From the NCBI GenBank assembly GCA_016209105.1, contig JACQWR010000027.1:1497-65496 (forward strand): a stretch of DNA of 64,000 nucleotides. The letters run 5' to 3'. Shown here in pieces: positions 1-64,000 of the stretch. This DNA comes from Deltaproteobacteria bacterium (GTDB lineage: Bacteria; Desulfobacterota; Syntrophia; Syntrophales; JACQWR01). The notes below the pieces were generated by a model. The model saw nothing but the letters and a program-made list of their open reading frames with translations. It ran no database searches and was not told the origin of the DNA. A program made the translations under genes and the position numbers. Numbering within the stretch: the first letter of the stretch is position 1; each line of letters opens with the position of its first letter.

Positions 1-1
1 C

Positions 2-415
2 GATACGGAGGTTGTCAAGGCCGCGCGGTTACTGCTCGATCATCATATCAATGGTCTGCCCGTAGTTGACAAGAACGGACGCCTGACGGGGATTATTTGT
101 CAGTCCGATCTGATTGCCCAGCAAAAAAAGGTTCCCCTCCCTTCCTTTTTCTTCCTGCTCGACAGCGCTATCCCGCTCACGTCCTCCAAGAGTATTGAAA
201 AAGAGCTGCACAAAATGGCGGCGATCAAGGTTGTAGAAGCCATGACGCCCGATCCCATAACCGTTGGTCCGGAAACACCTCTGGAAGATATCGCCACAAC
301 GATGGTGAAACATAACATACACGTTTTGCCGGTTCTGGATGAAGGCCGACTCGTCGGCATTATCGGCAAAGAGGATATCCTGCGCACCCTTATGTCCAAC
401 GGAAAAAGCGGGTAG
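2..415 (+). CDS. CBS-domain pair protein (5' end outside window)
   Basis: Frame is open from nt 2 to the stop at 413-415. The translation holds two CBS-like motifs (...HHINGLPVVDKNGRLTGIICQSDL... and ...HNIHVLPVLDEGRLVGIIGKEDIL...). Confidence 0.8.
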   Translation, partial: DTEVVKAARLLLDHHINGLPVVDKNGRLTGIICQSDLIAQQKKVPLPSFFFLLDSAIPLTSSKSIEKELHKMAAIKVVEAMTPDPITVGPETPLEDIATTMVKHNIHVLPVLDEGRLVGIIGKEDILRTLMSNGKSG

Positions 416-444
416 CCGATCGGCTGACGGTTAATGACCGCAGG

Positions 445-1284
445 CTATCGTATCAGCGACTTTACCACCTCCATGTTCCGCGGATCATCCGCTTCGGTTT
501 TTTTCGGCGTCTCCATGATCATCGGAATTTCCCTGAACACCGGATGATTGAGCAGGACTTTGAAGGCGCCGAGGCCGATCTTCCCTTCTCCGATATGCCA
601 GTGGCGGTCTCTGTGCGAGCGGAACTCCAGGAGGCAATCGTTTACGTGCATCCCCTTGAGCCGTTCGAGGCCGACCGTGGCCTCGATCTTCTTCACCAGG
701 GCGTTTACGTCTTTTTTCGTTCTGACGTCATAGCCTGCCGCAAAGCCGTGGCAGGTGTCGTAGCAGATGCCGATGCGTACGGAATCACCGAGGCGGGAGA
801 TCACCTCCCCTATCTGTTCCAGCGCATACCCCACGTCCCCGGCCTCTCCCGCCGTATTCTCCAGCAGGATTACGGCCTGCGGCGGGTGAAGCTGCATTGC
901 CTCGTTCAGCGCCTGCGACACACGTCCGATCATCCACTCCGCATCCCTGCCGCTCGCCGAACCGAGATGGATCACCAAGTACTCGGCGCCAAGGCGCTCC
1001 GCGCGTTCAAGATCAACGATGAAGTGTTCGATGGACTTTTCAAACAGATCATCCCGGGGAGAAGCAAGATTGATCAGATAGTTGGTATGGACGAAGACGG
1101 GAGCGATATCCCGTTTCTTGCGGAGCGTTTTGAATCCGGCGATGTCGTCGGGATCGAGCGGTTTTGCGGTCCAGCCGCGCGGGTTCCGGCTGAAGATCTG
1201 CATGCAGGTGCAGCCCAGCCCGAAGGCGCGCTCGACGGAGCGGGAAAAACCGCCGGCGATGGAGACGTGAAAGCCGATGCGCAT
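445..1284 (-). CDS. nfo: endonuclease IV (AP endonuclease family 2)
   Basis: 279-aa ORF with the Nfo-like pattern throughout: MRIGFHVSIAGG, FVHTNYLINLAS, LVIHLGS, LLENTAGE, ICYDTCH, HVNDC, HWHIGEGKIG. Confidence 0.9.
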   Translation of the reverse strand: MRIGFHVSIAGGFSRSVERAFGLGCTCMQIFSRNPRGWTAKPLDPDDIAGFKTLRKKRDIAPVFVHTNYLINLASPRDDLFEKSIEHFIVDLERAERLGAEYLVIHLGSASGRDAEWMIGRVSQALNEAMQLHPPQAVILLENTAGEAGDVGYALEQIGEVISRLGDSVRIGICYDTCHGFAAGYDVRTKKDVNALVKKIEATVGLERLKGMHVNDCLLEFRSHRDRHWHIGEGKIGLGAFKVLLNHPVFREIPMIMETPKKTEADDPRNMEVVKSLIR

Positions 1285-1308
1285 GGCATATCCTCTCTGG
1301 CAACCGAT

Positions 1309-2052
1309 CTAAAACAGCACCTGTGCCGGAATCCCTTCCCGTTCGAACCCCTTCTTTAACGCATCACCCTGTTGAGTGAAGAAGCGGTCCTCAATCGCCC
1401 ACTCCATCTTGTTTGCCCGGTAGATGCGGTTTGCGTAGCGATAGTTCAGCCGGTCCACCAGGACATAGTCCACTGCGCCCGCAAGTTCACCGGCCAGTCT
1501 TTCCGCGCCGGGAAGGATGGGGGCTATCATGGCATAGGTCTTAATCCCCTCTGCATGGAGGGATTTCAGGGCACTGATCCTTTCTCCGATCGGGGAGGCC
1601 CCGGGTTCGAAGATTCTTCGCATCGCCTCATCGGCAGTGCTTATGGAAAAGCCGACCTCCACCTCTTCGGACTTTTGCAGGATGTCACTATCCCGCAGCA
1701 CAAGAGCGGACTTGGTCTGTATCGTTACCGGCCAACCGTTCCCCAGCAGGATCTCCAGACATTGGCGGGTCAGCCGGCACTTCTTCTCCGCGGCCTGATA
1801 GGGGTCGCAGACGCCGCTTACCCAGACCCTCCCCATCCGCTTCTTCATTGTTTCCTTCGCCAGCAGTTGCGGGGCATTGATCTTCACGTCCACAAATGAG
1901 CCCCACGTTTCCCGATGGCCGGTAAACCGCTTCATGAACGCGGCATAACAGTATCTGCACGCATGGCTGCATCCCACATAGGGGTTTAAGGCATAGTCGT
2001 AGACCTGGGATTTCGACAGGACGGACTTCGCGTAAATCTCTTTGATTTTCAT
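1309..2052 (-). CDS. radical SAM protein, SplB/DNA-repair-photolyase-like family
   Basis: 247 aa. N-terminal LNPYVGCSHACRYCYA carries the CxxxCxxC radical SAM motif in the context typical of the COG1533-type family. Confidence 0.7.
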   Translation of the reverse strand: MKIKEIYAKSVLSKSQVYDYALNPYVGCSHACRYCYAAFMKRFTGHRETWGSFVDVKINAPQLLAKETMKKRMGRVWVSGVCDPYQAAEKKCRLTRQCLEILLGNGWPVTIQTKSALVLRDSDILQKSEEVEVGFSISTADEAMRRIFEPGASPIGERISALKSLHAEGIKTYAMIAPILPGAERLAGELAGAVDYVLVDRLNYRYANRIYRANKMEWAIEDRFFTQQGDALKKGFEREGIPAQVLF

Positions 2053-2100
2053 GTGCTGTTTGCTGTCTCTGGGAGGCTTTCTACCAACAGGCTGCTGAAT

Positions 2101-3579
2101 TTATTTAACGATTGCCCGCTGTTTTACTGCGCCGCCGCTCAGCCACTGTGCAACGCCGGAGACGGCGCTGCCTTTCCCTACCAGGGCTATCAGCTCACCC
2201 ACGTAGGACTTCAGCTGCTCGGCCTGTCCGTTCAACACTTCGGAAGCGGAAGCCGACTGCTCCGCACTGGCTGCATTTGCCTGCACCACCCTGTCCATCT
2301 CGGACACCGCCTTGTTGACCTGCTCGATTCCGAGGGCCTGCTCACTGCTGGCGGCGGCGATCTCCTCCACCAGCTTGCCTCCTTTTTTCGCCCCTGTAGC
2401 GACGCGGCCAAAGGCTTCATTCGCCTCCGTCACCAGGTCCGAACCGTGTTTAATCTTTTTCACCGTCCCCTCAATCAGATCCGCCGTCGTTTTGGCCGCA
2501 TCCGCCGCCCGCATCGCCAGGTTTCTGACCTCATCGGCGACGACGGCAAATCCCGCCCCCGCTTCTCCCGCCCGGGCCGCCTCGACCGCGGCATTCAAGG
2601 CCAGGAGATTGGTCTGGAACGCAATTTCATCAATGGTTTTTATGATTTTCGCCGTCTCTTCGCTGGTGTCGGAAATGTCCTTCATGGATTCCGTGAGCTT
2701 GCCCATGGAGAAGTTCGCCTCATCAACCACCCTGCCCGTATCGTTCATCAGTGCGTTGGCCGCGCCGGCGTTATCCGCATTCTGCCTGGTCATGGAGGCC
2801 ATCTCCTCCAGTGAAGAAGATGTCTCTTCTATGCTGGAAGCCTGCTCCGATGCGCCTTCCGCCAGGGACCGGCTTGCCGACGAAACCTGCGAAGAGGCGG
2901 TGGCAATATGCTCCGCGCCTTCCCGAAAGCCGGCGATTACCCGGTTAATGGGGGCCGTTATTGATTTGATCAGGAATATCCCGCCGATGCCGGCGATCAG
3001 GAGCCCGATAATGCTGAAAATGATGATCTTGGCGGAAATATCCCTCACCACCTGATCGTAATTGGTATTCGGCACGCCTACATAAAACATGCCGACGATC
3101 TCCCGGGCGTTGTTCCGTATGGGTTTGTAGGCCGCCTGATTCCAGATTCCGACGACATTTGCCTTACCGACGTAGGTTGCTCCGCTTTTCAAGGTTGCGT
3201 TGATGACATTCTGCGCCGCCTGCGTCCCGACGGCCCGCTCGCCGGACGGTTTTTTTACGTTTGTTGCCACGCGGGTGTCGCCCTGGAAAATGGTTACCGT
3301 ATCGCCGGTCAGTTGGCCGATCGTATCCACGATATCGAAATTTCCATTCATTAGGGCTTCGCCCTTATACAGTTTGCCGTCCCGGATCACCCAGTCGCCG
3401 GGATATTTCACGTTCAGGAGGGCTTCGCCCATGGCCAGGTCGCTTTTTAACTTTTCCTGGGCGGTAACGATTACCTTCTTATGGACGATAAACGTCGTGG
3501 AAGAACCTATCGCCACGATGGTTAAGACAAAAATCACCAGAAACAACACTATTTTTGTTTTTAAGTTCATCTGCTTCAT
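2101..3579 (-). CDS. methyl-accepting chemotaxis protein with periplasmic Cache-like sensor domain
   Basis: 492 aa. N-terminal TM helix, about 150-aa periplasmic region, second TM/HAMP, and the conserved MCP signalling hairpin [38 protein letters not shown]. Confidence 0.9.
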
Positions 3580-3757
3580 ATACTCCTCTTTGCCGTTATC
3601 ATCTCACAAAAGGTTTATTTTATCTTTATACCTGATTCATCGTCATTCCGAGTGAAAAACTTAAAAGAAAAAAAGCATCTCCCTCATTGCCGTACCCAAT
3701 GCCGATCCTTGTCAGAAGCAACCTCTCTAATCTTGGAAACGGTTCTTCGCTATCCAC

Positions 3758-5686
3758 CTACGCCGGAATAATGGGGGGGACGGGGCAGTCCAGGTTTTCG
3801 GCAATGGCCCTGAACAGTTCCGCTTCCGGCACGGTAATCCGATTGTCCGCACCGATACAGAGCAGACAGGCGCTCAAAATGCGTTTTTTGAGATCGAATG
3901 AAGTTTCGGCAAGCCGGGTCAACGTTCGACCCAGCAGTTGCATATTGCACTTTTCCGCCGCCAGAATCGAAAGCGATCTGCCGATGCCCAGGGTTTGGAC
4001 GGCCTTCTGAAAAGCCTCACCGGCGGCCTGTTCGTTCTTGTTTCCCTGACGCGTCAGGATGGACAACAGTTCGAAACACTCCATCTGCACCTGATCTAAA
4101 ATACGGTAACGGACCTTCCGGGGCTTGACCAGCCCAAAAAAGGTGTCGAGGCGATTCGTCAACAAACTGTGGACGGTGAATTCGAAAAGACTGACTGTTC
4201 GGTCGGCCTCAATCAGTTGCTGAACGTCCGCGCGAAATTCCCGGTACTGGGAATGAGACATGTTCTTTAAAGCGGGCCATGCCATATCAACGAGCGGCAA
4301 TCTATGCTCCGGACCCAGCGGGGAGATCAAAGGTCGGAGTCTGGCGATTTCCTGCCCCGTGGCCTGATCGGTACCGCATTTCCCCTCTTGCATCGGGTCA
4401 CCGGTTTGTTCCTCCGCGCACAGCAACAGGCAGTACACCAAGGCCTCGGCGCCCAGGGGGTTGCGCGTCGCTTCAATGATCGCGGGCGGCAGGTCCGCCA
4501 CCAGCTTTTGGGCATACTCTACGTGAACGGCCTGCGTGTTTCCTACTGAAGCGATGAATTGCTTCGGCTCCAGCCGCACCGAGCCGGACAGGGCCTGTAT
4601 GCCGGTATCCGAGACAAGCGCGTCATCGAATGCCCGGCTTTCAGTGATTTCGCGCTCGGAACGCTTCCGGGCCGCAGCCAGCTCCGGATAGGCCATATCA
4701 ATCCGTTTGATGCGTTCCAGCAGAGGAGGGTGGGTCGCAAAGAGGCCGGCAAGGTAGCCCGACAGGGCGCTGCCGAAAAATAAATGGCTGGCTTCCTCGG
4801 CATGAGGATTCAATAGGCGCGTCCCTCTGGGAAAACCGGCAATTTTTTTCAGGGCGCCGGTGATTCCCGAAGGATTGCGCGTGAACTGTACCGCCGCCGC
4901 ATCCGCCAGAAATTCCCGCTGTCGGGAGACGGCGCTCTTGATCAGATTTCCGAAAAAAACTCCGATATAGCCCACGATCATGAGAAGAAACGCGAACATG
5001 GTGAGAAGCGCCGCTCCACGCCCCCGGACGCGAACCCTGTTGTCGAGCATTACGCGTCCGATCACGGCAAGGCAGAGGATGCCGTTGATGACCCCCATGA
5101 GGTTCAGATTGAGACGCATGTCGCCGTTTAGGATGTGACTGAACTCATGGGCGATGACGCCCTGCAATTCGTCGCGGGAGAGCTCGGAAAGGCACCCTTT
5201 GGTAACGGCCACGACGGCGTCATGCGGTTCGTAGCCGGCAGCAAAGGCGTTAATCCCCGATTCTTTCGGCAGGATATACACATGGGGAACCGGGACGCCC
5301 GACGCGATGGCCATTTCCTGCACCACATTCAACAACCGTCGTTCGTCCGGATCGGACGTACTCTGATTGATGGGCACCCCTCCCAGCAATTCGGCTACCC
5401 GTACGCCGCCTTTCCACAGATCAATGATCTTGTAGAGACTGCCGATCAGAATTACGATCGCCACCCAGGCTGCGACGTTGAAAAAAAGCGAGGGATGCCA
5501 CCAGCCATGGAATTCATTGCCATACTGGACGAAGAAGACGATGACAATGGCTGCATACACGCCGCAGATGGTAAGAAGAACAGCCAACAGGAAGAGAAAA
5601 ACGAAAAGCGCAGTCTTGCGCCTGGCCACTGCCTGGCCTTGAAAAAAGTCCATCGTGACGCGACCGGACAGAGCCATCGGGTACAT
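3758..5686 (-). CDS. M48-family (HtpX-like) zinc metalloprotease with long C-terminal extension
   Basis: 642 aa. TM helices flank the HEFSHILNGD (HExxH) motif and a downstream REFLADAAA segment, followed by about 300 aa of non-protease C-terminal domain. Lies immediately downstream of LemA. Confidence 0.8.
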   Translation of the reverse strand: MYPMALSGRVTMDFFQGQAVARRKTALFVFLFLLAVLLTICGVYAAIVIVFFVQYGNEFHGWWHPSLFFNVAAWVAIVILIGSLYKIIDLWKGGVRVAELLGGVPINQSTSDPDERRLLNVVQEMAIASGVPVPHVYILPKESGINAFAAGYEPHDAVVAVTKGCLSELSRDELQGVIAHEFSHILNGDMRLNLNLMGVINGILCLAVIGRVMLDNRVRVRGRGAALLTMFAFLLMIVGYIGVFFGNLIKSAVSRQREFLADAAAVQFTRNPSGITGALKKIAGFPRGTRLLNPHAEEASHLFFGSALSGYLAGLFATHPPLLERIKRIDMAYPELAAARKRSEREITESRAFDDALVSDTGIQALSGSVRLEPKQFIASVGNTQAVHVEYAQKLVADLPPAIIEATRNPLGAEALVYCLLLCAEEQTGDPMQEGKCGTDQATGQEIARLRPLISPLGPEHRLPLVDMAWPALKNMSHSQYREFRADVQQLIEADRTVSLFEFTVHSLLTNRLDTFFGLVKPRKVRYRILDQVQMECFELLSILTRQGNKNEQAAGEAFQKAVQTLGIGRSLSILAAEKCNMQLLGRTLTRLAETSFDLKKRILSACLLCIGADNRITVPEAELFRAIAENLDCPVPPIIPA

Positions 5687-5692
5687 TCCTCG

Positions 5693-6307
5693 CTAAAAAG
5701 AAACCGTTACCGCCTTCTTTTCTTCGGGAGCGGTTATTTCAAACAGGGTCGCCTCCTTGAAATCGAACGCACCGGCAATCAGCGCGTTGGGAAATTTTTC
5801 TCGGGCGATATTGTACTCCATAACCGCGTCGTTATAAGCCTGCCGCGCAAAACCGATTTTGTTTTCCGTGGAAGACAGCTCTTCCATGAGTTGGAGCATG
5901 GTCTGATTGGCCTTCAGATCCGGATAGCTCTCGACCACGGCGAGGAAACGTCCGAGGATGCCGGAGAGCTCCGCTTCCGCTCCCATCAAGCCTTGCATGA
6001 CGGTGGAATTGCCCGGATTGCCGGCCGCCTTTTGACCGGCCTGCACGGCCTGATTGCGCGCCTTCACGACGGCGTCCAGGGTTTCGCGCTCATGCTTGAG
6101 ATATCCCTTGGCGGTTTCCACCAAGTTGGGAATCAAATCATTGCGCCGTTTCAGTTGCACGTCAATTTGGCTGTACCCGTTTTTGTAGCGATTGCGCAAC
6201 GTGACGAGCGTATTATAGATCCCGATGCACGTCAAAACGACCGCCGCGACCAGGCCAAGCAACACGAGCATACCAATCATCGCCATACCCCCTTTCTCTC
6301 CCGACAT
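5693..6307 (-). CDS. lemA: LemA family protein
   Basis: 204 aa. N-terminal TM helix then NTLVTLRNRYKNGYSQIDVQLKRRNDLIPNLVETAKGY, the LemA signature region. The exact start among several Met codons is uncertain. Confidence 0.85.
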   Translation of the reverse strand: MSGEKGGMAMIGMLVLLGLVAAVVLTCIGIYNTLVTLRNRYKNGYSQIDVQLKRRNDLIPNLVETAKGYLKHERETLDAVVKARNQAVQAGQKAAGNPGNSTVMQGLMGAEAELSGILGRFLAVVESYPDLKANQTMLQLMEELSSTENKIGFARQAYNDAVMEYNIAREKFPNALIAGAFDFKEATLFEITAPEEKKAVTVSF

Positions 6308-6367
6308 CCAATAAGGATAAATTCCTGTTTCTCTTCAGCTGGTTCGAACGTGCTCCTGTGTGAAATG

Positions 6368-6396
6368 AAGATAGGGAAAGCGGCTTTGTATGTCAA
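6368..6396 (-). promoter_or_regulatory. candidate sigma-70 promoter for lemA-M48 operon
   Basis: The minus strand reads TTGACA (6396-6391), a 17-nt spacer, then TATCTT (6373-6368), about 60 nt upstream of the lemA ORF start. Confidence 0.4.
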
Positions 6397-6436
6397 GGAG
6401 ATTATAACTCGATCAACTGCGGCGCATCCATGTAAA

Positions 6437-7303
6437 TCACCGGTTAATCAGGACGAGTGCAATGCTCGCGATAACCATACCGAGAATTGCCGTTCCCGTG
6501 TACCGTTCCTTCCAGATGATTGCAGCACACACCGACGTCAAGACAATGGCGCCGGCAGACACCGTTGGAAAAACCACCGTCCCCGGCAACGTCGCAAGGG
6601 CATGAATAATGCCGTAGTTCGAGATCACATTGGTCAACCCCAGTGCGCCTCCGAGGAGCATGTCGGAGACCCTGAGCCTGCCCGGTTTCGCTAAAACGAC
6701 CGTTTGGGCGCCTATCGCTGCGGTAAAGAACATGAGCGTCAGGAATGCCGGTTCGCCTGCGGCAAGCGTACGTGAAAAGGATTTCATCGCCACCCCCACG
6801 ATTCCGATCGTTACGAAGCTCCCGAACAGAACCAGCGGCTTCCATTTGTTTCGCTCCAACCCTACCATGCCGCGTCCTTGCGTAAGCATGGGGATTGCCA
6901 CCAATGCCAGAGCAAAACCGATTCCGCGCGCCAGGCCCGGCTGTTCATCCCAGATCACGATAGAGGCCAACACGGGAATCGCCACAGAAAGGCGGCCCAC
7001 GGACTGCGCGACGCCGACGCCGGCCAGTTTAATCGCCGAGTTGAGGAAATAGAACGCCGAACCGAGAGCAGCGCCGGCGACAACTCCGAGAAACGCCTCC
7101 CCCCAGCTCACGACTGGATGCGGACCGGCAACCCACAGGAACAGACTCGCCGCCGTGGCGGTCCAGTAGTTTACCGGAGCCACCCACAGCATGTTCTGCG
7201 CCCGGTGCTGGCCGTAGCGAATCAGGTGACTGAACGCGGCGCCGAAGATGACTGCCAAAAAGAGACCGGTCACGCAGCAGCCCCTCCGCTCAAGACCCGA
7301 CAC
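6437..7303 (-). CDS. DMT-superfamily (EamA-like) membrane transporter
   Basis: 288 aa, about 10 predicted hydrophobic helices in two halves, Gly/Ala-rich. General resemblance to EamA/RhaT-type permeases; no sharp motif. Confidence 0.55.
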   Translation of the reverse strand: MSGLERRGCCVTGLFLAVIFGAAFSHLIRYGQHRAQNMLWVAPVNYWTATAASLFLWVAGPHPVVSWGEAFLGVVAGAALGSAFYFLNSAIKLAGVGVAQSVGRLSVAIPVLASIVIWDEQPGLARGIGFALALVAIPMLTQGRGMVGLERNKWKPLVLFGSFVTIGIVGVAMKSFSRTLAAGEPAFLTLMFFTAAIGAQTVVLAKPGRLRVSDMLLGGALGLTNVISNYGIIHALATLPGTVVFPTVSAGAIVLTSVCAAIIWKERYTGTAILGMVIASIALVLINR

Positions 7304-7435
7304 CGATACCCGTGGAGCGAATTGTTGTATGCTGCCTTATGCATGTCGCCTCATTCAATTGTGAGCGCATTGATTGAATACGTTCCCTTTTTATGCGATG
7401 TACGTCTGAAAACTTCTCAGAAAACGGGAACTGCC

Positions 7436-8293
7436 TTATGGACATTCAGAGACACCCTGGTACGTGCAGTAATTTGTATGGACTATTTTATGGAATGTTT
7501 CCCGGTCATCCAGAAATTGCTCAACAAACCGCAGGGAAGATTCGACCCGTTCCGGGGTTCCAATCATGGCGTCGCTGCCAAAAAGGATCTTGTCCTGGTA
7601 CTCTCGAATAAAACTTTTATAGGAGAGGGGATCATCCGTCATAAACGGAACAAGGGATGACGTATCCGTGTAACAATTCGGATAGGTCTCTAAAAGATGG
7701 ATTATGGTTTTTCGGGAAAATCCGAAGTGCGGGACGTTGAAGTTTGTCTGCGGGTAGCTCCGGATCATCTCGTTCACGAAGTCGCCATATCTTCTTAAAT
7801 CAGCGTGGAGAAGGACACACATTCCCTGAGACGAAGCGCTCTCGATCAGGCGCGCGGTGATGTCTTCCGACTTCTTTACCGGACGGCCAAAGGCCTGCTC
7901 CATGCCTTTCACCCGAATGGTCGTGTCCTCTTCAGGTATGTAGATGATCTTAAGCCCTTTAAAACCATTCTGCTTGAAACCCTTTATTTTCTCTTCGATG
8001 CCGTTTTCAATGAAACGGGCGTCTACGAAAGGAACGATCGTCAGGGGTTCGGCCCATTCAAAATAGGGAAACGGGTCCTTCTGGTTCTCCAGCACCGACA
8101 ACGTGAAGACGTTGTGAAACGCGCCGGGCACCATCTTGAGAACTGTTTCTATATCCGAGGGAAACTCGGCAAACACCAGGGCATTGAACCCGGCCAGGCC
8201 GATTTTTGTCAAATGGTGAAAAACCCGCCTCAGTTCATCAGGGGGAAAGGGGAAATAGAAGTGGATGTGAGCGTCATAGGGTTTCATGGTCAA
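7436..8293 (-). CDS. amidohydrolase-family metal-dependent hydrolase
   Basis: 285 aa. N-terminal PYDAHIHFY (metal-binding HxH of TIM-barrel amidohydrolases), plus internal HADL and FGSDA motifs. Sits 21 nt downstream of the response regulator gene. Confidence 0.6.
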   Translation of the reverse strand: MTMKPYDAHIHFYFPFPPDELRRVFHHLTKIGLAGFNALVFAEFPSDIETVLKMVPGAFHNVFTLSVLENQKDPFPYFEWAEPLTIVPFVDARFIENGIEEKIKGFKQNGFKGLKIIYIPEEDTTIRVKGMEQAFGRPVKKSEDITARLIESASSQGMCVLLHADLRRYGDFVNEMIRSYPQTNFNVPHFGFSRKTIIHLLETYPNCYTDTSSLVPFMTDDPLSYKSFIREYQDKILFGSDAMIGTPERVESSLRFVEQFLDDRETFHKIVHTNYCTYQGVSECP

Positions 8294-8314
8294 ATTGTCG
8301 TTGTCTCCTTGGTA

Positions 8315-9669
<1,355 letters not shown>

Positions 9670-9673
<4 letters not shown>

Positions 9674-11424
9674 ACCAGCTCCTTGCCCGCTTCGGCCATC
9701 GGCAGACATATCCGAAACAGCGTTCCTTGGCCGGGCCGGCTTTCAACGCTGATGTCTCCCCCGTGACCCTCAATAATCTGATGCACGATCGCCAACCCCA
9801 GACCCGTTCCCTTCTTTTTTTTGCTGAAGAACGGCTCGAACACCTTCCCCCGGTCCTCATCGGGAATACCAGGCCCTGTATCGGCAATGCCTATTTCGAA
9901 GGCCTGCGGAGAACCGGATTTCTTGAGGCTTACCCGAATCGTTCCCCCGCCTTCCATGGATTCCATGGCATTGAGGAGGATGTTGATAAAAACCTGGGAT
10001 AGCTGATCGCGATCAACAAAGATCGCGGGCAATTCCGGTTCGTATTCCTTTACCACGTCCACCTTCCGGGCCGCAAGGTCAGGAGCCAGCAATTTCAGGG
10101 CGTGCTCGACAATATGCTCCGGAGCGTGCAGTTCCCGGTGGGGTTCCTTCGGCCCCGCGAAATCGAGGAGTTCGGTGATCACCCGGTTGAGCCGGTCCAC
10201 TTCTTTGACCATGACGGAGGCATATCCTTCTTCCTCCTCCTGTCCCTTGAAACGCTTCATGAAATACTGGGCAAACCCCCGGATGGAACTTAAGGGGTTG
10301 CGAATCTCATGGGCGACACCGGCAGCCAGCCTTCCGAGAGACGCCATGCGTTCACTCCGGCGCACCTTTTCCTGGAGGTCCCGTATCTGCCGCAGGTCTT
10401 TTATGAGAAGCACCGACCCCATCTCCTGCCCTTTTTCGTCCTTCAGCGGCGCGACACTAATGCGTAAGGAAATCCTGCCGTCCGGCTTCTTCCGGATATC
10501 CACCTCCCGGTCCCTCACGAACACCTGACCCTCGGAGGAATTGAGAATCTCCCCAATCCCTCCGCCCAGGACATCGGCTATGTTCCTGCCCTCCAGCGCC
10601 TCCCGTCCGGAACCGAGGATTTCCAGGGCCTGCCGGTTCAGGGTGACGATCGTCCCCTCTCGGTCGAGAGTGATGAGGCCGTCGGCCATGCTCTCCACCA
10701 CGTTTTCCGTATAGCTCTTCATCCGGTCCAGCGTACGGTCCACGAGGTAATAGTTCTGAACGATAAAAACAAAGTACAGGGCGCCCGTTCCGAGCGCCAC
10801 GAGAATCGCGGCCATGAGGAGGGTGTGGTGCCGGTCTTCCCTGCGGGCCGTCTCAACGGTTGCCAGACGGAGGCTAAGGGCGATCATCTTATCCTCAGCC
10901 CAGCGACTTAGCGGGCCTCCGTGCGCGGTCGCCCGAATCCCTTGCGTATCAAGCAACGGCGGCACGAGATAGGGGCGAAACGGTTGGACAACTTCGAAAG
11001 CCTGCGCCCCTTCCGGCAACTGCCGATAGCGGGTGACCATGCCCTTTTCCCGCACAAGAAGATTAAGGGAAGAGGCCTCCCGCACGTTTTCCGCGGGCGG
11101 ATTTGCCGCAACCACAGCGCCTCCTCCATCAAAGAGTATTATTGCGGCAACTTCCGGTTCGCGGGACACCTCCTCGACGAGCTTCTGCAGGCGCCGGGTA
11201 TCGGGAGCCGTGGAAGGGAAGTCCGCCCTCACGCCGGCCTCTATCGCCCTGATGATAACCAGGCCTTCCCGGACGAGAGATTCTTCCATTCGCCCCCGTT
11301 CCCTGCTCATGTTCCGGTAGGTGGATATCGCAATGATAATCAGAAGGGTGAGCACGGCAGCCACGATGGTCCAGGCGGGCAGGTAGAGCGATTTATAGCG
11401 TTTACCCTTGTTCATTTGTTGCAC
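9670..11424 (-). CDS. sensor histidine kinase (two TM helices, PAS, HisKA, HATPase_c)
   Basis: 584 aa. H-box AAGVAHEIRNPLSSI, N-box NILLNAMES, G-boxes DTGPGI and GTGLGLAI. Translationally coupled to the downstream response regulator. Confidence 0.9.
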
Positions 11425-11490
11425 CTTGCGGGTGGGAACCGTATGAGGATGGGCAGAGAACGGGGCGGTACGGAGAATTAATGGACGCCG

Positions 11491-12546
11491 TTATGGATTT
11501 CCCCCCGGCCGGAGAGTTGTTTTGGCGGTTACATCCCCCACGCGATAGGCGTCCATGCGTTCTCGCGCCATCCGCTCCTTCACCGGGAAAACAGTTTCAC
11601 CGCCGCCGCGCACCCGCTTCGAAATGAGATAGGGGGTTTCCCCCTCACGGGAGTATCCCGCGATAATCGTGCCGATCATCCGTTCTTCCGCAGGCTCCGG
11701 AACGCCAAAGGCGATGGCCGTGGGGCCGCTGAAGTTTTCAGGAATGAAAAGCGTGGAGCCGGCAGGCGCCAGGGCTTCAATGCTTTCATTTTCCTCCCGG
11801 TCCCTGCCCACGAGGAATTTCAAGTCGGGACGCAGGCGGAAATGCCTGCCGATCTTGAGATATTGAAGGTCAAGCATGCCGTAATCAGGGGCGTGGGCAA
11901 AAAGGTCCTTGAGGCGCGCGGCGATAACCTCATCGGTCAGAAGGCATCCCCCCGCCGGACAAGGGTAATCCTTCACCCCCAGCTCCTCGGCGAGCATGAT
12001 TTGAGGTTTTCTCGACCTCCCCGAAATGGCGAGGAGTTTCTCCCGGTCAACAATGCCCGCGCGCTCGGGCGCCGTGGGCGGCAGGTGCCGGGCCGAAAGC
12101 GGCCGCAAAATAAACCCTTCAAGTCCGCTCTCCCGTTCGATGATATCGAGGGTCCGGCGCCGCTGCGACATGGGCCGCTGCCCCAAGACCTCTCCGGTTA
12201 TCACAAACGACGCGCCTTCGAGCGGCATCATCTCCCCGGCCTTCCGCAACATGTATATCCGGCAGTCCACGCAGGGATTCATCCCGCGGCCATGGCCGTG
12301 GGGGGGATTCTGCACCATCTTCATGTAATCCATGCCCTTGGCGATCACGCGGATCGGAACGCCGAACTCTTCGGCCACCTTTCTCGCCTGGTGTTTGCAG
12401 CCAGCCTTTTTCGGCGTGCAGTTGCAGAAAGGACTGCTGAAATTCACCGCCGTGATTTCTATGCCCTGGTCCAGCATCATCCGGACGGCAAGCGAACTGT
12501 CAAGTCCGCCGGACAAGAGCGCAATGGCTTTTTTGTTCATTTCCAT
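11491..12546 (-). CDS. PP-loop ATP pyrophosphatase, ThiI/MnmA-like thiouridine-synthase-type protein
   Basis: 351 aa. N-terminal ALLSGGLDSS PP-loop (SGGxDS), Cys-rich FCNC...C and CVDC segments, and ITGEVLGQRPMSQ. The exact tRNA target is not assignable by eye. Confidence 0.6.
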   Translation of the reverse strand: MEMNKKAIALLSGGLDSSLAVRMMLDQGIEITAVNFSSPFCNCTPKKAGCKHQARKVAEEFGVPIRVIAKGMDYMKMVQNPPHGHGRGMNPCVDCRIYMLRKAGEMMPLEGASFVITGEVLGQRPMSQRRRTLDIIERESGLEGFILRPLSARHLPPTAPERAGIVDREKLLAISGRSRKPQIMLAEELGVKDYPCPAGGCLLTDEVIAARLKDLFAHAPDYGMLDLQYLKIGRHFRLRPDLKFLVGRDREENESIEALAPAGSTLFIPENFSGPTAIAFGVPEPAEERMIGTIIAGYSREGETPYLISKRVRGGGETVFPVKERMARERMDAYRVGDVTAKTTLRPGGNP

Positions 12547-12695
12547 ATTACAAGTCCATTCAAATGCGGAGAAGAATGCTTTTTAACCGGTTGCTGAAAA
12601 AGTCTCCGGCGACCAAATAATTTTGTCGTACCCGCGCTCTGTTTAGTCCCCGCTTGACGGGGAAAAGCGGGCTCCAGTAATATTTCAAAAATCCT

Positions 12696-12742
12696 GGATT
12701 CCCGCCGCAGTTTACCCCCGCGAAGGCGGAGGCGGGAATGAC
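12696..12742. repeat. hairpin repeat of the GTCATTCC...GGAATC type (REP-like)
   Basis: ggattcccgccgcag...cggaggcgggaatgac. The outer arms GGATTCCCGCC/GGCGGGAATGAC are inverted complements. Same terminal motif as the inverted repeats at 40113-40269. Lies in the 430-nt gene-free gap 12547-12978. Confidence 0.6.
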
Positions 12743-12978
12743 AGGAAAGAGCCGAAACGCTTCTATATACAGGCTGTTCAAAAATGCCCAGCCTCCCTTT
12801 CGCAGAACTTTTGAAAAATGTTTTCTGCGCAGCGAATGGGAGATTTTTCGCCACATCCCGATGGATCACCAGGACAGGGGTTGCAATCTTTCTTACCTAT
12901 CGCTCTTCCCATCGCATATCCTGGCGAAAAAGATCCTGAGCAGAGCAGAATACATTCTTCACTTTTATTATCCGTAAA

Positions 12979-13731
12979 TCAGATGCCCGCCCCGTCTTCA
13001 AACTCATACGTCTGGGAAAACACATCGAGGATTTCCCGTTTTTTCTGCTCCACGTATTTATCCAGCTCCACCTTGATGCCCTGGAGCTGCTCCACCGCTT
13101 CGAGCCGCTCCTCCATGGAGTCCATCTGTTTCCCCAGGAATTTGAAGGCATCGGCAATCGGATCGGGAAGCTTATTGTGTCCCAGCTCATTCAGTTCCTT
13201 GGCGGAAAAACCCATTCCGATTCGGGCCGGCACGCCCACCGCGATGGCGTTCGCGGGAATGTCCTTGACCACGAGCGATGCCGCGCCGATCCGGGTGCCG
13301 TCCCCAATGTGTATGGGCCCCAGCACGATCGTCCCGGCCCCGACCAGAACGTTGTTTCCTATGGTGGGATGGCGTTTCTCCTTCTTCAGACTCACTCCGC
13401 CCAGCACCACACCCTGGTAGAGCAGCACGTCATCGCCGATTTCCGTGGTCTCGCCGATGACGACCCCGGCGCCGTGATCAATGAAAAAACGCCTGCCGAT
13501 TTTTGCACCGGGATGAATCTCGATGCCCGTAAAGAAACGAGCTATATGGGATATCATGCGGCCGAGAAAGAAAAAGCCCCGTTTCCAGAGCGCGTGCGCG
13601 ACCCGATGCATCCATACCGCGTGGAGTCCCGGATAGAAGAAGAGAATCTCGAAGATGTTCCTCGCCGCCGGATCCTTCCTGAATACGGTCTGAATATCCT
13701 CCCGTACTCCCGCTACAATTTTTTTCAGCAT
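12979..13731 (-). CDS. cysE: serine O-acetyltransferase
   Basis: 250 aa. [30 protein letters not shown] followed by [34 protein letters not shown] hexapeptide repeats. Confidence 0.9.
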
Positions 13732-13746
13732 GGCTCAGCCTTCTCA

Positions 13747-14391
13747 CTAAGATTGTCGGTAATCGGAATCAGCCTCTCCGGCAGGAGCAACGGCGCCCTC
13801 CCCCGTCAATACGAATATGGCGTTCAAGGCAAACAGGTTGGGCCAGAACTTCACCAGTTTCTTTCCGGCCAGGTAATAAGCCTTCCGGATGCGGAGTTTC
13901 TTTTCCGCACAAAAATTCTTGAAATCGTCAATGCTCAGGCAGCGCACGTTCGGTGTATCATACCACAGGTGCGGCAACGCCTTCGTCATCGGGGCATTGC
14001 CCCGAAAGAAGAGCATGAACCGGGCGCTCACATGGGCGAAGTTGGGGAAACCGACAATGACTTTCCTCCCCACGCGCAAGGCCTCGCGGATGATGAAATC
14101 AACGTTCGTCACCTCTTGCATGCTCTGGTTTAAAATCACGTAGTCGAAGGATTGGTCCGGATACTCCACGAGACCGCTCTTGATGTCGCTGTTAAAGACG
14201 CTCAAGCCCTTTTTCACGCACTCATAAATGGCCTCGTCATCCAGCTCTATCCCCTGCACCTTGGCATTCTTGTCGCGCGCAAGGATGTACAGGAGGTCGC
14301 CGTTTCCGCATCCCAGGTCGAGAACCCTCGCGCCGGGCTCCACGATCTCGTAGATAATTTTATAATCAAGGCGAAGGGAATTAGATGTCAT
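13747..14391 (-). CDS. metW: methionine biosynthesis protein MetW
   Basis: 214 aa. SAM-methyltransferase-like [12 protein letters not shown] motif. Overlaps the metX 3' end by 11 nt, the classic metXW arrangement. Confidence 0.85.
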
Positions 14392-15532
14392 ATTCTCTCA
14401 CCACCTCGTAGCCGTTAAATGTCTTATCCAGGAAATGCCGGACTAGGTCCCGCTGTTCTTCCATTTCGACCAGGAAGGCGTCATGCCCGTACGTGGAGCG
14501 AAGTTCGCAGTAGGTGGCATCCACATGCCTCATCTTGAGTTCCCGCACGATCTCCTGCGACTGGAAGGACGGATAGAGCCAGTCTGACCGAAACGAAATG
14601 ATCAGGAAGCGGGTGTCCACCTTTTTCCCGTTGGGGATGAGCTTCCCTGCGGACAGGTCGAAATAATCTATCGCCTTCGTGATGTAGAGGTAGGAATTGG
14701 CGTCAAACCGCTTCACGAAGCTGTCCCCCTTGTACCGCAGATATCCCTCCACCTCGAAATCAGCCCCGAACTTGAAATTGTAATTGACGTTTTTCAGCCT
14801 GCGGGAGAACTTCTCCTCCATGGACTGCACGCTCATGAAGGTGATGTGGCCGATCATCCGGGCAAGCGCCAGCCCCTTCTCCGGCTGGCCGTACTCGTAA
14901 TAATTGCCCTCGCGCCACGCCGTGTCGGCCATGACCGACTGTCTGACCACCTCGTTGAAGGCGATCTGCTGGGGCGAATGCTTGAGGGCGGTGGCAATGG
15001 GGATGGCCGAGCGCACCCGTTCGGGATAGGATGCCACCCACTGCAGCGCCTGCATGCCGCCCATGGAGGCGCCGACAACGCACATCAGTTTATCAATGCC
15101 CAGGGAATCAATCAGGTGGCGCTGGGCGTGAACCATATCCGCGATCGTGATGCTGGGGAAATCGAGGGCGTAGGGCTTGCCCGTGGCGGGATTCACCGAG
15201 GAAGGCCCCGTGCTCCCCTTGCACCCGCCGATCACGTTCGAACAGATGATAAAGTGCTTATCCGTGTCGAAGGCGTTCCCCGGGCCGATCATCCCATCCC
15301 ACCAGCCGGGGTCTTTTTCATCCCCGTAGTAACCCGCCGCATGCGCATCCGCGGAAAGCGCATGGCAAATCAGAATGGCGTTCGTTTTATCACTGTTCAA
15401 TGCCCCATAGGTCTCATAGGCAATCGTCACCGGTCCGAGCTTGCCCCCGAATTCAAGGGCCAGTTCATTCGGCGGTTCGGCAAAGGTAAAATATTTCGTT
15501 TCTACGAGACCGACGCTCTTTTCTTTACTCAT
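14381..15532 (-). CDS. metX: homoserine O-acetyltransferase
   Basis: Alpha/beta hydrolase with the [10 protein letters not shown] nucleophile elbow. N-terminus [32 protein letters not shown]. Start is set at MSKEKS; the ORF track begins 54 nt earlier, at 15586. Confidence 0.9.
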
Positions 15533-15611
15533 ACAATCAACGTTAACCCTCAATTTTGACCGTCCGGATTCCCGTCTGCACGGCAATGACAGAGAGACCT
15601 CTCAAAAAGGT

Positions 15612-16541
15612 TCATCCCTGGAAAAGCCAGGTGGAAAGATACCGCTCCCCCGTATCCGGCAGGAGCGCGACAATGGTCTTGCCGGTGGCTTCAGCCCGCT
15701 TCGCGATTTCCAAAGCGGCCCACATGGCCGCTCCGCTCGAGATACCCGCCAGGATGCCCTCTTCCTTCGCCAGTCGCCTCGCCATCTCGCCGCTGTCCTC
15801 ATGGGACACCAGCATAATTTCATCTATGACGCTCCGATCAAGGATACTCGGCACGAAACCCGCCCCGATACCCTGAATCTTGTGCAGACCGGGTTTCCCG
15901 CCTGAAAGCACCGGGGAATCGGTGGGTTCAAGGGCGATGACTTTAACAGAATGCCTTCTTTCTTTCAACACCTTCCCCACACCGGTTATCGTTCCCCCCG
16001 TACCGACGCCGGAAATGAAATAATCAATGTTGCCCCCCGTGTCGCTCAAGATTTCCTCCGCCGTGGTCCGACGGTGTATTTCCGGGTTAGCGGGATTGTT
16101 GAACTGCTGCGGCACAAAACTATTTTCCATGGTTTTTGCCAGTTCGTCGGCCTTTTCCACGGCTCCCCGCATGCCCTTCGCGCCTTCCGTGAGCACCAGT
16201 TCCGCCCCCAGGATGCTGAGCAACTGACGCCGCTCGACGCTCATCGTGTCCGGCATGGTAAGGATCAGCCGGTACCCCTTGGCGGCGCAGACGAATGCCA
16301 GCGCAATGCCCGTATTCCCGCTCGTAGGTTCGATAATCACTGTATCTTTTTTCAGCCGGCCATCCCTCTCCGCCGCCTCGATCATGGCCACGCCGATCCT
16401 GTCCTTCACACTGGAAAGCGGGTTAAACGACTCAAGCTTTGCCAGTATCGTCGCCTTCGAACTCGCCCCGAGCTTGTTTATTTTGACCAGCGGCGTCCGA
16501 CCTATCGTCTTGGTAATATCTTCAAAAATCATTTCCTTCAC
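15612..16541 (-). CDS. cysK: cysteine synthase A (O-acetylserine sulfhydrylase)
   Basis: 309 aa. [11 protein letters not shown], the PLP-lysine motif [22 protein letters not shown] and the [10 protein letters not shown] loop. Confidence 0.92.
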
Positions 16542-16559
16542 CTCCTGTTAATCAAGCTG

Positions 16560-17873
<1,314 letters not shown>

Positions 17874-17901
17874 CTACAGACAGATTTATAAAGCCAGATT
17901 T

Positions 17902-18669
17902 CTAACGGACCCGCTCTTCGCCGCTGAATATATTCATGCCGCCTCCCTTGGCCAAACTTACCAAACCAAGCCCCGCTTCCCGTGCAATCTTGACCGCCTG
18001 ATCGGAAGGCGCGGCGGAGGCTACGACCAACGGGATCCTGCAGCGCAGCACCTTGGAGGTAACCTCCGAAGATATCCTCCCACTTGACAGCACCCATTTA
18101 TCGTCAAAACTCATACCCTTTGCAAGCGCCTCACCGATAACCTTGTCTATGGCATTATGCCTGCCGAGATCATCCCGGAAGATCAGCACGCTTCCCCCGG
18201 CGGCCAGGGCCGCGCTGTGCACGCCCCTCGTGGCTCTGTGTTCCGCAGAACTATTTAGGAACGTTTTCATAAGCCCCATGATCGTGCCGCTGTCAACCGC
18301 GAAATCGGAATCAATCCTGCCCCGCTGGAGCACATCGAGGGGATTATGGAAGATAATTCCCTTCCCGCAACCGGACGTATATATCCGTTTGAAAACGAAT
18401 TCACCCGGTATCGCCTCAGGTTTTATACCAACGCTCACCTTCCACCGCTCCTCGTCAATAACCAGCGACTCGACAATGGAGAGGTCGGTTATGACGCCGG
18501 AGGTATAGAGAAAACCGATTGTAAGGTTCTTCAGATCCGACGGGGAACACAGGAGCGTGGCCATCTCCTTCCCGTTGACCTCCAAGGTAAGCGGCACCTC
18601 TTGCGTCACCCAGACTTCCCGCTTGTTCCTTCCGTCCCTGCTGACGGATGTTACCTCGAACTTTTCCAT
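17902..18669 (-). CDS. fdhD: formate dehydrogenase accessory sulfurtransferase FdhD
   Basis: 255 aa. YTSGCGKG active-site loop, GVHSAAL, DLGRHNAIDKVIG, and the SSGRISSEVTSKVLRCRIPLVVASAAPS tail. Confidence 0.85.
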   Translation of the reverse strand: MEKFEVTSVSRDGRNKREVWVTQEVPLTLEVNGKEMATLLCSPSDLKNLTIGFLYTSGVITDLSIVESLVIDEERWKVSVGIKPEAIPGEFVFKRIYTSGCGKGIIFHNPLDVLQRGRIDSDFAVDSGTIMGLMKTFLNSSAEHRATRGVHSAALAAGGSVLIFRDDLGRHNAIDKVIGEALAKGMSFDDKWVLSSGRISSEVTSKVLRCRIPLVVASAAPSDQAVKIAREAGLGLVSLAKGGGMNIFSGEERVR

Positions 18670-18700
18670 AACGCTGTTTCCCTCGTCTCCCCGGTGATCG

Positions 18701-19606
18701 TTACGTATAATTGAGCATTCGCTCGATACTCCTGCGCGCCCGGGAAATTACGTCCTCCGGCACCGTGATCTCATGGGTCATGCCCTCCAGGGACCACAAC
18801 ACCTTCTCCAGGGTGGTGCGTTTCATGTTCGGGCACACGGCAAGCTCCGATGCGGGATAAAACTTCTTGCCGGGATTTTCCAGTCTCAACCGGTGCAGAA
18901 TCCCCACTTCGGTGCCCACGATGAATTCCTTCGATGCCGATTCGCGGGCATACGCGCACATGCCTCCCGTGGAAAGAACCTTATCCGCCACCGCAATCAC
19001 TCCGGGCATGCATTCCGGATGCACCATAACTTCCGCCTCCGGGTGCAGCCGTTCCTGCTCCTCGATAGCCTCGGGCAGTATGCGGGCGTGTGTCGGGCAG
19101 AAACCCTTCCAGGCAATAAACGTGCGCCCTACTTGTGTGGAAACGTAATTGGCCAGGTACTTGTCAGGAACAAAAATAATCTCCTCATCTTCCCGAAACG
19201 CGTCCCTGACAAGTTGAAGGGCGTTCGAGGACGTGCAGCCCAGGTCGCATTCCGCCTTGACTTCCGCCGTGGTATTCACGTAGCAGAGCACCTTCGCTCC
19301 CGGATGTTGGGCCTTTAATGCCCGGAGTTGGTCCGCGGTAATCATGTCCGCCATGGGGCAGCCCGCGTTGGGGTCCGGAATAAGCACCGTCTTTTGCGGC
19401 GAGAGGATCTTCGCCGTCTCCGCCATAAAGTAAACCCCGCAGAAGACGATAACCGCGGCGTCCGTTTTGGAGGCATGGATGCTCAATCCCAGAGAATCTC
19501 CCACGTAATCGGCAATATCCTGTACATCGGGGATCTGGTAGTTGTGCGCCAGGATCACCGCGTTTTTTTCCTTTTTCAGTTTTTTGATTTTTTCAATGAG
19601 TTGCAT
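18701..19606 (-). CDS. nadA: quinolinate synthase
   Basis: 301 aa. ILAHNYQIPDVQDIADYVGDSL, the FCGVYFMAETAKIL region, and conserved Cys positions in CPMA, CYVN and CPNM contexts. Confidence 0.9.
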   Translation of the reverse strand: MQLIEKIKKLKKEKNAVILAHNYQIPDVQDIADYVGDSLGLSIHASKTDAAVIVFCGVYFMAETAKILSPQKTVLIPDPNAGCPMADMITADQLRALKAQHPGAKVLCYVNTTAEVKAECDLGCTSSNALQLVRDAFREDEEIIFVPDKYLANYVSTQVGRTFIAWKGFCPTHARILPEAIEEQERLHPEAEVMVHPECMPGVIAVADKVLSTGGMCAYARESASKEFIVGTEVGILHRLRLENPGKKFYPASELAVCPNMKRTTLEKVLWSLEGMTHEITVPEDVISRARRSIERMLNYT

Positions 19607-20666
19607 GCAATACCTCTTCGATCACTCCCCCGACCAGAACGCGGTCATCATGGTAGCACACCACCGCCTGCCCGGGGGTTATAGCCTCCTGATTTTCCTC
19701 AAACACAACCTTGAGCTTATCCTTGTGCATGGACAGAGCGCATCTCGCCGCTTTTTTCCGGTACCGTATTTTTGCATCAGCAACCGAAGGCAAGCGCCCG
19801 GCCCCCACAAGCATATTCACATCCCCCGCGATAAGGCCTTTCGCCTGCAAATCCTTCTTCTCTCCCACCACGATCCGGTTTCTCTCCGCATCCAGGGAAA
19901 CCACATACAGGGGTGAAGGACTGCTGATTCCCAGCCCACTTCTCTGCCCCACGGTATAAAAGGGAATGCCCTTATGTTCGCCTAATTTTCTCCCTCCCAT
20001 ATCCACGATCTCGCCCGATCTGTTCTCAAGTCCCTTTCCGGTAACGAATGCCCGGTAACTCTTCTGGGTTACGAAACAGATATCCTGGCTCTCCTTCTTG
20101 ACCGCCACGGGCAAATCCGCCTTTTGCGCCATCGCCCGCACTTCTCCCTTGGTAAAAGGGGAGAGAGGGAAGAGGATCGCTCCCAGCGCCTCCGGGGCGA
20201 TGGGGTAGAGGAAATATGTCTGATCCTTCGCCCTATCCCGCGGTCTTTTCAAAAAGTATCCCCCTTCGTCCCTGCCGATCTCCGCGTAATGCCCCGTCGC
20301 CAGAAAATCGAATCCGGAGACAAGCGCCGTTTCCAGCAGGGTTCCAAATTTCAGGTATCGGTTGCAATCAATACAGGGATTAGGGGTCCTTCCCCTGCCA
20401 TACTCGGCAATAAACTTCTTTATGACCTTCTCCTCGAGATGCGTCGAATAGTCCAGAACGTAGTGGGGTATGCCGAGTTTAAAGCACACCCTCCTGGCAT
20501 CTTCAATTGCAGCGGGGCCGCAGCATCTCACTCCCTCGCTGTCTTCGCTGTCGGCGACGCCGAGGCACATGGTCATACCCGCAACCTCGTACCCGCCCTC
20601 CTTCAGCAGTAACGCGGCAACGGATGAATCCACTCCACCGCTCATGGCTACGAGAACCTTCTTCAC
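19593..20666 (-). CDS. mnmA: tRNA 2-thiouridine(34) synthase
   Basis: PP-loop VAMSGGVDSSVAA, then NPCIDCN and ATGHYA motifs. Start is placed at GTG 20666 (VKKVLVAMSGG), with AGGAGA upstream. The ORF track extends to 20858, but that extension overlaps nifS and has no homology pattern. Confidence 0.85.
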   Translation of the reverse strand: MKKVLVAMSGGVDSSVAALLLKEGGYEVAGMTMCLGVADSEDSEGVRCCGPAAIEDARRVCFKLGIPHYVLDYSTHLEEKVIKKFIAEYGRGRTPNPCIDCNRYLKFGTLLETALVSGFDFLATGHYAEIGRDEGGYFLKRPRDRAKDQTYFLYPIAPEALGAILFPLSPFTKGEVRAMAQKADLPVAVKKESQDICFVTQKSYRAFVTGKGLENRSGEIVDMGGRKLGEHKGIPFYTVGQRSGLGISSPSPLYVVSLDAERNRIVVGEKKDLQAKGLIAGDVNMLVGAGRLPSVADAKIRYRKKAARCALSMHKDKLKVVFEENQEAITPGQAVVCYHDDRVLVGGVIEEVLHATH

Positions 20667-20724
20667 TTCCCTGGTGTTTCTCCTGGAGTTTACGGTATCT
20701 CTAATGTTTTTCCGTCCCGCCGCT

Positions 20725-21891
20725 TCAGGGTTTCTTTTTGTAAAGCGGCGACATGGATCGTAATTTACCCACGATGCGGGGCAGAGCAGTAAGCACGGTA
20801 TCCACATCCTCCTCGGAGGTGGACCTCCCCAGCGTAAACCGGAGCGAGCTGTGGGCAAGCTCGGGAGGAACGCCGAGCGCCGCGAGAACGTGAGACGCCT
20901 CGAGGCTTGCCGAAGAACAGGCGGAGCCGCTGGAACAGGCGATCCCTTCCATATCCAGATTCAGGATCATCGCCTCCCCTTCAATATAATTGATGCACAC
21001 GTTCACATTATTGGGAAGCCTCCGCGTCGGGTGGCCGTTCAGTTGTATCTCGTCTATGGTTTCGAGCACCCCCTTGATGAATTTGTCGCGCAGGGCGCTG
21101 ATCGTTTTTGCCTCCTCAGTCAGGGACTCCCCTGCCAGTTTCGCGGCCTTTCCCATGCCCACGATCCCCGGCACGTTGTGGGTGGAGGCCCGGCGCCCCT
21201 TTTCCTGTTCGCCGCCGTGTATGAAGGGGGTAATCTTCGTTCCCTTTCTGATATATACGATCCCCACGCCTTTCGGCCCGTACAGCTTGTGACCGGAGGC
21301 GCTCAGCAGATCCACGTTCAGTTTATTTACGTCAATGGGGATATGACCAAAGGTTTGCACCGCATCCGTATGGAAATAGATCCCCTTTTCCCGGGCGATT
21401 TTCCCGATCTCGGCAATGGGCTGAATCGTACCCACCTCGTTATTGGCGTGCATGATCGAAATCAGAATCGTTTTGTCGGTGACGGCCTTTTTTACGGCCC
21501 CAGGGTCAACGGCCCCATCCCTGTCCACCGGAAGATAGGTAACGGCGCATCCCTGTTTTTCCAGGTAGTGGCACGTCTCCAGCACCGCATGGTGCTCGAT
21601 CACGGAGGTAATGACATGGTTGCCCTTGTCCTTCCTCGCAGCCGCAACGCCCTTCAGCGCAAAATTGTCGCTTTCCGTGCCGCCGCTGGTAAAGACGATC
21701 TCCTCCGCCTTTGCGCCGATCAGGGAAGCGATGGAATCCCGCGCCCCTTCCACCGCCTTTTTTGCTTCCTGCCCAAAGGAATGCAGGCTGGAAGGATTCC
21801 CAAAATGTTCCGTGAAATACGGCAGCATCGCCTTCACGACTTCAGGGTCTACCGGCGTGGTCGCCGCATGATCGAGATATATGGATTTCAT
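20725..21891 (-). CDS. nifS: cysteine desulfurase (NifS/IscS class)
   Basis: 388 aa. IYLDHAATTPVDPEV, the PLP-lysine SASGHKLYGPKG and the catalytic-Cys loop SSGSACSS. Confidence 0.9.
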   Translation of the reverse strand: MKSIYLDHAATTPVDPEVVKAMLPYFTEHFGNPSSLHSFGQEAKKAVEGARDSIASLIGAKAEEIVFTSGGTESDNFALKGVAAARKDKGNHVITSVIEHHAVLETCHYLEKQGCAVTYLPVDRDGAVDPGAVKKAVTDKTILISIMHANNEVGTIQPIAEIGKIAREKGIYFHTDAVQTFGHIPIDVNKLNVDLLSASGHKLYGPKGVGIVYIRKGTKITPFIHGGEQEKGRRASTHNVPGIVGMGKAAKLAGESLTEEAKTISALRDKFIKGVLETIDEIQLNGHPTRRLPNNVNVCINYIEGEAMILNLDMEGIACSSGSACSSASLEASHVLAALGVPPELAHSSLRFTLGRSTSEEDVDTVLTALPRIVGKLRSMSPLYKKKP

Positions 21892-21937
21892 TATATTTTC
21901 ACCTTTAATTTTAATGTGTTACGTTAAACATTTCATA

Positions 21938-22378
21938 TCATATGCGTGGCGAAAGGGTCTCCTCAATTTTATCCTTGTTCAATTGGACCAGTTGCTCCAG
22001 ATTGATGGAATTGAGTGCCTCCGCTATCTTCCCTCCAAGCATCACCCAGACGTCGCGACTGGCGCAGATGGGAACCCGCGCGCAGGCGGATTTGTTCTTG
22101 ACGCAATCTACGAGGGACGTATCGCCCTCCAGCACGTCCACGATATCCTTGAGGGTGATCTCTCCCGGCGCCTTTGCCAGGGTATAGCCGCCCCGGGCCC
22201 CGCGGCTCGAATTTACCAGACCCATGCCTCGGAGAGGGATCGTTATCTGACTGAGATATTTCTCCGACATGCCCTCCCCCCGGGCAATATCCTTCAAATA
22301 AACATAGCCCTTGCCATAGTTACGGGCAAGGGCCAGCATCAACCTGACACCGTACTGAGACCTTGTAGAGAGTCTCAT
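21938..22378 (-). CDS. Rrf2-family transcriptional regulator (IscR-like, 3-Cys cluster motif)
   Basis: MRLSTRSQYGVRLMLALA winged-helix N-terminus, SSRGARGGYTLA, and Cys triad C-x6-C-x5-C (DCVKNKSACARVPIC). ATG 22378 is preceded by GAAGGTGGG. The ORF-track start at 22393 would include this SD. Confidence 0.85.
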   Translation of the reverse strand: MRLSTRSQYGVRLMLALARNYGKGYVYLKDIARGEGMSEKYLSQITIPLRGMGLVNSSRGARGGYTLAKAPGEITLKDIVDVLEGDTSLVDCVKNKSACARVPICASRDVWVMLGGKIAEALNSINLEQLVQLNKDKIEETLSPRI

Positions 22379-22398
22379 AACCCACCTTCGCATCTATA

Positions 22399-22445
22399 TA
22401 CTACCATTTTGGTAGTAATTAAATCAGTCAAGGATAACTTGTCAA
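22399..22445 (-). promoter_or_regulatory. candidate promoter plus palindromic operator of the Rrf2 regulator/nifS operon
   Basis: The minus strand reads TTGACA (22445-22440), a 17-nt spacer, then TTAATT (22422-17). This directly abuts the perfect inverted repeat TACTACCA-ttt-TGGTAGTA (22399-22417). Confidence 0.5.
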
Positions 22446-22630
22446 GAAAAAAATAGGGAAGCCTGCTTAACCCGCAGAGATTATTTTCAAAGACCGGACG
22501 GGAAAAGGATATGGAAAAGGATTATAAGAAGTGATAAGATCGCCGCATCTTCAACAAGGTTGAGGATGAGTAGTTTCTCGTGCGGATGTTAACAATAAAC
22601 AAACGATAAAATCGTAAAAAGGAAAATCAT

Positions 22631-23068
22631 ATGGAAGCAAAAATTCTGTCCGTAAATATCAGCGAGAAAAAAGGGGGAAAGAAAAAAAACATCGCCAGGG
22701 GCTTGCTGGTAAAGGACTCGGGCCTGGCCGAGGATGCCCATGCCGGCCCCTGGCATCGTCAGGTGAGTCTTCTGGCGAAGGAAAGCATCGAGAAGATCCG
22801 GGCCAAAGGGCTGGAAGTGAATTACGGGGATTTTGCGGAAAACATCACCACGGAAAACATCGAGCTTTACACGCTGCCCGTAGGCACACGCCTGCTCATC
22901 GGGGAAAGCACGGTGCTGAGAGTCACCCAGATCGGCAAGGAGTGCCATACCCGGTGTAACATCTTCTACCAGGTGGGGGACTGCGTGATGCCGAGAGAGG
23001 GCATCTTCGCGGAGGTGGTGGAGGGCGGCGAAGTAAAAGTGGGCGATGCCATCAGAATTATGGGGTAA
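22631..23068 (+). CDS. MOSC-domain protein
   Basis: 145 aa. LLVKDSGLAEDAHAG...HRQVSLL, GDFAENITTE and the conserved Cys context IGKECHTRC, typical of small MOSC proteins. Confidence 0.75.
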   Translation: MEAKILSVNISEKKGGKKKNIARGLLVKDSGLAEDAHAGPWHRQVSLLAKESIEKIRAKGLEVNYGDFAENITTENIELYTLPVGTRLLIGESTVLRVTQIGKECHTRCNIFYQVGDCVMPREGIFAEVVEGGEVKVGDAIRIMG

Positions 23069-23276
23069 ACCCGTTGCGCTCGAGCGGAGAGCGCACCTCC
23101 GCGTGGCCGTATTTTTTACGATGAACTTCACCTGAAAAATCAACTCGTTCAAGCCCGCCCGGAAAAAATCTTGATTTATTGCAAGGTGTGGTATACAAGG
23201 CGTGGACATTTTAAATACGAGGACTCCTTGTTCGGACCCGGTGTCCGGACTGTAAGAGCCGAGAGGAGGAAGAGCA

Positions 23277-23750
23277 TTGAGAAGGTATGAAAATATTTTC
23301 ATCGCCCATGTAGACCTGTCCGACGACGAGATAGGCGAGATGATTGAACGGTACAGGGCTATCATCACAAACGGCAAGGGAATTGTCGTCAAGGTTGAAA
23401 AATGGGGAAAGAGAAAGCTGGCGTACGAAATCAGGAAGCAGTTGAGAGGCTGCTACATCCTGATTGATTTCGCCGCCCCCAGCGCAACGGTCAGCGAGCT
23501 GGAAAGAAACTTGAGGATCGAAGACAAGGTCCTGAAGTTCATGACGGTCATGAAAGAAAGCCGGGTTGACTTGCAACAGCTCGAACAGGAGATCGCCGCT
23601 GCCGTTATTGAGAAAGAGACTGCCAAAGAGCATCCCCCCGCGGCGCAAACCATCCCCTCCAAAGCAACAACAGATAGGACAGCCGTAACCGAGGCCGTAC
23701 CGGAGGGAGAACCGGCAAAAACAGACGCGCAGGAGGAGGGAACGAAATGA
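23277..23750 (+). CDS. rpsF: 30S ribosomal protein S6 (with acidic/low-complexity C-terminal tail)
   Basis: [18 protein letters not shown]...[13 protein letters not shown]...GCYILIDF. Followed by rpsR with a 4-nt overlap. Confidence 0.92.
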
Positions 23751-24019
23751 GTTATCCAGAAAAAAAACCCAACGGCCCAAGGCCGCAGAGAAAATTCTTC
23801 CACAGAAGAAAGTTCTGCAAGTTTTGCACGGACTCAAATCTGAAAATAGAGTACAAGCAACCTATGCTCCTGAAGGATTTCGTCACCGAACGGGGCAAGA
23901 TCATGCCGAGACGAATCACGGGGAGCTGTGCCAAACATCAGAGAGAGATAACCCTGGCAATCAAACGGGCAAGAACCATTGCTCTCTTGCCTTTTGTCGT
24001 ATCCGACGGTAACAGGTAA
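23747..24019 (+). CDS. rpsR: 30S ribosomal protein S18
   Basis: 90 aa. RRKFCKFC...[50 protein letters not shown]. Confidence 0.92.
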
Positions 24020-24120
24020 AATCATGGTCCGCGGCACTCTCTTTTTCCGGCGCTGCCAGTAAAGAAAGAGCCGCAGGCCGATCTTTATGGCGCCCTTGGG
24101 GGGCGTGGCAGGTTCTGGTC

Positions 24121-25089
24121 TTGGAAAAAGAGAGGAGTTTATTTTCCGATACTCATTTTCTCGCGGGCATTGCCGTATCGTCTCTGGCCTTTCTCCTTGT
24201 TGCCATCGTCCCCTTCGTGGGATCAGCGGCTATCCTTTTCATTCCCCTGCCGGTTCTCTATTACTATTCCACCGCCGGCCGGTTGAAGGGCTCCGCTATT
24301 CTGATTCTGTCACTTGCGGTGTCCTTTGCCATCCTGAGACTCCTCGGTGAGCAGGTGATTTTCCCCGTGCTCATTCTGCTCGGCTTACTGGGGATTGTCC
24401 TCGCGGAAGTGTTGAAAAGAAAGTACGCCCTGGAAAAGGCCGTACTTTATTCGGTTGCAGCGTTGGTCGCGCTTGGCGCTCTGTTTCTCCTTTACACATC
24501 CATCCGGTCGGGCAATGCTCCCGTGCATCTGATCGGCGTCTCCATAACCCGGAAAGTTCAGGAGAGTATCAGCATTTACACCCAGATTGACCCCTCCTCG
24601 GAGCAGGCCAAACTGATCAAGGACAATGCCTCGCAGATCATTGCGTTTATTATAAATATTTTCCCGGCAATCATTATTGTATCCGCCTCCGTAATCGTAT
24701 GGCTCAATCTCCTGGCCGCCAGGGCGGTCTTTACGAAAAATGCGGTCCCCTTCCCCGACTTCGGCGACCTCACACGCTGGAAACCGCCGGAAAAACTGGT
24801 CTGGATTCCTATCGTCGCCGGGATCATGATACTCCTGCCGGGAAAGCAGGCGCAGCTAATCGGCATCAACATGCTGCTTGTTTCTCTGTTTGTCTATTTC
24901 CTTGAAGGGTTGGCAATCGTGGGGTTTTTTTTCAAGAGGGGAAATATTTCTCCGATGCTTAGATTTTTGTTTTATTTCGTCATCTTCGCTCAGCAGTACC
25001 TCATGGTACTTGTTATTGCTGTGGGGTTGTTCGACATGTGGATTGACTTCAGAAGATTCAGCAAAACCACGGAAGATTCTGCCGTCTGA
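24121..25089 (+). CDS. polytopic membrane protein, DUF2232/YybS-like
   Basis: 322 aa with about 8 hydrophobic helices. Its position between rpsR and rplI-dnaB matches the yybS position in the Bacillus rpsF...rplI-dnaC region. The assignment is positional plus topology only. Confidence 0.5.
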   Translation: MEKERSLFSDTHFLAGIAVSSLAFLLVAIVPFVGSAAILFIPLPVLYYYSTAGRLKGSAILILSLAVSFAILRLLGEQVIFPVLILLGLLGIVLAEVLKRKYALEKAVLYSVAALVALGALFLLYTSIRSGNAPVHLIGVSITRKVQESISIYTQIDPSSEQAKLIKDNASQIIAFIINIFPAIIIVSASVIVWLNLLAARAVFTKNAVPFPDFGDLTRWKPPEKLVWIPIVAGIMILLPGKQAQLIGINMLLVSLFVYFLEGLAIVGFFFKRGNISPMLRFLFYFVIFAQQYLMVLVIAVGLFDMWIDFRRFSKTTEDSAV

Positions 25090-25132
25090 CCATGCGCCGG
25101 TCAGGATATTCCTGCACAAAAGGAGGAACGAT

Positions 25133-25579
25133 ATGAATGTCATACTGAAAGAGGATGTGCCGTCGCTGGGAAAAGCGGGTGATACGTTGAAGGTGTCCGA
25201 CGGCTATGCAAGAAACTTCCTGATTCCCCGGGGTCTTGCCCTGGAAGCAAACACTCGGAATCTGAAAACCCTGGAGCATGAGAAAGCGCACATCATGCGG
25301 AAAGCGGAAAAGGAAAAAAAGAGTTCCGAGGCGCTGGCGGAACAATTGTCTTCCCTAACCTGCACGATCGCCCGAAAAGTGGGAGAGCAGGGCAAGCTGT
25401 TCGGCTCGGTGGGAACGAAGGATATCGAGGAGGCACTCCAGGGGAAGGGTGTAGAAATCAATAGGAAAAATATCATCCTCGACGAACCGATAAAGGCTTG
25501 TGGTGAATTTTCCGTAAAAGTCAAATTGCCGGCCGGCATAACGACGGAAATCAAAATAGCGGTTGTCGAAAGCGCTTAA
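25133..25579 (+). CDS. rplI: 50S ribosomal protein L9
   Basis: MNVILKEDVPSLGKAGDTLKVSDGYARNFLIPRGLA. AGGAGG at 25121-25126. The ORF track's 5' extension from 24878 overlaps the upstream membrane gene and is not coding. Confidence 0.92.
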   Translation: MNVILKEDVPSLGKAGDTLKVSDGYARNFLIPRGLALEANTRNLKTLEHEKAHIMRKAEKEKKSSEALAEQLSSLTCTIARKVGEQGKLFGSVGTKDIEEALQGKGVEINRKNIILDEPIKACGEFSVKVKLPAGITTEIKIAVVESA

Positions 25580-25588
25580 GGAAAACCC

Positions 25589-26947
25589 ATGAAAGATATT
25601 GATGCCTCCCTGCACAAAGTACCGCCCCAGAATACCGAGGCGGAGCAGTCTATTCTCGGGGGCATCCTTCTCGAAAACCAGGCGTTAAATACGGTTCTGG
25701 AGACACTGGGGGCAAATGATTTTTACAGCGAGGCCCACCGGAAGATATTTACCGCCATTGTAGAACTTTCCGAAAAGAACGAACCCTACGACCTCATCAC
25801 CCTCACCAACATTCTGAAAAACAAGAATCAGATAGAATCCATCGGGGGGGTGAGCTACCTGGCGTCGCTCGTGAACAATGTCCCATCCGCCGCCAATGTG
25901 GCCTATTACGCAAAGATTGTAAAAGAGAAGGCGATCCTCAGGGGCCTCATCTGGACGGCCACGGAAATTCTGACCAAGAGTTACAATACAGGCGCCGACG
26001 TAGACCATGTTCTCGATGAAGCGGAGCATGCCATCTTCGAGATATCCGAGAACAAAATCAGGCCGTCTTTTTTCCCCTTGCGGGCTATCATCAAGGACAG
26101 CTTCAAGACGATCGAAAATCTCTTTGAGAGAAAAGAGCTCATCACCGGCGTCCCCACCGGGTTCGAACGAATAGACGACCTGACCTCGGGATTGCAGAAG
26201 TCCGACCTGATTATCATCGCCGGCAGGCCGAGCATGGGGAAAACCGCCTTTGCCCTCAATATTGCCCAGCATGCGGCGCTGGAAGTGGGTATCCCCACCG
26301 CCGTGTTTTCCCTGGAAATGGCCAAGGAACAGCTCGCCCTGCGTATGCTCGCCTCGGAAGCACGGGTGGATTCCCAACGGCTGAGAAAAGGCATGCTGGG
26401 AGAGACCGACTGGCCGAAACTGACTACCGCCGCCGGCAGACTCTCGGAGGCGCCCATATTCATTGACGACACGCCGGCTATTACCGTCCTCGAGATGAAG
26501 GCAAAGGCGCGGCGACTGAAGGCAGAAACCGGTCTCGGTCTTATTGTTCTCGATTATCTCCAACTCATGCGGGGAGGAACGTACAAGGACTCACGGGAAC
26601 AGGAAATATCGGAGATCAGCCGTTCATTAAAGGCGCTCGCCAAGGAGTTATCCGTCCCCGTCGTGGCGCTTTCTCAGTTGAACCGCAAGGTGGAAGACCG
26701 GACAAACAGGCGGCCGCAGATGGCCGATCTGAGAGAATCGGGCGCGATTGAACAGGACGCCGATTTGATCGCATTTATTTACCGGGACGAGGTTTACAAC
26801 AAGTCCGAAGACAATCCGGACAAGGGAATCGCGGAAATCATCATCGGGAAACAGCGGAACGGTCCCACGGGAATCGTAAAGCTTGCGTTTCTCGAAAAAT
26901 ATACCTGCTTTGAAAATCTTTCCCGCATGGAAGACAAGTCTTCCTAA
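25589..26947 (+). CDS. dnaB: replicative DNA helicase
   Basis: 452 aa. PPQNTEAEQSILGGILL, Walker A GRPSMGKTAFALN, LIVLDYLQLM, SQLNRKVEDR and the ADLRESGAIEQDAD motif. Confidence 0.95.
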   Translation: MKDIDASLHKVPPQNTEAEQSILGGILLENQALNTVLETLGANDFYSEAHRKIFTAIVELSEKNEPYDLITLTNILKNKNQIESIGGVSYLASLVNNVPSAANVAYYAKIVKEKAILRGLIWTATEILTKSYNTGADVDHVLDEAEHAIFEISENKIRPSFFPLRAIIKDSFKTIENLFERKELITGVPTGFERIDDLTSGLQKSDLIIIAGRPSMGKTAFALNIAQHAALEVGIPTAVFSLEMAKEQLALRMLASEARVDSQRLRKGMLGETDWPKLTTAAGRLSEAPIFIDDTPAITVLEMKAKARRLKAETGLGLIVLDYLQLMRGGTYKDSREQEISEISRSLKALAKELSVPVVALSQLNRKVEDRTNRRPQMADLRESGAIEQDADLIAFIYRDEVYNKSEDNPDKGIAEIIIGKQRNGPTGIVKLAFLEKYTCFENLSRMEDKSS

Positions 26948-27807
26948 GCCTGAAGCAGCTTTGGCTCCCCCGTAAGCAACGGAAGAGCGGTACGCAGTTT
27001 CTTCAAGGCCTGCTTTTCAATCTGTCGCACCCGCTCTCTCGTAATATGGTAATGGTCGCCGATCTCCTGCAACGTCATGGGATTATCGGCCATCACCCGG
27101 TTCGTGATGATGTAGCTCTCCTTTTCGTTGAGTACGGCAAGCGCCCCGGCAATATTCCGTTTAACCAGCGACATCTCTTCATTTCTGATCAGCGCCGTTT
27201 CCTGATCCTCGCCCTCGTAAGCCAGGTAATCCATCACGTGGGCGGAATCGCTTTCATTATTAACAAACGAATCCAGGGAAAGGTCACGGCTGCTCATGCG
27301 GACATGCATTTCTTCGAGTTCCTGCGTCTTCACCCCCATGGACTCCGCTATTTCAGAAAATTCCGGTTTCTTTTCGGAGAGCGTTTCCAGTCTTTTTCTG
27401 GCCTGGTTCAGTTTAAAGAATAATTTTCTCTGCGCCTGGGTAGTTCCGATCTTAACCAGACTCCACGACTTGATGATAAAATTCTGTATATAGGCCCTTA
27501 TCCACCAGACCGCATAGGATATGAGGCGGTATCCTTTGTACGGATCGAATTTTTTTACCGCGTGCATCAATCCGATGTTCCCCTCCTGGATCAGGTCGGC
27601 AAGTTTTGCCCCATAATTCCGATATTCGTGGGCAATCTTGACGACAAATCGCAGGTTGGACACGACAAGCTTCTCCGCCGCGTCCATGTCATGATTCTTT
27701 TTCAGCCGGACGGCAAGCTGAAATTCCTCCTCCGCCGTGAGAAGGGGAAAACGGTTTATTTCCGATATGTATAAATCAAGGGTTGCGGTAACCGCAGGCA
27801 GTTCCAA
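26944..27807 (-). CDS. rpoH: RNA polymerase sigma-32 heat-shock factor
   Basis: 287 aa. Region 2 is NLRFVVKIAHEYRNYG...DLIQEGNIGLMHAVKKFDP. The RpoH box is TTQAQRKLFFKLNQ. Region 4 is TLQEIGDHYHITRERVRQIE. Confidence 0.9.
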   Translation of the reverse strand: MELPAVTATLDLYISEINRFPLLTAEEEFQLAVRLKKNHDMDAAEKLVVSNLRFVVKIAHEYRNYGAKLADLIQEGNIGLMHAVKKFDPYKGYRLISYAVWWIRAYIQNFIIKSWSLVKIGTTQAQRKLFFKLNQARKRLETLSEKKPEFSEIAESMGVKTQELEEMHVRMSSRDLSLDSFVNNESDSAHVMDYLAYEGEDQETALIRNEEMSLVKRNIAGALAVLNEKESYIITNRVMADNPMTLQEIGDHYHITRERVRQIEKQALKKLRTALPLLTGEPKLLQA

Positions 27808-27949
27808 TGATTGCGTCCTCTCTTACCGTAATTTTGCAAGTTTTTATTGTACGTGCCATCACACGGTCCGTCAAGTCTATTTTCCTGCAAGGCCCTTCCT
27901 GCAATGTACGGATACCAAGCAAAGCATATGACACAAAAATAACTTCTTG

Positions 27950-28916
27950 ACCGTGTGAACCGGGTAGGTTGGCTTCTCTATTATCAACGTATCGAGGCGG
28001 GATTCTGGAAGAAGCGTCGGAAGCGGTCGGGATTCCGTCAGTGGCGCCCGAGGAAGGAATGTTTTGGCAGATGGTTCAGATGGACGGATCTCACCATGCA
28101 TGGCTGGAAGGGCGAGGACCTGATCTGGTTTTAATGGGATATATCGACGATGCCACGAGTACTGTATCTGGGCGGTTTTACGATTATGAAGGGACCATGC
28201 CGGCGATGGATAGTTTCAAGGGGTATGTGAGGAAGCACGGCCTTCCTCTGAGCGTTTATCTTGACCGGCACACGACCGATACGTCTCCCCGGAAGCTGAC
28301 GGCATGGGAAGAGGTCGAAGGGAGAGAGTCGTTGAGCCAGTTTGAGAGGGCGCTCAAGGAGCTTGGAGTGGAGGTCATTCATGCCCTGTCACCGCAAGCA
28401 AAGGGAAGAATCGAGAGACTCTTCGGGGTGCTTCAGGACAGGCTCGTGAAGGAGATGCGGTTACGGGGCATAAAGACGAAAGAAGAAGCCAATGCGTTTC
28501 TTAACGAGTATCTGCCCCGCTACAACGAGAGGTTTGGGGTGTGTCCGGCCAACGAAACCGATGCCCATGTAACGCTTCCCCGACAGGTTGATCTGAACCG
28601 CTATCTGTGCATCAAGACGGAACGGACGATCAGGAATGACAACACCATAGCCCTCGATGGCAGACCGTGCCGGCTTGAGGAACGGGGCGGCAAAAAGGTG
28701 GTTGTGGAAGAGAGGCTCGATGGATCGCTGCGGATGATCAGCAAGGGTGTGTCTCTGAGGTATCGAGAGATCACCCAAAGACCGGAAAAGAAGGTGGTTC
28801 CCAAAACGGACGCACGAGCGTTCAACCAGCCACCAAAACCAGCGAAAGATCACCCCGGGAAAAGAAGCTGGAAACAATGGATGCCCGCTCGCCGGCAGAG
28901 GGCATCTGCCTATTGA
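27950..28916 (+). pseudogene. decayed DDE/rve-type transposase (ISNCY/IS1202-like), 5'-truncated and frameshifted
   Basis: The catalytic core is in the ORF frame: VQMDGSHHAWLEGRG...MGYIDDATS...SPQAKGRIERLFGVLQDRLVKE. The preceding conserved segment IEAGFWKKRRKRSGFRQWRPRKECFG is in the +1 frame, with a 1-nt shift near 28068. Stops lie upstream of about 27950, and the HTH region is absent. Confidence 0.7.
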
Positions 28917-29086
28917 CCAAACAGGACATTTCTCCTTCGGTAGGAATAGGACATTCCTAAATTGGCTTGACACAGGCGTACTCGCTTCTTGACTTTGGCG
29001 GGCGATAATAATAGTCTTACTGCCCGTCGCGCACGGCGCCGGATGCACCATGCATTTAGTGATTAGACGTCAAAAGGGGTTTCGCA

Positions 29087-30106
29087 ATGAAGAAAATCAG
29101 GGTGGAAAACGCAGTAGGGACATTGCTGGCACACGATATCACGCGGATCGTCCCCGGCGAATTCAAGGGCGTGGGATTCAAGAAGGGGCATATCGTCCGA
29201 GAGGAGGACATCCCGGAACTGCTGAAGCTGGGAAAGCAGTATCTCTACGTACTGGAACTTCCGAAGGGCCAGCTCCACGAGGACGATGCCGCCTTGCGCA
29301 TTGCCCGGGCGATCGCGGGAAACAACCTGGGTTGGACGGCGCCCCGGGAGGGAAAATCGCCCCTCATCAGCAAGAATGATGGACTGCTCAAGATAAACGT
29401 CCCCGGCCTCCTCAGGATAAACAAGCTGGGCAAGATCATCGTCTCCACCCTGAAAACGAATTTTCCCGTTAAACAGGATCAGATTGTGGCGGCCACCCGC
29501 ATCATCCCGCTGACCATACCGGCAAAGAAGATCGAAAAACTGGAGGAACTGGCGGCGCGCTGGCGGCCCGTCATCCAGGTGCTCCCCTATCGTAAGCTCC
29601 GGGTGGGCGGCGTCGTTACCGGCTCGGAAATCTACAAGGGACTCGTCAAGGACGGGTTCGACCGGTACGTGATGCAAAAGGTCCTGGATTACGGGTGCGA
29701 ATTCGTAAGAAAGATCGTTGTTCCCGACGATGCCCAAGCCATTTCCGAGGCCGTGCGGGAACTCAAGGCGCTGGGCTGCGAACTCATCCTGACGACGGGA
29801 GGCCTTTCCGTTGACCCCGATGACGTGACACGCAAGGGCATCCGGAAAGCGGGGGCAAAAATTGTCACCTATGGCAGTCCCATCCTTCCCGGCGCCATGT
29901 TCCTGTATGCGCTTCTGGATGGCAACCCTATCCTGGGACTTCCGGCCTGCGTTTACTATGAACCCACCACCGCTTTTGACCTGATGCTGCCCCGCGTCCT
30001 GGCGGGGGAGAGGATCACCAAAGATGCCATTGCCGAGACAGGCCACGGCGGCATGTGCCTGAATTGCGAAACGTGTCGGTATCCCGTGTGTCCCTTCGGC
30101 AAATAG
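29087..30106 (+). CDS. molybdopterin-binding (MoCF_BD/MoeA-MogA-like) domain protein with C-terminal Cys cluster
   Basis: 339 aa. Central VGGVVTGSEI...LILTTGGLSVDPDDVT...GSPILPGAMFLYA pattern of molybdenum-cofactor-binding domains. C-terminal CLNCETCRYPVCPFGK. Confidence 0.65.
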   Translation: MKKIRVENAVGTLLAHDITRIVPGEFKGVGFKKGHIVREEDIPELLKLGKQYLYVLELPKGQLHEDDAALRIARAIAGNNLGWTAPREGKSPLISKNDGLLKINVPGLLRINKLGKIIVSTLKTNFPVKQDQIVAATRIIPLTIPAKKIEKLEELAARWRPVIQVLPYRKLRVGGVVTGSEIYKGLVKDGFDRYVMQKVLDYGCEFVRKIVVPDDAQAISEAVRELKALGCELILTTGGLSVDPDDVTRKGIRKAGAKIVTYGSPILPGAMFLYALLDGNPILGLPACVYYEPTTAFDLMLPRVLAGERITKDAIAETGHGGMCLNCETCRYPVCPFGK

Positions 30107-30230
30107 GACGACTTCGGAAAAAGCCCGGAGGCGGCGTTCCGCTTCATCCTTCGTCGTTGCGATGTACACTTAAAAGTACGTCTCACTTCTCAGGCCTCGC
30201 GTGCCTTGCCTGCGGAACTTTTTAGTAAGT
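30107..30230 (-). repeat. MITE/REP-like palindromic repeat, family A (inverted copy)
   Basis: Begins right after the stop at 30104-30106. By eye it aligns along its whole length, with scattered mismatches, to the reverse complement of 56498-56624: gacgacttcggaaaaagcccggaggcggcgtt...ctcaggcctcgcgtgccttgcctgcgga. The right terminal arm is degenerate. Confidence 0.75.
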
Positions 30231-30232
30231 TA

Positions 30233-30271
30233 GAAATTATTTTCTGCGTTTTTCTGGCAGAAAATAATTTC
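30233..30271. promoter_or_regulatory. perfect 15-bp inverted repeat upstream of yqeB (operator or structural hairpin)
   Basis: GAAATTATTTTCTGC (30233-47), a 9-nt loop, then GCAGAAAATAATTTC (30257-71). AT-rich, about 100 nt upstream of the yqeB-like start, with no downstream T-tract. Confidence 0.4.
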
Positions 30272-30368
30272 GTGAACGCACTTATCCCGTTTATCGGGGT
30301 TGCGAAGCCGTCTTGTGGGAGGGAAGCTTCACTTTTTACGAGGGCGTCTTTTTTTGAGGAGAAACACG

Positions 30369-31181
30369 ATGGCGGACGTGCCGCTTAAAGAAATCATCAT
30401 CGGGATAAAGGGCGCGGGAGAGATGGCAACGGGCGTTGCCTGGCGTCTGTGGCAGGCCAATATCCGCAATATCTTTATGCTGGAGACACCGCGGCCCCTC
30501 GCCGTGAGACGGGAAGTCGCATTCTGTGAGACCGTCTACGAGGGGAGCAAGGAAGTTGACGGCGTAACAGCAGTCAAGGTGGAAGGAACGGCGGAAATAC
30601 GACGCGCCTGGGCGGGGGAAAAGATCGCCGTTCTTGTTGATCCCCGCTGGAAGACGATCGGAGCGATGGCGCCGCAGGTGGTGATTGACGCCATCCTCGC
30701 CAAAGAAAACCTGGGCACCACGAAGAACGAGGCCCCGCTGGTAATCGGCCTCGGACCCGGCTTTCATGCCGGGAAGGATGTCCATATCATCATCGAAACG
30801 AACCGGGGGCACAACCTGGGCAGACTCATCTTCTCCGGCCCCGCCGAGACGAATACGGGAATACCGGGAGAGATCGGGGGATATGCGGCGGAACGGGTGC
30901 TGCGAGCTCCGGACAACGGCGTCTTTACGGCAAAGCGGCACATCGGGGAGATGATCCAGCGCGGCGATACGGTGGGAGATGTTGCCGGAGAGGAACTGTT
31001 CGCCGGGATTAACGGGGTGATCAGGGGATTGCTGAAAAACGGCATCGAGGTGAAAAAGGGCACAAAGCTCGGCGATATTGATCCACGCGGAAAGAGGGAA
31101 TACTGCTTCACCGTCTCCGACAAGGCGCTTGCGATCGGGGGAGCGACACTTGAGGCAATCCTTAACGTGTATAATACATGA
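30369..31181 (+). CDS. yqeB: selenium-dependent molybdenum hydroxylase system protein, YqeB/EF2563 family
   Basis: Start is MADVPLKE, with GAGGAG at 30354-59. IIIGIKGAGEMATGVAWRLWQANI...ETPRPLAVRREVAFCETVYEGSKEVDGVTA matches my recollection of the short YqeB-family (TIGR03309-type) N-terminus. Confidence 0.7.
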   Translation: MADVPLKEIIIGIKGAGEMATGVAWRLWQANIRNIFMLETPRPLAVRREVAFCETVYEGSKEVDGVTAVKVEGTAEIRRAWAGEKIAVLVDPRWKTIGAMAPQVVIDAILAKENLGTTKNEAPLVIGLGPGFHAGKDVHIIIETNRGHNLGRLIFSGPAETNTGIPGEIGGYAAERVLRAPDNGVFTAKRHIGEMIQRGDTVGDVAGEELFAGINGVIRGLLKNGIEVKKGTKLGDIDPRGKREYCFTVSDKALAIGGATLEAILNVYNT

Positions 31182-31184
31182 TGT

Positions 31185-32627
31185 ATGGCATCGTTTCGTA
31201 ATATCCTCGGTCTTCGGGAACGGGGGATCATCAGCATCGTCGGCGCCGGCGGCAAAACCACGCTGTTATTTGCCCTATCCCATGAAATCGCCGCCGCCGG
31301 GGAAACCGTACTCACCACCACCACCACGAAAATTTTCGTGCCGTCCGAAGAACAGTCTTCACAGGTCATCATCTCAGCGTATCCCCAACAAGTACTGGAA
31401 AAGGCCCGACTTTTGACGGACGGACAACGGCACGTAACCGCAGGCCGCGCCCTTATTCCTCCGGAAAACAAACTGGCGGGCTTCACCTCGGACGATATCG
31501 CCGAACTGGAGAGGGGAAACGTGTTCCGCTGGATCCTGGTGGAGGCAGACGGGGCAAAACACCGCCCCCTCAAGGCGCCTGCCGCCCATGAGCCCGTGAT
31601 TCCTCCGTGTTCACAATGGGTTATCGCCGTGGTCGGCTTGGACGTTGTAGGACAACCCCTGACGGAAGAGTGGGTCTTCCGCAGCCACCTCTATGGAACA
31701 TTGACCGGCCTGAAATCCGGTGAGGCGATCACGGAACATTCCGTTGCCGTGGCGCTTACCCATGGGCAGGGGATCATGAAAGGCTGTCCTCCCGGCGCTG
31801 CACGATTGGTCTTCCTCAACAAGGCGGACACAACAGGCCGGAGGGAGGCGGGGCGGCGAATCGCGGAACTTCTCAAAAAAGCGGAAGGGATAAGGCCGGA
31901 CAGAATTATCATTGCCTCCCTCCGGGAGGGAACGGAAACCGCCGAATGGCACGATCTGACCGCCGGCCGGGAACAGGAAAAAACGGCTGGCACAATCTCG
32001 AAAGCCCCCACCGCCGGCATCATACTCGCCGCCGGCATGTCCACCCGCATGGGTAAAACGGGAACCCCCAAGCAACTGCTGGAGGCGGGGGGAAAGCCCC
32101 TTCTCGCCTGGGTCGTGGAAGCAGCCATAGCATCCGAACTGGCACGGGTGATTCTCGTCCTCGGCCATGAAGCGGGGAAAATCCTCGCGGCGCTCGGCCC
32201 CCTCGCAGGACATCGCCGCATCAAGACTATCATCAACGACCGGTACGCCGATGGCATGGCATCCTCCCTCCAGGCCGGATTATTGGAAGTCAGGGATGAA
32301 TTCCCCTCGGTCATGTTCCTGCTCGGCGACCAGCCGCTCGTGGGAACGGAAACCATCAATCTCCTCCTCGACCGCTTTCGAGAATCAGACAAGGACATCT
32401 GCGTCCCCATGTGTGGCGGCAAACGGGGAAACCCCGTTATCTTCAGCTGCCGACATTACCATGAAATTCTCGAGATCCGGGGCGACAGGGGCGCGCGGGA
32501 GATCATTGACCGTTATCCCGATGCCATCCTTCCCGCTGAAATCAGCGATCCCCGCTGCTTTCTCGACATCGACAACACCGAAGACGCACAGAAGCTCCCT
32601 GCCCTTGAGGGCAGGGCTTCCCGGTAA
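31185..32627 (+). CDS. YqeC-family selenium cofactor biosynthesis protein fused to MocA/MobA-like nucleotidyltransferase
   Basis: The N-terminal half has IISIVGAGGKTTLLFAL...VLTTTTTKIFVP (YqeC P-loop pattern). The C-terminal half has AGIILAAGMSTRMG...PKQLL...LGDQPLV (MobA/MocA signature). Confidence 0.75.
   Translation: MASFRNILGLRERGIISIVGAGGKTTLLFALSHEIAAAGETVLTTTTTKIFVPSEEQSSQVIISAYPQQVLEKARLLTDGQRHVTAGRALIPPENKLAGFTSDDIAELERGNVFRWILVEADGAKHRPLKAPAAHEPVIPPCSQWVIAVVGLDVVGQPLTEEWVFRSHLYGTLTGLKSGEAITEHSVAVALTHGQGIMKGCPPGAARLVFLNKADTTGRREAGRRIAELLKKAEGIRPDRIIIASLREGTETAEWHDLTAGREQEKTAGTISKAPTAGIILAAGMSTRMGKTGTPKQLLEAGGKPLLAWVVEAAIASELARVILVLGHEAGKILAALGPLAGHRRIKTIINDRYADGMASSLQAGLLEVRDEFPSVMFLLGDQPLVGTETINLLLDRFRESDKDICVPMCGGKRGNPVIFSCRHYHEILEIRGDRGAREIIDRYPDAILPAEISDPRCFLDIDNTEDAQKLPALEGRASR
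32550..32599 (+). repeat. direct repeat copy A (native 3' end of the MocA domain)
   Basis: ccccgctgctttctcgacatcgacaacaccgaagacgcacagaagctccc recurs at 33459-33509 with 5 substitutions. Confidence 0.9.
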
Positions 32628-32794
32628 GAGGTTAAGGACAAGTCTGCCGAATGGCCCTCAAAAATGTCTGCTCGGTATTGCCAAATCCCTGAAAACAATA
32701 TCCTGCGCCACGCTGAACAGACATCCGGGAAAGCCCCCTTATCTTACCGCCGGAAATATCTGTCGGCACCCCCACATCTTGTGGCCATTTTTTC

Positions 32795-32823
32795 TTGACA
32801 CACAACTCACTTTTCCCTACACT
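32795..32823 (+). promoter_or_regulatory. candidate sigma-70 promoter of the UPF0200-type kinase gene
   Basis: TTGACA (32795-800), a 17-nt spacer, then TACACT (32818-23), preceded by a T-run and 46 nt upstream of ATG 32869. Confidence 0.5.
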
Positions 32824-32868
32824 CCCCGAACAAAAAAGCAAGTTCTTATAAAACAGGACAAAAATATC

Positions 32869-33411
32869 ATGAATATCTTCATCATTGTCGGAATGCCCGC
32901 CTCGGGCAAAAACATTGCCCGGACCTATGCAGAGTCCCAAAAATTACCGTATCATGCCACCGGTGACCTCGTGAGGGCAGAGCTCGCGAAGAGGGGTATC
33001 AAGCCGGACCCTGAGAGCATGGCCCGGATTTCCGATGAATTGCGGGGGCCGGACGGCATGGGTGTCACCCGGCTTGCTCTGGCGGCTGCCCTTGCGGAAA
33101 GCGCCGGAGCCGTCTTTCTCGAAGGCATGAGATCGTGGCCCGAGATAGACCTGATCCGGAAAGAGGCCGAGTGCGTGGTCGTGGCTTTTCTTTCCCCCCG
33201 GCAGGTCAGGAGGATGCGGGTGATCAGTCGGGGCAGGTCTGACGACTCACCCGATGCCTTCGATGGGCGAGACCTGAGGGAGATCGCCTATGGGGTGGGA
33301 GGCCCTGTCGCCATGGCCGATGCCTATGTCCTGAACACCGGCTCCCTGGATGATTCCCTCCATGCCCTGGACGGCATCGTCCAGGAAGCGATTGGAAATA
33401 CGGGGATATAA
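32869..33411 (+). CDS. P-loop nucleotide kinase-like protein, archaeal UPF0200/dephospho-CoA-kinase-like type
   Basis: 180 aa. MNIFIIVGMPASGKN Walker A, TGDLVRAELAKRG, RGRSDDSPDAFDGRDLREIAYGVGG...MADAYVLNTGS. Only the last 180 codons of ORF-track entry 32167-33411 look coding. Confidence 0.6.
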   Translation: MNIFIIVGMPASGKNIARTYAESQKLPYHATGDLVRAELAKRGIKPDPESMARISDELRGPDGMGVTRLALAAALAESAGAVFLEGMRSWPEIDLIRKEAECVVVAFLSPRQVRRMRVISRGRSDDSPDAFDGRDLREIAYGVGGPVAMADAYVLNTGSLDDSLHALDGIVQEAIGNTGI

Positions 33412-33442
33412 CACCAATTAAGAGTCCCCGAAAATTGGTGTT
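33410..33442 (+). other. perfect 10-bp stem-loop overlapping the kinase stop codon
   Basis: AACACCAATT (33410-19), a 13-nt loop, then AATTGGTGTT (33433-42). There is no T-tract. It lies 17 nt before repeat copy B. Confidence 0.6.
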
Positions 33443-33458
33443 ATGTCCCCGGAATATT

Positions 33459-33536
33459 CCCCCGCTGCTTTCTCGACATCAATAACCCGGAAGATGCACA
33501 GAAGCTCCCGCCGCCGTTTCTCAAAGACAAACCCTG
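33459..33536 (+). pseudogene. relic second copy of the MocA-domain 3' end (direct repeat copy B)
   Basis: Reads in frame PRCFLDINNPEDAQKLPPPFLKDKP-stop, against the native ...PRCFLDIDNTEDAQKLPALEGRASR-stop at 32550-32627. No upstream coding continuation. Confidence 0.75.
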
Positions 33537-33542
33537 ATTGCC

Positions 33543-33571
33543 TTGACAGATAAGGGTCGGCTTCCTATATT
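33543..33571 (+). promoter_or_regulatory. candidate sigma-70 promoter of the thiol-redox cluster
   Basis: TTGACA (33543-48), a 17-nt spacer, then TATATT (33566-71), 46 nt upstream of ATG 33617. Confidence 0.5.
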
Positions 33572-33616
33572 TGATGAAAATATAAGAAGAAATTCCCATC
33601 AAAGAAAGGACCCTTC

Positions 33617-34231
33617 ATGGAAACAAGTAAAAAACGGCTGATCGCTGTCTTGTTTTTCCTGGTTGCCTTGTTCTTGTCCGGTGGTGCTTCTCAAGGAGCC
33701 GAAACTATTACCAGTATCGGTAATCCGACTAAGGTTAATGGGGGCGACCATACGAACTTCCCGGTATTTGAACTCCCTATACCTGAACATGAATCGGAAA
33801 AGAGTTATCTGGGCCTTTCCGGAACCGGAACATTCAAGATCGGACAAATCAATGCCCCGGTCCTGCTCATTGAGGTTTTTAGCTTTTATTGCCCCCATTG
33901 CCAACGGACAGCTTCCCAGATAAACGAGTTCTACCAGAGGATACAGGAACGATCCGATCTGAAAGAACGGGTAAAGATGATCGGGATCGGCGTCAGCAAC
34001 AGCGCTTACGAGGTTGACGCTTACCAGGAGAGATACCGCGTACCGTTCCCCCTTTTTCCCGACGAGAGCATTGAAATCTCTCAAATGCTCGGCGTAAAGG
34101 GTACGCCCACATTTATCGGGGTTAAGGCGGACGGCAAGGGTACCCAGAAACGGTTCTATTTCAGAGAGGGCGGCTTTCAAGATACAGAACAGTTTCTGGC
34201 TGAAATTATTAAATTGTCAGGATTAAAATAG
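33617..34231 (+). CDS. secreted thioredoxin-fold thiol:disulfide oxidoreductase (CPHC)
   Basis: 204 aa. Signal peptide LIAVLFFLVALFLSGGASQG, redox motif FSFYCPHCQ, and a cis-Pro region GTPTFIG. Confidence 0.75.
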   Translation: METSKKRLIAVLFFLVALFLSGGASQGAETITSIGNPTKVNGGDHTNFPVFELPIPEHESEKSYLGLSGTGTFKIGQINAPVLLIEVFSFYCPHCQRTASQINEFYQRIQERSDLKERVKMIGIGVSNSAYEVDAYQERYRVPFPLFPDESIEISQMLGVKGTPTFIGVKADGKGTQKRFYFREGGFQDTEQFLAEIIKLSGLK

Positions 34232-34249
34232 AAGGAGGGAAAGATAAAA

Positions 34250-34876
34250 ATGAGAAACCGGAAATGGAATTGGAGGCATTTATTGTGCCTTAGTGTTTTT
34301 CTGGCGCTGGCAGGGGCCGCTGCGGCCCATGGGCAGTCGGGAGGATTCACGGAATTTATTTACCCGGTGGAAAAACTCAAACCCACGGACAGCGTGCCTA
34401 CGTTAAAAGTCGGTGATGTTGCGCCGGATTTTACCCTTCCCGCCGTTGAGGGCGGCAAGGTATCCTTAAGACAATATGCAGGCAAGAAAAATGTCGTCAT
34501 CTCCTTTGTTCCCGCAGCCTGGACACCCGTTTGCTCTGCCCAATGGCCTGGTTACAACATCGCCAAAGGCCTCTTTGACAAGCATGACGCCATTTTGCTC
34601 GGCATTACGGTGGACAATATTCCCACCCTTTACGCTTGGACGAAACAGATGTGCGGCCCCAGTGAGAAATTGTGGTTCCCCGTCCTTTCCGACTTTTATC
34701 CCCATGGCGCGGTCGCCTCGAAATACGGGGTGCTCCGTTCGGAAGGGGTGAGCGAGAGAGCCCTGTTCATCATCAACAAAAAAGGTGTCATTACCTACAT
34801 AGACGTCCATGACATAAATGAGCGACCGCTCCTCGATGATCTTGCAAAGGCGCTTGAACGGGTAAACCGGCAATAA
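34250..34876 (+). CDS. secreted peroxiredoxin (AhpC/TSA-redoxin family)
   Basis: 208 aa. Signal peptide ...LSVFLALAGAAAAHG. The peroxidatic Cys context is FVPAAWTPVCSAQ. Confidence 0.75.
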   Translation: MRNRKWNWRHLLCLSVFLALAGAAAAHGQSGGFTEFIYPVEKLKPTDSVPTLKVGDVAPDFTLPAVEGGKVSLRQYAGKKNVVISFVPAAWTPVCSAQWPGYNIAKGLFDKHDAILLGITVDNIPTLYAWTKQMCGPSEKLWFPVLSDFYPHGAVASKYGVLRSEGVSERALFIINKKGVITYIDVHDINERPLLDDLAKALERVNRQ

Positions 34877-34937
34877 GCCCGGACAAGAACTCGCTTTGCT
34901 ATTGACGACTTCGCAAAAAGGATCACGGGGGGTTAAC

Positions 34938-36203
34938 ATGATCGAACAAATCCGTTATCTCCTGGAAGAAGCCTTCCGGCAGGATTCTTTCGGGCTTTAT
35001 TTCCTGATGTTCGGCGGCGGACTTTTAGCGACACTGACACCGTGTACCTATCCGGTGCTTCCGCTGACAGTCGGGTATATCGGCAATCAGGCGGGCGCCA
35101 ACCGCCTGAGAGCCTTTTTTTTGAGCCTCTCCCTGGTGACCGGCATGGCTGCGGTTTATGCCGTATTGGGCAGCATCGTTGCGGCGGTGGGAGGGACGTT
35201 CGGTTCGATTATGGGGAACGGATGGGTGGTTTACGCGATCGCCCTCTTCTACCTCATGATGGGGCTTGCCCTTCTGGACGTGTTCCCTTTCCCCGTTCCC
35301 GGGTTCATCTCCAGGCTCCAGACAAAATCGTCGAATCGCCAAGGGGTCATGGGCGCCTTCGTTATCGGCGGCGTCAGCGGTCTGATCGTCGGTCCCTGCA
35401 CCGGTCCTATCCTGGCCGTCGCGTTGGGCGCGATTGCCTTGACGCTGAAAAATGTGCACGGCCTGGATTACACCCTGCAGGTCCTGAAGGGTGGCGTCCT
35501 GCTTTTTCTGTTCGGGTTCGGCCAGGGAGCCCTGATCCTGCTGGCCGGAATCTTTACCGGGTTCATTTCCAAACTGCCCAGAGCAGGCGCCTGGATGGAG
35601 GCCGTTAAAAAAGGCTTCGCATTATTGGTCATTATCGCCTCGAGCCTGTTGTTTGTGTTCGTGGGGCAAAATACCGATTTCCCAAGCCTGACCCGCGTTC
35701 TGGCAACCGCGGAACCATCCGCGGCGCCGGCTCCGAAGCCGGACGCTTCGCCGGCAGTTCAATCGGGAAAAGCCGCAAATGTTTCGGCAAATCCGGCGCC
35801 GGATTTCACCCTCGCTTCGCTGGGAAAGGGCAACGTTACGTTAAGCCGTCTCAAAGGCAAAAAAGGGGTCGTACTGGTATTCTTCGCGACCTGGTGCGTC
35901 AGTTGTGTGCAAGAAGTGCCGGAGGTTAAACGATTCGCCGAAATAGCGAAAAAGGAAAATGTCGTGGTCTTCGGCATTGATTATAAACAATCGGTGGAAA
36001 TTGTTGAACGCTTTCAAAAATCAGCCCGGATTGATTACGGAATTCTCCTCGATATGGAAGGAACGGTGACGCTCGACAAATTCGGTATCCGGGGATTGCC
36101 TCATGTAATCGGCATTAACGCGAAAGGCGATATCATTTACCGGGGAACGGCCCTGCCGGACGACAAGGCCGCATTCATAAATAATCTGCAACAGGGTTTA
36201 TAG
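34938..36203 (+). CDS. CcdA/DsbD-type transmembrane electron transporter fused to a C-terminal TlpA-like thioredoxin domain
   Basis: Polytopic N-terminal half with LATLTPCTYPVLPL and IVGPCTGPILA (the two DsbD-beta Cys motifs), an Ala/Pro linker, then VLVFFATWCVSCVQEVPE (CxxC). Start is at MIEQIRY; the ORF track begins at 34896. Confidence 0.75.
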   Translation: MIEQIRYLLEEAFRQDSFGLYFLMFGGGLLATLTPCTYPVLPLTVGYIGNQAGANRLRAFFLSLSLVTGMAAVYAVLGSIVAAVGGTFGSIMGNGWVVYAIALFYLMMGLALLDVFPFPVPGFISRLQTKSSNRQGVMGAFVIGGVSGLIVGPCTGPILAVALGAIALTLKNVHGLDYTLQVLKGGVLLFLFGFGQGALILLAGIFTGFISKLPRAGAWMEAVKKGFALLVIIASSLLFVFVGQNTDFPSLTRVLATAEPSAAPAPKPDASPAVQSGKAANVSANPAPDFTLASLGKGNVTLSRLKGKKGVVLVFFATWCVSCVQEVPEVKRFAEIAKKENVVVFGIDYKQSVEIVERFQKSARIDYGILLDMEGTVTLDKFGIRGLPHVIGINAKGDIIYRGTALPDDKAAFINNLQQGL

Positions 36204-36301
36204 GGCCGAAGGCATGCCGCCGGGAACCCCTTCACACCCTAACAATTCCGAGAATGTTATACCTTTTTCCCGACCGATGGATACGGTAATGCGCAGCGCG
36301 C

Positions 36302-36335
36302 AAAAAAAACCCCCGAATCATACCGGGGGTTTTTC
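36302..36335. terminator. bidirectional rho-independent terminator
   Basis: An A8 run, ACCCCCG, a loop, CGGGGGT, then a T5 run. Lies between the convergent genes ending at 36203 (+) and 36352 (-). Confidence 0.75.
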
Positions 36336-36351
36336 TCCATCCGCGGAAAAA

Positions 36352-36735
36352 TCAATCCGCAAACAAATCTTTCCTCATCTGGTCCTCCATCGCTTGTGAC
36401 CAGACCACCTTCCCCTTCACGGATATTTCGCTCACCTTGATGGACTTGAATTTTTTATCCAGAGTCCCCGTGATTTTTACTTCCTGGTTGAGATGTCGGA
36501 CCAGAAGTTCTCTTTCCAGATTCGGCAGGAAATAATATTCCCCTTTCGCGGCATCCACGAGGAGCACAAAGACATTCTCTACGGCCGCCACCGGGTCTTC
36601 CTTCCCGACCGGGCACACCTTACCCTGCGTTACGCACATGAACCCCTGGATGGAACCAGTAAAATTCGCCGCCATTGCAAAAACCGGCGCCAACAATAAC
36701 AACCCAATAACCGTAACCGCTAACAATCTTTTCAT
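36352..36735 (-). CDS. small secreted protein of unknown function
   Basis: 127 aa. Clear signal peptide MKRLLAVTVIGLLLLAPVFAMA. No recognisable family. Confidence 0.6.
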   Translation of the reverse strand: MKRLLAVTVIGLLLLAPVFAMAANFTGSIQGFMCVTQGKVCPVGKEDPVAAVENVFVLLVDAAKGEYYFLPNLERELLVRHLNQEVKITGTLDKKFKSIKVSEISVKGKVVWSQAMEDQMRKDLFAD

Positions 36736-37292
36736 TTTTTTCCTCCTTTTACAGTTTTATGTTTTTATTGATTGACTTCCCTGATTGACTTCCCTTCTTT
36801 TATTGACCGCCGGTAATAATCCACCTCCTTTCGCCTGTTTCATAAAAAATCCTGTTTGTAATTCTGATGAACGAATTTTGCCCCTATCGAAATTTTTCCA
36901 AGATGCATGAACGGCATGTCGTTCTTTTGTTGTGCATAAGTTACTGTTCACGGTAATGAAAATCAATTAGGATTAAATAAGAGCGTAATAGGAGGGGAAA
37001 ACTATCAGTAAAAACACCCCTCCGATACCGGGTAGGTTGCCCGAAACAAGAAGTTGACAAAAACCATCCCGTTTGATAGCAGTGAAACCCCTGCCCACGG
37101 GGCGGAGTTTCCCGGTAAGGCTTAGCTGTTTTCATTGCGCCCCCGCAACCCCGCTCATAAAGCAGCGTTGCACGGTACGCACCCGGTCATGCACATCCGT
37201 TAAAGTGATTGCCGCCTTCCGGAGATGTCCCCTGGCAGCCAATATCTTTAATTTATAGCGATTTAATCCTTTTGTTGTAAAACAGAAAGAAG

Positions 37293-38294
37293 ATGCATCC
37301 TATGTTCAACAGTACATTGATAGAAGTGGCGGAAAAAACCCTGGCAAATAACGGCTTCCGCATTTCCTACGAGGATGGATGCGGGCTCGCCGCCCTTCCC
37401 GAAGAGGAAACAACGGCGCTGATCCTGTGCGCCGATAAGATCCGCAGGAAATATAAGGGAGACCGCATCACCACCTGTTCCATAACGAACGCCAAATCAG
37501 GCCTGTGCACGGAAGATTGTGCATTCTGCGCCCAGTCGGCCCATCACGAAACGGGCATCGAACCCCATCCCCTCATGAGTGAAGAGGAAATGGTAAATGA
37601 TGCGCTCAAGCTTCATGCCAGCGGCGCCAATGAGTTTTCCATGGTGACGAGCGGTTTCGCGCTCACGGATCAGGAACTGGAAACGATCGGCAGAGCAGCG
37701 GGCATGATAAAGGAAAAAACCGGGTTGAAACTCTGTTCCTCCCTGGGTGTGCTTACAGAAGCACGGGCCAAACAGCTCAAGAATAGCGGCATCAGCCGCT
37801 ACCACCATAACCTGGAAACCGCGCGGAGTTTCTTTGATCACGTATGCACCACCCATGATTATGAAGACGACGTGCAGACGGTGAAAATAGCAAAGGCGGC
37901 CGGCTTGAAAGCCTGCTCGGGCGGCATCCTGGGACTGGGTGAATCGTGGGAACAGCGGGTGGAGCTGGCAATCACCCTGCGGGACCTGGATGTGGATTCG
38001 ATTCCCGTCAACTTCCTGAACCCCATTCCCGGAACGAGGATGGGAGCGCGACCGCTCCTCTCCCCCATGGAAGCGCTCAAATGCATCGCTCTTTTCCGCT
38101 TCATCAATCCGAAGAAGGATATCATGATCTGCGGCGGCAGGGAGGTAACCCTGCGCGACCTCCAGTCCTGGATCTTCACGGCGGGCGCAAACGGCCTGCT
38201 CATCGGCAATTACCTGACCACCGCGGGCAGGGATATCAAGGCGGATATGGACATGATCAGAGATCTGAGATTAGTCGCCGAGAAAGGAGCTTGA
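37293..38294 (+). CDS. bioB: biotin synthase
   Basis: 333 aa. Radical SAM CTEDCAFCAQS, SSLGVL, YHHNLET and GLKACSGGILGLGES. The start could be ATG 37293 or 37302. Confidence 0.92.
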   Translation: MHPMFNSTLIEVAEKTLANNGFRISYEDGCGLAALPEEETTALILCADKIRRKYKGDRITTCSITNAKSGLCTEDCAFCAQSAHHETGIEPHPLMSEEEMVNDALKLHASGANEFSMVTSGFALTDQELETIGRAAGMIKEKTGLKLCSSLGVLTEARAKQLKNSGISRYHHNLETARSFFDHVCTTHDYEDDVQTVKIAKAAGLKACSGGILGLGESWEQRVELAITLRDLDVDSIPVNFLNPIPGTRMGARPLLSPMEALKCIALFRFINPKKDIMICGGREVTLRDLQSWIFTAGANGLLIGNYLTTAGRDIKADMDMIRDLRLVAEKGA

Positions 38295-38370
38295 CACGAA
38301 AACGAAAGAAACTCGCACGAGCACGCTCGACGAGGACGATAAAAAATATATCTGGCATCCCTTCACCCAG

Positions 38371-39669
38371 ATGCGGGATTACGTGAAGGAAAAACCGCTG
38401 ATCATCGAGGAAGGCAACGGATGCACCTTACGGGACACCGACGGGAACGAATATCTGGACGGTGTCTCCTCTCTGTGGACAAACGTGCACGGCCACCGCA
38501 GGGAGGGGATAGACCGCGCCGTTAAGACGCAGCTGGGCAAGATCGCCCACTCGACCATGCTGGGACTCTCCAATGTTCCCGCCATCCGGTGCGCAAAGAA
38601 GCTGGTGGAAATCGCACCACAGGGACTGTCAAAGGTGTTCTATTCGGACAACGGCTCCACGGCGGTGGAGATCGCCCTCAAGATGGCCTTCCAGTACCAG
38701 CAGCAGGCTCCCGCAGGAGACCGGGCGAAGACGCGGTTTATTTCCCTGACCAATGCCTATCACGGAGACACGATCGGCGCGGTAAGCGTGGGTGGCATTG
38801 ACCTCTTTCACGCCACGTACAAAACGCTCCTCTTCTCCTCACTCAAGGCCGAATCGCCCTACTGCTACCGGTGCGTATTTGGAAAATCCTACCCCGACTG
38901 CGGCCTTGCCTGTCTCGGGCAGATGGAAGAACTGATGAAAAAGCATGCACATGAGGCGGCGGCGCTGATTATCGAACCACTCGTGCAGGGGGCGGCGGGG
39001 ATCATCGTCCAGCCTCCGGGCTATCTAAAGAGGGTGCGCGAACTCTGCACCCGGTACAACATCATCATGATCGCCGACGAGGTCGCCGTGGGATTCGGCA
39101 AAACGGGGACAATGTTCGCCTGCGAACACGAGGACGTCGCGCCCGATATCATGGCCGTGGCCAAGGGAATCACCGGCGGTTACCTGCCGCTCGCGGCAAC
39201 GCTCGCCACGGAAAAAATCTATGAAGGGTTCCTCGGCGAGTACGACGAGTTCAAGACCTTTTTCCACGGGCACACCTACACCGGCAACCCGCTCGCCTGT
39301 GCTGCTGCCGTGGCCAGCCTGGAGATTTTTGAGGAAGAGCGCACCCTCGAAGGACTCCAGGGGAAAATCAAACACCTCACGGAGCGACTGGAGTCCTTCC
39401 GTTCCCTGAAGCACGCGGGAGAGGTGCGGCAGCGCGGCTTCATGGTAGGCATAGAACTGGTAGTCGGGAAGGATACCAGAGAACCCTTTGCCCCGGCAGA
39501 GAAGATCGGCCACCGGATCATCCTCGAGGCGAGGAAACGCGGCCTGATTATCAGGCCCCTCGGCAACGTTATCGTCCTGATGCCGCCCTTGAGCATGACC
39601 ACGAGCGAGCTTGACCGTCTCTGCGACATCACCTTCGCGGCGATCCGGGCCGTCACGGAAGGGTTGTAG
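38371..39669 (+). CDS. bioA: adenosylmethionine-8-amino-7-oxononanoate aminotransferase
   Basis: Class-III aminotransferase: DEVAVGFGKTGTMFA and the PLP-Lys region MAVAKGITGGYLPL. Coordinates start at the first ATG, but the conserved DKKYIWHPFTQ motif is encoded in frame upstream (38338-38370), so the true start lies between 38275 and 38350. See findings. Confidence 0.85.
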   Translation: MRDYVKEKPLIIEEGNGCTLRDTDGNEYLDGVSSLWTNVHGHRREGIDRAVKTQLGKIAHSTMLGLSNVPAIRCAKKLVEIAPQGLSKVFYSDNGSTAVEIALKMAFQYQQQAPAGDRAKTRFISLTNAYHGDTIGAVSVGGIDLFHATYKTLLFSSLKAESPYCYRCVFGKSYPDCGLACLGQMEELMKKHAHEAAALIIEPLVQGAAGIIVQPPGYLKRVRELCTRYNIIMIADEVAVGFGKTGTMFACEHEDVAPDIMAVAKGITGGYLPLAATLATEKIYEGFLGEYDEFKTFFHGHTYTGNPLACAAAVASLEIFEEERTLEGLQGKIKHLTERLESFRSLKHAGEVRQRGFMVGIELVVGKDTREPFAPAEKIGHRIILEARKRGLIIRPLGNVIVLMPPLSMTTSELDRLCDITFAAIRAVTEGL

Positions 39670-39784
39670 ACGTGACCCTTCACTGCCGCTCTCCTCGCAG
39701 ATACGGCACGTTTAAAACAATGGCATTCCCGCATCCACGGGGATACCATGACGATGGCCGCATGGTTTTTACGTGGGAGTGTCC

Positions 39785-40069
39785 ATGAAGGGAACATTTT
39801 ACTTTGATCCGGCAGACCGGATTTATGCAGACCATTTCCCCGGACGGGCCGTTGTCCCCGGAAGCCTCATTGTCCATGCCTTCCTCCAGGAAGCGCACAG
39901 GGCGGAGGAGTTTGCCGGTGGCCGTTTCCTGGCGGAAGAGTTCCGCTTCACAGAGTTCATAGCGCCGGGCACATATTCTTTCACCATGGAGACCGATAAA
40001 GGCCGCCTGCGGTGCCGGCTCTACCATGAGGGGAAAACGGTGGTTACGGGTTTTTTTAAACCCGAGTGA
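39785..40069 (+). CDS. short hot-dog-fold FabZ-like protein (His-bearing half dehydratase)
   Basis: About 94 aa. ADHFPGRAVVPGSLIVHAFLQ aligns to the FabZ active-site motif [20 protein letters not shown]. GGGAG lies 5 nt upstream of ATG 39785; the ORF track starts at GTG 39773. Confidence 0.65.
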   Translation: MKGTFYFDPADRIYADHFPGRAVVPGSLIVHAFLQEAHRAEEFAGGRFLAEEFRFTEFIAPGTYSFTMETDKGRLRCRLYHEGKTVVTGFFKPE

Positions 40070-40112
40070 TGATATTGTATCGTCTCATTAATAATTGTCA
40101 TATCGGCCCCTT

Positions 40113-40269
40113 CGCCTGCTGTCATTCCGAGCGGAACGAGGAATCTTGTCGTGAAGCTCCCCGCTCACAGGGCGGGGCTTGCGGAGGGCGCCCCCGGTCA
40201 TGCTCGGGGCAGGCTCCGGGGAATATTTTTTCTCTGTAAATATATTCGTTAAGATTTCTCGTTTCACTC
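40113..40269. repeat. MITE-like element, family B, inserted between hot-dog gene and ACP gene
   Basis: 25-nt terminal inverted repeats: gtcattccgagcggaacgaggaatc (40113-37) and gatttctcgtttcactcgaaatgac (40245-69), 21/25 complementary. The internal module gtgaagctccccgctcacagggcggggcttgcggagggcgcccccggtca recurs at 47135-47250. Confidence 0.8.
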
Positions 40270-40333
40270 GAAATGACAGGTTATTCAAATTATTCATGGG
40301 ACATGACACTCTAATGAGAGAGAAAAAAGAGAT

Positions 40334-40687
40334 ATGAACGTTTTTGAAGAAATAAAAAGTATCCTGGCGGAAATCCTCGACGTGGAAGTAAACGAGGTGA
40401 CGCCGGAAAGCTACCTCATCAGGGAGCTGGGAGCCGAATCCATAGACCTCATGGAGCTTGCCGCGGCGCTGAACCAGAGATTCCGTATAGAAGTCAATGA
40501 GGAAGATGTTTTCCTCAGAGAGCTCAGGAACAATCTTGCGGACGCGGAGGCCGCAAAGGGGACGGATCGCTTTCCCTTTCTCACCGCCCGGAGACGGGAA
40601 GAGATCGTCTCCGAACTTGACGGCGGCCCCGTTCTCAAGGTTAAGGACGTGGTAAGTTACGTCACCTGGCAACTGGAAAGGGCATGA
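40334..40687 (+). CDS. acyl carrier protein with an internal about 35-aa insertion
   Basis: 117 aa. The phosphopantetheine site context is IRELGAESIDLMELAAAL. Canonical ACPs are about 75-80 aa. Extra segment LRELRNNLADAEAAKGTDRFPFLTARRREEIVSELDGGPVL lies before the last helix. Confidence 0.75.
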   Translation: MNVFEEIKSILAEILDVEVNEVTPESYLIRELGAESIDLMELAAALNQRFRIEVNEEDVFLRELRNNLADAEAAKGTDRFPFLTARRREEIVSELDGGPVLKVKDVVSYVTWQLERA

Positions 40688-41319
40688 TGTCGTCCCTCGA
40701 CGAACTTCTCATCGAGCGCAGAAGCATCAGAACGTACGGCCCCGAAACACCGCCCGAGGCATGGATCGAACAGATGATTAACCTCGCAGCCCAGGCGCCG
40801 TCATCGGGGAACACCCAGCCCGTCCGGTTCATCCGCGTCAATTCGCCGGAGGTAAAAGCCTCCCTGCAGCGGGCGATGAAATCGGGCCGCGAGCAGTTTC
40901 TGCAGGCGGCGGCAGGTTGCTCCAAGCCGAAAAATCTGAGAAACTGGATAAACGCCTATTACCGTTTTTCGGCGTTCATGTTTCAGGCCCCCGTCCTCAT
41001 CGCCGTGGGAACGGTCGCGCCGGCGTCCGGATTTTCACGTCGGCTTGCAGAGGCCGGTGTGATAGAGGCAGACAAAAAACGGGAATCCGACACGGACATC
41101 GCTGTAGGTTTTGCCCTCCAAAGCTTCATCCTCAAAGGCCAGGAGCTCGGTCTCGGTTCCTGCATATTGACGGCCCCGCTTGTTTTCATCTCCCGGATCG
41201 AGGAACTTCTCGGCGTCAGGGATGTAGAGATCAAATGCTTCCTCACCGTGGGCTTCCCCGGTGAGACGCCGCGGAAACCGAAAAAGAAGGGAGTCGCTGA
41301 TATCTATCGTCAAATATGA
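40684..41319 (+). CDS. nitroreductase-family flavoprotein
   Basis: 211 aa. ERRSIRTYGPE...AAQAPSSGNTQPVRFI signature. ATGA overlaps with both the ACP (upstream) and the KAS (downstream). Confidence 0.75.
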   Translation: MMSSLDELLIERRSIRTYGPETPPEAWIEQMINLAAQAPSSGNTQPVRFIRVNSPEVKASLQRAMKSGREQFLQAAAGCSKPKNLRNWINAYYRFSAFMFQAPVLIAVGTVAPASGFSRRLAEAGVIEADKKRESDTDIAVGFALQSFILKGQELGLGSCILTAPLVFISRIEELLGVRDVEIKCFLTVGFPGETPRKPKKKGVADIYRQI

Positions 41320-42551
41320 GTAACCATGAAACCACATCAAAACGGGTCGTCATCACCGCCATGGGGATTATCTCCTCGCTGGGTAAAACCCCGGAAGAGA
41401 TACTGGCCAGCATAAAAGAAGACCGTACCAGCTTCACCCTGCCGCCCTTCGATCAGAAGATGGTGGTCGCTCCCGTGGAGAATTTTGACCTCCGTAATTT
41501 TACCGGCCCCTTCAAAGACCGGCGCTATCTAAACCGCGGAGCGCAGCTCTCCGTCGCGGCCGCCATTTCCGCCCTGAGAAACAGCAACCTTGATGAAGAG
41601 ACGGCGGCAACGGCCGGCCTTTTCGTCGGTTCCGGCCCGAATTTCGACATCGGCGGTGAGCTCCCCGGCATCCATGCAGGGGAGATCGTCGAAGAAAGTC
41701 TGATGGCCCTCTGGATACTGAGGTTTCTGCCCAATACGGCGGCTTCCACCATTGCCCGGCTTACGGGGATGCACGGGGAAAACCTGACCGTTGCGACCGC
41801 GTGCACCGCCACGCTGCAGGCAATCGGAGAGGCGTTCCGCAAGATAAAGGACGGACACCTCAATCTGGCTCTCGCCGGAGGCGGCGACTCGCGCAACAAT
41901 CCCGGCGGCATCCTTGCCTACCGCAAGGCGAACGCCCTCTTCACCGGCGGTGACGACCCGCAGGCGGCGAGCCGCCCCTTCGATAAAAAACGGAAGGGCT
42001 TTGTGCCCGGGGAGGGAGGCGCCTTTTTCCTCTTGGAAGAGCGTGAGCACGCCCGGAAACGCGGGGCCATGATCTACGGTGAAATCTGCGGGTTCGGCGC
42101 ATCCATGGACGGATACAGCATGACGGCGCCGGACCCCGACGGCAGGTGGGAGGAAGCGGCAGTGCGGGCGGCCCTCGCGGAAGCGGGCATGTCCCCCGCC
42201 GATATCGCCGTCGTTGCCGCGCACGGCACCGGCACCGCACTCAACGACGCTATGGAGGCGGAACTTCTCGCCCGCATCTGGGGAGAAGGACGCACACCCC
42301 GCGTTATTGCGCTGAAGTCATGGATCGGCCACCTGTCGGTCGCCTGCGGGGCCGTGGAGCTCGGCATCTGCCTGACACTCATGAACAGGGGGTGTCTCCC
42401 CCGGATACGGAATCTCGAAGAACCGTGCCGGGATGGAATAAACTTTGTCCGCCGGGAAGAACCCGTTTCCCTCAAGACCCTCCTGGTGGAAAACTTCGGC
42501 TTTGGCGGCCAGAACAGCGCCCTGATCGTAAAAGCGCACGACGGCGCCTGA
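41316..42551 (+). CDS. beta-ketoacyl-ACP synthase, KAS I/II (FabF/FabB-like) type
   Basis: 411 aa. Active-site Cys in VATACTATLQAIGEAF, and His residues in AAHGTGTALND and KSWIGHLSVACG (Cys-His-His triad). Confidence 0.88.
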   Translation: MSNHETTSKRVVITAMGIISSLGKTPEEILASIKEDRTSFTLPPFDQKMVVAPVENFDLRNFTGPFKDRRYLNRGAQLSVAAAISALRNSNLDEETAATAGLFVGSGPNFDIGGELPGIHAGEIVEESLMALWILRFLPNTAASTIARLTGMHGENLTVATACTATLQAIGEAFRKIKDGHLNLALAGGGDSRNNPGGILAYRKANALFTGGDDPQAASRPFDKKRKGFVPGEGGAFFLLEEREHARKRGAMIYGEICGFGASMDGYSMTAPDPDGRWEEAAVRAALAEAGMSPADIAVVAAHGTGTALNDAMEAELLARIWGEGRTPRVIALKSWIGHLSVACGAVELGICLTLMNRGCLPRIRNLEEPCRDGINFVRREEPVSLKTLLVENFGFGGQNSALIVKAHDGA

Positions 42552-42570
42552 CGGGAAAAGCGGGTGATCC

Positions 42571-43071
42571 GTGGAAGACCGGGATATCGTCATTAATACG
42601 GGAATGCCAGGGCTGCAACTGCTCGATGCCATCACGCGCACGGATGAAAACGGCATCGGCGGCGGTTGCCTGTTTTCCGACGCCCCGCCCTGGCTGGGTG
42701 TCGAATCCCTCGCCCGGCTCGGCGCCTTTCATGTGCGCTTCCTCACCGGTTTCGGGAAACACGCCTTCCTGGCAAAGATAAAACGCTGTCTCCTGCCGCG
42801 ACGGGAACCCCTGACGGGCCGGTACCGTCTGACGGGGAAACTTCTCAGCCGGAGCAGTTCCTCGTTTTTCTATGACCTGGAGGCTTGGAACGGGAAGGAA
42901 CTTGAAATTGCCGGTCAATTCCTGTATGCAGCGATTGACTATGACAATGCCTTCAGGAAGGAATTGCTGCAGGATCACTATCAAAGGCGCTTTACATGTT
43001 TGACGAACGCTACCGAAAAAGGCTCCTCTCGAGAAAAGACGCCGGACTTCTCCGTACGCCCCCGGAAATAG
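42571..43071 (+). CDS. hypothetical protein, probable hot-dog fold (Glu-bearing half dehydratase)
   Basis: 166 aa. WLGVESLARLGAFHV aligns to FabZ ILEAMAQATGIL but lacks the HFP His. The downstream pattern FLAKIKRCLLPRREPLTGRYRLTGKLL...LEAWNGKELEIAGQF resembles the hot-dog sheet. The 3' end overlaps bioF by 76 nt. The start could be GTG 42571 or ATG 42604. Confidence 0.45.
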   Translation: MEDRDIVINTGMPGLQLLDAITRTDENGIGGGCLFSDAPPWLGVESLARLGAFHVRFLTGFGKHAFLAKIKRCLLPRREPLTGRYRLTGKLLSRSSSSFFYDLEAWNGKELEIAGQFLYAAIDYDNAFRKELLQDHYQRRFTCLTNATEKGSSREKTPDFSVRPRK

Positions 43072-44153
43072 CAAGCCGGGAGGGAAAGTATATATGGATC
43101 GGCGGGAGAAAGGTGCTCAATTTCTCTTCCAACGACTACCTGGGACTCGGCGTCTCGGAAAAGCTCCGACAAAAGGTTTCCCGCAATTTCCGGAAATACG
43201 GCACCTCGTCCTCGGCCTCGCGGCTTGTCTCCGGCAACTATGCGGTGATCTCCCGCGCGGAAGAGGAATATGCCCGCTACTTCGGCTACGAGGCCGCCCT
43301 GTTCTTCCCCAGCGGTTACCAGGCGAATCTCGGCATCCTCTCCGCCCTCTTCGAAAAGGGCGACTCTCTGTTCTTCGACAAACATCTCCACGCGAGCAGC
43401 GTGAAGGGAATGGTTTTAAGCGGGGCATCCTTCCAGGGATACAACCACAATTCCCTCTCCCACCTGCGCCGGCGTCTGGAGGCAGGCAGGGGGCGCCAGA
43501 CTGCTGTCCTGACGGAATCGCTCTTCAGCATGGACGGTGATTTCCTCGACGTTCAGGGGTTCGGCACATTGAAACGTGATTACGGTTTCCTTGCCGTCGT
43601 GGATGAAGCGCACGCCTTCGGCGCCGTGGGAGACGGAGGCCGCGGCATTGCCCGGCCGGTGGCGGATATCGCCGTGGGAACCTTCGGCAAGGCCCTGGGG
43701 CTGTTCGGGGCATTCGTCCTGCTGCCCGCAACAGGGAAGGAATACCTTTTCAATTTTTCCTCGCCCCTCATTTACAGCACCACCCTTCCCGAGGCCCATG
43801 CCGCCTCCGCCCTGGACATACTGGAAATGGTCATTGCGGGCGATAACGCGCGAAAAAATCTACAGGCAGTGAGCCGCGCCATGAAGGAACGGCTGCTCGC
43901 CCAAGGACTCACGGTAACGGGAGACGCCCACATCATCTCCTGGGAGGTAGGCAGTGAAAGCCGCGCCGCGGAAATAGCGGCTGAGCTTCTCGCACGGGAC
44001 ATCTTCGTCTTTCCCGCCCGCTATCCCACGGTGCCCGCGGGCAGGGCTCTGCTCCGGATCGGCATGACTGCCCTGCACACGGAAGAAGACGTACAACACT
44101 TCCTCTGCTGCCTGAAAAATATATGGGAAAAAACGGGGTGGAACAATGAATGA
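42996..44153 (+). CDS. bioF: 8-amino-7-oxononanoate synthase
   Basis: 385 aa. LNFSSNDYLGLG, VDEAHAFGAVG and the PLP-Lys motif VGTFGKALG. Confidence 0.9.
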   Translation: MFDERYRKRLLSRKDAGLLRTPPEIASREGKYIWIGGRKVLNFSSNDYLGLGVSEKLRQKVSRNFRKYGTSSSASRLVSGNYAVISRAEEEYARYFGYEAALFFPSGYQANLGILSALFEKGDSLFFDKHLHASSVKGMVLSGASFQGYNHNSLSHLRRRLEAGRGRQTAVLTESLFSMDGDFLDVQGFGTLKRDYGFLAVVDEAHAFGAVGDGGRGIARPVADIAVGTFGKALGLFGAFVLLPATGKEYLFNFSSPLIYSTTLPEAHAASALDILEMVIAGDNARKNLQAVSRAMKERLLAQGLTVTGDAHIISWEVGSESRAAEIAAELLARDIFVFPARYPTVPAGRALLRIGMTALHTEEDVQHFLCCLKNIWEKTGWNNE

Positions 44154-44838
44154 CCTTTACGTAGCGGGAACCGATACGGGCGTGGGGAAAACGGTGCTGT
44201 CGCTTCTCCTCATGCAGTTTTTGTTCGAGCAGGGCAAGCGGCCCTTTTATCTCAAGCCCCTGCAAACGGGCTGCAAGACCCCCCGTGATGAGGACAGCGA
44301 TGCGGCGTTTATCTACCGGCATGTGGAATCGCTCCGGGACGGGGACCCGGGAGAATCGGTGATTTACTGCTTTGCCAACCCCAAGGCGCCCTTTTTCGCG
44401 GCCCGCGACGAAGGCAGCGCCATAGACCTGAAACTCATGGAACGGATCGTGGCGGAAAAAAGCCGCGCCTACTCGCCGCTTGTCATCGAAGCGGCCGGGG
44501 GTGTCCTGGTTCCGGTTGCGGAAGGAACGCTGATCGTGGACATCATGCAAACCACGGGGGCAAAGGTCCTGATTGCCGCCCGCGCCGGCCTGGGCACGAT
44601 CAACCACACCCTACTGTCTATAGAAGCCCTACAGGCACGGGGAATAAAGCCCGCAGCCATCATCTTCATAGATGCAGCGGAAACGCCGCCGGAAATGATC
44701 GCCGAAAACAGGGAGGCGATAGAAGCCTGCTCCGGCATAAAAGTCGCCGGCGTAATCGGCAGGATCGCCGATTTTTCCCATCCTCCCCGCGATAGTTACC
44801 GCCCCATCGAGTTTCTCTTCCGGGAAGGCCTGGTATGA
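44146..44838 (+). CDS. bioD: dethiobiotin synthase
   Basis: 230 aa. P-loop VAGTDTGVGKTV, YLKPLQTGC and IEAAGGVLVP. Overlaps bioF by 8 nt. Confidence 0.9.
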   Translation: MNDLYVAGTDTGVGKTVLSLLLMQFLFEQGKRPFYLKPLQTGCKTPRDEDSDAAFIYRHVESLRDGDPGESVIYCFANPKAPFFAARDEGSAIDLKLMERIVAEKSRAYSPLVIEAAGGVLVPVAEGTLIVDIMQTTGAKVLIAARAGLGTINHTLLSIEALQARGIKPAAIIFIDAAETPPEMIAENREAIEACSGIKVAGVIGRIADFSHPPRDSYRPIEFLFREGLV

Positions 44839-45749
44839 GAAAAACCATCCTTCCCGTCGCCGACCTGCTGAATTTTTTCCTCGCGAGAAAGGTATTCAGA
44901 CAAAAGCCCCCGCTGATTGCAAGCTTCAAACTCACCTATCGGTGCAATCTCGCCTGCCGGACATGCCCTTTCCATCTGCGGGCCAACGAAGAAAACGCGC
45001 ACATGAGCTGGGACGGAGCCGTGAACGCGCTTGCGGCCCTGAAAAATTGCGGAACCCGTATTGTCGTATTCGAGGGGGGGGAACCGCTTCTCTGGCGGGA
45101 TGGCGCGCACGATTTTCCGGAACTCGTTACCTATGCCAAAAAGCTTTTCCTCCGCGTCGGCGTGACCACGAACGGCACGCTGCCTCTCGATGTGCCCGCA
45201 GACGTTCTCTGGGTGAGCCTCGACGGCCTGAAGGAAACACACGACCGGCTCCGCAGCGGCTCGTTCGACCGGGCATGGAACAACCTCCGGGTGACGAAAC
45301 ACCCCAAGGTTTTCGTTCATTTTACGATGAACCGGGAAAACTGGCGGGAACTCGAATATCTGCTTAAACGTCTCGGAGAAATCCCGGCCGTCTGGGGCAC
45401 GACGCTGCAGCTTTTCTATCCCTACGGACAGGGCGAGGAGGCGCTGTCCCTCTCCCCCGCGGAGCGCCGGGAAGCCCTGGAAACAGCCATACGCCTGAAG
45501 AAGAACTATCCCCTCCTGAATTCCCGCAGCGGCCTGAAGGCCATGATCGAGAACACCTGGTCTTGCCATGACGACATCCTCGTCAACGTGGACCCCGGCG
45601 GTACAATCACGAGCGGATGTTATGTGAAAAACCGCGGCACGATCAGCTGCCGCGATTGCGGTTTCACGCCAGTCACGGAGGCCTCCGGCGCCCTCGATCT
45701 GTCTGTCCCTTCCCTCTTCGCCGGCTGGCGCATCTTTCTCCAGACTTGA
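44835..45749 (+). CDS. radical SAM protein of unassigned function, translationally coupled to bioD
   Basis: 304 aa. FKLTYRCNLACRTCPF (CxxxCxxC), FEGGEPLL, and C-terminal auxiliary Cys residues (SCHDD...SGCYVKNRGTISCRDCGF). ATGA overlap with the bioD stop. Confidence 0.8.
   Translation: MRKTILPVADLLNFFLARKVFRQKPPLIASFKLTYRCNLACRTCPFHLRANEENAHMSWDGAVNALAALKNCGTRIVVFEGGEPLLWRDGAHDFPELVTYAKKLFLRVGVTTNGTLPLDVPADVLWVSLDGLKETHDRLRSGSFDRAWNNLRVTKHPKVFVHFTMNRENWRELEYLLKRLGEIPAVWGTTLQLFYPYGQGEEALSLSPAERREALETAIRLKKNYPLLNSRSGLKAMIENTWSCHDDILVNVDPGGTITSGCYVKNRGTISCRDCGFTPVTEASGALDLSVPSLFAGWRIFLQT
45714..45743 (+). repeat. direct repeat copy A (native 3' end of the radical SAM gene)
   Basis: ctcttcgccggctggcgcatctttctccag recurs at 48366-48395 with 29/30 identity. 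Confidence 0.85.
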
Positions 45750-45865
45750 TTCCAATTGAAGATTTTCACAGCGTGCTGCGGAGAGCTTCACTGCGCTCCC
45801 CTCAGATTCCTCCCCCTTGATGAGGGAGGATAGGTGGGGGTGCCTGATATGCTGCTCACCATCCT

Positions 45866-46750
45866 TTATAGGTGATTATCCGCAAGACCTGTCGGCAGCA
45901 TTTGAGCGATTTTTTCCAAAGTCCATTTATCTTCCCCACGGTAAATCACCGATGTTCTTTCCGGTTCTGAATAAAGGCTGATCATACCCGCGCCTACAAA
46001 GAATGTCCTGCCCGTTATGAGAGCTGCATTTTCTGTTGCCAGATACGTTGCAAACGTAGCGACATCTTCCGGCTTTGAATTTTCCATCTCATTCAGTTCG
46101 CTGATTTTCCCCTGTCGGATCCATGCTTGTTTCCGCTTTTCGTCAAAATGACGTGTCAGCGCCAGAGGGCGTATCGCATTGCACGTTACATTATATTTTG
46201 CCATATCTCTGGCAACAGCTCTTGTGAAACCGATAACACCTTCTTTTGCTGCAGCGTAATTTGAACACCCTAATGTTTTTCCCAGTCCTGCTCCCGATGA
46301 CATGTTGATAATCCGCCCATATTGATTCTGCTTCATAACTTCAGCGGCCGCCCTCGTACAATAGAACGTCCCGTATAGATTCACTTTAACGATCTTGTCC
46401 CAGTTTTCTTCGGTAAGATTAAAGATCATCTTATCAAGCACAATGCCGGCATTGTTTACCAGTATGTCCACCCTGCCGAACGTGCCAACCGCGGCGGCGA
46501 TTATATCTCTGCCGCCTTGCCATGTTTCCACTGAACTGTCGTTAGAAACTGCTTCGCCGCCTTCTTTCCGGATTTTTTCAGCCGCTTTTTCCGCTAACCC
46601 TTGGATTTGTCCGGTCCCCGTCGGGCCGACGCCATAATCGTTAACGACTATGCGCGCTCCTTCACGCGCCATTTCCCGTGCTATGGCAAGTCCAATGCCC
46701 TGGCCGGCCCCGGTAATAACAGCTACTCTGTTGTTAAGAAGCTTACTCAT
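45866..46750 (-). CDS. SDR-family oxidoreductase, MFE-2/(3R)-hydroxyacyl-CoA dehydrogenase-like
   Basis: Start at MSKLLNNRVAVITGAGQGIGLAIA. VVNDYG...NNAGI...MSSGAG...YAAAKEG (Ser-Tyr-Lys). The overall pattern resembles the dehydrogenase domain of multifunctional enzyme type 2. The upstream part of the ORF-track entry (to 46900) is a repeat element. Confidence 0.75.
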   Translation of the reverse strand: MSKLLNNRVAVITGAGQGIGLAIAREMAREGARIVVNDYGVGPTGTGQIQGLAEKAAEKIRKEGGEAVSNDSSVETWQGGRDIIAAAVGTFGRVDILVNNAGIVLDKMIFNLTEENWDKIVKVNLYGTFYCTRAAAEVMKQNQYGRIINMSSGAGLGKTLGCSNYAAAKEGVIGFTRAVARDMAKYNVTCNAIRPLALTRHFDEKRKQAWIRQGKISELNEMENSKPEDVATFATYLATENAALITGRTFFVGAGMISLYSEPERTSVIYRGEDKWTLEKIAQMLPTGLADNHL

Positions 46751-46763
46751 ACTATTTGAAGCT

Positions 46764-46871
46764 CTCTGCAGCAAGCTGCAGAGAATCTCCGATTCCTCAG
46801 GAACATCATCGTTCATCATTCGCTCGCTTACCCCTCGGCAAGCCGCGGGGAATGCGCTCGCAGCCGAATTC
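46764..46871 (+). repeat. two-hairpin intergenic repeat, family D, copy 1
   Basis: Hairpin 1 is CTCTGCAGC-aa-GCTGCAGAG (46764-83). Conserved spacer ...gattcctcagg...ttcatcattcgctcgctta. Hairpin 2 is cccctcggcaagccgcgggg (46831-50). Tail aatgcgctcgcagccgaattc. The second copy is at 57742-57850. Confidence 0.8.
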
Positions 46872-47134
46872 CATTTTATTTTTATAATTAGCACAACCAT
46901 AAATCTGACAATCAGATTCGACCGTCAGAGTATAGGATAAGGGAATCTTGTGCGTCAAAGGAAATTTGGCGGCAAAACAGGCAATACCGAACGGAACGTT
47001 GCGAAAAGAATCGCGGCGCAATCAACCGTCGCGACCGCGGCTTCACCCCGGTAAGGGAGGCCTTGATTCAATTTCCCCCGTGGGCTGATTCCGAAAACAT
47101 GAAGGGTGAGCAGCGCCGGTAAGGCTTCCAGAAA

Positions 47135-47250
47135 GTGAAGCTCCCCGCTCAGAGAGCGGGGCTTCCCGGCAAGGAACATTTATTTTCCTCATCGCGCCCC
47201 TTAACCCCGCCTGAAAGGCGGGGCTTGCGGAGGGCGCCCCCGGTCACCAT
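47135..47250. repeat. family B internal module (no terminal inverted repeats)
   Basis: gtgaagctccccgctcagagagcggggctt...ccccgcctgaaaggcggggcttgcggagggcgcccccggtca shares the core of the 40113-40269 element with an internal duplication. It forms the last about 30 codons of the lipoprotein ORF. Confidence 0.7.
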
Positions 47251-48240
47251 GCCGTCTTCGGCGCCTTCCCGCACAGGGGGTGTCGTCGGCCCCTTCTCAC
47301 GCAGCCGGATAACGATCCCCCGGATCAGGACATCGGGAGAGTCGTCCGGAGTCGTCAGCAGGTGCGAGAAGTTCCTGGAGAAGCTCTCCGTGTAGGAGAA
47401 TTCGACCTGATCAAGCTTCAAGCTTTGCTTGCAGAGGTCGAATTCCCTTTGGTCCTTCAGAATCTCCCAGAAGTTTCTTCCCCCGAGATGGAGGGCCGAG
47501 ACCGTCAGGCCCGCAAAAAAGGTGAGGCTCGGCAGGGCAGACAGGCCGATATCGCCGCTGAAGTGCATCCCCTCGTTGAGGCGTTTGTCGGCTTTCTTGG
47601 CCGCCGCCTTATCGGGGGATGCCTCCAGGATCAGTTCGATCTCGATCTCATCACTGTCCTTGATGTATTTATCGTAGTCGGTCGCGATCTCCTGGAGGAT
47701 CGGCAGGGCCTTCTGGACCGCCTCCACCAGGGCGCCAACATAGAAATGACGCGGCAGGGCAAACTCGCCCCGATCGCGCTGCGCCTTGGCGGCCCTGAAA
47801 AAGTTCGGTTGATCCCCCTCCAGGCGAAGCCGGACATGATAAAGAACATGGCTGTGCAACACGACCGTGTCGTCCTCGAAGATCTCAAAATCGGCCGCCA
47901 ACTCGATCCCTTTGCAGTGCTTGAAATTAGTGTCCAGGTTGCAGAAAGGCGCCTCTGGCTGGACGGGGAGGTAGAACTCCGGAAAGGCGTTACGGAAGAG
48001 TTTCATGAGCCCCGGGACATCGAGGCCGTCGAGTCCGGGATTGCCGGTCTTCGCCCGTGTGAGATATTCGGCCAGGGTACCCTGGCCGTCCGGAAACAGC
48101 TGGAACCGGTAAGTACCCGGCTTGCCGAGAGTGGGTTCCTTATAGATCCGGGCGGCCGGTGTTCGGGCTTTAACCGTGCAGCCCGCCGCCAAGCCTATTA
48201 GCAGGATCAGGATCAGTAGTCGCCTGGTTCGTCTGGTCAA
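47149..48240 (-). CDS. lipoprotein of unknown function
   Basis: 363 aa. Lipobox LLIGLAAGC after the basic N-terminus MTRRTRRLL. No recognisable family. The C-terminal tail is encoded by repeat sequence. Confidence 0.6.
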   Translation of the reverse strand: MTRRTRRLLILILLIGLAAGCTVKARTPAARIYKEPTLGKPGTYRFQLFPDGQGTLAEYLTRAKTGNPGLDGLDVPGLMKLFRNAFPEFYLPVQPEAPFCNLDTNFKHCKGIELAADFEIFEDDTVVLHSHVLYHVRLRLEGDQPNFFRAAKAQRDRGEFALPRHFYVGALVEAVQKALPILQEIATDYDKYIKDSDEIEIELILEASPDKAAAKKADKRLNEGMHFSGDIGLSALPSLTFFAGLTVSALHLGGRNFWEILKDQREFDLCKQSLKLDQVEFSYTESFSRNFSHLLTTPDDSPDVLIRGIVIRLREKGPTTPPVREGAEDGMVTGGALRKPRLSGGVKGRDEENKCSLPGSPAL

Positions 48241-48323
48241 CCTTGAACGCCTCCCGGAATCGGCGGCCGGGCTCCGGCCGAGGTAATTACGACCTCGCTA
48301 TACACCATTTATCTCATGATTTC

Positions 48324-48422
48324 ATGCAGGAATTCATTAGCCAACGCATTCCCCGTGGCTTGCCGCTCTTCGCCGGATGGCGCATCTTTCTCCAGGCCGG
48401 ATATTTCCTTCTGACAGTTTGA
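48324..48422 (+). pseudogene. relic copy of the radical SAM gene 3' end (direct repeat copy B)
   Basis: Reads ...PRGLPLFAGWRIFLQAGYFLLTV-stop, against the native ...DLSVPSLFAGWRIFLQT-stop at 45749. Only the last about 12 codons are homologous. Confidence 0.65.
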
Positions 48423-48469
48423 GAAATTGGATTTAGGAGTAGCGAATCAAATTCCCATCATCCCTTGCT

Positions 48470-48530
48470 GGTTCAGGCTTGCAGCCTGAACCGAGCCATT
48501 AATGTTTGGTTCAATCTGCAAGATTGAACC
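48470..48530. repeat. pair of related perfect hairpins
   Basis: GGTTCAGGCT-tgc-AGCCTGAACC (48470-92) and GGTTCAATCT-gca-AGATTGAACC (48508-30). The outer GGTTCA/TGAACC is conserved and the inner stem differs by paired changes. Confidence 0.7.
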
Positions 48531-48547
48531 AGATCTTGTCTGATATT

Positions 48548-48667
48548 TCATCTCTCATTGGTGGACAGGGGGCGCCAGTTTACCAGTCTCCGGTTGGTTG
48601 AAAACAACCAGGCGATTCCCATCAGGACAAACATCCCGACGAAACTGATGATATTATAGAGACTCAT
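48548..48667 (-). pseudogene. 5' remnant of a NupC-family nucleoside transporter gene
   Basis: The 39-codon ORF MSLYNIISFVGMFVLMGIAWLFSTNRRLVNWRPLSTNER-stop matches the characteristic NupC N-terminus (first TM helix plus NRR-x-(I/V)NWR). The rest of the gene is absent. Confidence 0.6.
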
Positions 48668-48755
48668 GGCACTTCCCTTAAAATCGGCAAGAAGCGGATC
48701 TTCCGTAATCTCTTTGTTTTGATGTCTCCTTTTCTCTTTGTAAAACGATCCGGCT

Positions 48756-51440
48756 TCAGGTGTGCGCCTCGTCCCAATTTTTGCCGGAGGCGCAGTCCAC
48801 CTTCAGCGGGACGTTCAGGCTCACCACCTGCTCCATCTCGCGGCAGACGATGGCCATGACCTCTTCTTTCTCCGCGGCGGGCGCTTCGAAGACCAGTTCG
48901 TCGTGGACCTGCATGATCATGGCGGCCTGAAGACGTTTCTTTGCAAAGAGGCTTGAAATGTTAATCATCGCCACCTTGATGAGATCGGCAGCCGACCCCT
49001 GGATCGGCGCATTGATGGCCATGCGTTCCGCAAACTGCCGCACGGAGACATTCCCGTTGTTGAGCTCGGGGAGATAGCGGCGGCGGTTCAGGATGGTGGT
49101 GACGAAACCGTCCCGCCTCGCCTTTTCCAGAATCCCATCCAGGTAGATACGGACGCCGCGGTACTTGTGAAAATATTCGTCAATGTAGGCCTGGGCAAGT
49201 TTCTGCGCTATGCCCAGTTCTTTTGCAAGCCCAAAGGCGCTCATTCCGTAGAGCACGCCGAAATTTATCACCTTGGCCTGCCGCCGCATATCGGGGTTCA
49301 CCATCTCGGGAAACACGCCGAAGACGTCGGCCGCCGTTCTCGTGTGGATGTCTTCCCCGGAGGCGAAGGCCGCAACCAGCGTCTCGTCGCCGGAGAGATG
49401 GGCCAGCACCCTGAGCTCGATCTGGGAATAATCGGCGGATACAATTTCCCAGCCCGGCGGAGCGATAAAGGCCTGCCGAATCCTCTTCCCCTCCACGGTC
49501 CTGATGGGGATGTTCTGCAAATTGGGGTTGCTGCTGGAAAGGCGCCCCGTGGCCGTCCCCGTCTGGTTGTACGAGGTATGCACCCGCCCCGTTTCGGGGT
49601 TCACCAGGAGCGGCAGGGCATCAATGTAAGTAGACTTGAGCTTGGCCAGACTCCGATAGGCTAAAATTTCCGCGGGCAGCGCGTGGCTCCGGGCAAGTCC
49701 CGCCAACACTTCAACGTCCGTGGAGTAGCCCTCTTTCGTCTTTTTCCCCTTGGGAAGACCGAGCTTGTCGAACAGTATGGTTTGCAGCTGCTTAGGCGAA
49801 TTGACGTTGAATTTTTCCCCCGCGAGACGGTAAATCTTCTCCTCCGCAAGGGACATCAGCTGCGCCATTTCCTTTGACATGTCCCCGAGTAGCTTCACAT
49901 CCAATAACACCCCATTCCGTTCCATAGCGGCCAGAACAGATATGAGCGGCATCTCCACCAGATGAAAAAGATCGTGGAAGCCGTCATGGTCAATCTTACC
50001 GGCGAGGACAGGCGAAAGTCCCCGGACGGCATCGGCCCGCTGACAGGCATATTCCCGCGTTTTTTCCACGGAAACAGCGGACAGGGGCACGGCCTTGGCG
50101 CCGCTGCCTGCCAGTTCTTTCAGGGCAAGAATCTGTCGGCTGAGGTGCTCCCGGACCAAATCGGGAAGTTCAAAACTGTGACCCGCCGGGCTCAGGATGT
50201 ATGAGGCCACCATGGTGTCGCAGGCAATCCCCTTTAATGCAACGCCCTTTTTCGCACAGAGGATCAGGGCATTCTTCAGATCGTGGCCGTGCTTCTTGAT
50301 TGTTTCATCAGCAAAAAGCGGCGTAAAGCCGTTGAGCACTGCGGTTTCGGAAAGCTGCGCCGGTCCACCCGGGTAATCGTGGCCCAAGGGAATGTAGAAA
50401 ACCTCACCCTGCTGCGGACACACAGCCAATCCCAGGATCACGGAGCGCATTGCCTCGGGCCCGGTCATGAGAACATCCAGTGCGAATCCCTCGCTGACCG
50501 CAAGCCGTGCCGCCAGTTCGGTGAAGTCATCGCCATCGAGGACAAGCTGGTAGTTGCCGGTCACCGCTTCTTCCCGGATTTTCAGTTCCTGCAACAGGGA
50601 GGAAAATTCAAACTCTTTGAACAGCGTCTTCAGGGCCTCCCTGTCCGGTTCCGTATAACGGGCCGCTTCCAGGTCGAAATCGATCTCCACGTCCGTTTTG
50701 ATGGTAGCCAGGTCGCGGCTCATCCGTGCCTGCTCGGCAAACTGTTCGACGGCCTCCCGCACCTTCGCATTCCTGATCGTACCCGTGTTTTTGAGGACTT
50801 CCTCGATCGTACCGCATTCCTGGATCAACCGCTGGGCCGTTTTCGGCCCTATGCCCGGCACGCCGGGGATGTTGTCCGAGGCATCGCCCATGAGGCCGAG
50901 GATATCCACCACCTTCTCCGGCCCCACCCCGAAGCGGGCCTTCACGGCCTCCCGGTCGTACGTCTTTTCCTTCATGGTGTCCACCATGACGATGTCATCG
51001 GTAATGAGCTGCATCAGGTCCTTGTCCCCGGAAACGATAACGATCTTTATTCCCCGGTCTGCATAGGTTTTGGCCAGCGTCCCGATGATATCGTCGGCTT
51101 CTATCCCCTGTTGCTCCAGAATCGGGATGGAAAAACCGCGCACGATGTCCTTGATGTAGGGGATCTGGGGAATCAGGGTATCGGGCGTGGCCTTCCGCGT
51201 CGCCTTGTAGTCCTCATAGGCATCGTGGCGGAAGGTGGGCCCCTTCAGGTCGAAGGCAACGGCGATATACTGCGGCTTCATATCGCGCAGGAGCTTGACC
51301 AGCATGGTGGTAAAGCCATAGATGGCGTTGGTGGGAAATCCCTTCGAGTTGGAAAGTTCCCGAATCGCGTAGTAGGCACGGTAAACGTAGTTGCTGCCGT
51401 CTACGAGGACGAGCGCGGGTTTTTCATTTGTGTCCGGCAT
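48756..51440 (-). CDS. polA: DNA polymerase I
   Basis: 894 aa. 5'-nuclease N-terminus LVLVDGSNYVYRAYYA, 3'-5' exonuclease region, and polymerase motifs DYSQIELRVLAHLS, RRQAKVINFGVLYG and QVHDELVFE. Confidence 0.95.
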   Translation of the reverse strand: MPDTNEKPALVLVDGSNYVYRAYYAIRELSNSKGFPTNAIYGFTTMLVKLLRDMKPQYIAVAFDLKGPTFRHDAYEDYKATRKATPDTLIPQIPYIKDIVRGFSIPILEQQGIEADDIIGTLAKTYADRGIKIVIVSGDKDLMQLITDDIVMVDTMKEKTYDREAVKARFGVGPEKVVDILGLMGDASDNIPGVPGIGPKTAQRLIQECGTIEEVLKNTGTIRNAKVREAVEQFAEQARMSRDLATIKTDVEIDFDLEAARYTEPDREALKTLFKEFEFSSLLQELKIREEAVTGNYQLVLDGDDFTELAARLAVSEGFALDVLMTGPEAMRSVILGLAVCPQQGEVFYIPLGHDYPGGPAQLSETAVLNGFTPLFADETIKKHGHDLKNALILCAKKGVALKGIACDTMVASYILSPAGHSFELPDLVREHLSRQILALKELAGSGAKAVPLSAVSVEKTREYACQRADAVRGLSPVLAGKIDHDGFHDLFHLVEMPLISVLAAMERNGVLLDVKLLGDMSKEMAQLMSLAEEKIYRLAGEKFNVNSPKQLQTILFDKLGLPKGKKTKEGYSTDVEVLAGLARSHALPAEILAYRSLAKLKSTYIDALPLLVNPETGRVHTSYNQTGTATGRLSSSNPNLQNIPIRTVEGKRIRQAFIAPPGWEIVSADYSQIELRVLAHLSGDETLVAAFASGEDIHTRTAADVFGVFPEMVNPDMRRQAKVINFGVLYGMSAFGLAKELGIAQKLAQAYIDEYFHKYRGVRIYLDGILEKARRDGFVTTILNRRRYLPELNNGNVSVRQFAERMAINAPIQGSAADLIKVAMINISSLFAKKRLQAAMIMQVHDELVFEAPAAEKEEVMAIVCREMEQVVSLNVPLKVDCASGKNWDEAHT

Positions 51441-51491
51441 TATCGTTATTCCCTTTGGGAAGGCCTATCGGCGGAAGTATCAATCTGTTGT

Positions 51492-52340
51492 TCAATGCCT
51501 CGCCGGCGAGGCTTTCACTTGACAGCGGGAAAGGACATCTGCAAGAAATGCGAGGGCGCCGTCCGTGTTTTTCCAGTATCTTCCCATCCGTTGCCAGTAA
51601 TCATAGGCCTCGTCCGCGCCGCCCACCGTGATGTATCCGAATGACATGTCTTTCGGCATCCGGTGACGTTTTCTGAGCAGTTCACGGGCAACTTCCGGAA
51701 GCAATCCGACCGCCCGGATCAGCGCCTTTTCCGCCTGCTTCTTCCTGCCCATCCCCAAAAGGGCAAGCGACCGACCGTAGACCGTATCCGCCATGCCGTC
51801 GTTTTCGTACTTATCACAGACCTGCAGCGCCTCGTCGGGACGGTCCATGGCGAAACTGTTTTCGACGGCCAGGGCGCGCACCCCCTGGTTGTCATTCGGA
51901 TTCATAGCCAGCAGATGGTTGAAAATCAGGTGTGCGGAATCGTTCCTGCCGGCATCAAAAAGGAACATCGCCAATCCGTAATAAGCCCGCAGGAAGGGTC
52001 TGTTCTCCAGCCAGCCCCATTCCAGACGGTCCTCACCCATAACAAATTCCTCCGGCAGACTCTTCATGCCGATCTCCACCGCTTTTCCCCACAGCTCGAA
52101 CGCGGTCATGACATCCCCGCGATAGGACATGAGTAACGCCAGATGATGATGGGCATCGATGTGGAGGGGGCAGTTTCTGATCACCTTCCGAAAAAATTTT
52201 TCCGCCGCATCACCGTCTTCCTCGCCCATAAGGTCAACCGCATTATAGAACTCATCCTTGATGCCGGACAAGCCCGGCGGGTCATCAAATTTCCATTCTT
52301 TCGGCCCCACCTTTTCCATCTTCAGTTTCTTTGCCGCCAT
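51492..52340 (-). CDS. hypothetical protein with TPR-like helical repeats
   Basis: Start is placed at MAAKKLKMEKV, 20 nt after the upstream stop; the ORF track extends to 52400, into the upstream gene. Repeated A-x-x-x-F/Y-x-x-A/L helix pairs (AEKFFRKVIRNCP..., AHLIFNHLLAMNPNDNQG...). No sharper assignment. Confidence 0.45.
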   Translation of the reverse strand: MAAKKLKMEKVGPKEWKFDDPPGLSGIKDEFYNAVDLMGEEDGDAAEKFFRKVIRNCPLHIDAHHHLALLMSYRGDVMTAFELWGKAVEIGMKSLPEEFVMGEDRLEWGWLENRPFLRAYYGLAMFLFDAGRNDSAHLIFNHLLAMNPNDNQGVRALAVENSFAMDRPDEALQVCDKYENDGMADTVYGRSLALLGMGRKKQAEKALIRAVGLLPEVARELLRKRHRMPKDMSFGYITVGGADEAYDYWQRMGRYWKNTDGALAFLADVLSRCQVKASPARH

Positions 52341-52359
52341 AACGATCCTCCGTTGAAGT

Positions 52360-53469
52360 CTATTTCCTCGGCTCGTAGACGCAGAAGGGCTCTTCGGCAA
52401 GGTAGTCGCCGGTGATCTCGTAGGCGCGGGCGCGGCAGCCGCCGCAAACGCGGATGAATTCGCACCGACCGCACTTGCCGCCGTAGCGGTTCAGATCGCG
52501 CAGATTTTTGAAGATGGGTGTGTTTGCCCAGATCTCCCCGAAATTCGCTTCCTTCACCTGGCCGCAATCCAAATCCAGGTAGCCGCAGGGCTGCACCTGC
52601 CCCGTATGGGAGATGAAGCAGAAGGAACTGCCGCCCATGCAACCCCGCGTCATGGCGTGCAGCGCGCTTGCACCCGCTGCGCCGTGTTTCGCCGCCGCCC
52701 GTGTCGCCATTTGGGCCGGGCCTTTCTTCTGGTGGAAGATGCGGAAGTAGTGGGGCGCACAGGTTGCCTTAAGCTGGATGGGGGCGCGCAAGCTCTCCTC
52801 GTAGAACCAGTTCAGGGTCTCTTCGTATGCCTGGGGCGGAATTTCCTGGTCGGCCATCTCCTTGCCCCGTCCCGTGGGCACAAGCAGGAAGATGTGGTGG
52901 GCTGCAGCCCCGATTTTGATCGCCAGATCGAATATACCCTTGATCTGGCCCAGGTTCGCCTTCGTGATCGTGGTGTTGATCTGGAATTCGAGGCCCGCCT
53001 TTTTCATCGCCTCGATGCCGGCCATGCTGCCGGCGAAGGCCCCGGGCACCTTGCGGAAGGCGTCATGGCTGGCGGCGTCCAGGCCATCAATGCTGATGCT
53101 GACCCGCTGGATCCCGGAGGCGATCATCCGGCCGGCGACCTCCTCCGTCACCAGGGTGCCGTTCGTGGCCATGACCATCCTGAGCCCCTTGGCAGTGCCG
53201 TAGGAGGCGATCTCGAAGATGTCCTGCCGCAGGAGCGGTTCCCCGCCGGTCAGGATAATCACCGGCGTGCTGAAGGCGGCAATCTCGTCGAGGAGCTTTT
53301 TGCACTGGTCCGTATCGAGTTCTCCCCGGTAAGGCCCGCATTCCGCAGAGGCGCGGCAATGGACGCAGGCAAGGTTGCAGCTCCGCGTCGTCTCCCAGGC
53401 CACCATCCGCAGCGTATCCGGCAGGAGCGGCAGGTTTCTTCCTCTTGATTCTGTCTTTGTCTCTGTCAT
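52360..53469 (-). CDS. radical SAM/SPASM heme-biosynthesis enzyme, AhbD (or AhbC/NirJ)-like
   Basis: 369 aa. [25 protein letters not shown] and the C-terminal SPASM region [22 protein letters not shown]...[20 protein letters not shown]. Embedded in the tetrapyrrole gene block. Confidence 0.6.
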
Positions 53470-54440
53470 TTGTTTAATACCTTTGCGGCTTCCTGGGCAA
53501 AGTAGGTAATGATGATGTCCGCACCGGCACGCCGGATGGAAAGGAGCGACTCCATCATGGCCTTTTCGCCGTCGAGCCAGCCCAGGTTGGCCGCCGCCTT
53601 GATCATGGAAAACTCGCCGCTCACGTTATACGCCGCGATGGGCAGGTCGAACTCCTCGCGCGCCCGGCGGATGATGTCGAGGTAGGGAAGCGCCGGCTTC
53701 ACCATGAGGATATCCGCGCCCTCCTCCACGTCGAGCGTCATCTCCCGGATCGCCTCGTCGCCGTTCGCCGGATCCATCTGGTAAGACTTCCGGTCGCCGT
53801 ACTGCGGGGCGCTTTCCGCCGCCTCGCGGAACGGCCCGTAAAAGCAGGAGGCGTATTTGGCCGCGTAGGACATGATGGGGATCGAATCATAGCCCGCTTC
53901 GTCGAGCGTCTCGCGGATGGCGCCGATCTGGCCGTCCATCATGGCCGAAGGCGCAACCATGTCCGCGCCGGCCTTGGCGTGGGAGAGGGCCGTTTCGGCA
54001 AGCACCTCGATGGTGGAATCGTTCTCCACGTCGCCCTTCTCAATCATGCCGCAATGTCCGTGGCTGGTGTATTCGCAGAGGCAGACGTCCGTAATCACCA
54101 GGATATCGGGTGCCTTGTCCTTTATCGTTCGCACCGCCCTCTGCACGATGCCGTCCTTCGCGAAGGCGCCGGAGGCCGCTTCATCCTTCTTGTCGGGGAT
54201 GCCGAAGAGGAGCACCGCCAGTATGCCCAGTTCTTTTGTCTCCTCCACTGCCCGGAGGAGATAATCAATGGACAGCTGAAAATTCCCGGGCATGGAATTG
54301 ATGGGCTTCTTCACCCCCTTGCCTTCGGTCACGAAGAGGGGATAGACCATATTGTCCACGGACAGGTTCGTTTCCCGGACCATCCGCCGGAAATTCGCGT
54401 TCTTTCTTAACCGTCTGGGACGGTAATCGGGGAAATACAT
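53466..54440 (-). CDS. hemB: porphobilinogen synthase (delta-aminolevulinate dehydratase), zinc type
   Basis: [14 protein letters not shown] start preceded by GGAGG. Zn site [14 protein letters not shown], and the active-site Lys contexts [10 protein letters not shown] and SYAAKYAS. The 9 extra N-terminal codons of the ORF track (to 54467) are repeat sequence. Confidence 0.92.
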
Positions 54441-54452
54441 ATCATCCTCCTT

Positions 54453-54532
54453 TGACGACTTCGTCAAAATTGGTAAATTTTTTGGTTCTTTACAAGTTCA
54501 TGTTTGCATAGAGGCGTTTTACGAAGTCGTCA
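54453..54532. repeat. MITE/REP-like repeat, family A (short copy)
   Basis: tgacgacttcgtcaaaa (54453-69) and cgttttacgaagtcgtca (54515-32) are inverted arms matching those of 56498-56624. Fills the gap between the DsrE-like gene stop and the hemB start. Confidence 0.75.
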
Positions 54533-54868
54533 TAAATGAATGACCTTTTCCGCCCCTTGCATAACCTCGATGATGTCCGGCATGTTGGACACCTTGCCCG
54601 CTCCTATCTTTTCCTTTATGTCGTAATAATCGAGACATGTCTTGCAGGCCAGCACTTCCACGCTTCTTCCCTCCAGCGCTTTAATGGCGTCGAGGCAGGG
54701 AGATTCGGGCAGAAGGAGCTGCACGCTCCGTTCCATCAGGAGAATGTGCGACGGCAGGCTGTCCGCCTGGATGAGCTTCAGAAAAAAAGTATTCATCAGG
54801 CGCGCCCCCAGTTCCGGATCCTGGCTGCCGATCTTATCAGAGGTGATGAAATATACAAACTCGCTCAT
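54530..54868 (-). CDS. DsrE/DsrF-like protein resembling the C-terminal domain of selenium-metabolism protein YedF
   Basis: 112 aa from MSEFVYFITSDKIGS, with GGGAGGAG upstream. ...ILLMERSVQLL...EVLACKTCLDYYDIKEKIGAGKVSNMPDIIEVM matches my recollection of the CGTCLxYY...G.xSNM pattern. Confidence 0.5.
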   Translation of the reverse strand: MSEFVYFITSDKIGSQDPELGARLMNTFFLKLIQADSLPSHILLMERSVQLLLPESPCLDAIKALEGRSVEVLACKTCLDYYDIKEKIGAGKVSNMPDIIEVMQGAEKVIHL

Positions 54869-54902
54869 ACTCAGATGCTCCTCCCTACAGGGTAGTCTTG
54901 TA

Positions 54903-56432
54903 TCATTTTCCCCCGCTCCGGTAAAACGCCACGATGCCCTCCACCAAGCCGGGAATGGTGTATTTCTCCTGCATGATATCAATCTTCATGCCTGCCTTTT
55001 CCGCAGTCCCGGCGGTAACGGGACCGATGCAGGCGATCTTCACCTGCGGGGGAGGGGAATAACCCCGTCCCATGATCTCCACAAAGTTCGTCACCGTGGA
55101 GGAACTGGTAAAGGTGATCACATCCACCTTCCCCTGCCCTATCCACGCCTCCAGTTCCGACTTCTGCCGCCCCGAGGAAGCGGTGCGGTAAACGGTTACC
55201 ACGTCCACCGTCGCCCCCAATTTCGCAAGTTCGGCGGGAATCACCTCCCTGGCTGTTTCGGCGCGGGGGAGGAGGATTCGGCTGCCCTTGATATTTTCTC
55301 CGCGGAACGCTTCAATGACCCCCTCGGAGATGAAGCTCGCCGGCACCAGGTCAACCTTGATGCCGCGGTCCTCAACGGCGCCCGCCGTGGCCGGGCCGAT
55401 AGCGCAGATACGGGTGCCCTTTAAGTCCCGAATGTCCTTCCCCAGATCGCGCAGGCGACGGAAAAAGTGACCAACACCGTTCGCGCTCGTGAAGATGATC
55501 CACTGGTAATTCCCGATCGCGCCGATGGCCCGGTCGAGATCGCGCCGGTCATCGGCGGGAACGATCTTAATGGTGGGAAAATGGAGAACCCGCGCCCCCT
55601 GCGCCCGGAGAAGGGCGGTAAATTCCGCCGCCTGTTCCGGGGGCCGGGTGATCACGACGCCCCTGCCGAAGAGGGGTTTTGTTTCGAACCAGTTCAGGCG
55701 CTCGCGCTGTTCAACCACCGGTCCCACCACCAGGATGGCGGGTGGACGGAATCCGGTCTCCTCGACCCTGCGGACGATATCCCCGAGCGTGGCGACAAGC
55801 GTCTCCTGCTCCGGCGTCGTCCCCCAGCGGATCAGCGCCGCCGGCGTCGCCGGATCCTTGCCGTTCTCGATAAGGTTGGCCGCGATTGCGGGCAGATTTT
55901 TCACCCCCATCAGAAACACGAGCGTCCCGATCTGGGCGAGCGCCTTCCAGTCAATGTCGCTTTTGTCTTTTGTGGGATCTTCATGGCCGGTCACAAAGGC
56001 CACCGTGGAAGCAAAGCCGCGGTGGGTGATCGGTATCCCCGCATAGGCGGGCACGGACATCGCCGAGGTGACCCCGGGAACTATCTCGAAGGGAATGCCG
56101 GCCCCGACAAGCGCCTCCGCCTCCTCCCCCCCGCGGCCGAACAGGAAGGGGTCGCCGCCCTTCAACCGGGCGACAACGTTCCCCGCCGATGCTTCCCTGA
56201 TGAGGAGCGCATTGATCTCGGCCTGGGGGATGGTATGGTCTTTCCCCTTCTTTCCCGCGTAGATCAGGCGGGCCTTTTCGCCGGCGTGGAGGAGAATGTC
56301 CCCGCCCACCAGGTAATCGTAGATCACCACGTCGGCTTCCCGCAGACACTCGACGCCCCGGAGCGTAATGAGCCCCGGATCGCCCGGCCCGGCCCCGATA
56401 ATATAAACTTTTCCTTTTATTTCCATTCTCAT
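54903..56432 (-). CDS. cobA: uroporphyrinogen-III C-methyltransferase fused to uroporphyrinogen-III synthase
   Basis: The N-terminal half has [18 protein letters not shown]...[18 protein letters not shown] (SUMT). The C-terminal about 250 aa follow the HemD pattern (VVITRP...FTSANGV...ICAIGPATA). The start could be ATG 56432 or TTG 56438. Confidence 0.88.
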
Positions 56433-56497
56433 TACCAATTCCGTCGCTGTGGCGGTTTAAATCGCGGTCTCAGGTTAATGTTATCTAATACAATGAT

Positions 56498-56624
56498 TGA
56501 CGACTTCGTAAAACGTCCGCAGGCAAGGCGCACGAAGCCTGAGGAGTGAGGCGTACTAAGACGTACGCTGCAACAACGAAGGGTGAAGTGCAACGCTGCA
56601 TCCGGGCGTTTTACGAAGTCGTCA
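56498..56624 (+). repeat. MITE/REP-like palindromic repeat, family A (full copy)
   Basis: 18-nt perfect terminal inverted repeats TGACGACTTCGTAAAACG (56498-515) and CGTTTTACGAAGTCGTCA (56607-624). Central palindrome GCGTAC-taagac-GTACGC. The right arm supplies the last codons and the stop of hemC. Confidence 0.85.
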
Positions 56625-57489
56625 GGCAGGAGGTGTAAACCTCGTCCAAGAGTTCCTTCCCCCCGCGTGAGAGTATCCGCTCGGCCAGTTCTCTGCCGAG
56701 CGCTTCGTTTGTCGCCACGGGACCCGCAACCTCCTCCCGCACCATCACCCGGCCGTCCATGCCGCCTACGAGCCCCCGAAGCAGAAGCTGATCTCCGCTC
56801 TTCTTTCCATACGCTGCAATGGGGAGCTGGCACCCGCCCCCGATACGCTTCAGGAAAGCCCGCTCCGCCGACACCTCGAACCAGGTTGTCTCATGATGCA
56901 GGAAGGAAACGGCGTCCTTCACCCTCGCGTCGCCGCTCCGCATCTCTATGCCGATCACGCCCTGCCCCACCGCAGGCAGCACCATCTCCACGGGCAGGTA
57001 CTGGGATATCTGTTTCGCCCAGCCCATTCTCCGTATCCCGGCCGCGGCAAGGATCACCCCGTCCAGGTTCTCCGTTTCCACCTTCTTTATGCGGGTATCC
57101 AGATTGCCCCGAAGCGGCACGATCTCGATATCGGGCAGGTAATTCAGAAGCTGAAAGCCCCGGCGCATGGAACCCGTGCCGATCCGCGCCCTTTTCGGCA
57201 GCTCCTCGATCTTCCGATTATTTTTTGAAATCAGCACATCCCGTGGATCCTCCCGCTCAGGCACAATGCCGATTTCCAGGCCTGCGGGCAGTTCCGCCGG
57301 CACGTCCTTCATGCTGTGCACAGCCAAGTCAACATCATTCTTGAGAAGCGCATCCTCCAGCTCCTTGACGAAGAGGCCCTTTCCGCCGATCTTGGCGAGG
57401 GAGACATCCTGCATGATGTCACCCTTCGTCTTGATGATAATGACTTCCACGGTTATGCCGGGGTGGCGATTCCGTATCAGGTCCGCCAC
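56611..57489 (-). CDS. hemC: hydroxymethylbilane synthase (porphobilinogen deaminase)
   Basis: Dipyrromethane Cys context IGGGCQLPIAAY, and the TRIKKVETENLDGVILAAAG pattern. Coordinates follow the ORF track (GTG 57489). The conserved N-terminus LKIGSRGSKLALTQTNW is encoded in frame upstream (to about 57552) with no canonical start. See findings. Confidence 0.88.
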   Translation of the reverse strand: MADLIRNRHPGITVEVIIIKTKGDIMQDVSLAKIGGKGLFVKELEDALLKNDVDLAVHSMKDVPAELPAGLEIGIVPEREDPRDVLISKNNRKIEELPKRARIGTGSMRRGFQLLNYLPDIEIVPLRGNLDTRIKKVETENLDGVILAAAGIRRMGWAKQISQYLPVEMVLPAVGQGVIGIEMRSGDARVKDAVSFLHHETTWFEVSAERAFLKRIGGGCQLPIAAYGKKSGDQLLLRGLVGGMDGRVMVREEVAGPVATNEALGRELAERILSRGGKELLDEVYTSCLTTS

Positions 57490-57601
57490 CCAGTTCGTCT
57501 GGGTCAGCGCCAGCTTGCTCCCCCTCGATCCTATTTTCAGCGTCCCGTTAATGGCCTTCTTCCTCCCCCTTCTATACTGATTGCTAAAAATCGTCTCTGT
57601 G

Positions 57602-57741
57602 CAGGCTGCTCAAAAATGTCCAGATGCAAGGCCCCCGAAATACTTCGCCATGAGGCGTACTTTCCCGTACGTCGAATGGCGAAGGAACAGAGCAGCAGAC
57701 GCCGTCCCCGCGAAGGCGTGGGATGGGTATATTTGCAGACT
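57602..57741. repeat. mosaic of short repeat modules between hemA and hemC
   Basis: caggctgctcaaaaatgtccag (57602-23) matches 12770-12791 at 20/22. gaggcgtactttcccgtacg...cgaagg resembles the core of 56540-56585. No coding pattern. Confidence 0.5.
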
Positions 57742-57850
57742 CTCCGCAGTGGACTGCGGAGAGTCTGCGATTCCTAAGGTATATTACTCTATTCATCATT
57801 CGCTCGCTTATCCCGCGGCAAGCCGCGGGAATGCGCTCGCTGCCGAATTC
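57742..57850 (+). repeat. two-hairpin intergenic repeat, family D, copy 2
   Basis: Hairpin 1 is CTCCGCAG-tgga-CTGCGGAG (57742-61). Spacer ...gattcctaagg...ttcatcattcgctcgctta. Hairpin 2 is CCCGCGGC-aa-GCCGCGGG (57812-29). Tail aatgcgctcgctgccgaattc. Collinear with 46764-46871. Confidence 0.8.
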
Positions 57851-57859
57851 AGCAGCCTG

Positions 57860-59128
57860 CTACGTATCATCCAGTTTGAACAGCCGCCTGAACGCCGCCA
57901 CGTAGGGCGTGTTGCCATGATCCTGGCTTTCTTCCTTTAGCCCGATTATGGGGTCGTGGATGATCTTATTTACAATGGCGTTGGCGAGTATCTCCACATT
58001 GTTCCTCTCTTTCTCGCCGAGGGTTTTCAGCCATGGACCGCACCGCTCCAGTTCGCCTTTGACGATACCCTCCGTTTTTTCACGCAGGGAAACGATGGTG
58101 GGGACCGCCGCCAGGCTGTTTTTCCAAACCCGGTGTTTTTCCACTTCCTCATCAATAATTGCAACCGCCTTTTGGGCTTCCTGCCGGCGGTTTTTCATGT
58201 TCTCATCCACTACTTCCTGGAGGTCATCCACATTATAGAGGTAAACATTATCGAGGTCGCCCACCTCAGGATCCACGTCCCGGGGCACAGCGATATCAAT
58301 CAGGAAAAGGGTGTGCTTTTTCCGGCCATGCAGCGCGGCGTCAACCATTTCCCGGGTAATGATGTAACCGGGCGCGCCGGTGGAACTGATCACGATATCC
58401 GCACTCCGCAGGCTCTCCCCCAGATGATCGAACTCCAGGGCCGTCCCGTTGAACTCCTCTGCCAGTTGCAGGGCCCGGGCATGCGTCCGGTTGGCAATCA
58501 TGATCTTGCTCACACCGCTGTTGAGCAGATGACGCGCCGTCAGCTCCGACATCTCACCGGCCCCGATGAGCAAGACCGCTTTCCCCCGGAGATCCCCGAA
58601 TATCTTCTTCGCCAGTTTAACGGCGGCATAGCTCACCGATACGGCATTGCCGGCAATCGCCGTTTCCGTCCGCACGCGCTTGGCCACCCGAAAGGCATGG
58701 TGGAGAACCTTGTTTAAGATAATGCCCGTGGCCTTCTGCTCCACCGACCGATAGTAGGCATCCTTCACCTGCCCTAAAATCTGGGGCTCGCCCATGACGA
58801 GGGAATCGAGGCTGGAGGCGACGCGAAAGAGGTGGCGCACCGCTTCGTCGTCGAAATACACGTACAGGCATTTCTCCAGCTCTTCGGGAGGCAGATTGCC
58901 ATGAAAGAAAATAAAGCCCTTCAGGCTTTCCAGAACCCCTTCACGCTCCGTGGCATGGGCCAGCACCTCGACGCGGTTGCAGGTGGAAAGGTACATGGCT
59001 TCCCTCACCTGCGGGATATTCATCATCTCCGCAATGGGATCAACCGTGTTCAGGCAGGAGAGGGAAAGCTTTTCCCTGATCTCCAGCGGCGCGGTTTTAT
59101 GATTCATGCCGATTAAAATCAAATTCAT
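57860..59128 (-). CDS. hemA: glutamyl-tRNA reductase
   Basis: 422 aa. GMNHKTAPLEIREKLS, the catalytic Cys context YLSTCNRVEV, and the NADPH site LLIGAGEMSEL. Confidence 0.93.
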   Translation of the reverse strand: MNLILIGMNHKTAPLEIREKLSLSCLNTVDPIAEMMNIPQVREAMYLSTCNRVEVLAHATEREGVLESLKGFIFFHGNLPPEELEKCLYVYFDDEAVRHLFRVASSLDSLVMGEPQILGQVKDAYYRSVEQKATGIILNKVLHHAFRVAKRVRTETAIAGNAVSVSYAAVKLAKKIFGDLRGKAVLLIGAGEMSELTARHLLNSGVSKIMIANRTHARALQLAEEFNGTALEFDHLGESLRSADIVISSTGAPGYIITREMVDAALHGRKKHTLFLIDIAVPRDVDPEVGDLDNVYLYNVDDLQEVVDENMKNRRQEAQKAVAIIDEEVEKHRVWKNSLAAVPTIVSLREKTEGIVKGELERCGPWLKTLGEKERNNVEILANAIVNKIIHDPIIGLKEESQDHGNTPYVAAFRRLFKLDDT

Positions 59129-59209
59129 GCCGAAGTATATACTCTCGCCGTCATAATTTCCCCTTCTCGCCCCCTCTGCGGCCCCGCGACGCCTTGACCA
59201 AAATCAAAT

Positions 59210-59301
59210 GGCTTTGTAAAAAGGCGGGAGCCCTTCCTCTGTATGGGGAAAGGAATATTTCCGTACCTGCCGGAGAAAGCAGGACGACCTTTTACAAAGC
59301 C
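59210..59301 (-). terminator. long inverted repeat after the ccsA/hemX-like gene (possible terminator/attenuator before hemA)
   Basis: GGCTTTGTAAAAAGG (59210-24) and CCTTTTACAAAGCC (59288-301) are inverted complements about 63 nt apart. On the minus strand the structure is followed by ATTTGATTTTGG. Confidence 0.35.
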
Positions 59302-59302
59302 G

Positions 59303-60118
59303 CTAAATAAAACTGTGGAGCGTCGTAAAGAGCCTGTTCGTCACAATAAAGGACACCAGGAAAATGATAAATACCGCCACGGACAAGATGGCTGCCTTGT
59401 GCCCCGCCCAGCCGATGGCCAGCCTCTGGTGCAAAAGGAGCGCATAGCATATCCAGACCATCAGTGTCCACGTCTGTTTGGGATCCCACTGCCAGTGGCT
59501 TCCCCACACGGTCCGGGCCCAGATAGATCCCACCAGGATGCCGGCCGTCAGCAGGGGGAATCCCCAGAGCAGGCAGATGCGGTTGATCTTATCCAGGTCG
59601 CCAAGCGACGGGAGAAGCATGATGAAACTGCGCCCCTTCTTCCGTTTAATCAGGCCATCCTGAATCAGGTACATGGCGCCGGCACAGGAGGCAAGCACGA
59701 ACAGGGCTTCGCCCGCCACGGACATGGCCACGTGAAACGGCACGAGATGCCCCTGCACCGTGGCCGGTATGGAGACCTGGGCCCCCAGGCCCACGGAAGC
59801 GACAATCATCAGCAGGGAAACCACCGGAGACACGAAAGCCCCCAGTATCCGGGTTCGGGTCTTCAATTGAAAAGCGAGATAAATGCCGGCGATGATCCAT
59901 GCCAGGAAAGACAAGGCATCGTGCATGCCGAGCACCGGGCTCTGTTTTGTTTGAATGCACCGGGCGCCGAAGTAACCGGCATGGATGATGAAAGCGAAAA
60001 AAAACAGCCAGGTAGATGCCTTCGCCGCCGCCACCCTTTTTACCAGGAGGGAAACCACGTATCCAAGGGTGGTCATCAGGTAGGCGGCAAGGGCCACCTT
60101 GAAAAACAAAACGTCCAT
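59303..60118 (-). CDS. cytochrome c assembly (CcsA/ResC/HemX-like) heme-handling membrane protein
   Basis: 271 aa, polytopic, with the Trp-rich motif WGSHWQWDPKQTW. TAATG overlap with the upstream sirC-like gene. Confidence 0.75.
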   Translation of the reverse strand: MDVLFFKVALAAYLMTTLGYVVSLLVKRVAAAKASTWLFFFAFIIHAGYFGARCIQTKQSPVLGMHDALSFLAWIIAGIYLAFQLKTRTRILGAFVSPVVSLLMIVASVGLGAQVSIPATVQGHLVPFHVAMSVAGEALFVLASCAGAMYLIQDGLIKRKKGRSFIMLLPSLGDLDKINRICLLWGFPLLTAGILVGSIWARTVWGSHWQWDPKQTWTLMVWICYALLLHQRLAIGWAGHKAAILSVAVFIIFLVSFIVTNRLFTTLHSFI

Positions 60119-60819
60119 TATCCCTCCCTTTTCCGTCTTTTCCCCTTGTGCCCCGTTATGCCGTCCGCCGTAAAATGTTCCGGCCCAATGTGCAGACCGG
60201 TAATGCGAAGAATGATTTCACTCACCCGTCCCCAGTTCCCCTCTCGGAGCGCCTGGAGAACGTCCGAATTGACAATGGCCTCAAACAGCTGTTTGTTTTC
60301 GGCGGAAGGAAGCCCCTTCGCGACGACCGTTTCCCGCAGGTCGCCAAGGATATTCAGCAGGACCGCATATTCGGGGCCGTAGCGCCTCTCCAATTCTTCC
60401 CGCAGTTTTTTAGCCAGGGCCGGGCTTTTGCCGCCGGTGGACACCGCGATCACCAGGTCTTCCCGCTGGAACAGGGCAGGCAGGATAAAATCGCACCGCG
60501 CAGGGTCATCCACGATGTTTACGGGAATGCCCCTCGCCCCTGCATCGTCCGAAATCCTCCCGTTTACCTCATCACGATCCGTGGCGCCGATTACAAGAAA
60601 AGCGCCCTCAAGGCACGAGTCCTCATAGTCTACGGCACAATGCTCGATGGCTCCCTCGTTCCCTTTCCGTTCCAGAAAAGGGGTAAGCGTCTTCGCCACC
60701 ACGACGACGCGGGCGCCGCATTCCAGAAGCCGTCTTGTTTTCCGTTCCGCAACCTCGCCACCCCCTACGACGACACACCTTTTGTTTGCGATATCAAGAT
60801 AGATGGGGTAGTATTTCAC
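60118..60819 (-). CDS. sirC: precorrin-2 dehydrogenase/sirohydrochlorin ferrochelatase (CysG N-terminal/SirC-Met8 type)
   Basis: YPIYLDIANKRCVVVGGGEVAERKTRRLLECGARVVVVA, IGATDRDEVN, NIVDDPARCDFILPA and AVSTGGKSPALAKKLR. Start is placed at GTG 60819, with GGAAGGAAG upstream; the ORF track extends to 60870. Confidence 0.75.
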   Translation of the reverse strand: MKYYPIYLDIANKRCVVVGGGEVAERKTRRLLECGARVVVVAKTLTPFLERKGNEGAIEHCAVDYEDSCLEGAFLVIGATDRDEVNGRISDDAGARGIPVNIVDDPARCDFILPALFQREDLVIAVSTGGKSPALAKKLREELERRYGPEYAVLLNILGDLRETVVAKGLPSAENKQLFEAIVNSDVLQALREGNWGRVSEIILRITGLHIGPEHFTADGITGHKGKRRKREG

Positions 60820-60996
60820 CGGCGCTTCCTTCCTGCAATGTCTGCGCTTACCGCTCTGTAGAGCTATCATTACGGGTAGTAAAAGTCAAGCCGCGTGAAC
60901 GCCGGGAAAGCGCCTGGAAACAACGTGTTTCGTGAAGATGACCGCCGGATGGGGCTTCAAGAAACTCGCTTCCGTCTATGCCGGAAAAAGAGGAAC

Positions 60997-61950
60997 ATGC
61001 GCCAGAGCAATAACGGAAAAGACAACTGGATCAGGATCAAACTGTCCGCACCGCCTGAATTGGCCGATGCCCTCTCCAATTTTCTGACAGAGGCGGGGGC
61101 GCAGGGCGTCTTTCAGGAAAATTCCGTCTCACCCTTCGCGGAGCAACTGTTGGAGCAGCCTCCGGAGGTTTCCCCGCGAGAAACGCTTCAGGCCTTCATA
61201 CCGGATGATGCGCAGGCCGAAGACCGGATCGCCTCCATCACGGACTACCTGAAAAATCTTGCAGACCTGTTCCCGGAACTGGAACCGGCCGGCCTCGCCG
61301 TGGAAATGGTTTCCGACCCCGGCTGGGGGGAAGAATGGAAAAAATATTTCAAGCCTTTCCGGGTGGGCAGGAGCATCATCATCAAGCCGACCTGGGAGCG
61401 CCATGTCTCCCGCAACGGCGACACCGTAATAGAGATAGATCCGGGCATGGCTTTTGGAACCGGCCAGCACGCCTCGACCCTGATGTGTCTTGAATCCATC
61501 GAGGATATCCTGGGGAAAGACTTGTCCGCCGGGGCAAATGTCTTGGACGTGGGAACGGGTACGGGCATTCTCGGCATCGCGGCGGCAAGGCTGGGGGCAA
61601 AAGAGGTTGTCTGCATAGATATTGATGAAAAAGCGGTGGAAGTCGCGCGTGAAAACGCAGCAATCAATAACGTGGCAGGGCGTCTGGATATACGGAAGAG
61701 CGAACCGTCGGCCATCAGCGGCTTGTTCAGCCTGATCGTGGCGAATATCACGTCAAAACCGCTGATAGGCATGCGCGATGATTTTGTGTCGCTCCTGCGT
61801 TTCGGCGGCTGCCTGGTGATTTCCGGCATCATGGAACAGGATAAAGAGGAGCTGGAAAGGCACTTTCTTGCCGCGCCCTTTCATCTCTGCCGGCTGCGCA
61901 GGAAAAAGGAATGGCTTTGCTACGTCCTCAGGAAAGGAGTGGATTCTTGA
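60997..61950 (+). CDS. prmA: ribosomal protein L11 methyltransferase
   Basis: Start MRQSNNGKDNWIRIKL, with GAGGA upstream. WEEWKKYFKPFRVG, IDPGMAFGTGQHASTLMCLE and the SAM site VLDVGTGTGILGIAA. Confidence 0.88.
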   Translation: MRQSNNGKDNWIRIKLSAPPELADALSNFLTEAGAQGVFQENSVSPFAEQLLEQPPEVSPRETLQAFIPDDAQAEDRIASITDYLKNLADLFPELEPAGLAVEMVSDPGWGEEWKKYFKPFRVGRSIIIKPTWERHVSRNGDTVIEIDPGMAFGTGQHASTLMCLESIEDILGKDLSAGANVLDVGTGTGILGIAAARLGAKEVVCIDIDEKAVEVARENAAINNVAGRLDIRKSEPSAISGLFSLIVANITSKPLIGMRDDFVSLLRFGGCLVISGIMEQDKEELERHFLAAPFHLCRLRRKKEWLCYVLRKGVDS

Positions 61951-62723
61951 CGACTCCGAGAATCTATCTGCCGGGAAACACGCACGTGGGGGATATCCGC
62001 ACGCTGGACAGGGAAAACCGGCACTATCTGAAATCGGTGCTGCGGATGAAGACGGGAGATCCATTGCGTCTCTTCAATGGGACGGGGATGGAATATGAAG
62101 CGCTGATCAGAATCCTGGAAACGGACGGCGCCACGGTGGAGATCACCGGACAACGCGTGCTTCCGGCGCGGACACTTTCCGTGACGCTTGCCCAGGGATT
62201 GTCCAAAGCGGACAAAATGGACTTTATCGTCCAGAAAGCCACGGAACTCGGCGCCGACAGGATCATCCCCTTTCCGGCGGCGCGGTCCGTCCCCCGGCTG
62301 ACCCCCGACAGGGCAGAGACGAAAACGGCCAGATGGGGCAAGATCGCCGTGGAGGCTGCCAGAAAATGCGGCAGGGATGGAGTGCCCGTGATAAGCGAAA
62401 TCATGTCCTTCGAAGACATGCTTGAAGAGCCCGGCGGGACAGCGCTTAAATTAATCCTCTGGGAAGAAGAGACGGAAACGGACTTGAGGGAGATCATGCA
62501 TGCCGGGCAATACCGGGATGTGAGAGACTTTCACGTGATCGTTGGTCCGGAGGGCGGGCTTACCGGAGAGGAAGTGGAACGGGCGGTGGATCGGGGCTTT
62601 ATATCCGTAAGCCTGGGAAACCGGGTCCTGAAAGTGGAAACCGCGGCATTGGCCATACTCTCCATACTTGAATATGAGCGGGGCGCTGCCCGCGGCAAAG
62701 GGGGAAGGAGTCAACAGACATGA
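61947..62723 (+). CDS. rsmE: 16S rRNA (uracil1498-N3)-methyltransferase
   Basis: TTG 61947 overlaps the prmA stop (TTGA) and gives (M)TTPRIYLPG, the usual RsmE N-terminus. LAQGLSKADKMDFIVQKATELGA and IVGPEGGLTGEEV. The ORF track starts at ATG 61911, inside prmA. Confidence 0.8.
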   Translation: MTTPRIYLPGNTHVGDIRTLDRENRHYLKSVLRMKTGDPLRLFNGTGMEYEALIRILETDGATVEITGQRVLPARTLSVTLAQGLSKADKMDFIVQKATELGADRIIPFPAARSVPRLTPDRAETKTARWGKIAVEAARKCGRDGVPVISEIMSFEDMLEEPGGTALKLILWEEETETDLREIMHAGQYRDVRDFHVIVGPEGGLTGEEVERAVDRGFISVSLGNRVLKVETAALAILSILEYERGAARGKGGRSQQT

Positions 62724-63238
62724 CGGAAACTGCATTTGCCGGCTTCTGGCGAAGACTGGCGGCATATATCATTGATAAGATAATTCTCTATTTCCTGTAC
62801 CTGTTCATTCTCCTGGTAGGGATCGCCGCCTTGCCGCACGGACTCCCCCTGAACAGCCAACGGCTGCCCATAAACACCATCATGGATATCGGCCTGGAAT
62901 TTGCAGTCTCCTACTGCGTCGCCGTCGGGTTGATCAACATGCTCTACTTCACCTATTTCCACGGCTATGGGGGGCAGACACCGGGCAAGATGATGTTGAG
63001 AATCAAGGTGATAAAGGTTGCAGGCGGGAAAATAACCCCCGGCGCCGCTTTCCTCAGGTGGGTGGGGTATCTCATCTCCGGCGCGGTATTATACCTGGGC
63101 TTTCTCTGGGTTCTCATAGACACAAGAAAGCAGGGCTGGCATGACAAAATCGCCGGCACCTTCGTCGTGCACGCAGTGGCAGAAGCCCCCGACGGCGTCC
63201 AACTGGATCGCTTCGGCTTCAACCAAAAAATACCTTGA
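62720..63238 (+). CDS. RDD-family membrane protein
   Basis: 172 aa. AGFWRRLAAYIIDKIIL at the N-terminus, GQTPGKMMLRIKV, and the C-terminal GWHDKIAGTFVV. Confidence 0.75.
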   Translation: MTETAFAGFWRRLAAYIIDKIILYFLYLFILLVGIAALPHGLPLNSQRLPINTIMDIGLEFAVSYCVAVGLINMLYFTYFHGYGGQTPGKMMLRIKVIKVAGGKITPGAAFLRWVGYLISGAVLYLGFLWVLIDTRKQGWHDKIAGTFVVHAVAEAPDGVQLDRFGFNQKIP

Positions 63239-63285
63239 CAAGAAGGGGGATATTCTTATAGAGCTTGCCATCAATTGATACAGAA

Positions 63286-63361
63286 GGGTCGGTAGCTCAG
63301 TCGGTAGAGCATCGGACTGAAAATCCGAGTGTCGGCAGTTCAATTCTGCCCTGACCCACCA
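63286..63361 (+). tRNA. tRNA-Phe (anticodon GAA), CCA encoded
   Basis: Folds by hand into a cloverleaf. Acceptor GGGTCGG/CTGACCC (one G-U), D arm GCTC-AGTCGGTA-GAGC, anticodon arm TCGGA-CTGAAAA-TCCGA, variable GTGTC, T arm GGCAG-TTCAATT-CTGCC, then A and CCA. Confidence 0.95.
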
Positions 63362-63370
63362 TGAAAATTA

Positions 63371-63409
63371 AGGGGTTAACCGATCACGGTTAGCCCCTCG
63401 TTTTGTTTT
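63371..63409 (+). terminator. rho-independent terminator after tRNA-Phe
   Basis: AGGGGTTAACCG-atca-CGGTTAGCCCCT stem-loop followed by TCGTTTTGTTTTG. Confidence 0.75.
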
Positions 63410-63547
63410 GTGACTAAACCGTGATCGGTTTCCTCAAAACAGGTGTATTTCGCCTGACAATGTTTTTTCATTCATAATATACTTGATCTTACCTCTCCCT
63501 CTTGATATCTCTCTATGGCAGATGGACATAGGCAAGGGGGGGGTAAC

Positions 63548-64000
63548 ATGACGATTCTCGTAACCGGGGGTGCGGGCTACATCGGAAGTCACGTAGTGAG
63601 ACAGCTTACCGAGACGGGAAGGCAGGTGGTGGTATTCGATAACCTCTCCACCGGCACGGCATCAGCCCTCGTACACGGAGAAAAGCTTGTCGTGGGGGAT
63701 CTCTCCGATACCGCCGCCATCGAGACCCTTTTTAGCCAATACCGTTTCAGAACGGTTCTCCACTTCGCCGCCTCCATTGTGGCCCCTGAATCGGTTACTG
63801 ATCCTATCAAGTTTTACAGCAACAATACCCGCAATACCCTCAACCTCCTCACCGCCTGTGCCCGCTTCGGAGTTGAGCGTTTTATCTTTTCCAGCACCGC
63901 CGCGGTGTATGGCCTGCCAGAAACGGGCACGGCATCCGAAGAGAGCCCCACGGCCCCCATCAACCCCTACGGCACATCCAAACTGATGAGCGAGTGGATG
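63548..64000 (+). CDS. galE: UDP-glucose 4-epimerase (3' end outside window)
   Basis: MTILVTGGAGYIGSHVV...VVFDNLSTG...VLHFAA...FIFSSTAAVYG...PINPYGTSKLMSE (Rossmann GxxGxxG and the YxxxK catalytic motif). The frame runs open to the window edge. Confidence 0.9.
   Translation, partial: MTILVTGGAGYIGSHVVRQLTETGRQVVVFDNLSTGTASALVHGEKLVVGDLSDTAAIETLFSQYRFRTVLHFAASIVAPESVTDPIKFYSNNTRNTLNLLTACARFGVERFIFSSTAAVYGLPETGTASEESPTAPINPYGTSKLMSEWM

Follow-up and report, generated by a model that had tools for sequence, protein, structure and literature searches.

A Desulfovibrio-type biotin operon in a Syntrophales bacterium, with a likely dedicated pimeloyl-ACP module and a lineage-specific radical SAM gene

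Positions 37293-45749 of the window (the whole 64,000-nt stretch of DNA analysed) are likely to form a single biotin operon, of "Desulfovibrio type", in which a private type II FAS-like module replaces BioC/BioH and builds pimeloyl-ACP for BioF. Ten ORFs, all on the + strand, were verified in this region in the order given in Table 1. Adjacent genes are connected by 4-nt ATGA overlaps (-4) at ACP/NTR, NTR/KAS and bioD/rSAM; the other junctions are bioF/bioD (-8), hd2/bioF (-76), KAS/hd2 (+19) and hd1/ACP (+264). These coordinates and distances bore out the gene order, co-direction and overlaps claimed in the earlier note.

Table 1. Genes and spacer of the biotin operon, with supporting matches
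Feature	Position	Strand	Evidence
bioB, biotin synthase (radical SAM + BATS domain)	37293..38294	+	TIGR00433 400 bits (cut-off 225); PF04055, PF06968
bioA, adenosylmethionine-8-amino-7-oxononanoate transaminase	38371..39669	+	TIGR00508 537 bits (cut-off 405)
hd1 (hot-dog-1), truncated FabZ-like hot-dog protein, 94 aa	39785..40069	+	profile match to FabZ
hd1/ACP spacer, 264 nt	40070..40333		site of FabG-like SDR in relatives
Dedicated acyl carrier protein (ACP), 117 aa	40334..40687	+	PF00550 (PP-binding) 43 bits
Nitroreductase-fold flavoprotein (NTR)	40684..41319	+	PF00881 102 bits
KAS I/II-type beta-ketoacyl-ACP synthase (KAS)	41316..42551	+	PF00109, PF02801 (ketoacyl-synt N and C domains)
hd2 (hot-dog-2), hot-dog-fold protein, 166 aa	42571..43071	+	AF2 model + Foldseek
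bioF, 8-amino-7-oxononanoate synthase	42996..44153	+	best NCBIfam match TIGR00858 325 bits, below cut-off 426; PF00155
bioD, dethiobiotin synthase	44146..44838	+	TIGR00347 136 bits (cut-off 83)
Radical SAM enzyme (rSAM)	44835..45749	+	PF04055 53 bits

The order hd1-(FabG)-ACP-NTR-KAS-hd2-bioF-bioD was strongly conserved in 80 further species from Syntrophales, Desulfobacterales, Desulfarculales and SAR324, and in essentially all of them the embedded genes lay between bioA and bioF. With this gene order recurring in 80 other species, the arrangement is far from chance. Both hd1 and ACP were found in 66/68 related loci and hd2 in 70/71; NTR was located between ACP and KAS in 63/69 loci, and bioF directly followed hd2 in 62/65. 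Eleven relatives that either had the FabG-type cluster or were more distant were tested for a BirA operator, and 9 of them had one upstream of bioB. In the window and its close relatives, the region upstream of bioB yielded no such operator, and no birA adjoins the window's operon. The bioA-bioF position, the operators of relatives and the genetics of D. vulgaris support the proposal of a dedicated pimeloyl-ACP module tied to biotin.

The closest known system is that of D. vulgaris, for which RB-TnSeq evidence (Trotter 2023, PMC10102598) showed that DVU2558-2565 and the nitroreductase DVU1220 are needed specifically when biotin is lacking. bioC/bioH are absent in this strain (DvH), no radical SAM gene besides bioB is required, and nitroreductase-containing clusters were noted in Syntrophobacter and Desulfobacter (PMC10102598). 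As in the window, the genes between bioA and bioF in the D. vulgaris cluster include one for a dedicated ACP, one for a FabF-like KAS and two for FabZ-like hot-dog proteins, one of the two hot-dog genes being unannotated in both. The variant of Syntrophobacter fumaroxidans and Desulfobacter vibrioformis also shares a nitroreductase-like gene inside the cluster. D. vulgaris-type systems and the window have no bioC/bioH nearby and belong to anaerobic Desulfobacterota hosts. The embedded genes are presumably homologous to DVU2560-2563, judging from the architecture and from the paper's placing of the Syntrophobacter/Desulfobacter clusters in the same class. However, the window's cluster lacks a FabG-like 3-oxoacyl-ACP reductase (the DVU2561 equivalent), a recognisable BirA operator and a birA beside the operon, and has a radical SAM gene translationally coupled to bioD; its nitroreductase is without the Fe-S motif ascribed to DVU1220.

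Two small proteins of the module appear to share one catalytic function. As a single sequence, hd1 gave only sub-threshold FabA/FabZ matches; a profile of 15 orthologues matched solved FabZ structures (best 3d6x, E=9e-7), and its orthologues matched PF22818 (ApeI-like). In the orthologue alignment, its D-H-F-P-G-x-x-V-P-G motif with catalytic His17 was invariant, whereas the FabZ Glu position was variable. No sequence-family match was detected for hd2 in profile searches. Its hot-dog fold was confirmed at the level of an AF2 model (core pLDDT 84-93), for which the top Foldseek matches were amxFabZ, C. jejuni FabZ and P. falciparum FabZ (E ~2e-5, rmsd 2.3-3.3 A). This protein is often missed by gene callers (uncalled in L086, L088 and the P0070 contig). 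Its Glu45, part of an E-S-L-A-Q-L-G-A motif resembling the FabZ central helix, is invariant; the protein has no His motif, and a sub-threshold profile match to amxFabZ pairs Glu with Glu. The fact that the FabZ His is present in hd1 only and the Glu in hd2 only suggests a heterodimeric 3-hydroxyacyl-ACP dehydratase to which hd1 would contribute His and hd2 Glu; from the complementary motifs and the folds, we infer that the two form a complex. Hot-dog dehydratases that act as heterodimers are found in type II systems, e.g., ApeI/ApeP of aryl-polyene synthesis and mycobacterial HadAB/HadBC. These also have two different small hot-dog proteins per cluster, with catalytic residues not all on one chain; the split proposed for hd1/hd2 differs in being deduced from motifs and in involving a protein, hd2, without a detectable sequence family.

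ACP, with Ser36 within LGAESID, scored below every NCBIfam ACP cut-off and, compared to E. coli AcpP, has a ~40-aa insertion with conserved YPFL and GPVLKVKD motifs (72 orthologues aligned). KAS is divergent from housekeeping FabF, given that its score against the fabF model (294 bits) is far below the cut-off of 494; its Cys163/His303/His339 triad and Lys334 are intact (invariant alignment columns; alignment to FabF 4jrh). The nearest solved structures to NTR are 3gfa, BluB-like proteins and iodotyrosine deiodinase, with a weak match to the enone reductase CLA-ER (4qlx). By elimination, NTR is a candidate enoyl-ACP reductase; CLA-ER, a nitroreductase-fold enone reductase, provides a precedent for C=C reduction. 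Such a role for the cluster nitroreductase was proposed before (PMC10102598).

One FAS activity is missing. A FabG-like SDR (~247 aa) occurs between hd1 and ACP in 62/66 relatives (94%), yet it is absent from the window cluster, and a search of the spacer for a FabG-like gene detected no remnant. Within the spacer, a short intergenic repeat (40159-40200) is followed by a hairpin that resembles a terminator (40203-40220). Cluster FabG was lost at least three times independently. The module is thus not self-sufficient, and the "mini-FAS" described in the earlier note is incomplete within the operon: its ACP, KAS, hot-dog and NTR genes were confirmed, but the note had missed the ketoreductase gap.

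In the proposed route, the specialised ACP (Ser36) would be malonylated by an acyltransferase encoded outside the operon. The FabF-like KAS would then extend a dicarboxylic primer with a free omega-carboxyl, from malonyl to 3-oxoglutaryl and, after reduction, from glutaryl to 3-oxopimeloyl, as proposed by Trotter et al. Ketoreduction would be carried out by the cluster SDR in most relatives; in its absence here, housekeeping FabG or another SDR must substitute. Dehydration may occur in a composite hd1/hd2 active site of His17 and Glu45, and enoyl reduction would fall to the nitroreductase-fold flavoprotein, after which BioF, BioA, BioD and BioB would finish the pathway. To our knowledge, there is no chemical precedent for a KAS I/II enzyme accepting a primer whose omega-carboxylate is free, which counts against the proposal.

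The last gene of the operon required separate consideration. rSAM has a C37xxxC41xxC44 motif and four invariant C-terminal Cys residues (244, 262, 272 and 275), the latter probably binding an auxiliary Fe-S cluster. Its best NCBIfam match, the PTO1314 family, scored 120 bits, far below the cut-off of 306, and Foldseek with its AF2 model (pLDDT 84.6) returned generic twitch/SPASM radical SAM enzymes. Among clusters of 47 other species with at least 1.2 kb of sequence beyond bioD, none had rSAM near bioD. The bioD-rSAM pair was kept in 6/6 sampled members of two robust rSAM subgroups (win, 2/2; p20, 4/4; bootstraps 40/40 and 36/40). The 4-nt overlap was conserved in L086, L087/88 and L092, and measured 7 nt in the P0070 contig. 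In L096/97, bioD and rSAM were adjacent without overlap in a cluster reduced to ACP-bioF-bioD-rSAM. In the window's clade alone, rSAM truly belongs to the operon and is translationally coupled to it. It probably has an accessory role or is simply co-expressed; a core catalytic role in pimelate formation is less likely.

We see about an even chance that rSAM is a housekeeping enzyme unrelated to biotin, which was appended to the bio operon's 3' end a single time, in this clade's ancestor, and persists via translational coupling. The family is large and highly conserved (>1500 homologues, >120 clusters at >=62% identity, mean column identity 72%) and occurs in varied genomic contexts: homologues at 72% and 70% (UbiA), at 67% and 62% (HemN-like/DnaJ) and in P0099 are not bio-linked. 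Its divergence parallels that of bioD and KAS of the same genomes (66-70%), and union of the bio-linked groups received only 10/40 bootstraps; with deep branching unresolved, the tree may simply mirror species phylogeny. However, the overlap was kept through two independent cluster rearrangements and total loss of flank synteny, and neutral drift usually preserves less.

The same persistence speaks for a reading that we consider possible but doubtful, namely that in this clade rSAM itself takes part in biotin synthesis. Its substrate would be an intermediate carried by the dedicated ACP, and it would stand in for, or circumvent, some of the FAS-like steps, e.g., by an O2-independent step toward pimeloyl-ACP. 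The pairing with bioD outlasted the loss of hd1, NTR, KAS and hd2 in L096/97, and it also withstood the arrival of toxin-antitoxin genes between bioD and bioF. Flanking genes differ in every locus, so conservation is confined to the operon level. All rSAM-linked clusters are without cluster FabG, and this reading would explain both the ketoreductase-less clusters and the ACP-bioF-bioD-rSAM relative. One homologue is convergent to bioA-bioF (CP113000.1). A Syntrophus sp. MAG has an rSAM-family homologue elsewhere (P0103). In other Syntrophus genomes (L055-57), whose clusters lack FabG, no radical SAM gene lies within 10 kb of the cluster. On the other hand, of the three independent FabG losses only one lineage has a linked rSAM, all bio-linked cases may go back to one event in the ancestor of a single clade of organisms, and neither fold nor sequence gives a substrate clue. 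We know of no radical SAM enzyme that reduces a ketone, and our literature search found no supporting link. A role in biotin synthesis is unproven because close homologues (62-72%) sit in unrelated contexts. The earlier note's inclusion of rSAM in the module is not supported, given its absence from the other species' clusters, its restriction to one clade and the D. vulgaris requirements. BioI, a P450, and BioE, a diiron oxygenase (PMC12704756), generate pimelate by cleaving long acyl chains in a reaction that depends on O2. These enzymes are relevant only to a speculative alternative source of pimeloyl-ACP from rSAM and ACP; they need O2, there is no homology, and nothing here points to C-C cleavage.

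A further reading, which we judge unlikely, concerns the primer: KAS would act in BioZ style, taking a ready-made C5 dicarboxyl thioester and condensing it once with malonyl-ACP rather than running two malonyl rounds. The thioester would be glutaryl-CoA or glutaryl-ACP, supplied by the catabolism of benzoyl-CoA or lysine and abundant in syntrophs. Such a primer would sidestep the malonyl-primer problem, and FabG-less variants do occur in Syntrophus and allied syntrophs, whose benzoate and crotonate metabolism runs via glutaryl-CoA and 3-hydroxypimeloyl-CoA. BioZ, an alpha-proteobacterial enzyme using glutaryl-CoA (PMC7645780, PMC8024396), is likewise a dedicated condensing enzyme toward pimeloyl-ACP without BioC/BioH. 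However, it is a KAS III/FabH-type enzyme (Cys-His-Asn) that relies on housekeeping KR, DH, ER and ACP, whereas the window KAS is of the I/II type (Cys-His-His, nearest structure FabF) with its own ACP, DH and reductase; a single round would still require KR, DH and ER, and the operon has no glutaryl-CoA-forming gene. That the embedded genes make an unrelated lipid or polyketide merely housed in the bio operon, as weak sub-threshold similarity of ACP, hd1 and KAS to AmcB, AmcE and AmcF (type II PKS-like proteins of the cispentacin system) might suggest, is highly improbable in view of the invariant bioA-bioF position and the BirA operators of relatives, and is effectively refuted by the biotin-specific fitness defect of every D. 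vulgaris cluster gene (PMC10102598).

Canonical routes were also considered. In E. coli, BioC-BioH use housekeeping FAS and ACP, with the omega-carboxyl disguised as a methyl ester. Like the proposed module, this route takes a malonyl primer through two FAS-type elongation rounds to pimeloyl-ACP for BioF; the module differs in having no methyltransferase or esterase, and the enzymes and carrier of its own (ACP, KAS, DH, reductase) can presumably cope with a carboxylate left free. A scan of ~45 ORFs in the 64-kb window found no BioC, BioH-type, BioW, BioI or BioZ homologue, in agreement with the earlier note. The only pair of a methyltransferase-fold and an alpha/beta-hydrolase gene (13747-15586) proved to be MetW/MetX, both above equivalog cut-offs.

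The core pathway is not new. It was predicted by Rodionov in 2004 (PMC545781) and supported genetically by Trotter in 2023, and the earlier note's treatment of it as uncharacterised overlooked genetic evidence available since 2021/2023, including that on the nitroreductase-in-cluster variant (PMC10102598). What is new is a lineage-specific version, in which the ketoreductase gene was lost and a radical SAM gene was gained at the operon end, together with the predicted split of the FabZ catalytic residues between hd1 and hd2.

The earlier note had read the genes embedded in the biotin operon as a dedicated module for pimeloyl-ACP assembly, with the radical SAM enzyme among its parts. This interpretation was partly supported: the dedicated module stood, and a core role of the radical SAM protein was disfavored. 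The main inference was correct yet not new, because two studies precede it. Five fatty acid synthase (FAS)-like genes were described in the Desulfovibrio bio operon and a novel pimeloyl route was proposed (Rodionov et al. 2004, PMC545781). RB-TnSeq later revealed a specific requirement, in the absence of biotin, for DVU2558-DVU2565 together with the nitroreductase DVU1220 (Trotter et al. 2023, PMC10102598; preprint 2021). The nitroreductase-like gene lies within the cluster in Syntrophobacter/Desulfobacter and is unlinked, as DVU1220, in D. vulgaris (DvH) (PMC10102598). No biochemical follow-up of the DVU genes was found in the literature searched. The system in the window is a variant of this known, biochemically uncharacterized pathway: it lacks the ketoreductase and a BirA operator and carries a radical SAM gene (rSAM).

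All ten co-directional ORFs of the operon proposed in the earlier note were real, and the ATGA overlaps at the ACP/nitroreductase-fold (NTR), NTR/KAS (condensing enzyme) and bioD/rSAM junctions were as it had described them; bioF and bioD overlap by 8 nt, and the second hot-dog gene (hd2) and bioF by 76 nt. Scores above the cut-offs of curated models were obtained for bioB (TIGR00433, 400 bits), bioA (TIGR00508, 537 bits) and bioD (TIGR00347, 136 bits), and the best model match of bioF was sub-threshold (325 bits, cut-off 426). The note's claim that the window has no BioC, BioH-type esterase, BioW, BioI or BioZ also held, as none was present among the ~45 ORFs scanned in the 64 kb. The window has a single pair of a methyltransferase fold and an overlapping alpha/beta-hydrolase; it was considered as BioC/BioH and rejected, because the genes are MetW, at 221 bits against an equivalog cut-off of 189.5, and MetX, at 506 bits against 331. 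Unlike the BioC-BioH system, the operon contains neither a malonyl-ACP O-methyltransferase nor a pimeloyl-ACP methyl ester esterase. Short G+C-rich intergenic repeats were also detected; one copy lies within the spacer between the first hot-dog gene (hd1) and ACP, the position of FabG in relatives, and adjoins a terminator-like hairpin. A direct repeat of 50 nt (32550-32599 and 33460-33509; 90% identity, spacing 910 nt) lies close to the 3' part of the ORF 32167-33411.

Features of the window discussed in the text
Feature	Position	Strand	Remark
Third radical SAM gene	1309-2052	-
MetW/MetX pair	13747-15586		metW overlaps metX
Methionine cluster	13747-17858	-	metW, metX, PALP enzyme, O-acetylhomoserine sulfhydrylase-like gene
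Region upstream of bioB	36736-37292		no BirA operator found
Lone operator half-site	~37051		GTTGACAA
Biotin operon	37293-45749	+	bioB to rSAM
hd1	39785-40069	+	94 aa
First repeat	40159-40200 / 47205-47246		88% identity; first copy in hd1-ACP spacer
Terminator-like hairpin	40203-40220
hd2	42571-43071	+	166 aa
rSAM	44835-45749	+
37-nt duplication	45714-45750 / 48366-48402		89% identity
Convergent SDR	45866-46900	-
Second repeat	46812-46849 / 57792-57829		95% identity
Lipoprotein-like gene	47149-48240
AhbD heme b synthase	52360-53469		571 bits, cut-off 500
Tetrapyrrole cluster	52360-59128	-	hemA, hemC, cobA/hemD fusion, hemB, AhbD

Conservation of gene order was assessed from a KAS orthologue alignment, which retrieved 80 loci from distinct species (KAS identity 55-65%) of Syntrophales/Syntrophaceae (including Syntrophus buswellii DM-2), Smithella, Syntrophobacteraceae, Desulfobacterales, Desulfarculales and SAR324. 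Using tblastn with the window's proteins, we found a nearly invariant order, [bioB][bioA]-hd1-X-ACP-NTR-KAS-hd2-bioF-bioD, so that the embedded set recurs together with bioF and bioD across the 80 species. Counting only loci that span the relevant position, hd1 and ACP were each present in 66/68 loci, NTR between ACP and KAS in 63/69, hd2 in 70/71 and bioF in 62/65. At X, 62/66 loci had an SDR of ~247 aa, which is the Desulfovibrio cluster's FabG-like ketoreductase. As in the Desulfovibrio-type pathway, the window cluster has a specialized ACP gene (PF00550), a FabF-like KAS with an intact catalytic triad, two FabZ-like hot-dog genes (equivalents of DVU2560 and DORF42491) and an NTR-like protein (PF00881, 102 bits), whereas the FabG-like 3-oxoacyl-ACP reductase (DVU2561 equivalent) is missing; the correspondence with the DvH proteins is one of architecture, and the KAS scan returned only relatives of at least 55% identity, none of which was Desulfovibrio.

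Some loci departed from the common arrangement. Eight (L034, L046, L051, L073, L074, L077, L078 and L080), mostly labeled Desulfobacterales or Desulfobacteraceae, had no bioA upstream of hd1; in them bioD was followed by another type of bioA, which shares 36-38% identity with that of the window. A bacterial hd1-FabG-ACP-NTR-KAS cluster (KAS identity 61%) was also present in L062 (JBQVLY010000058.1), labeled 'Methanosarcinaceae archaeon'; this locus probably reflects contamination during binning and not a true archaeal occurrence.

KAS is a two-domain protein that scored 294 bits against the fabF equivalog model, far below the cut-off of 494. Its triad Cys163/His303/His339 and Lys334 are complete, invariant in 14 orthologues and matched to the FabF triad in the alignment, and its nearest solved relatives are FabF/FabB enzymes; it is therefore of the KAS I/II type. 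BioZ, in contrast, is a FabH-like KAS III with a Cys-His-Asn triad, whereas the window protein has ketoacyl-synt N and C domains and a Cys-His-His triad. ACP carries Ser36 in an LGAESID motif and, relative to E. coli AcpP, an insertion of ~40 residues, more than a mere C-terminal tail, that is family-specific across 72 orthologues. The insertion contains conserved YPFL and GPVLKVKD motifs and could serve as a docking element. The closest matches of NTR were flavoproteins of the BluB-like and iodotyrosine deiodinase types, and the enone reductase CLA-ER was matched weakly. It is a candidate enoyl-ACP reductase, an assignment made by elimination here and by Trotter et al. (PMC10102598).

The two hot-dog proteins appear to be complementary. 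In hd1, a D-H-F-P-G-x-x-V-P-G motif is invariant and the position of the FabZ catalytic Glu is variable; its profile matched solved FabZ structures (E=9e-7). In hd2, Glu45 is invariant within E-S-L-A-Q-L-G-A. No Pfam or NCBIfam family was matched by hd2, even across 17 orthologues, and a PDB profile search reached only E=0.49, the sub-threshold match pairing Glu45 with the FabZ catalytic Glu. An AF2 model built from a 7-sequence alignment had hot-dog topology (mean pLDDT 69.6, core 84-93), and Foldseek placed FabZ dehydratases first (E ~2e-5, rmsd 2.3-3.3 A) and thioesterases of the hot-dog fold next. The possibility that hd1 and hd2 are paralogues was rejected, with an hhalign probability of 3% and no detectable homology. 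In the FabZ homodimer, the two chains share each active site, one supplying His and the other Glu. Given this layout, the complementary motifs suggest, at the level of sequence, that hd1 and hd2 form a heterodimer with one composite site, to which hd1 would contribute His and hd2 Glu. The hd2 gene, which overlaps bioF, was often missed in gene calling (L086, L088 and the contig of the rSAM homologue P0070), echoing the unannotated DORF42491 of D. vulgaris.

The missing ketoreductase distinguishes the window from most relatives. Neither a remnant or pseudogene of the cluster FabG in the 264-nt hd1-ACP spacer nor an orthologue elsewhere in the 64-kb window was detected. The KAS tree distributed the FabG-less clusters over three distinct lineages (that of the window, Syntrophus L055-57, and L026), implying that the cluster ketoreductase was lost at least three times. 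Among cultivable carriers, Syntrophus buswellii DM-2 has the FabG-less form. Its step may have been taken over by the housekeeping FabG. A convergent SDR gene next to rSAM was rejected as the missing enzyme because its similarity to the cluster FabG is only generic (<=30%, 1e-7). This gene was absent downstream of rSAM in L086, L087, L096 and the P0070 contig. In addition, the last 37 nt of rSAM are duplicated 2.65 kb downstream, with similarity ending within ~45 nt, and the two copies bracket the SDR and a lipoprotein-like gene, which suggests that the duplication is the scar of a later insertion at the operon 3' end that included the SDR. As a separate observation, six clusters (L017, L034, L066, L073, L074 and L082) had no NTR gene between ACP and KAS, so NTR, too, is dispensable in cis. 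Starting from malonyl-ACP, the module as a whole would run two elongation rounds in which the omega-carboxylate is free. Gene identities, catalytic motifs, folds, conservation and operon structure come here from the window and its relatives, and the requirement for the cluster genes in growth without biotin comes from the literature, for D. vulgaris only (PMC10102598).

A BirA operator, TTGT[A/C]AACC-N14-16-GGTTGACA[A/T], was found upstream of bioB in 9 of the 11 FabG-type or more distant relatives tested (L007, L008, L009, L011, L013, L014, L026, L050 and L053). An exact search found none in the window, and a degenerate search found none upstream of bioB in the window, L086, L087 or L096; upstream of bioB the window has a lone half-site.

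Among species whose sequence extends at least 1.2 kb past bioD, 0 of 47 had the radical SAM gene in the locus, and nothing else was conserved after bioD except the relocated bioA in eight loci. Homologues of the window's rSAM protein were linked to bioD in several other genomes.

Genomic context of radical SAM homologues (identity to the window's protein)
Context	Protein	Identity	Locus or remark
bioD-linked	window
bioD-linked	P0007	75%	L092
bioD-linked	P0047	69%	L087/88
bioD-linked	P0086	68%	L086
bioD-linked	P0020	68%	L096/97
bioD-linked	P0070	66%	bioF and bioD separated by inserted toxin-antitoxin genes; bioD/rSAM overlap kept
Convergent to bioA-bioF	P0118	62%	L001-3
UbiA neighbor	P0008	72%
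UbiA neighbor	P0010	70%
HemN-like and DnaJ-domain neighbors	P0029	67%
HemN-like and DnaJ-domain neighbors	P0100	62%
No bio genes nearby	P0099		L098

In all rSAM-linked clusters the cluster FabG is missing, and the flanking genes are different in each. This conserved pairing despite differing flanks shows that the bioD-rSAM linkage is real and maintained at the operon level. The most reduced arrangement, bioB-bioA-ACP-bioF-bioD-rSAM, was found in L096 (1355-7179) and L097, a close relative with bio genes 67-75% identical; bioD and rSAM are adjacent there without overlap, and hd1, NTR, KAS and hd2 are absent within the 17 kb examined. The bio-linked proteins split into two subgroups, both of them robust (bootstraps 40/40 and 36/40). 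A single bio-specific clade was suggested by an NJ tree and discarded, the bootstrap of the union being only 10/40. Judged by the identity of their bio genes (67-82%), all carriers come from one organismal clade, and the linkage may trace to a single ancestral event. Among homologues that are not bio-linked (L089, L090, L094 and L098), genes for an AMP-binding enzyme and for a ~280-aa alpha/beta-hydrolase were repeatedly encountered a few genes away, and two of these loci had a UbiA prenyltransferase directly upstream; such neighbors may hint at the general role of the family.

The rSAM protein has a CxxxCxxC motif (C37/C41/C44) and four invariant C-terminal Cys residues (C244/C262/C272/C275), and its AF2 model (pLDDT 84.6) matched SkfB, BlsE, viperin, MoaA and anSME in Foldseek. 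With this motif, a partial TIM barrel and a Cys-rich C-terminal domain, it is twitch/SPASM-like; an attempt to derive its function from the fold yielded generic twitch/SPASM relatives only. The family is large and conserved (>1500 homologues, >120 clusters at >=62% identity). Unlike the AhbC/AhbD/NirJ and PTO1314 families, the bioD-linked protein scored below the NCBIfam equivalog cut-offs (PTO1314, the best, 120 vs 306; AhbC 69 vs 650; AhbD 55 vs 500). Identity with AhbD was rejected, as the true AhbD of this genome lies in a tetrapyrrole cluster, implying a siroheme-dependent heme route. For a third radical SAM gene of the window, the best-matching families were 'mobile pair protein B' and PA0069, all hits being below cut-off. 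Nothing further on radical SAM enzymes with pimeloyl-ACP, or on PTO1314/TIGR03961, was found in the literature searched.

We favor an accessory or unrelated role for the rSAM gene, with about an even chance that it is a hitchhiker. A true function in biotin synthesis is possible but doubtful: the bioD-rSAM coupling is conserved and the ACP-only cluster retains the gene, but against a core role FabG was lost elsewhere without an rSAM gene alongside, close homologues sit in other contexts, and we know of no radical SAM chemistry that could stand in for ketoreduction. It is unlikely that in this clade the bioD-linked protein is an unrecognized biotin-precursor enzyme that acts on the dedicated ACP and supplies or completes pimeloyl-ACP anaerobically, so that the cluster could do without its ketoreductase and the lineage of L096/L097 even without the entire KAS/dehydratase/NTR set; if true, this would be a fifth solution to the pimelate problem, radical-based and O2-independent. 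The idea that rSAM replaced FabG is weakened because FabG was lost independently three times and a linked rSAM occurs in one lineage only.

For strict anaerobes that lack BioC/BioH, BioW, BioI, BioZ and BioE, a candidate pathway to pimelate has been on record since 2004, with genetic support in one Desulfovibrio only. This locus and its 80 relatives reveal that the module is widespread in syntrophs and sulfate reducers, with highly conserved gene order. New, testable leads come from the subunit model of the dehydratase, the reduced variants that occur in nature and the rSAM linkage specific to one clade. Natural 'knock-out' variants without the ketoreductase, without NTR or with ACP only indicate which parts are dispensable, and the rSAM gene, conserved as a member of the operon in a single clade, is the sole element that could point to new chemistry.

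Follow-up and report, generated by a model that had tools for sequence, protein, structure and literature searches.

The DNA analysed here (the window) is a stretch of 64,000 nucleotides from a bacterium of the Syntrophales (contig JACQWR010000027.1), and it carries an extended biotin operon on the forward (+) strand in the order bioB-bioA-small subunit-ACP-nitroreductase-KAS-large subunit-bioF-bioD, in which the two subunit genes encode FabZ-like hot-dog proteins. The biotin genes are bioB (37293-38294; Pfam Radical_SAM+BATS), bioA (38371-39669; Aminotran_3), bioF (42996-44153; Aminotran_1_2) and bioD (44146-44838; AAA_26/CbiA). Among the intervening genes, a dedicated acyl carrier protein of 117 aa with a C-terminal extension (ACP; 40334..40687, +; PP-binding 3.8e-11) scores below the cut-offs of the NCBIfam ACP models and is kept in all related loci. 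A nitroreductase-like flavoprotein (40684..41319, +; Pfam Nitroreductase 6e-29), syntenic in most related loci, is a candidate enoyl-ACP reductase, as previously proposed (PMC10102598). The FabF-like beta-ketoacyl-ACP synthase (KAS; 41316..42551, +) has both the N and C ketoacyl-synt domains and matches NCBIfam fabF at 1.3e-87, a score under the equivalog cut-off; it is the only KAS of the operon, which contains no chain-length factor (CLF) and in which no bioW was seen.

The insertion of an ACP, a FabF-like KAS and two FabZ-like genes between bioA and bioF is as in the extended, Desulfovibrio-type biotin cluster (PMC545781, PMC10102598), and a matching gene order occurs in the related loci L001, L003-L074 and L078. 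It represents the atypical pimeloyl-ACP cluster that Desulfovibrio and related bacteria carry. A FabG-like SDR gene directly follows the small-subunit gene in about 70 related loci. No 3-oxoacyl-ACP reductase (SDR) gene was found in the window's cluster, in L001 or in L080, and no remnant of one was found in the window; the window's cluster lacks a ketoreductase gene to make a 3-hydroxy substrate. L080 is also devoid of the KAS and retains the small subunit, the ACP, the nitroreductase and the large subunit.

The small-subunit gene (39785..40069, +) encodes a putative His donor, an ApeI-like hot-dog protein whose length is 94 aa with ATG 39785 as the start and 98 aa with GTG 39773; its residues are numbered here in the 98-aa form (GTG 39773 to 40069). 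The ATG has GGGAG five bases upstream and is the GenBank start (MBI4634419.1, 94 aa), in agreement with the length of about 94 aa given in a preliminary description of this DNA. That description had located both reading frames and quoted a motif from each, all of which are present where it placed them. It had also proposed, from an alignment drawn by eye, that the small protein keeps the FabZ catalytic His and has His at the Glu position, and that the large protein keeps the Glu and misses the His of the HFP motif; profile alignments confirm these correspondences. In the small subunit, DHFPGRAVVPGSLIVHAFLQ (residues 20-39) contains the HFPG motif, whose His21 (codon CAT, 39833..39835, +) is the counterpart of the FabZ catalytic His and is invariant in 76/76 homologues. 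Residue 35 (His; codon 39875..39877, +) stands where FabZ has its catalytic Glu, and the 76 homologues have H (58), Q (12), R (3), S (1), G (1) or a gap (1) at this site and never D or E, and the counterpart in the Desulfovibrio-type locus L078 is Ala. Judged from these alignments, the small subunit has lost the catalytic acid at the FabZ Glu position, and no conserved acid was found on its central helix.

A profile built from 22 homologues of the small subunit matches FabZ chains in the PDB (E=2.8e-5) and places His21 on the FabZ His and His35 on the FabZ Glu. The Pfam FabA model covers residues 12-41 only, at 2e-4 and 21.4 bits, below the gathering cut-off of 23. The AF2 model (pLDDT 89.6) shows the hot-dog fold, in which an antiparallel sheet wraps around a long central helix, and its top Foldseek match is ApeI (6qsr_A, TM 0.79), followed by FabZ and FabA (probability 1.00). 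Precomputed matches to the ApeI-like family (PF22818.3) are present on small-subunit homologues, weakly in one of them, a search with PF22818.2 gave none, and the hhalign alignment of the small-subunit family with E. coli ApeI covers 29 columns only.

The large-subunit gene (42571..43071, +) starts with GTG, overlaps bioF out of frame by its last 76 nt, and encodes a hot-dog protein of 166 aa (AF2/Foldseek) that is the putative Glu donor. The ORF itself has no Pfam, NCBIfam or PDB sequence match, and its family, with 213 cluster representatives among 1.84 billion proteins, has no Pfam or NCBIfam model. Within FSDAPPWLGVESLARLGA (residues 35-52) lies the central-helix motif E-x-L-A-Q, whose Glu45 (codon GAA, 42703..42705, +) is the counterpart of the catalytic Glu of FabZ and ApeP. 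Glu45 is the sole invariant column in an alignment of 75 diverse relatives and is kept in 50/50 genome loci, and no His occurs before residue 54. The only sequence-level PDB matches of the family profile are FabZ chains (E=0.08), in which Glu45 falls on the FabZ Glu and the E-A-L-A-Q motif is aligned. An hhalign comparison with an ApeP alignment extends over 100 columns with the Glu aligned (P=5e-4, probability 31%), and the ApeP-like Pfam model (PF22817) matched neither the large ORF nor 10 of its relatives. By sequence, the links of the large subunit to ApeP and FabZ are weak. The preliminary description had made its reading depend on this ORF being a hot-dog protein, and this is the fold that AF2 predicts (core pLDDT 84-93), with the same arrangement of helix and sheet as in the small subunit; Foldseek finds both FabZ (probability 1.00) and hot-dog thioesterases, at approximately 2e-5. 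The term "half hot-dog" applied earlier to both proteins has to be corrected, because each is a complete single hot-dog fold in the AF2 models and is a half only as one half of a dimer. Either ORF was also considered as a regular FabZ/FabA protein (PF07977) and rejected: a chain of that family carries the His of the HFP loop and, 14 residues later, a Glu or Asp, whereas only the His is present in the small ORF and only the Glu in the large one, and neither is above the Pfam gathering threshold.

Hot-dog thioesterases use a Glu or Asp on the central helix. The large protein might accordingly be a homodimeric thioesterase or another acyl-ACP enzyme, with Glu45 as the base or nucleophile and the small protein acting separately; PaaI, YbdB and 4HBT-type thioesterases match the large-subunit model as well as FabZ does (approximately 2-6e-5), and His54, His64 and Arg56 are conserved within this family. 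The likeness to thioesterases is one of fold only, and none of them was found among the sequence or profile matches of the large subunit in the PDB. However, the FabZ chains are matches at the level of sequence, and the ApeP profile aligns over its 100 columns. Moreover, hydrolysis of pimeloyl-ACP would be counterproductive because BioF uses the thioester, and the operon shows no bioW; a separately acting, His-only small subunit would also be left without an acid partner in any of its 76 homologues. We consider this explanation unlikely.

The two genes are not adjacent, being 2.5 kb apart with three genes between them. Nevertheless, they occur together in 50/56 related loci that have enough sequence downstream of the small-subunit gene, and both are present in all four architecture variants, L080 included. 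The distant locus L078 repeats the pattern, with His plus Ala in the small subunit and LEAMAQ in the large subunit. The complementary residues are conserved across approximately 50-75 homologues of each protein, a pattern far beyond what chance would be expected to produce. No natural fusion of the two subunits occurs among the 150 best representatives of the large-subunit family, hhalign detects no similarity between the two families, and mutual-information and mirror-tree tests did not single out this pair. Because each protein keeps one of the two FabZ catalytic residues, the two most likely pair into a single-site dehydratase of the ApeI:ApeP kind, by analogy with that enzyme. We infer a physical heterodimer, and the idea is well supported by the residue split, the co-occurrence, the operon context, the need of D. 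vulgaris for both FabZ-like genes when biotin is lacking (PMC10102598) and the ApeI:ApeP parallel.

The preliminary description had offered HadAB as the analogue. HadAB of Mycobacterium tuberculosis pairs two single hot-dog proteins in a heterodimer that has one active site, but both catalytic residues, Asp36 and His41 of the hydratase-2 motif, belong to HadB, and the role of HadA is limited to forming the acyl channel (PMC4491049). The comparison is therefore wrong in a key respect, and ApeI:ApeP is the better one; furthermore, HadAB and HadBC belong to the MaoC-type lineage, and a regular-expression search found the hydratase-2 motif in neither ORF. A division of labour like that of HadAB could still be imagined, in which one subunit only binds the substrate or sets the chain length, His21 and another acid catalyse, and Glu45 is structural. 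The non-catalytic partner in HadAB provides a precedent (PMC4491049), and the conserved basic residues of the large subunit would suit substrate binding. However, Glu45, as the single invariant residue of its family, sits exactly at the FabZ/ApeP catalytic position, the small subunit offers no conserved acid on its central helix, and the defining HadB motif is missing from both proteins. We give this arrangement very little credence.

Taken jointly, the evidence indicates that the two proteins probably form a FabZ-type 3-hydroxyacyl-ACP dehydratase, a heterodimer whose single composite site serves the pimeloyl-ACP route of the operon. The small subunit (39785-40069) would contribute the catalytic His21 from its HFPG loop, and the catalytic Glu45 would come from the central helix of the large subunit (42571-43071). 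The second site, related to the first by symmetry, would be dead, with Gly31 of the large subunit facing His, Gln or Ala at small-subunit position 35. The substrates may be 3-hydroxy-dicarboxyl intermediates (3-hydroxyglutaryl- and/or 3-hydroxypimeloyl-) attached to the ACP that the operon encodes, in a route to pimeloyl-ACP that would be independent of BioC/BioH and would feed BioF. In contrast, the pair could perform non-dehydration chemistry on an ACP-bound dicarboxylate, such as decarboxylation, isomerisation or cyclisation, as might be suggested by AmcE, a FabZ-like protein from the biosynthesis of cispentacin. In NCBIfam, weak similarity to AmcE, AmcB and AmcF is seen for the small ORF, the ACP and the KAS, and since the window's cluster has no ketoreductase and L080 has no KAS either, the substrate need not be a cluster-made 3-hydroxyacyl-ACP. 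However, the Amc scores are all far below their cut-offs and FabZ models score higher, the FabG-like SDR adjoins the small subunit in about 70 related loci, and the canonical dyad of a dehydratase is just such a His/Glu pair in FabZ geometry. Little credence is due to such chemistry, and we retain the dehydratase.

A further feature of the large subunit is a set of near-invariant basic residues, His54, Arg56 and His64 (codons within 42730..42762, +), which lie on the central helix and just beyond it and are conserved in the homologues at R56 51/51, H64 50/51 and H54 48/51. In FabZ of H. pylori, the relevant positions are Glu72, Gly79 and the back-door Phe83 (PMC5143422). Arg56 stands at Glu+11, which would be the position of Phe83 in a mapping by helix register only. 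In the proposed dehydratase, Arg56, with His54 and His64, would line the distal tunnel of the Glu subunit and bind the free omega-carboxylate. We tentatively suggest, as a possibility that is more doubtful than the pairing itself, that the Glu-donor subunit has turned the hydrophobic acyl tunnel of FabZ into a short cationic pocket for the free omega-carboxylate of a C5/C7 dicarboxyl-ACP. If so, the pocket would be the structural trick by which these anaerobes make pimeloyl-ACP without the BioC/BioH methyl-ester disguise. Such a pocket would also account for the make-up of the cluster's invariant core, which consists of the hot-dog pair and the ACP and includes neither the KAS nor the ketoreductase; in L080, only the two subunits, the ACP and the nitroreductase are left.

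The source of pimeloyl in Desulfovibrio, Syntrophales, Desulfobacterales and relatives without BioC/BioH, BioW, BioI or BioZ has been a question since 2004, and genetics has shown that the pimeloyl-ACP cluster is required (PMC545781, PMC10102598). Reading the two FabZ-like genes as one split-site dehydratase of the ApeI:ApeP type would assign one enzymatic step. It would also mean that the pair should be co-expressed and not assayed singly, with His21, Glu45 and Arg56 as the residues to mutate. Moreover, it would give a function to an unannotated family of approximately 213 sequence clusters with no Pfam model, and it would carry the ApeI/ApeP design from pigment secondary metabolism into the primary metabolism of a cofactor.

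Among known systems, the extended bio cluster of D. vulgaris (Rodionov 2004; Trotter 2023) is the same system as that of the window: after bioA comes a small FabZ-like gene, then the ACP and the FabF-like KAS, and another FabZ-like gene stands between this KAS and bioF. The window's cluster differs in having an in-cluster nitroreductase, like the Syntrophobacter and Desulfobacter versions, and in having no FabG-like SDR; the Desulfobacter vibrioformis cluster named in PMC10102598 is locus L017. According to transposon data, both FabZ-like genes of D. vulgaris (DVU2560 and DORF42491) are required for growth without biotin (PMC10102598), and they are therefore not redundant. The published accounts of the Desulfovibrio cluster consulted here term the two proteins FabZ-like and do not propose a split-site heterodimer.

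The homodimeric FabZ shares with our pair the hot-dog fold, and its HFPGxPxxPG loop and E-A-x-A-Q helix recur in the small and the large subunit, respectively; its active site combines the His of one chain with the Glu of the other (PMC5143422). However, every FabZ chain carries both residues and each dimer has two sites, whereas here each chain carries one residue and at most one site can therefore form; the small subunit is also approximately 55 residues shorter. In the double hot-dog DH domains of PKS and FAS enzymes, each pseudo-dimer has a single site, to which the N-terminal hot-dog contributes the His and the C-terminal one the acid. Weak matches to the FAS DH domain 2cf2_C and to PKS_DH_N were obtained from ApeI, from ApeP and from the small-subunit profile, but the halves are fused in one chain in those enzymes and are encoded separately here.

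The closest parallel is ApeI:ApeP (PDB 6QSR; PF22818, PF22817), which has been described as a dehydratase heterodimer that has only one active site (PMC8041823). In both systems, two non-adjacent genes each encode a single hot-dog protein, the HF(P) His is found in the small subunit, and the large subunit lacks this His and retains the Glu of the central helix alone (E-L/M-M-A-Q); in the sequences, including the crystallised chains, ApeI retains the His and ApeP has ELMAQ or EMMAQ with Phe at the His position. ApeI is the best structural match of the small ORF, and homologues of the latter bear the ApeI-like Pfam label. However, ApeI keeps Asp at His+14, where the small-subunit family of the window has H, Q, R or A, and ApeP is only weakly related to the large subunit, which its Pfam model does not recognise and which is further set apart by an additional helix at the C-terminus and by the invariant Arg56, His54 and His64. 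The context also differs, as the biotin operon contains a single KAS and lacks a chain-length factor, whereas an aryl-polyene type II PKS cluster has a KS plus chain-length factor and ApeQ (cf. E. coli CFT073), and the substrates here are likely to be short dicarboxylates and not aryl polyenes.

Both hot-dog genes lie in a single plus-strand operon, the "extended biotin operon" of a 2004 study (PMC545781). That study proposed for Desulfovibrio that the operon specifies a new pimeloyl route, and transposon fitness data published in 2023 showed that growth requires it when biotin is absent (PMC10102598). In the window, the operon comprises, all on the plus strand, bioB (37293-38294), bioA (38371-39669), the small FabZ-like ORF (39773/39785-40069), a non-coding gap of 264 nt (40070-40333), an acyl carrier protein (ACP, 40334-40687), a nitroreductase-like flavoprotein (40684-41319), a FabF-like ketoacyl-ACP synthase (KAS, 41316-42551), the 166-aa ORF that we call the large subunit (42571-43071), bioF (42996-44153), bioD (44146-44838) and a radical SAM gene (44835-45749). 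Unrelated genes flank it, with molybdopterin and redoxin genes on the upstream side and polA and a convergent SDR gene on the downstream side. GenBank names the small ORF a hydroxymyristoyl-ACP dehydratase and the large ORF a hypothetical protein.

Several features of the neighbouring genes were recorded. The cluster ACP has 117 aa, with a C-terminal extension of about 55 residues past the PP-binding domain that lies outside the ACP models, and its counterpart in the Desulfovibrio-type locus (128 aa) has no Pfam match at all. The radical SAM gene overlaps with the stop codon of bioD, resembles the PTO1314 family (TIGR03961, 1.2e-34, below the cut-off), and follows bioD only in the window and in the related locus L001; it is absent from this position in the 74 genome loci described below and in two further loci, L078 and L080. 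The large subunit overlaps bioF out of frame over 76 nt (42996-43071), as it does in L001. Residues 146-166, the tail encoded in this overlap, are predicted to be disordered; in most of the family the protein is shorter by about 20 aa.

The small ORF starts in GenBank at the ATG at 39785, which is preceded by GGGAG and gives a protein of 94 aa; residues are numbered here on the form of 98 aa that starts at the GTG. A profile built from 22 homologues matched FabZ chains in the PDB (E=2.8e-5), placing His21 on the FabZ histidine and His35 on the FabZ glutamate, with the small-ORF side reading iyadHFPGravvPGslivHaf; a single-sequence alignment likewise pairs His21 with the FabZ histidine. All 76 homologues taken from genome contigs have His21, Phe22 and Pro23, and position 35 is never acidic: it is His in 58, Gln in 12, Arg in three, and Ser, Gly and a gap in one each. 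In one Desulfovibrio-type relative it is Ala. The AF2 model is a compact hot-dog (pLDDT 89.6), and its best Foldseek match in the PDB is 6qsr_A (TM 0.79, rmsd 2.2 A, 98 columns), followed by FabZ and FabA. Precomputed Pfam annotation labels homologues of this ORF ApeI-like (PF22818), and an older Pfam copy gives no PF22818 match.

The large ORF had no match in Pfam, NCBIfam or PDB sequence searches, and a word-indexed search returned seven relatives only. An exhaustive profile search of 1.84 billion proteins, by comparison, yielded 213 cluster representatives, nearly all of 140-170 aa. In an alignment of 75 diverse relatives (25-57% identity), Glu45 is the sole invariant column; A48, Q49, H54, R56, H64, F66, L67, Y137 and L144 are conserved in at least 90%, and the core motif reads l-E-A/S-l-A-Q-l-g-A-x-H-v-R. 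Searched against the PDB, the family profile matched FabZ chains only, with E values of 0.08-0.8 that are not significant alone, and flllEalAQ of the profile was aligned with vlivEALAQ of FabZ, which places Glu45 on the FabZ catalytic glutamate. The first histidine of the large ORF does not occur before residue 54, and Gly or Ala occupies the column 14 positions ahead of Glu45. Some high-GC relatives (P0173, P0188, P0197 and P0204) carry low-complexity N-terminal extensions of 100-300 residues rich in Ala, Gly and Pro, together with insertions between the last hot-dog strands; none of the four contains a Pfam domain.

The AF2 model of the large ORF has a mean pLDDT of 69.6, with core blocks at 84-93 and a disordered N-terminus and tail. 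Its elements are strands, a central helix of 20 residues (40-59), four antiparallel long strands and an additional helix at the C-terminus. Foldseek matched it to FabZ (8ayc, 3d6x, 7qv0 and PfFabZ) and to PaaI/YbdB-type thioesterases (about 2e-5, TM at most 0.68). The resemblance to thioesterases and the presence of conserved histidines private to this subunit would agree with a role other than dehydration, to which we give a low probability. The observation in the preliminary description is thus confirmed for both proteins: the two motifs occur at 39785-40069 and 42571-43071, the first protein keeps the FabZ histidine and has His at the glutamate position, the second keeps the glutamate and lacks the HFP histidine, the second is predicted to be a hot-dog protein, and the correspondences then drawn by eye hold in the profile alignments.

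The distribution of the pair was examined by scanning the small-subunit alignment against one genome per species. The resulting 74 loci belong nearly all to MAGs or isolates of Syntrophales, Syntrophobacterales or Desulfobacterales, including Desulfobacter vibrioformis DSM 8776. HMM searches of six-frame ORFs gave the order bioB-bioA-small subunit-SDR-ACP-nitroreductase-KAS-large subunit-bioF-bioD. Fifty-six loci extend 3.3 kb or more past the small-subunit gene on its downstream side, and 50 of these encode the large subunit. The remaining six are L010, which has an insertion; L002, L007, L023 and L040, in which KAS and the large subunit were not found downstream; and L075, a Syntrophus aciditrophicus contig (L075:622-921) in which bioA is followed by a 20-aa small-subunit remnant and then directly by bioF-bioD, the ACP/KAS/hot-dog insert having been deleted. 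One bacterial-type cluster (L004) lies in a bin labelled as a Methanosarcinaceae archaeon MAG, which probably reflects mis-binning rather than an archaeal occurrence.

At least four architectures were found, and the hot-dog pair is present in every one. The pair is kept where the nitroreductase is missing (L078:4200-7450, Desulfovibrio type), where the SDR is missing (the window, 39773-43071, and L001), and where both SDR and KAS are missing, as in L080:5696-7516 (small subunit-ACP-nitroreductase-large subunit). The constant part consists of the hot-dog pair and the ACP alone; SDR, nitroreductase and KAS each vary. Apparently, the ketosynthase and ketoreductase steps can be outsourced from the cluster. 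No natural fusion of the two subunits was seen among the 150 best family representatives, the long family members being products of low-complexity insertions.

The FabZ active site combines the histidine of one chain with the glutamate of the other, as His58' and Glu72 in H. pylori FabZ (PMC5143422). Pairing a His-only chain with a Glu-only chain can yield exactly one FabZ-type site, and neither chain would yield a site as a homodimer. In D. vulgaris, each FabZ-like gene is individually required (PMC10102598). Because of the strictly complementary conservation, the joint retention and this requirement for both genes, a heterodimer is the best explanation. On this convergent, indirect evidence, we consider it likely that the pair is an obligate 3-hydroxyacyl-ACP dehydratase of the ApeI:P type. 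The enzyme would act on the cluster's ACP, in a methyl-ester-free elongation toward pimeloyl-ACP. Comparison of the two families by hhalign gave nothing (probability 0.2%); their mutual paralogy cannot be shown. Inter-protein mutual information over 51 pairs gave no interpretable signal (0.04 for the "dead site" pair, position 35 vs 31), and in mirror-tree and partial-correlation analyses of nine operon proteins from 29 loci all pairs fell at about 0.5-0.9, with a small/large partial r of 0.16 that is not outstanding.

In H. pylori FabZ, the Glu-bearing monomer also carries the tunnel-fork Gly79 (Glu+7) and the back-door gate Phe83 (Glu+11) (PMC5143422). By helix register, Ala52 of the large subunit would correspond to Gly79 and the invariant Arg56 to Phe83, and His54 and His64 are near Arg56 in sequence. 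A distal tunnel of cationic character, if these residues line it, would be suited to substrates ending in a free carboxylate, as was suspected for the enzymes of this cluster generally in the 2023 study (PMC10102598).

In about 70 related loci, the small subunit and the ACP are separated by a gene for a FabG-like SDR. A ketoreductase is missing from the cluster in the window, and a search of the gap at 40070-40333 found no SDR remnant. The gap holds a long imperfect inverted repeat (folding energy -99.5 kcal/mol, z=-4.6) that occurs once in the window, and an Rfam search of the operon including the gap gave no match; the repeat could be either a regulatory hairpin or a MITE-like footprint. For the 3-hydroxy substrate, the cluster would have to depend on a housekeeping FabG or on the convergent SDR (344 aa, 45866-46900, minus strand, adh_short 8e-47). 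The latter shares only generic similarity with the in-cluster SDRs (24% identity, E=8e-5) and has no counterpart in L001, and as a replacement for the absent ketoreductase it is conceivable but unsupported.

Earlier publications describe the extended cluster and the presence in it of two FabZ-like genes, and aryl-polyene clusters provide a known example of the heterodimer design. In the searchable literature, we found no link between the biotin-cluster pair and an ApeI:ApeP-type heterodimer, and no assignment of the large-subunit family. The preliminary description proposed HadAB as the analogue. HadAB is a single-site hot-dog heterodimer, but both catalytic residues are located in HadB, within the hydratase-2 motif (PMC4491049), and we therefore rejected it as the closest analogue; the motif is absent from both ORFs. 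ApeI:ApeP fits better. In the aryl-polyene cluster of E. coli CFT073, the ApeI sequence ...WFNGHFAVQPLLPGVAQLDW... retains the His and carries Asp at +14, and the ApeP sequence ...NLPGWFALELMAQ... retains the Glu and has Phe where the His would be. The pattern recurs in the crystallised Xenorhabdus doucetiae chains, 6qsr_A (GHFPVQPLLPGVAQID) and 6qsr_B (LPGWFAIEMMAQ), deposited as 'The Dehydratase Heterocomplex ApeI:P from Xenorhabdus doucetiae'; the residue roles follow the crystallised-chain sequences and one secondary citation. Because ApeI:P was crystallised with this split into a His-keeping and a Glu-keeping chain, the architecture proposed from the window already exists. The small ORF is of the small-subunit type of ApeI:P. 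The large ORF is not detected by the ApeP-like Pfam model and its sequence link to ApeP is weak (hhalign P=5e-4, 100 columns, Glu aligned), but it resembles ApeP in design, being a hot dog of about 150 aa that keeps only the Glu and has P-x-W three residues ahead of it. ApeI:ApeP is therefore a better analogue of the pair than HadAB.
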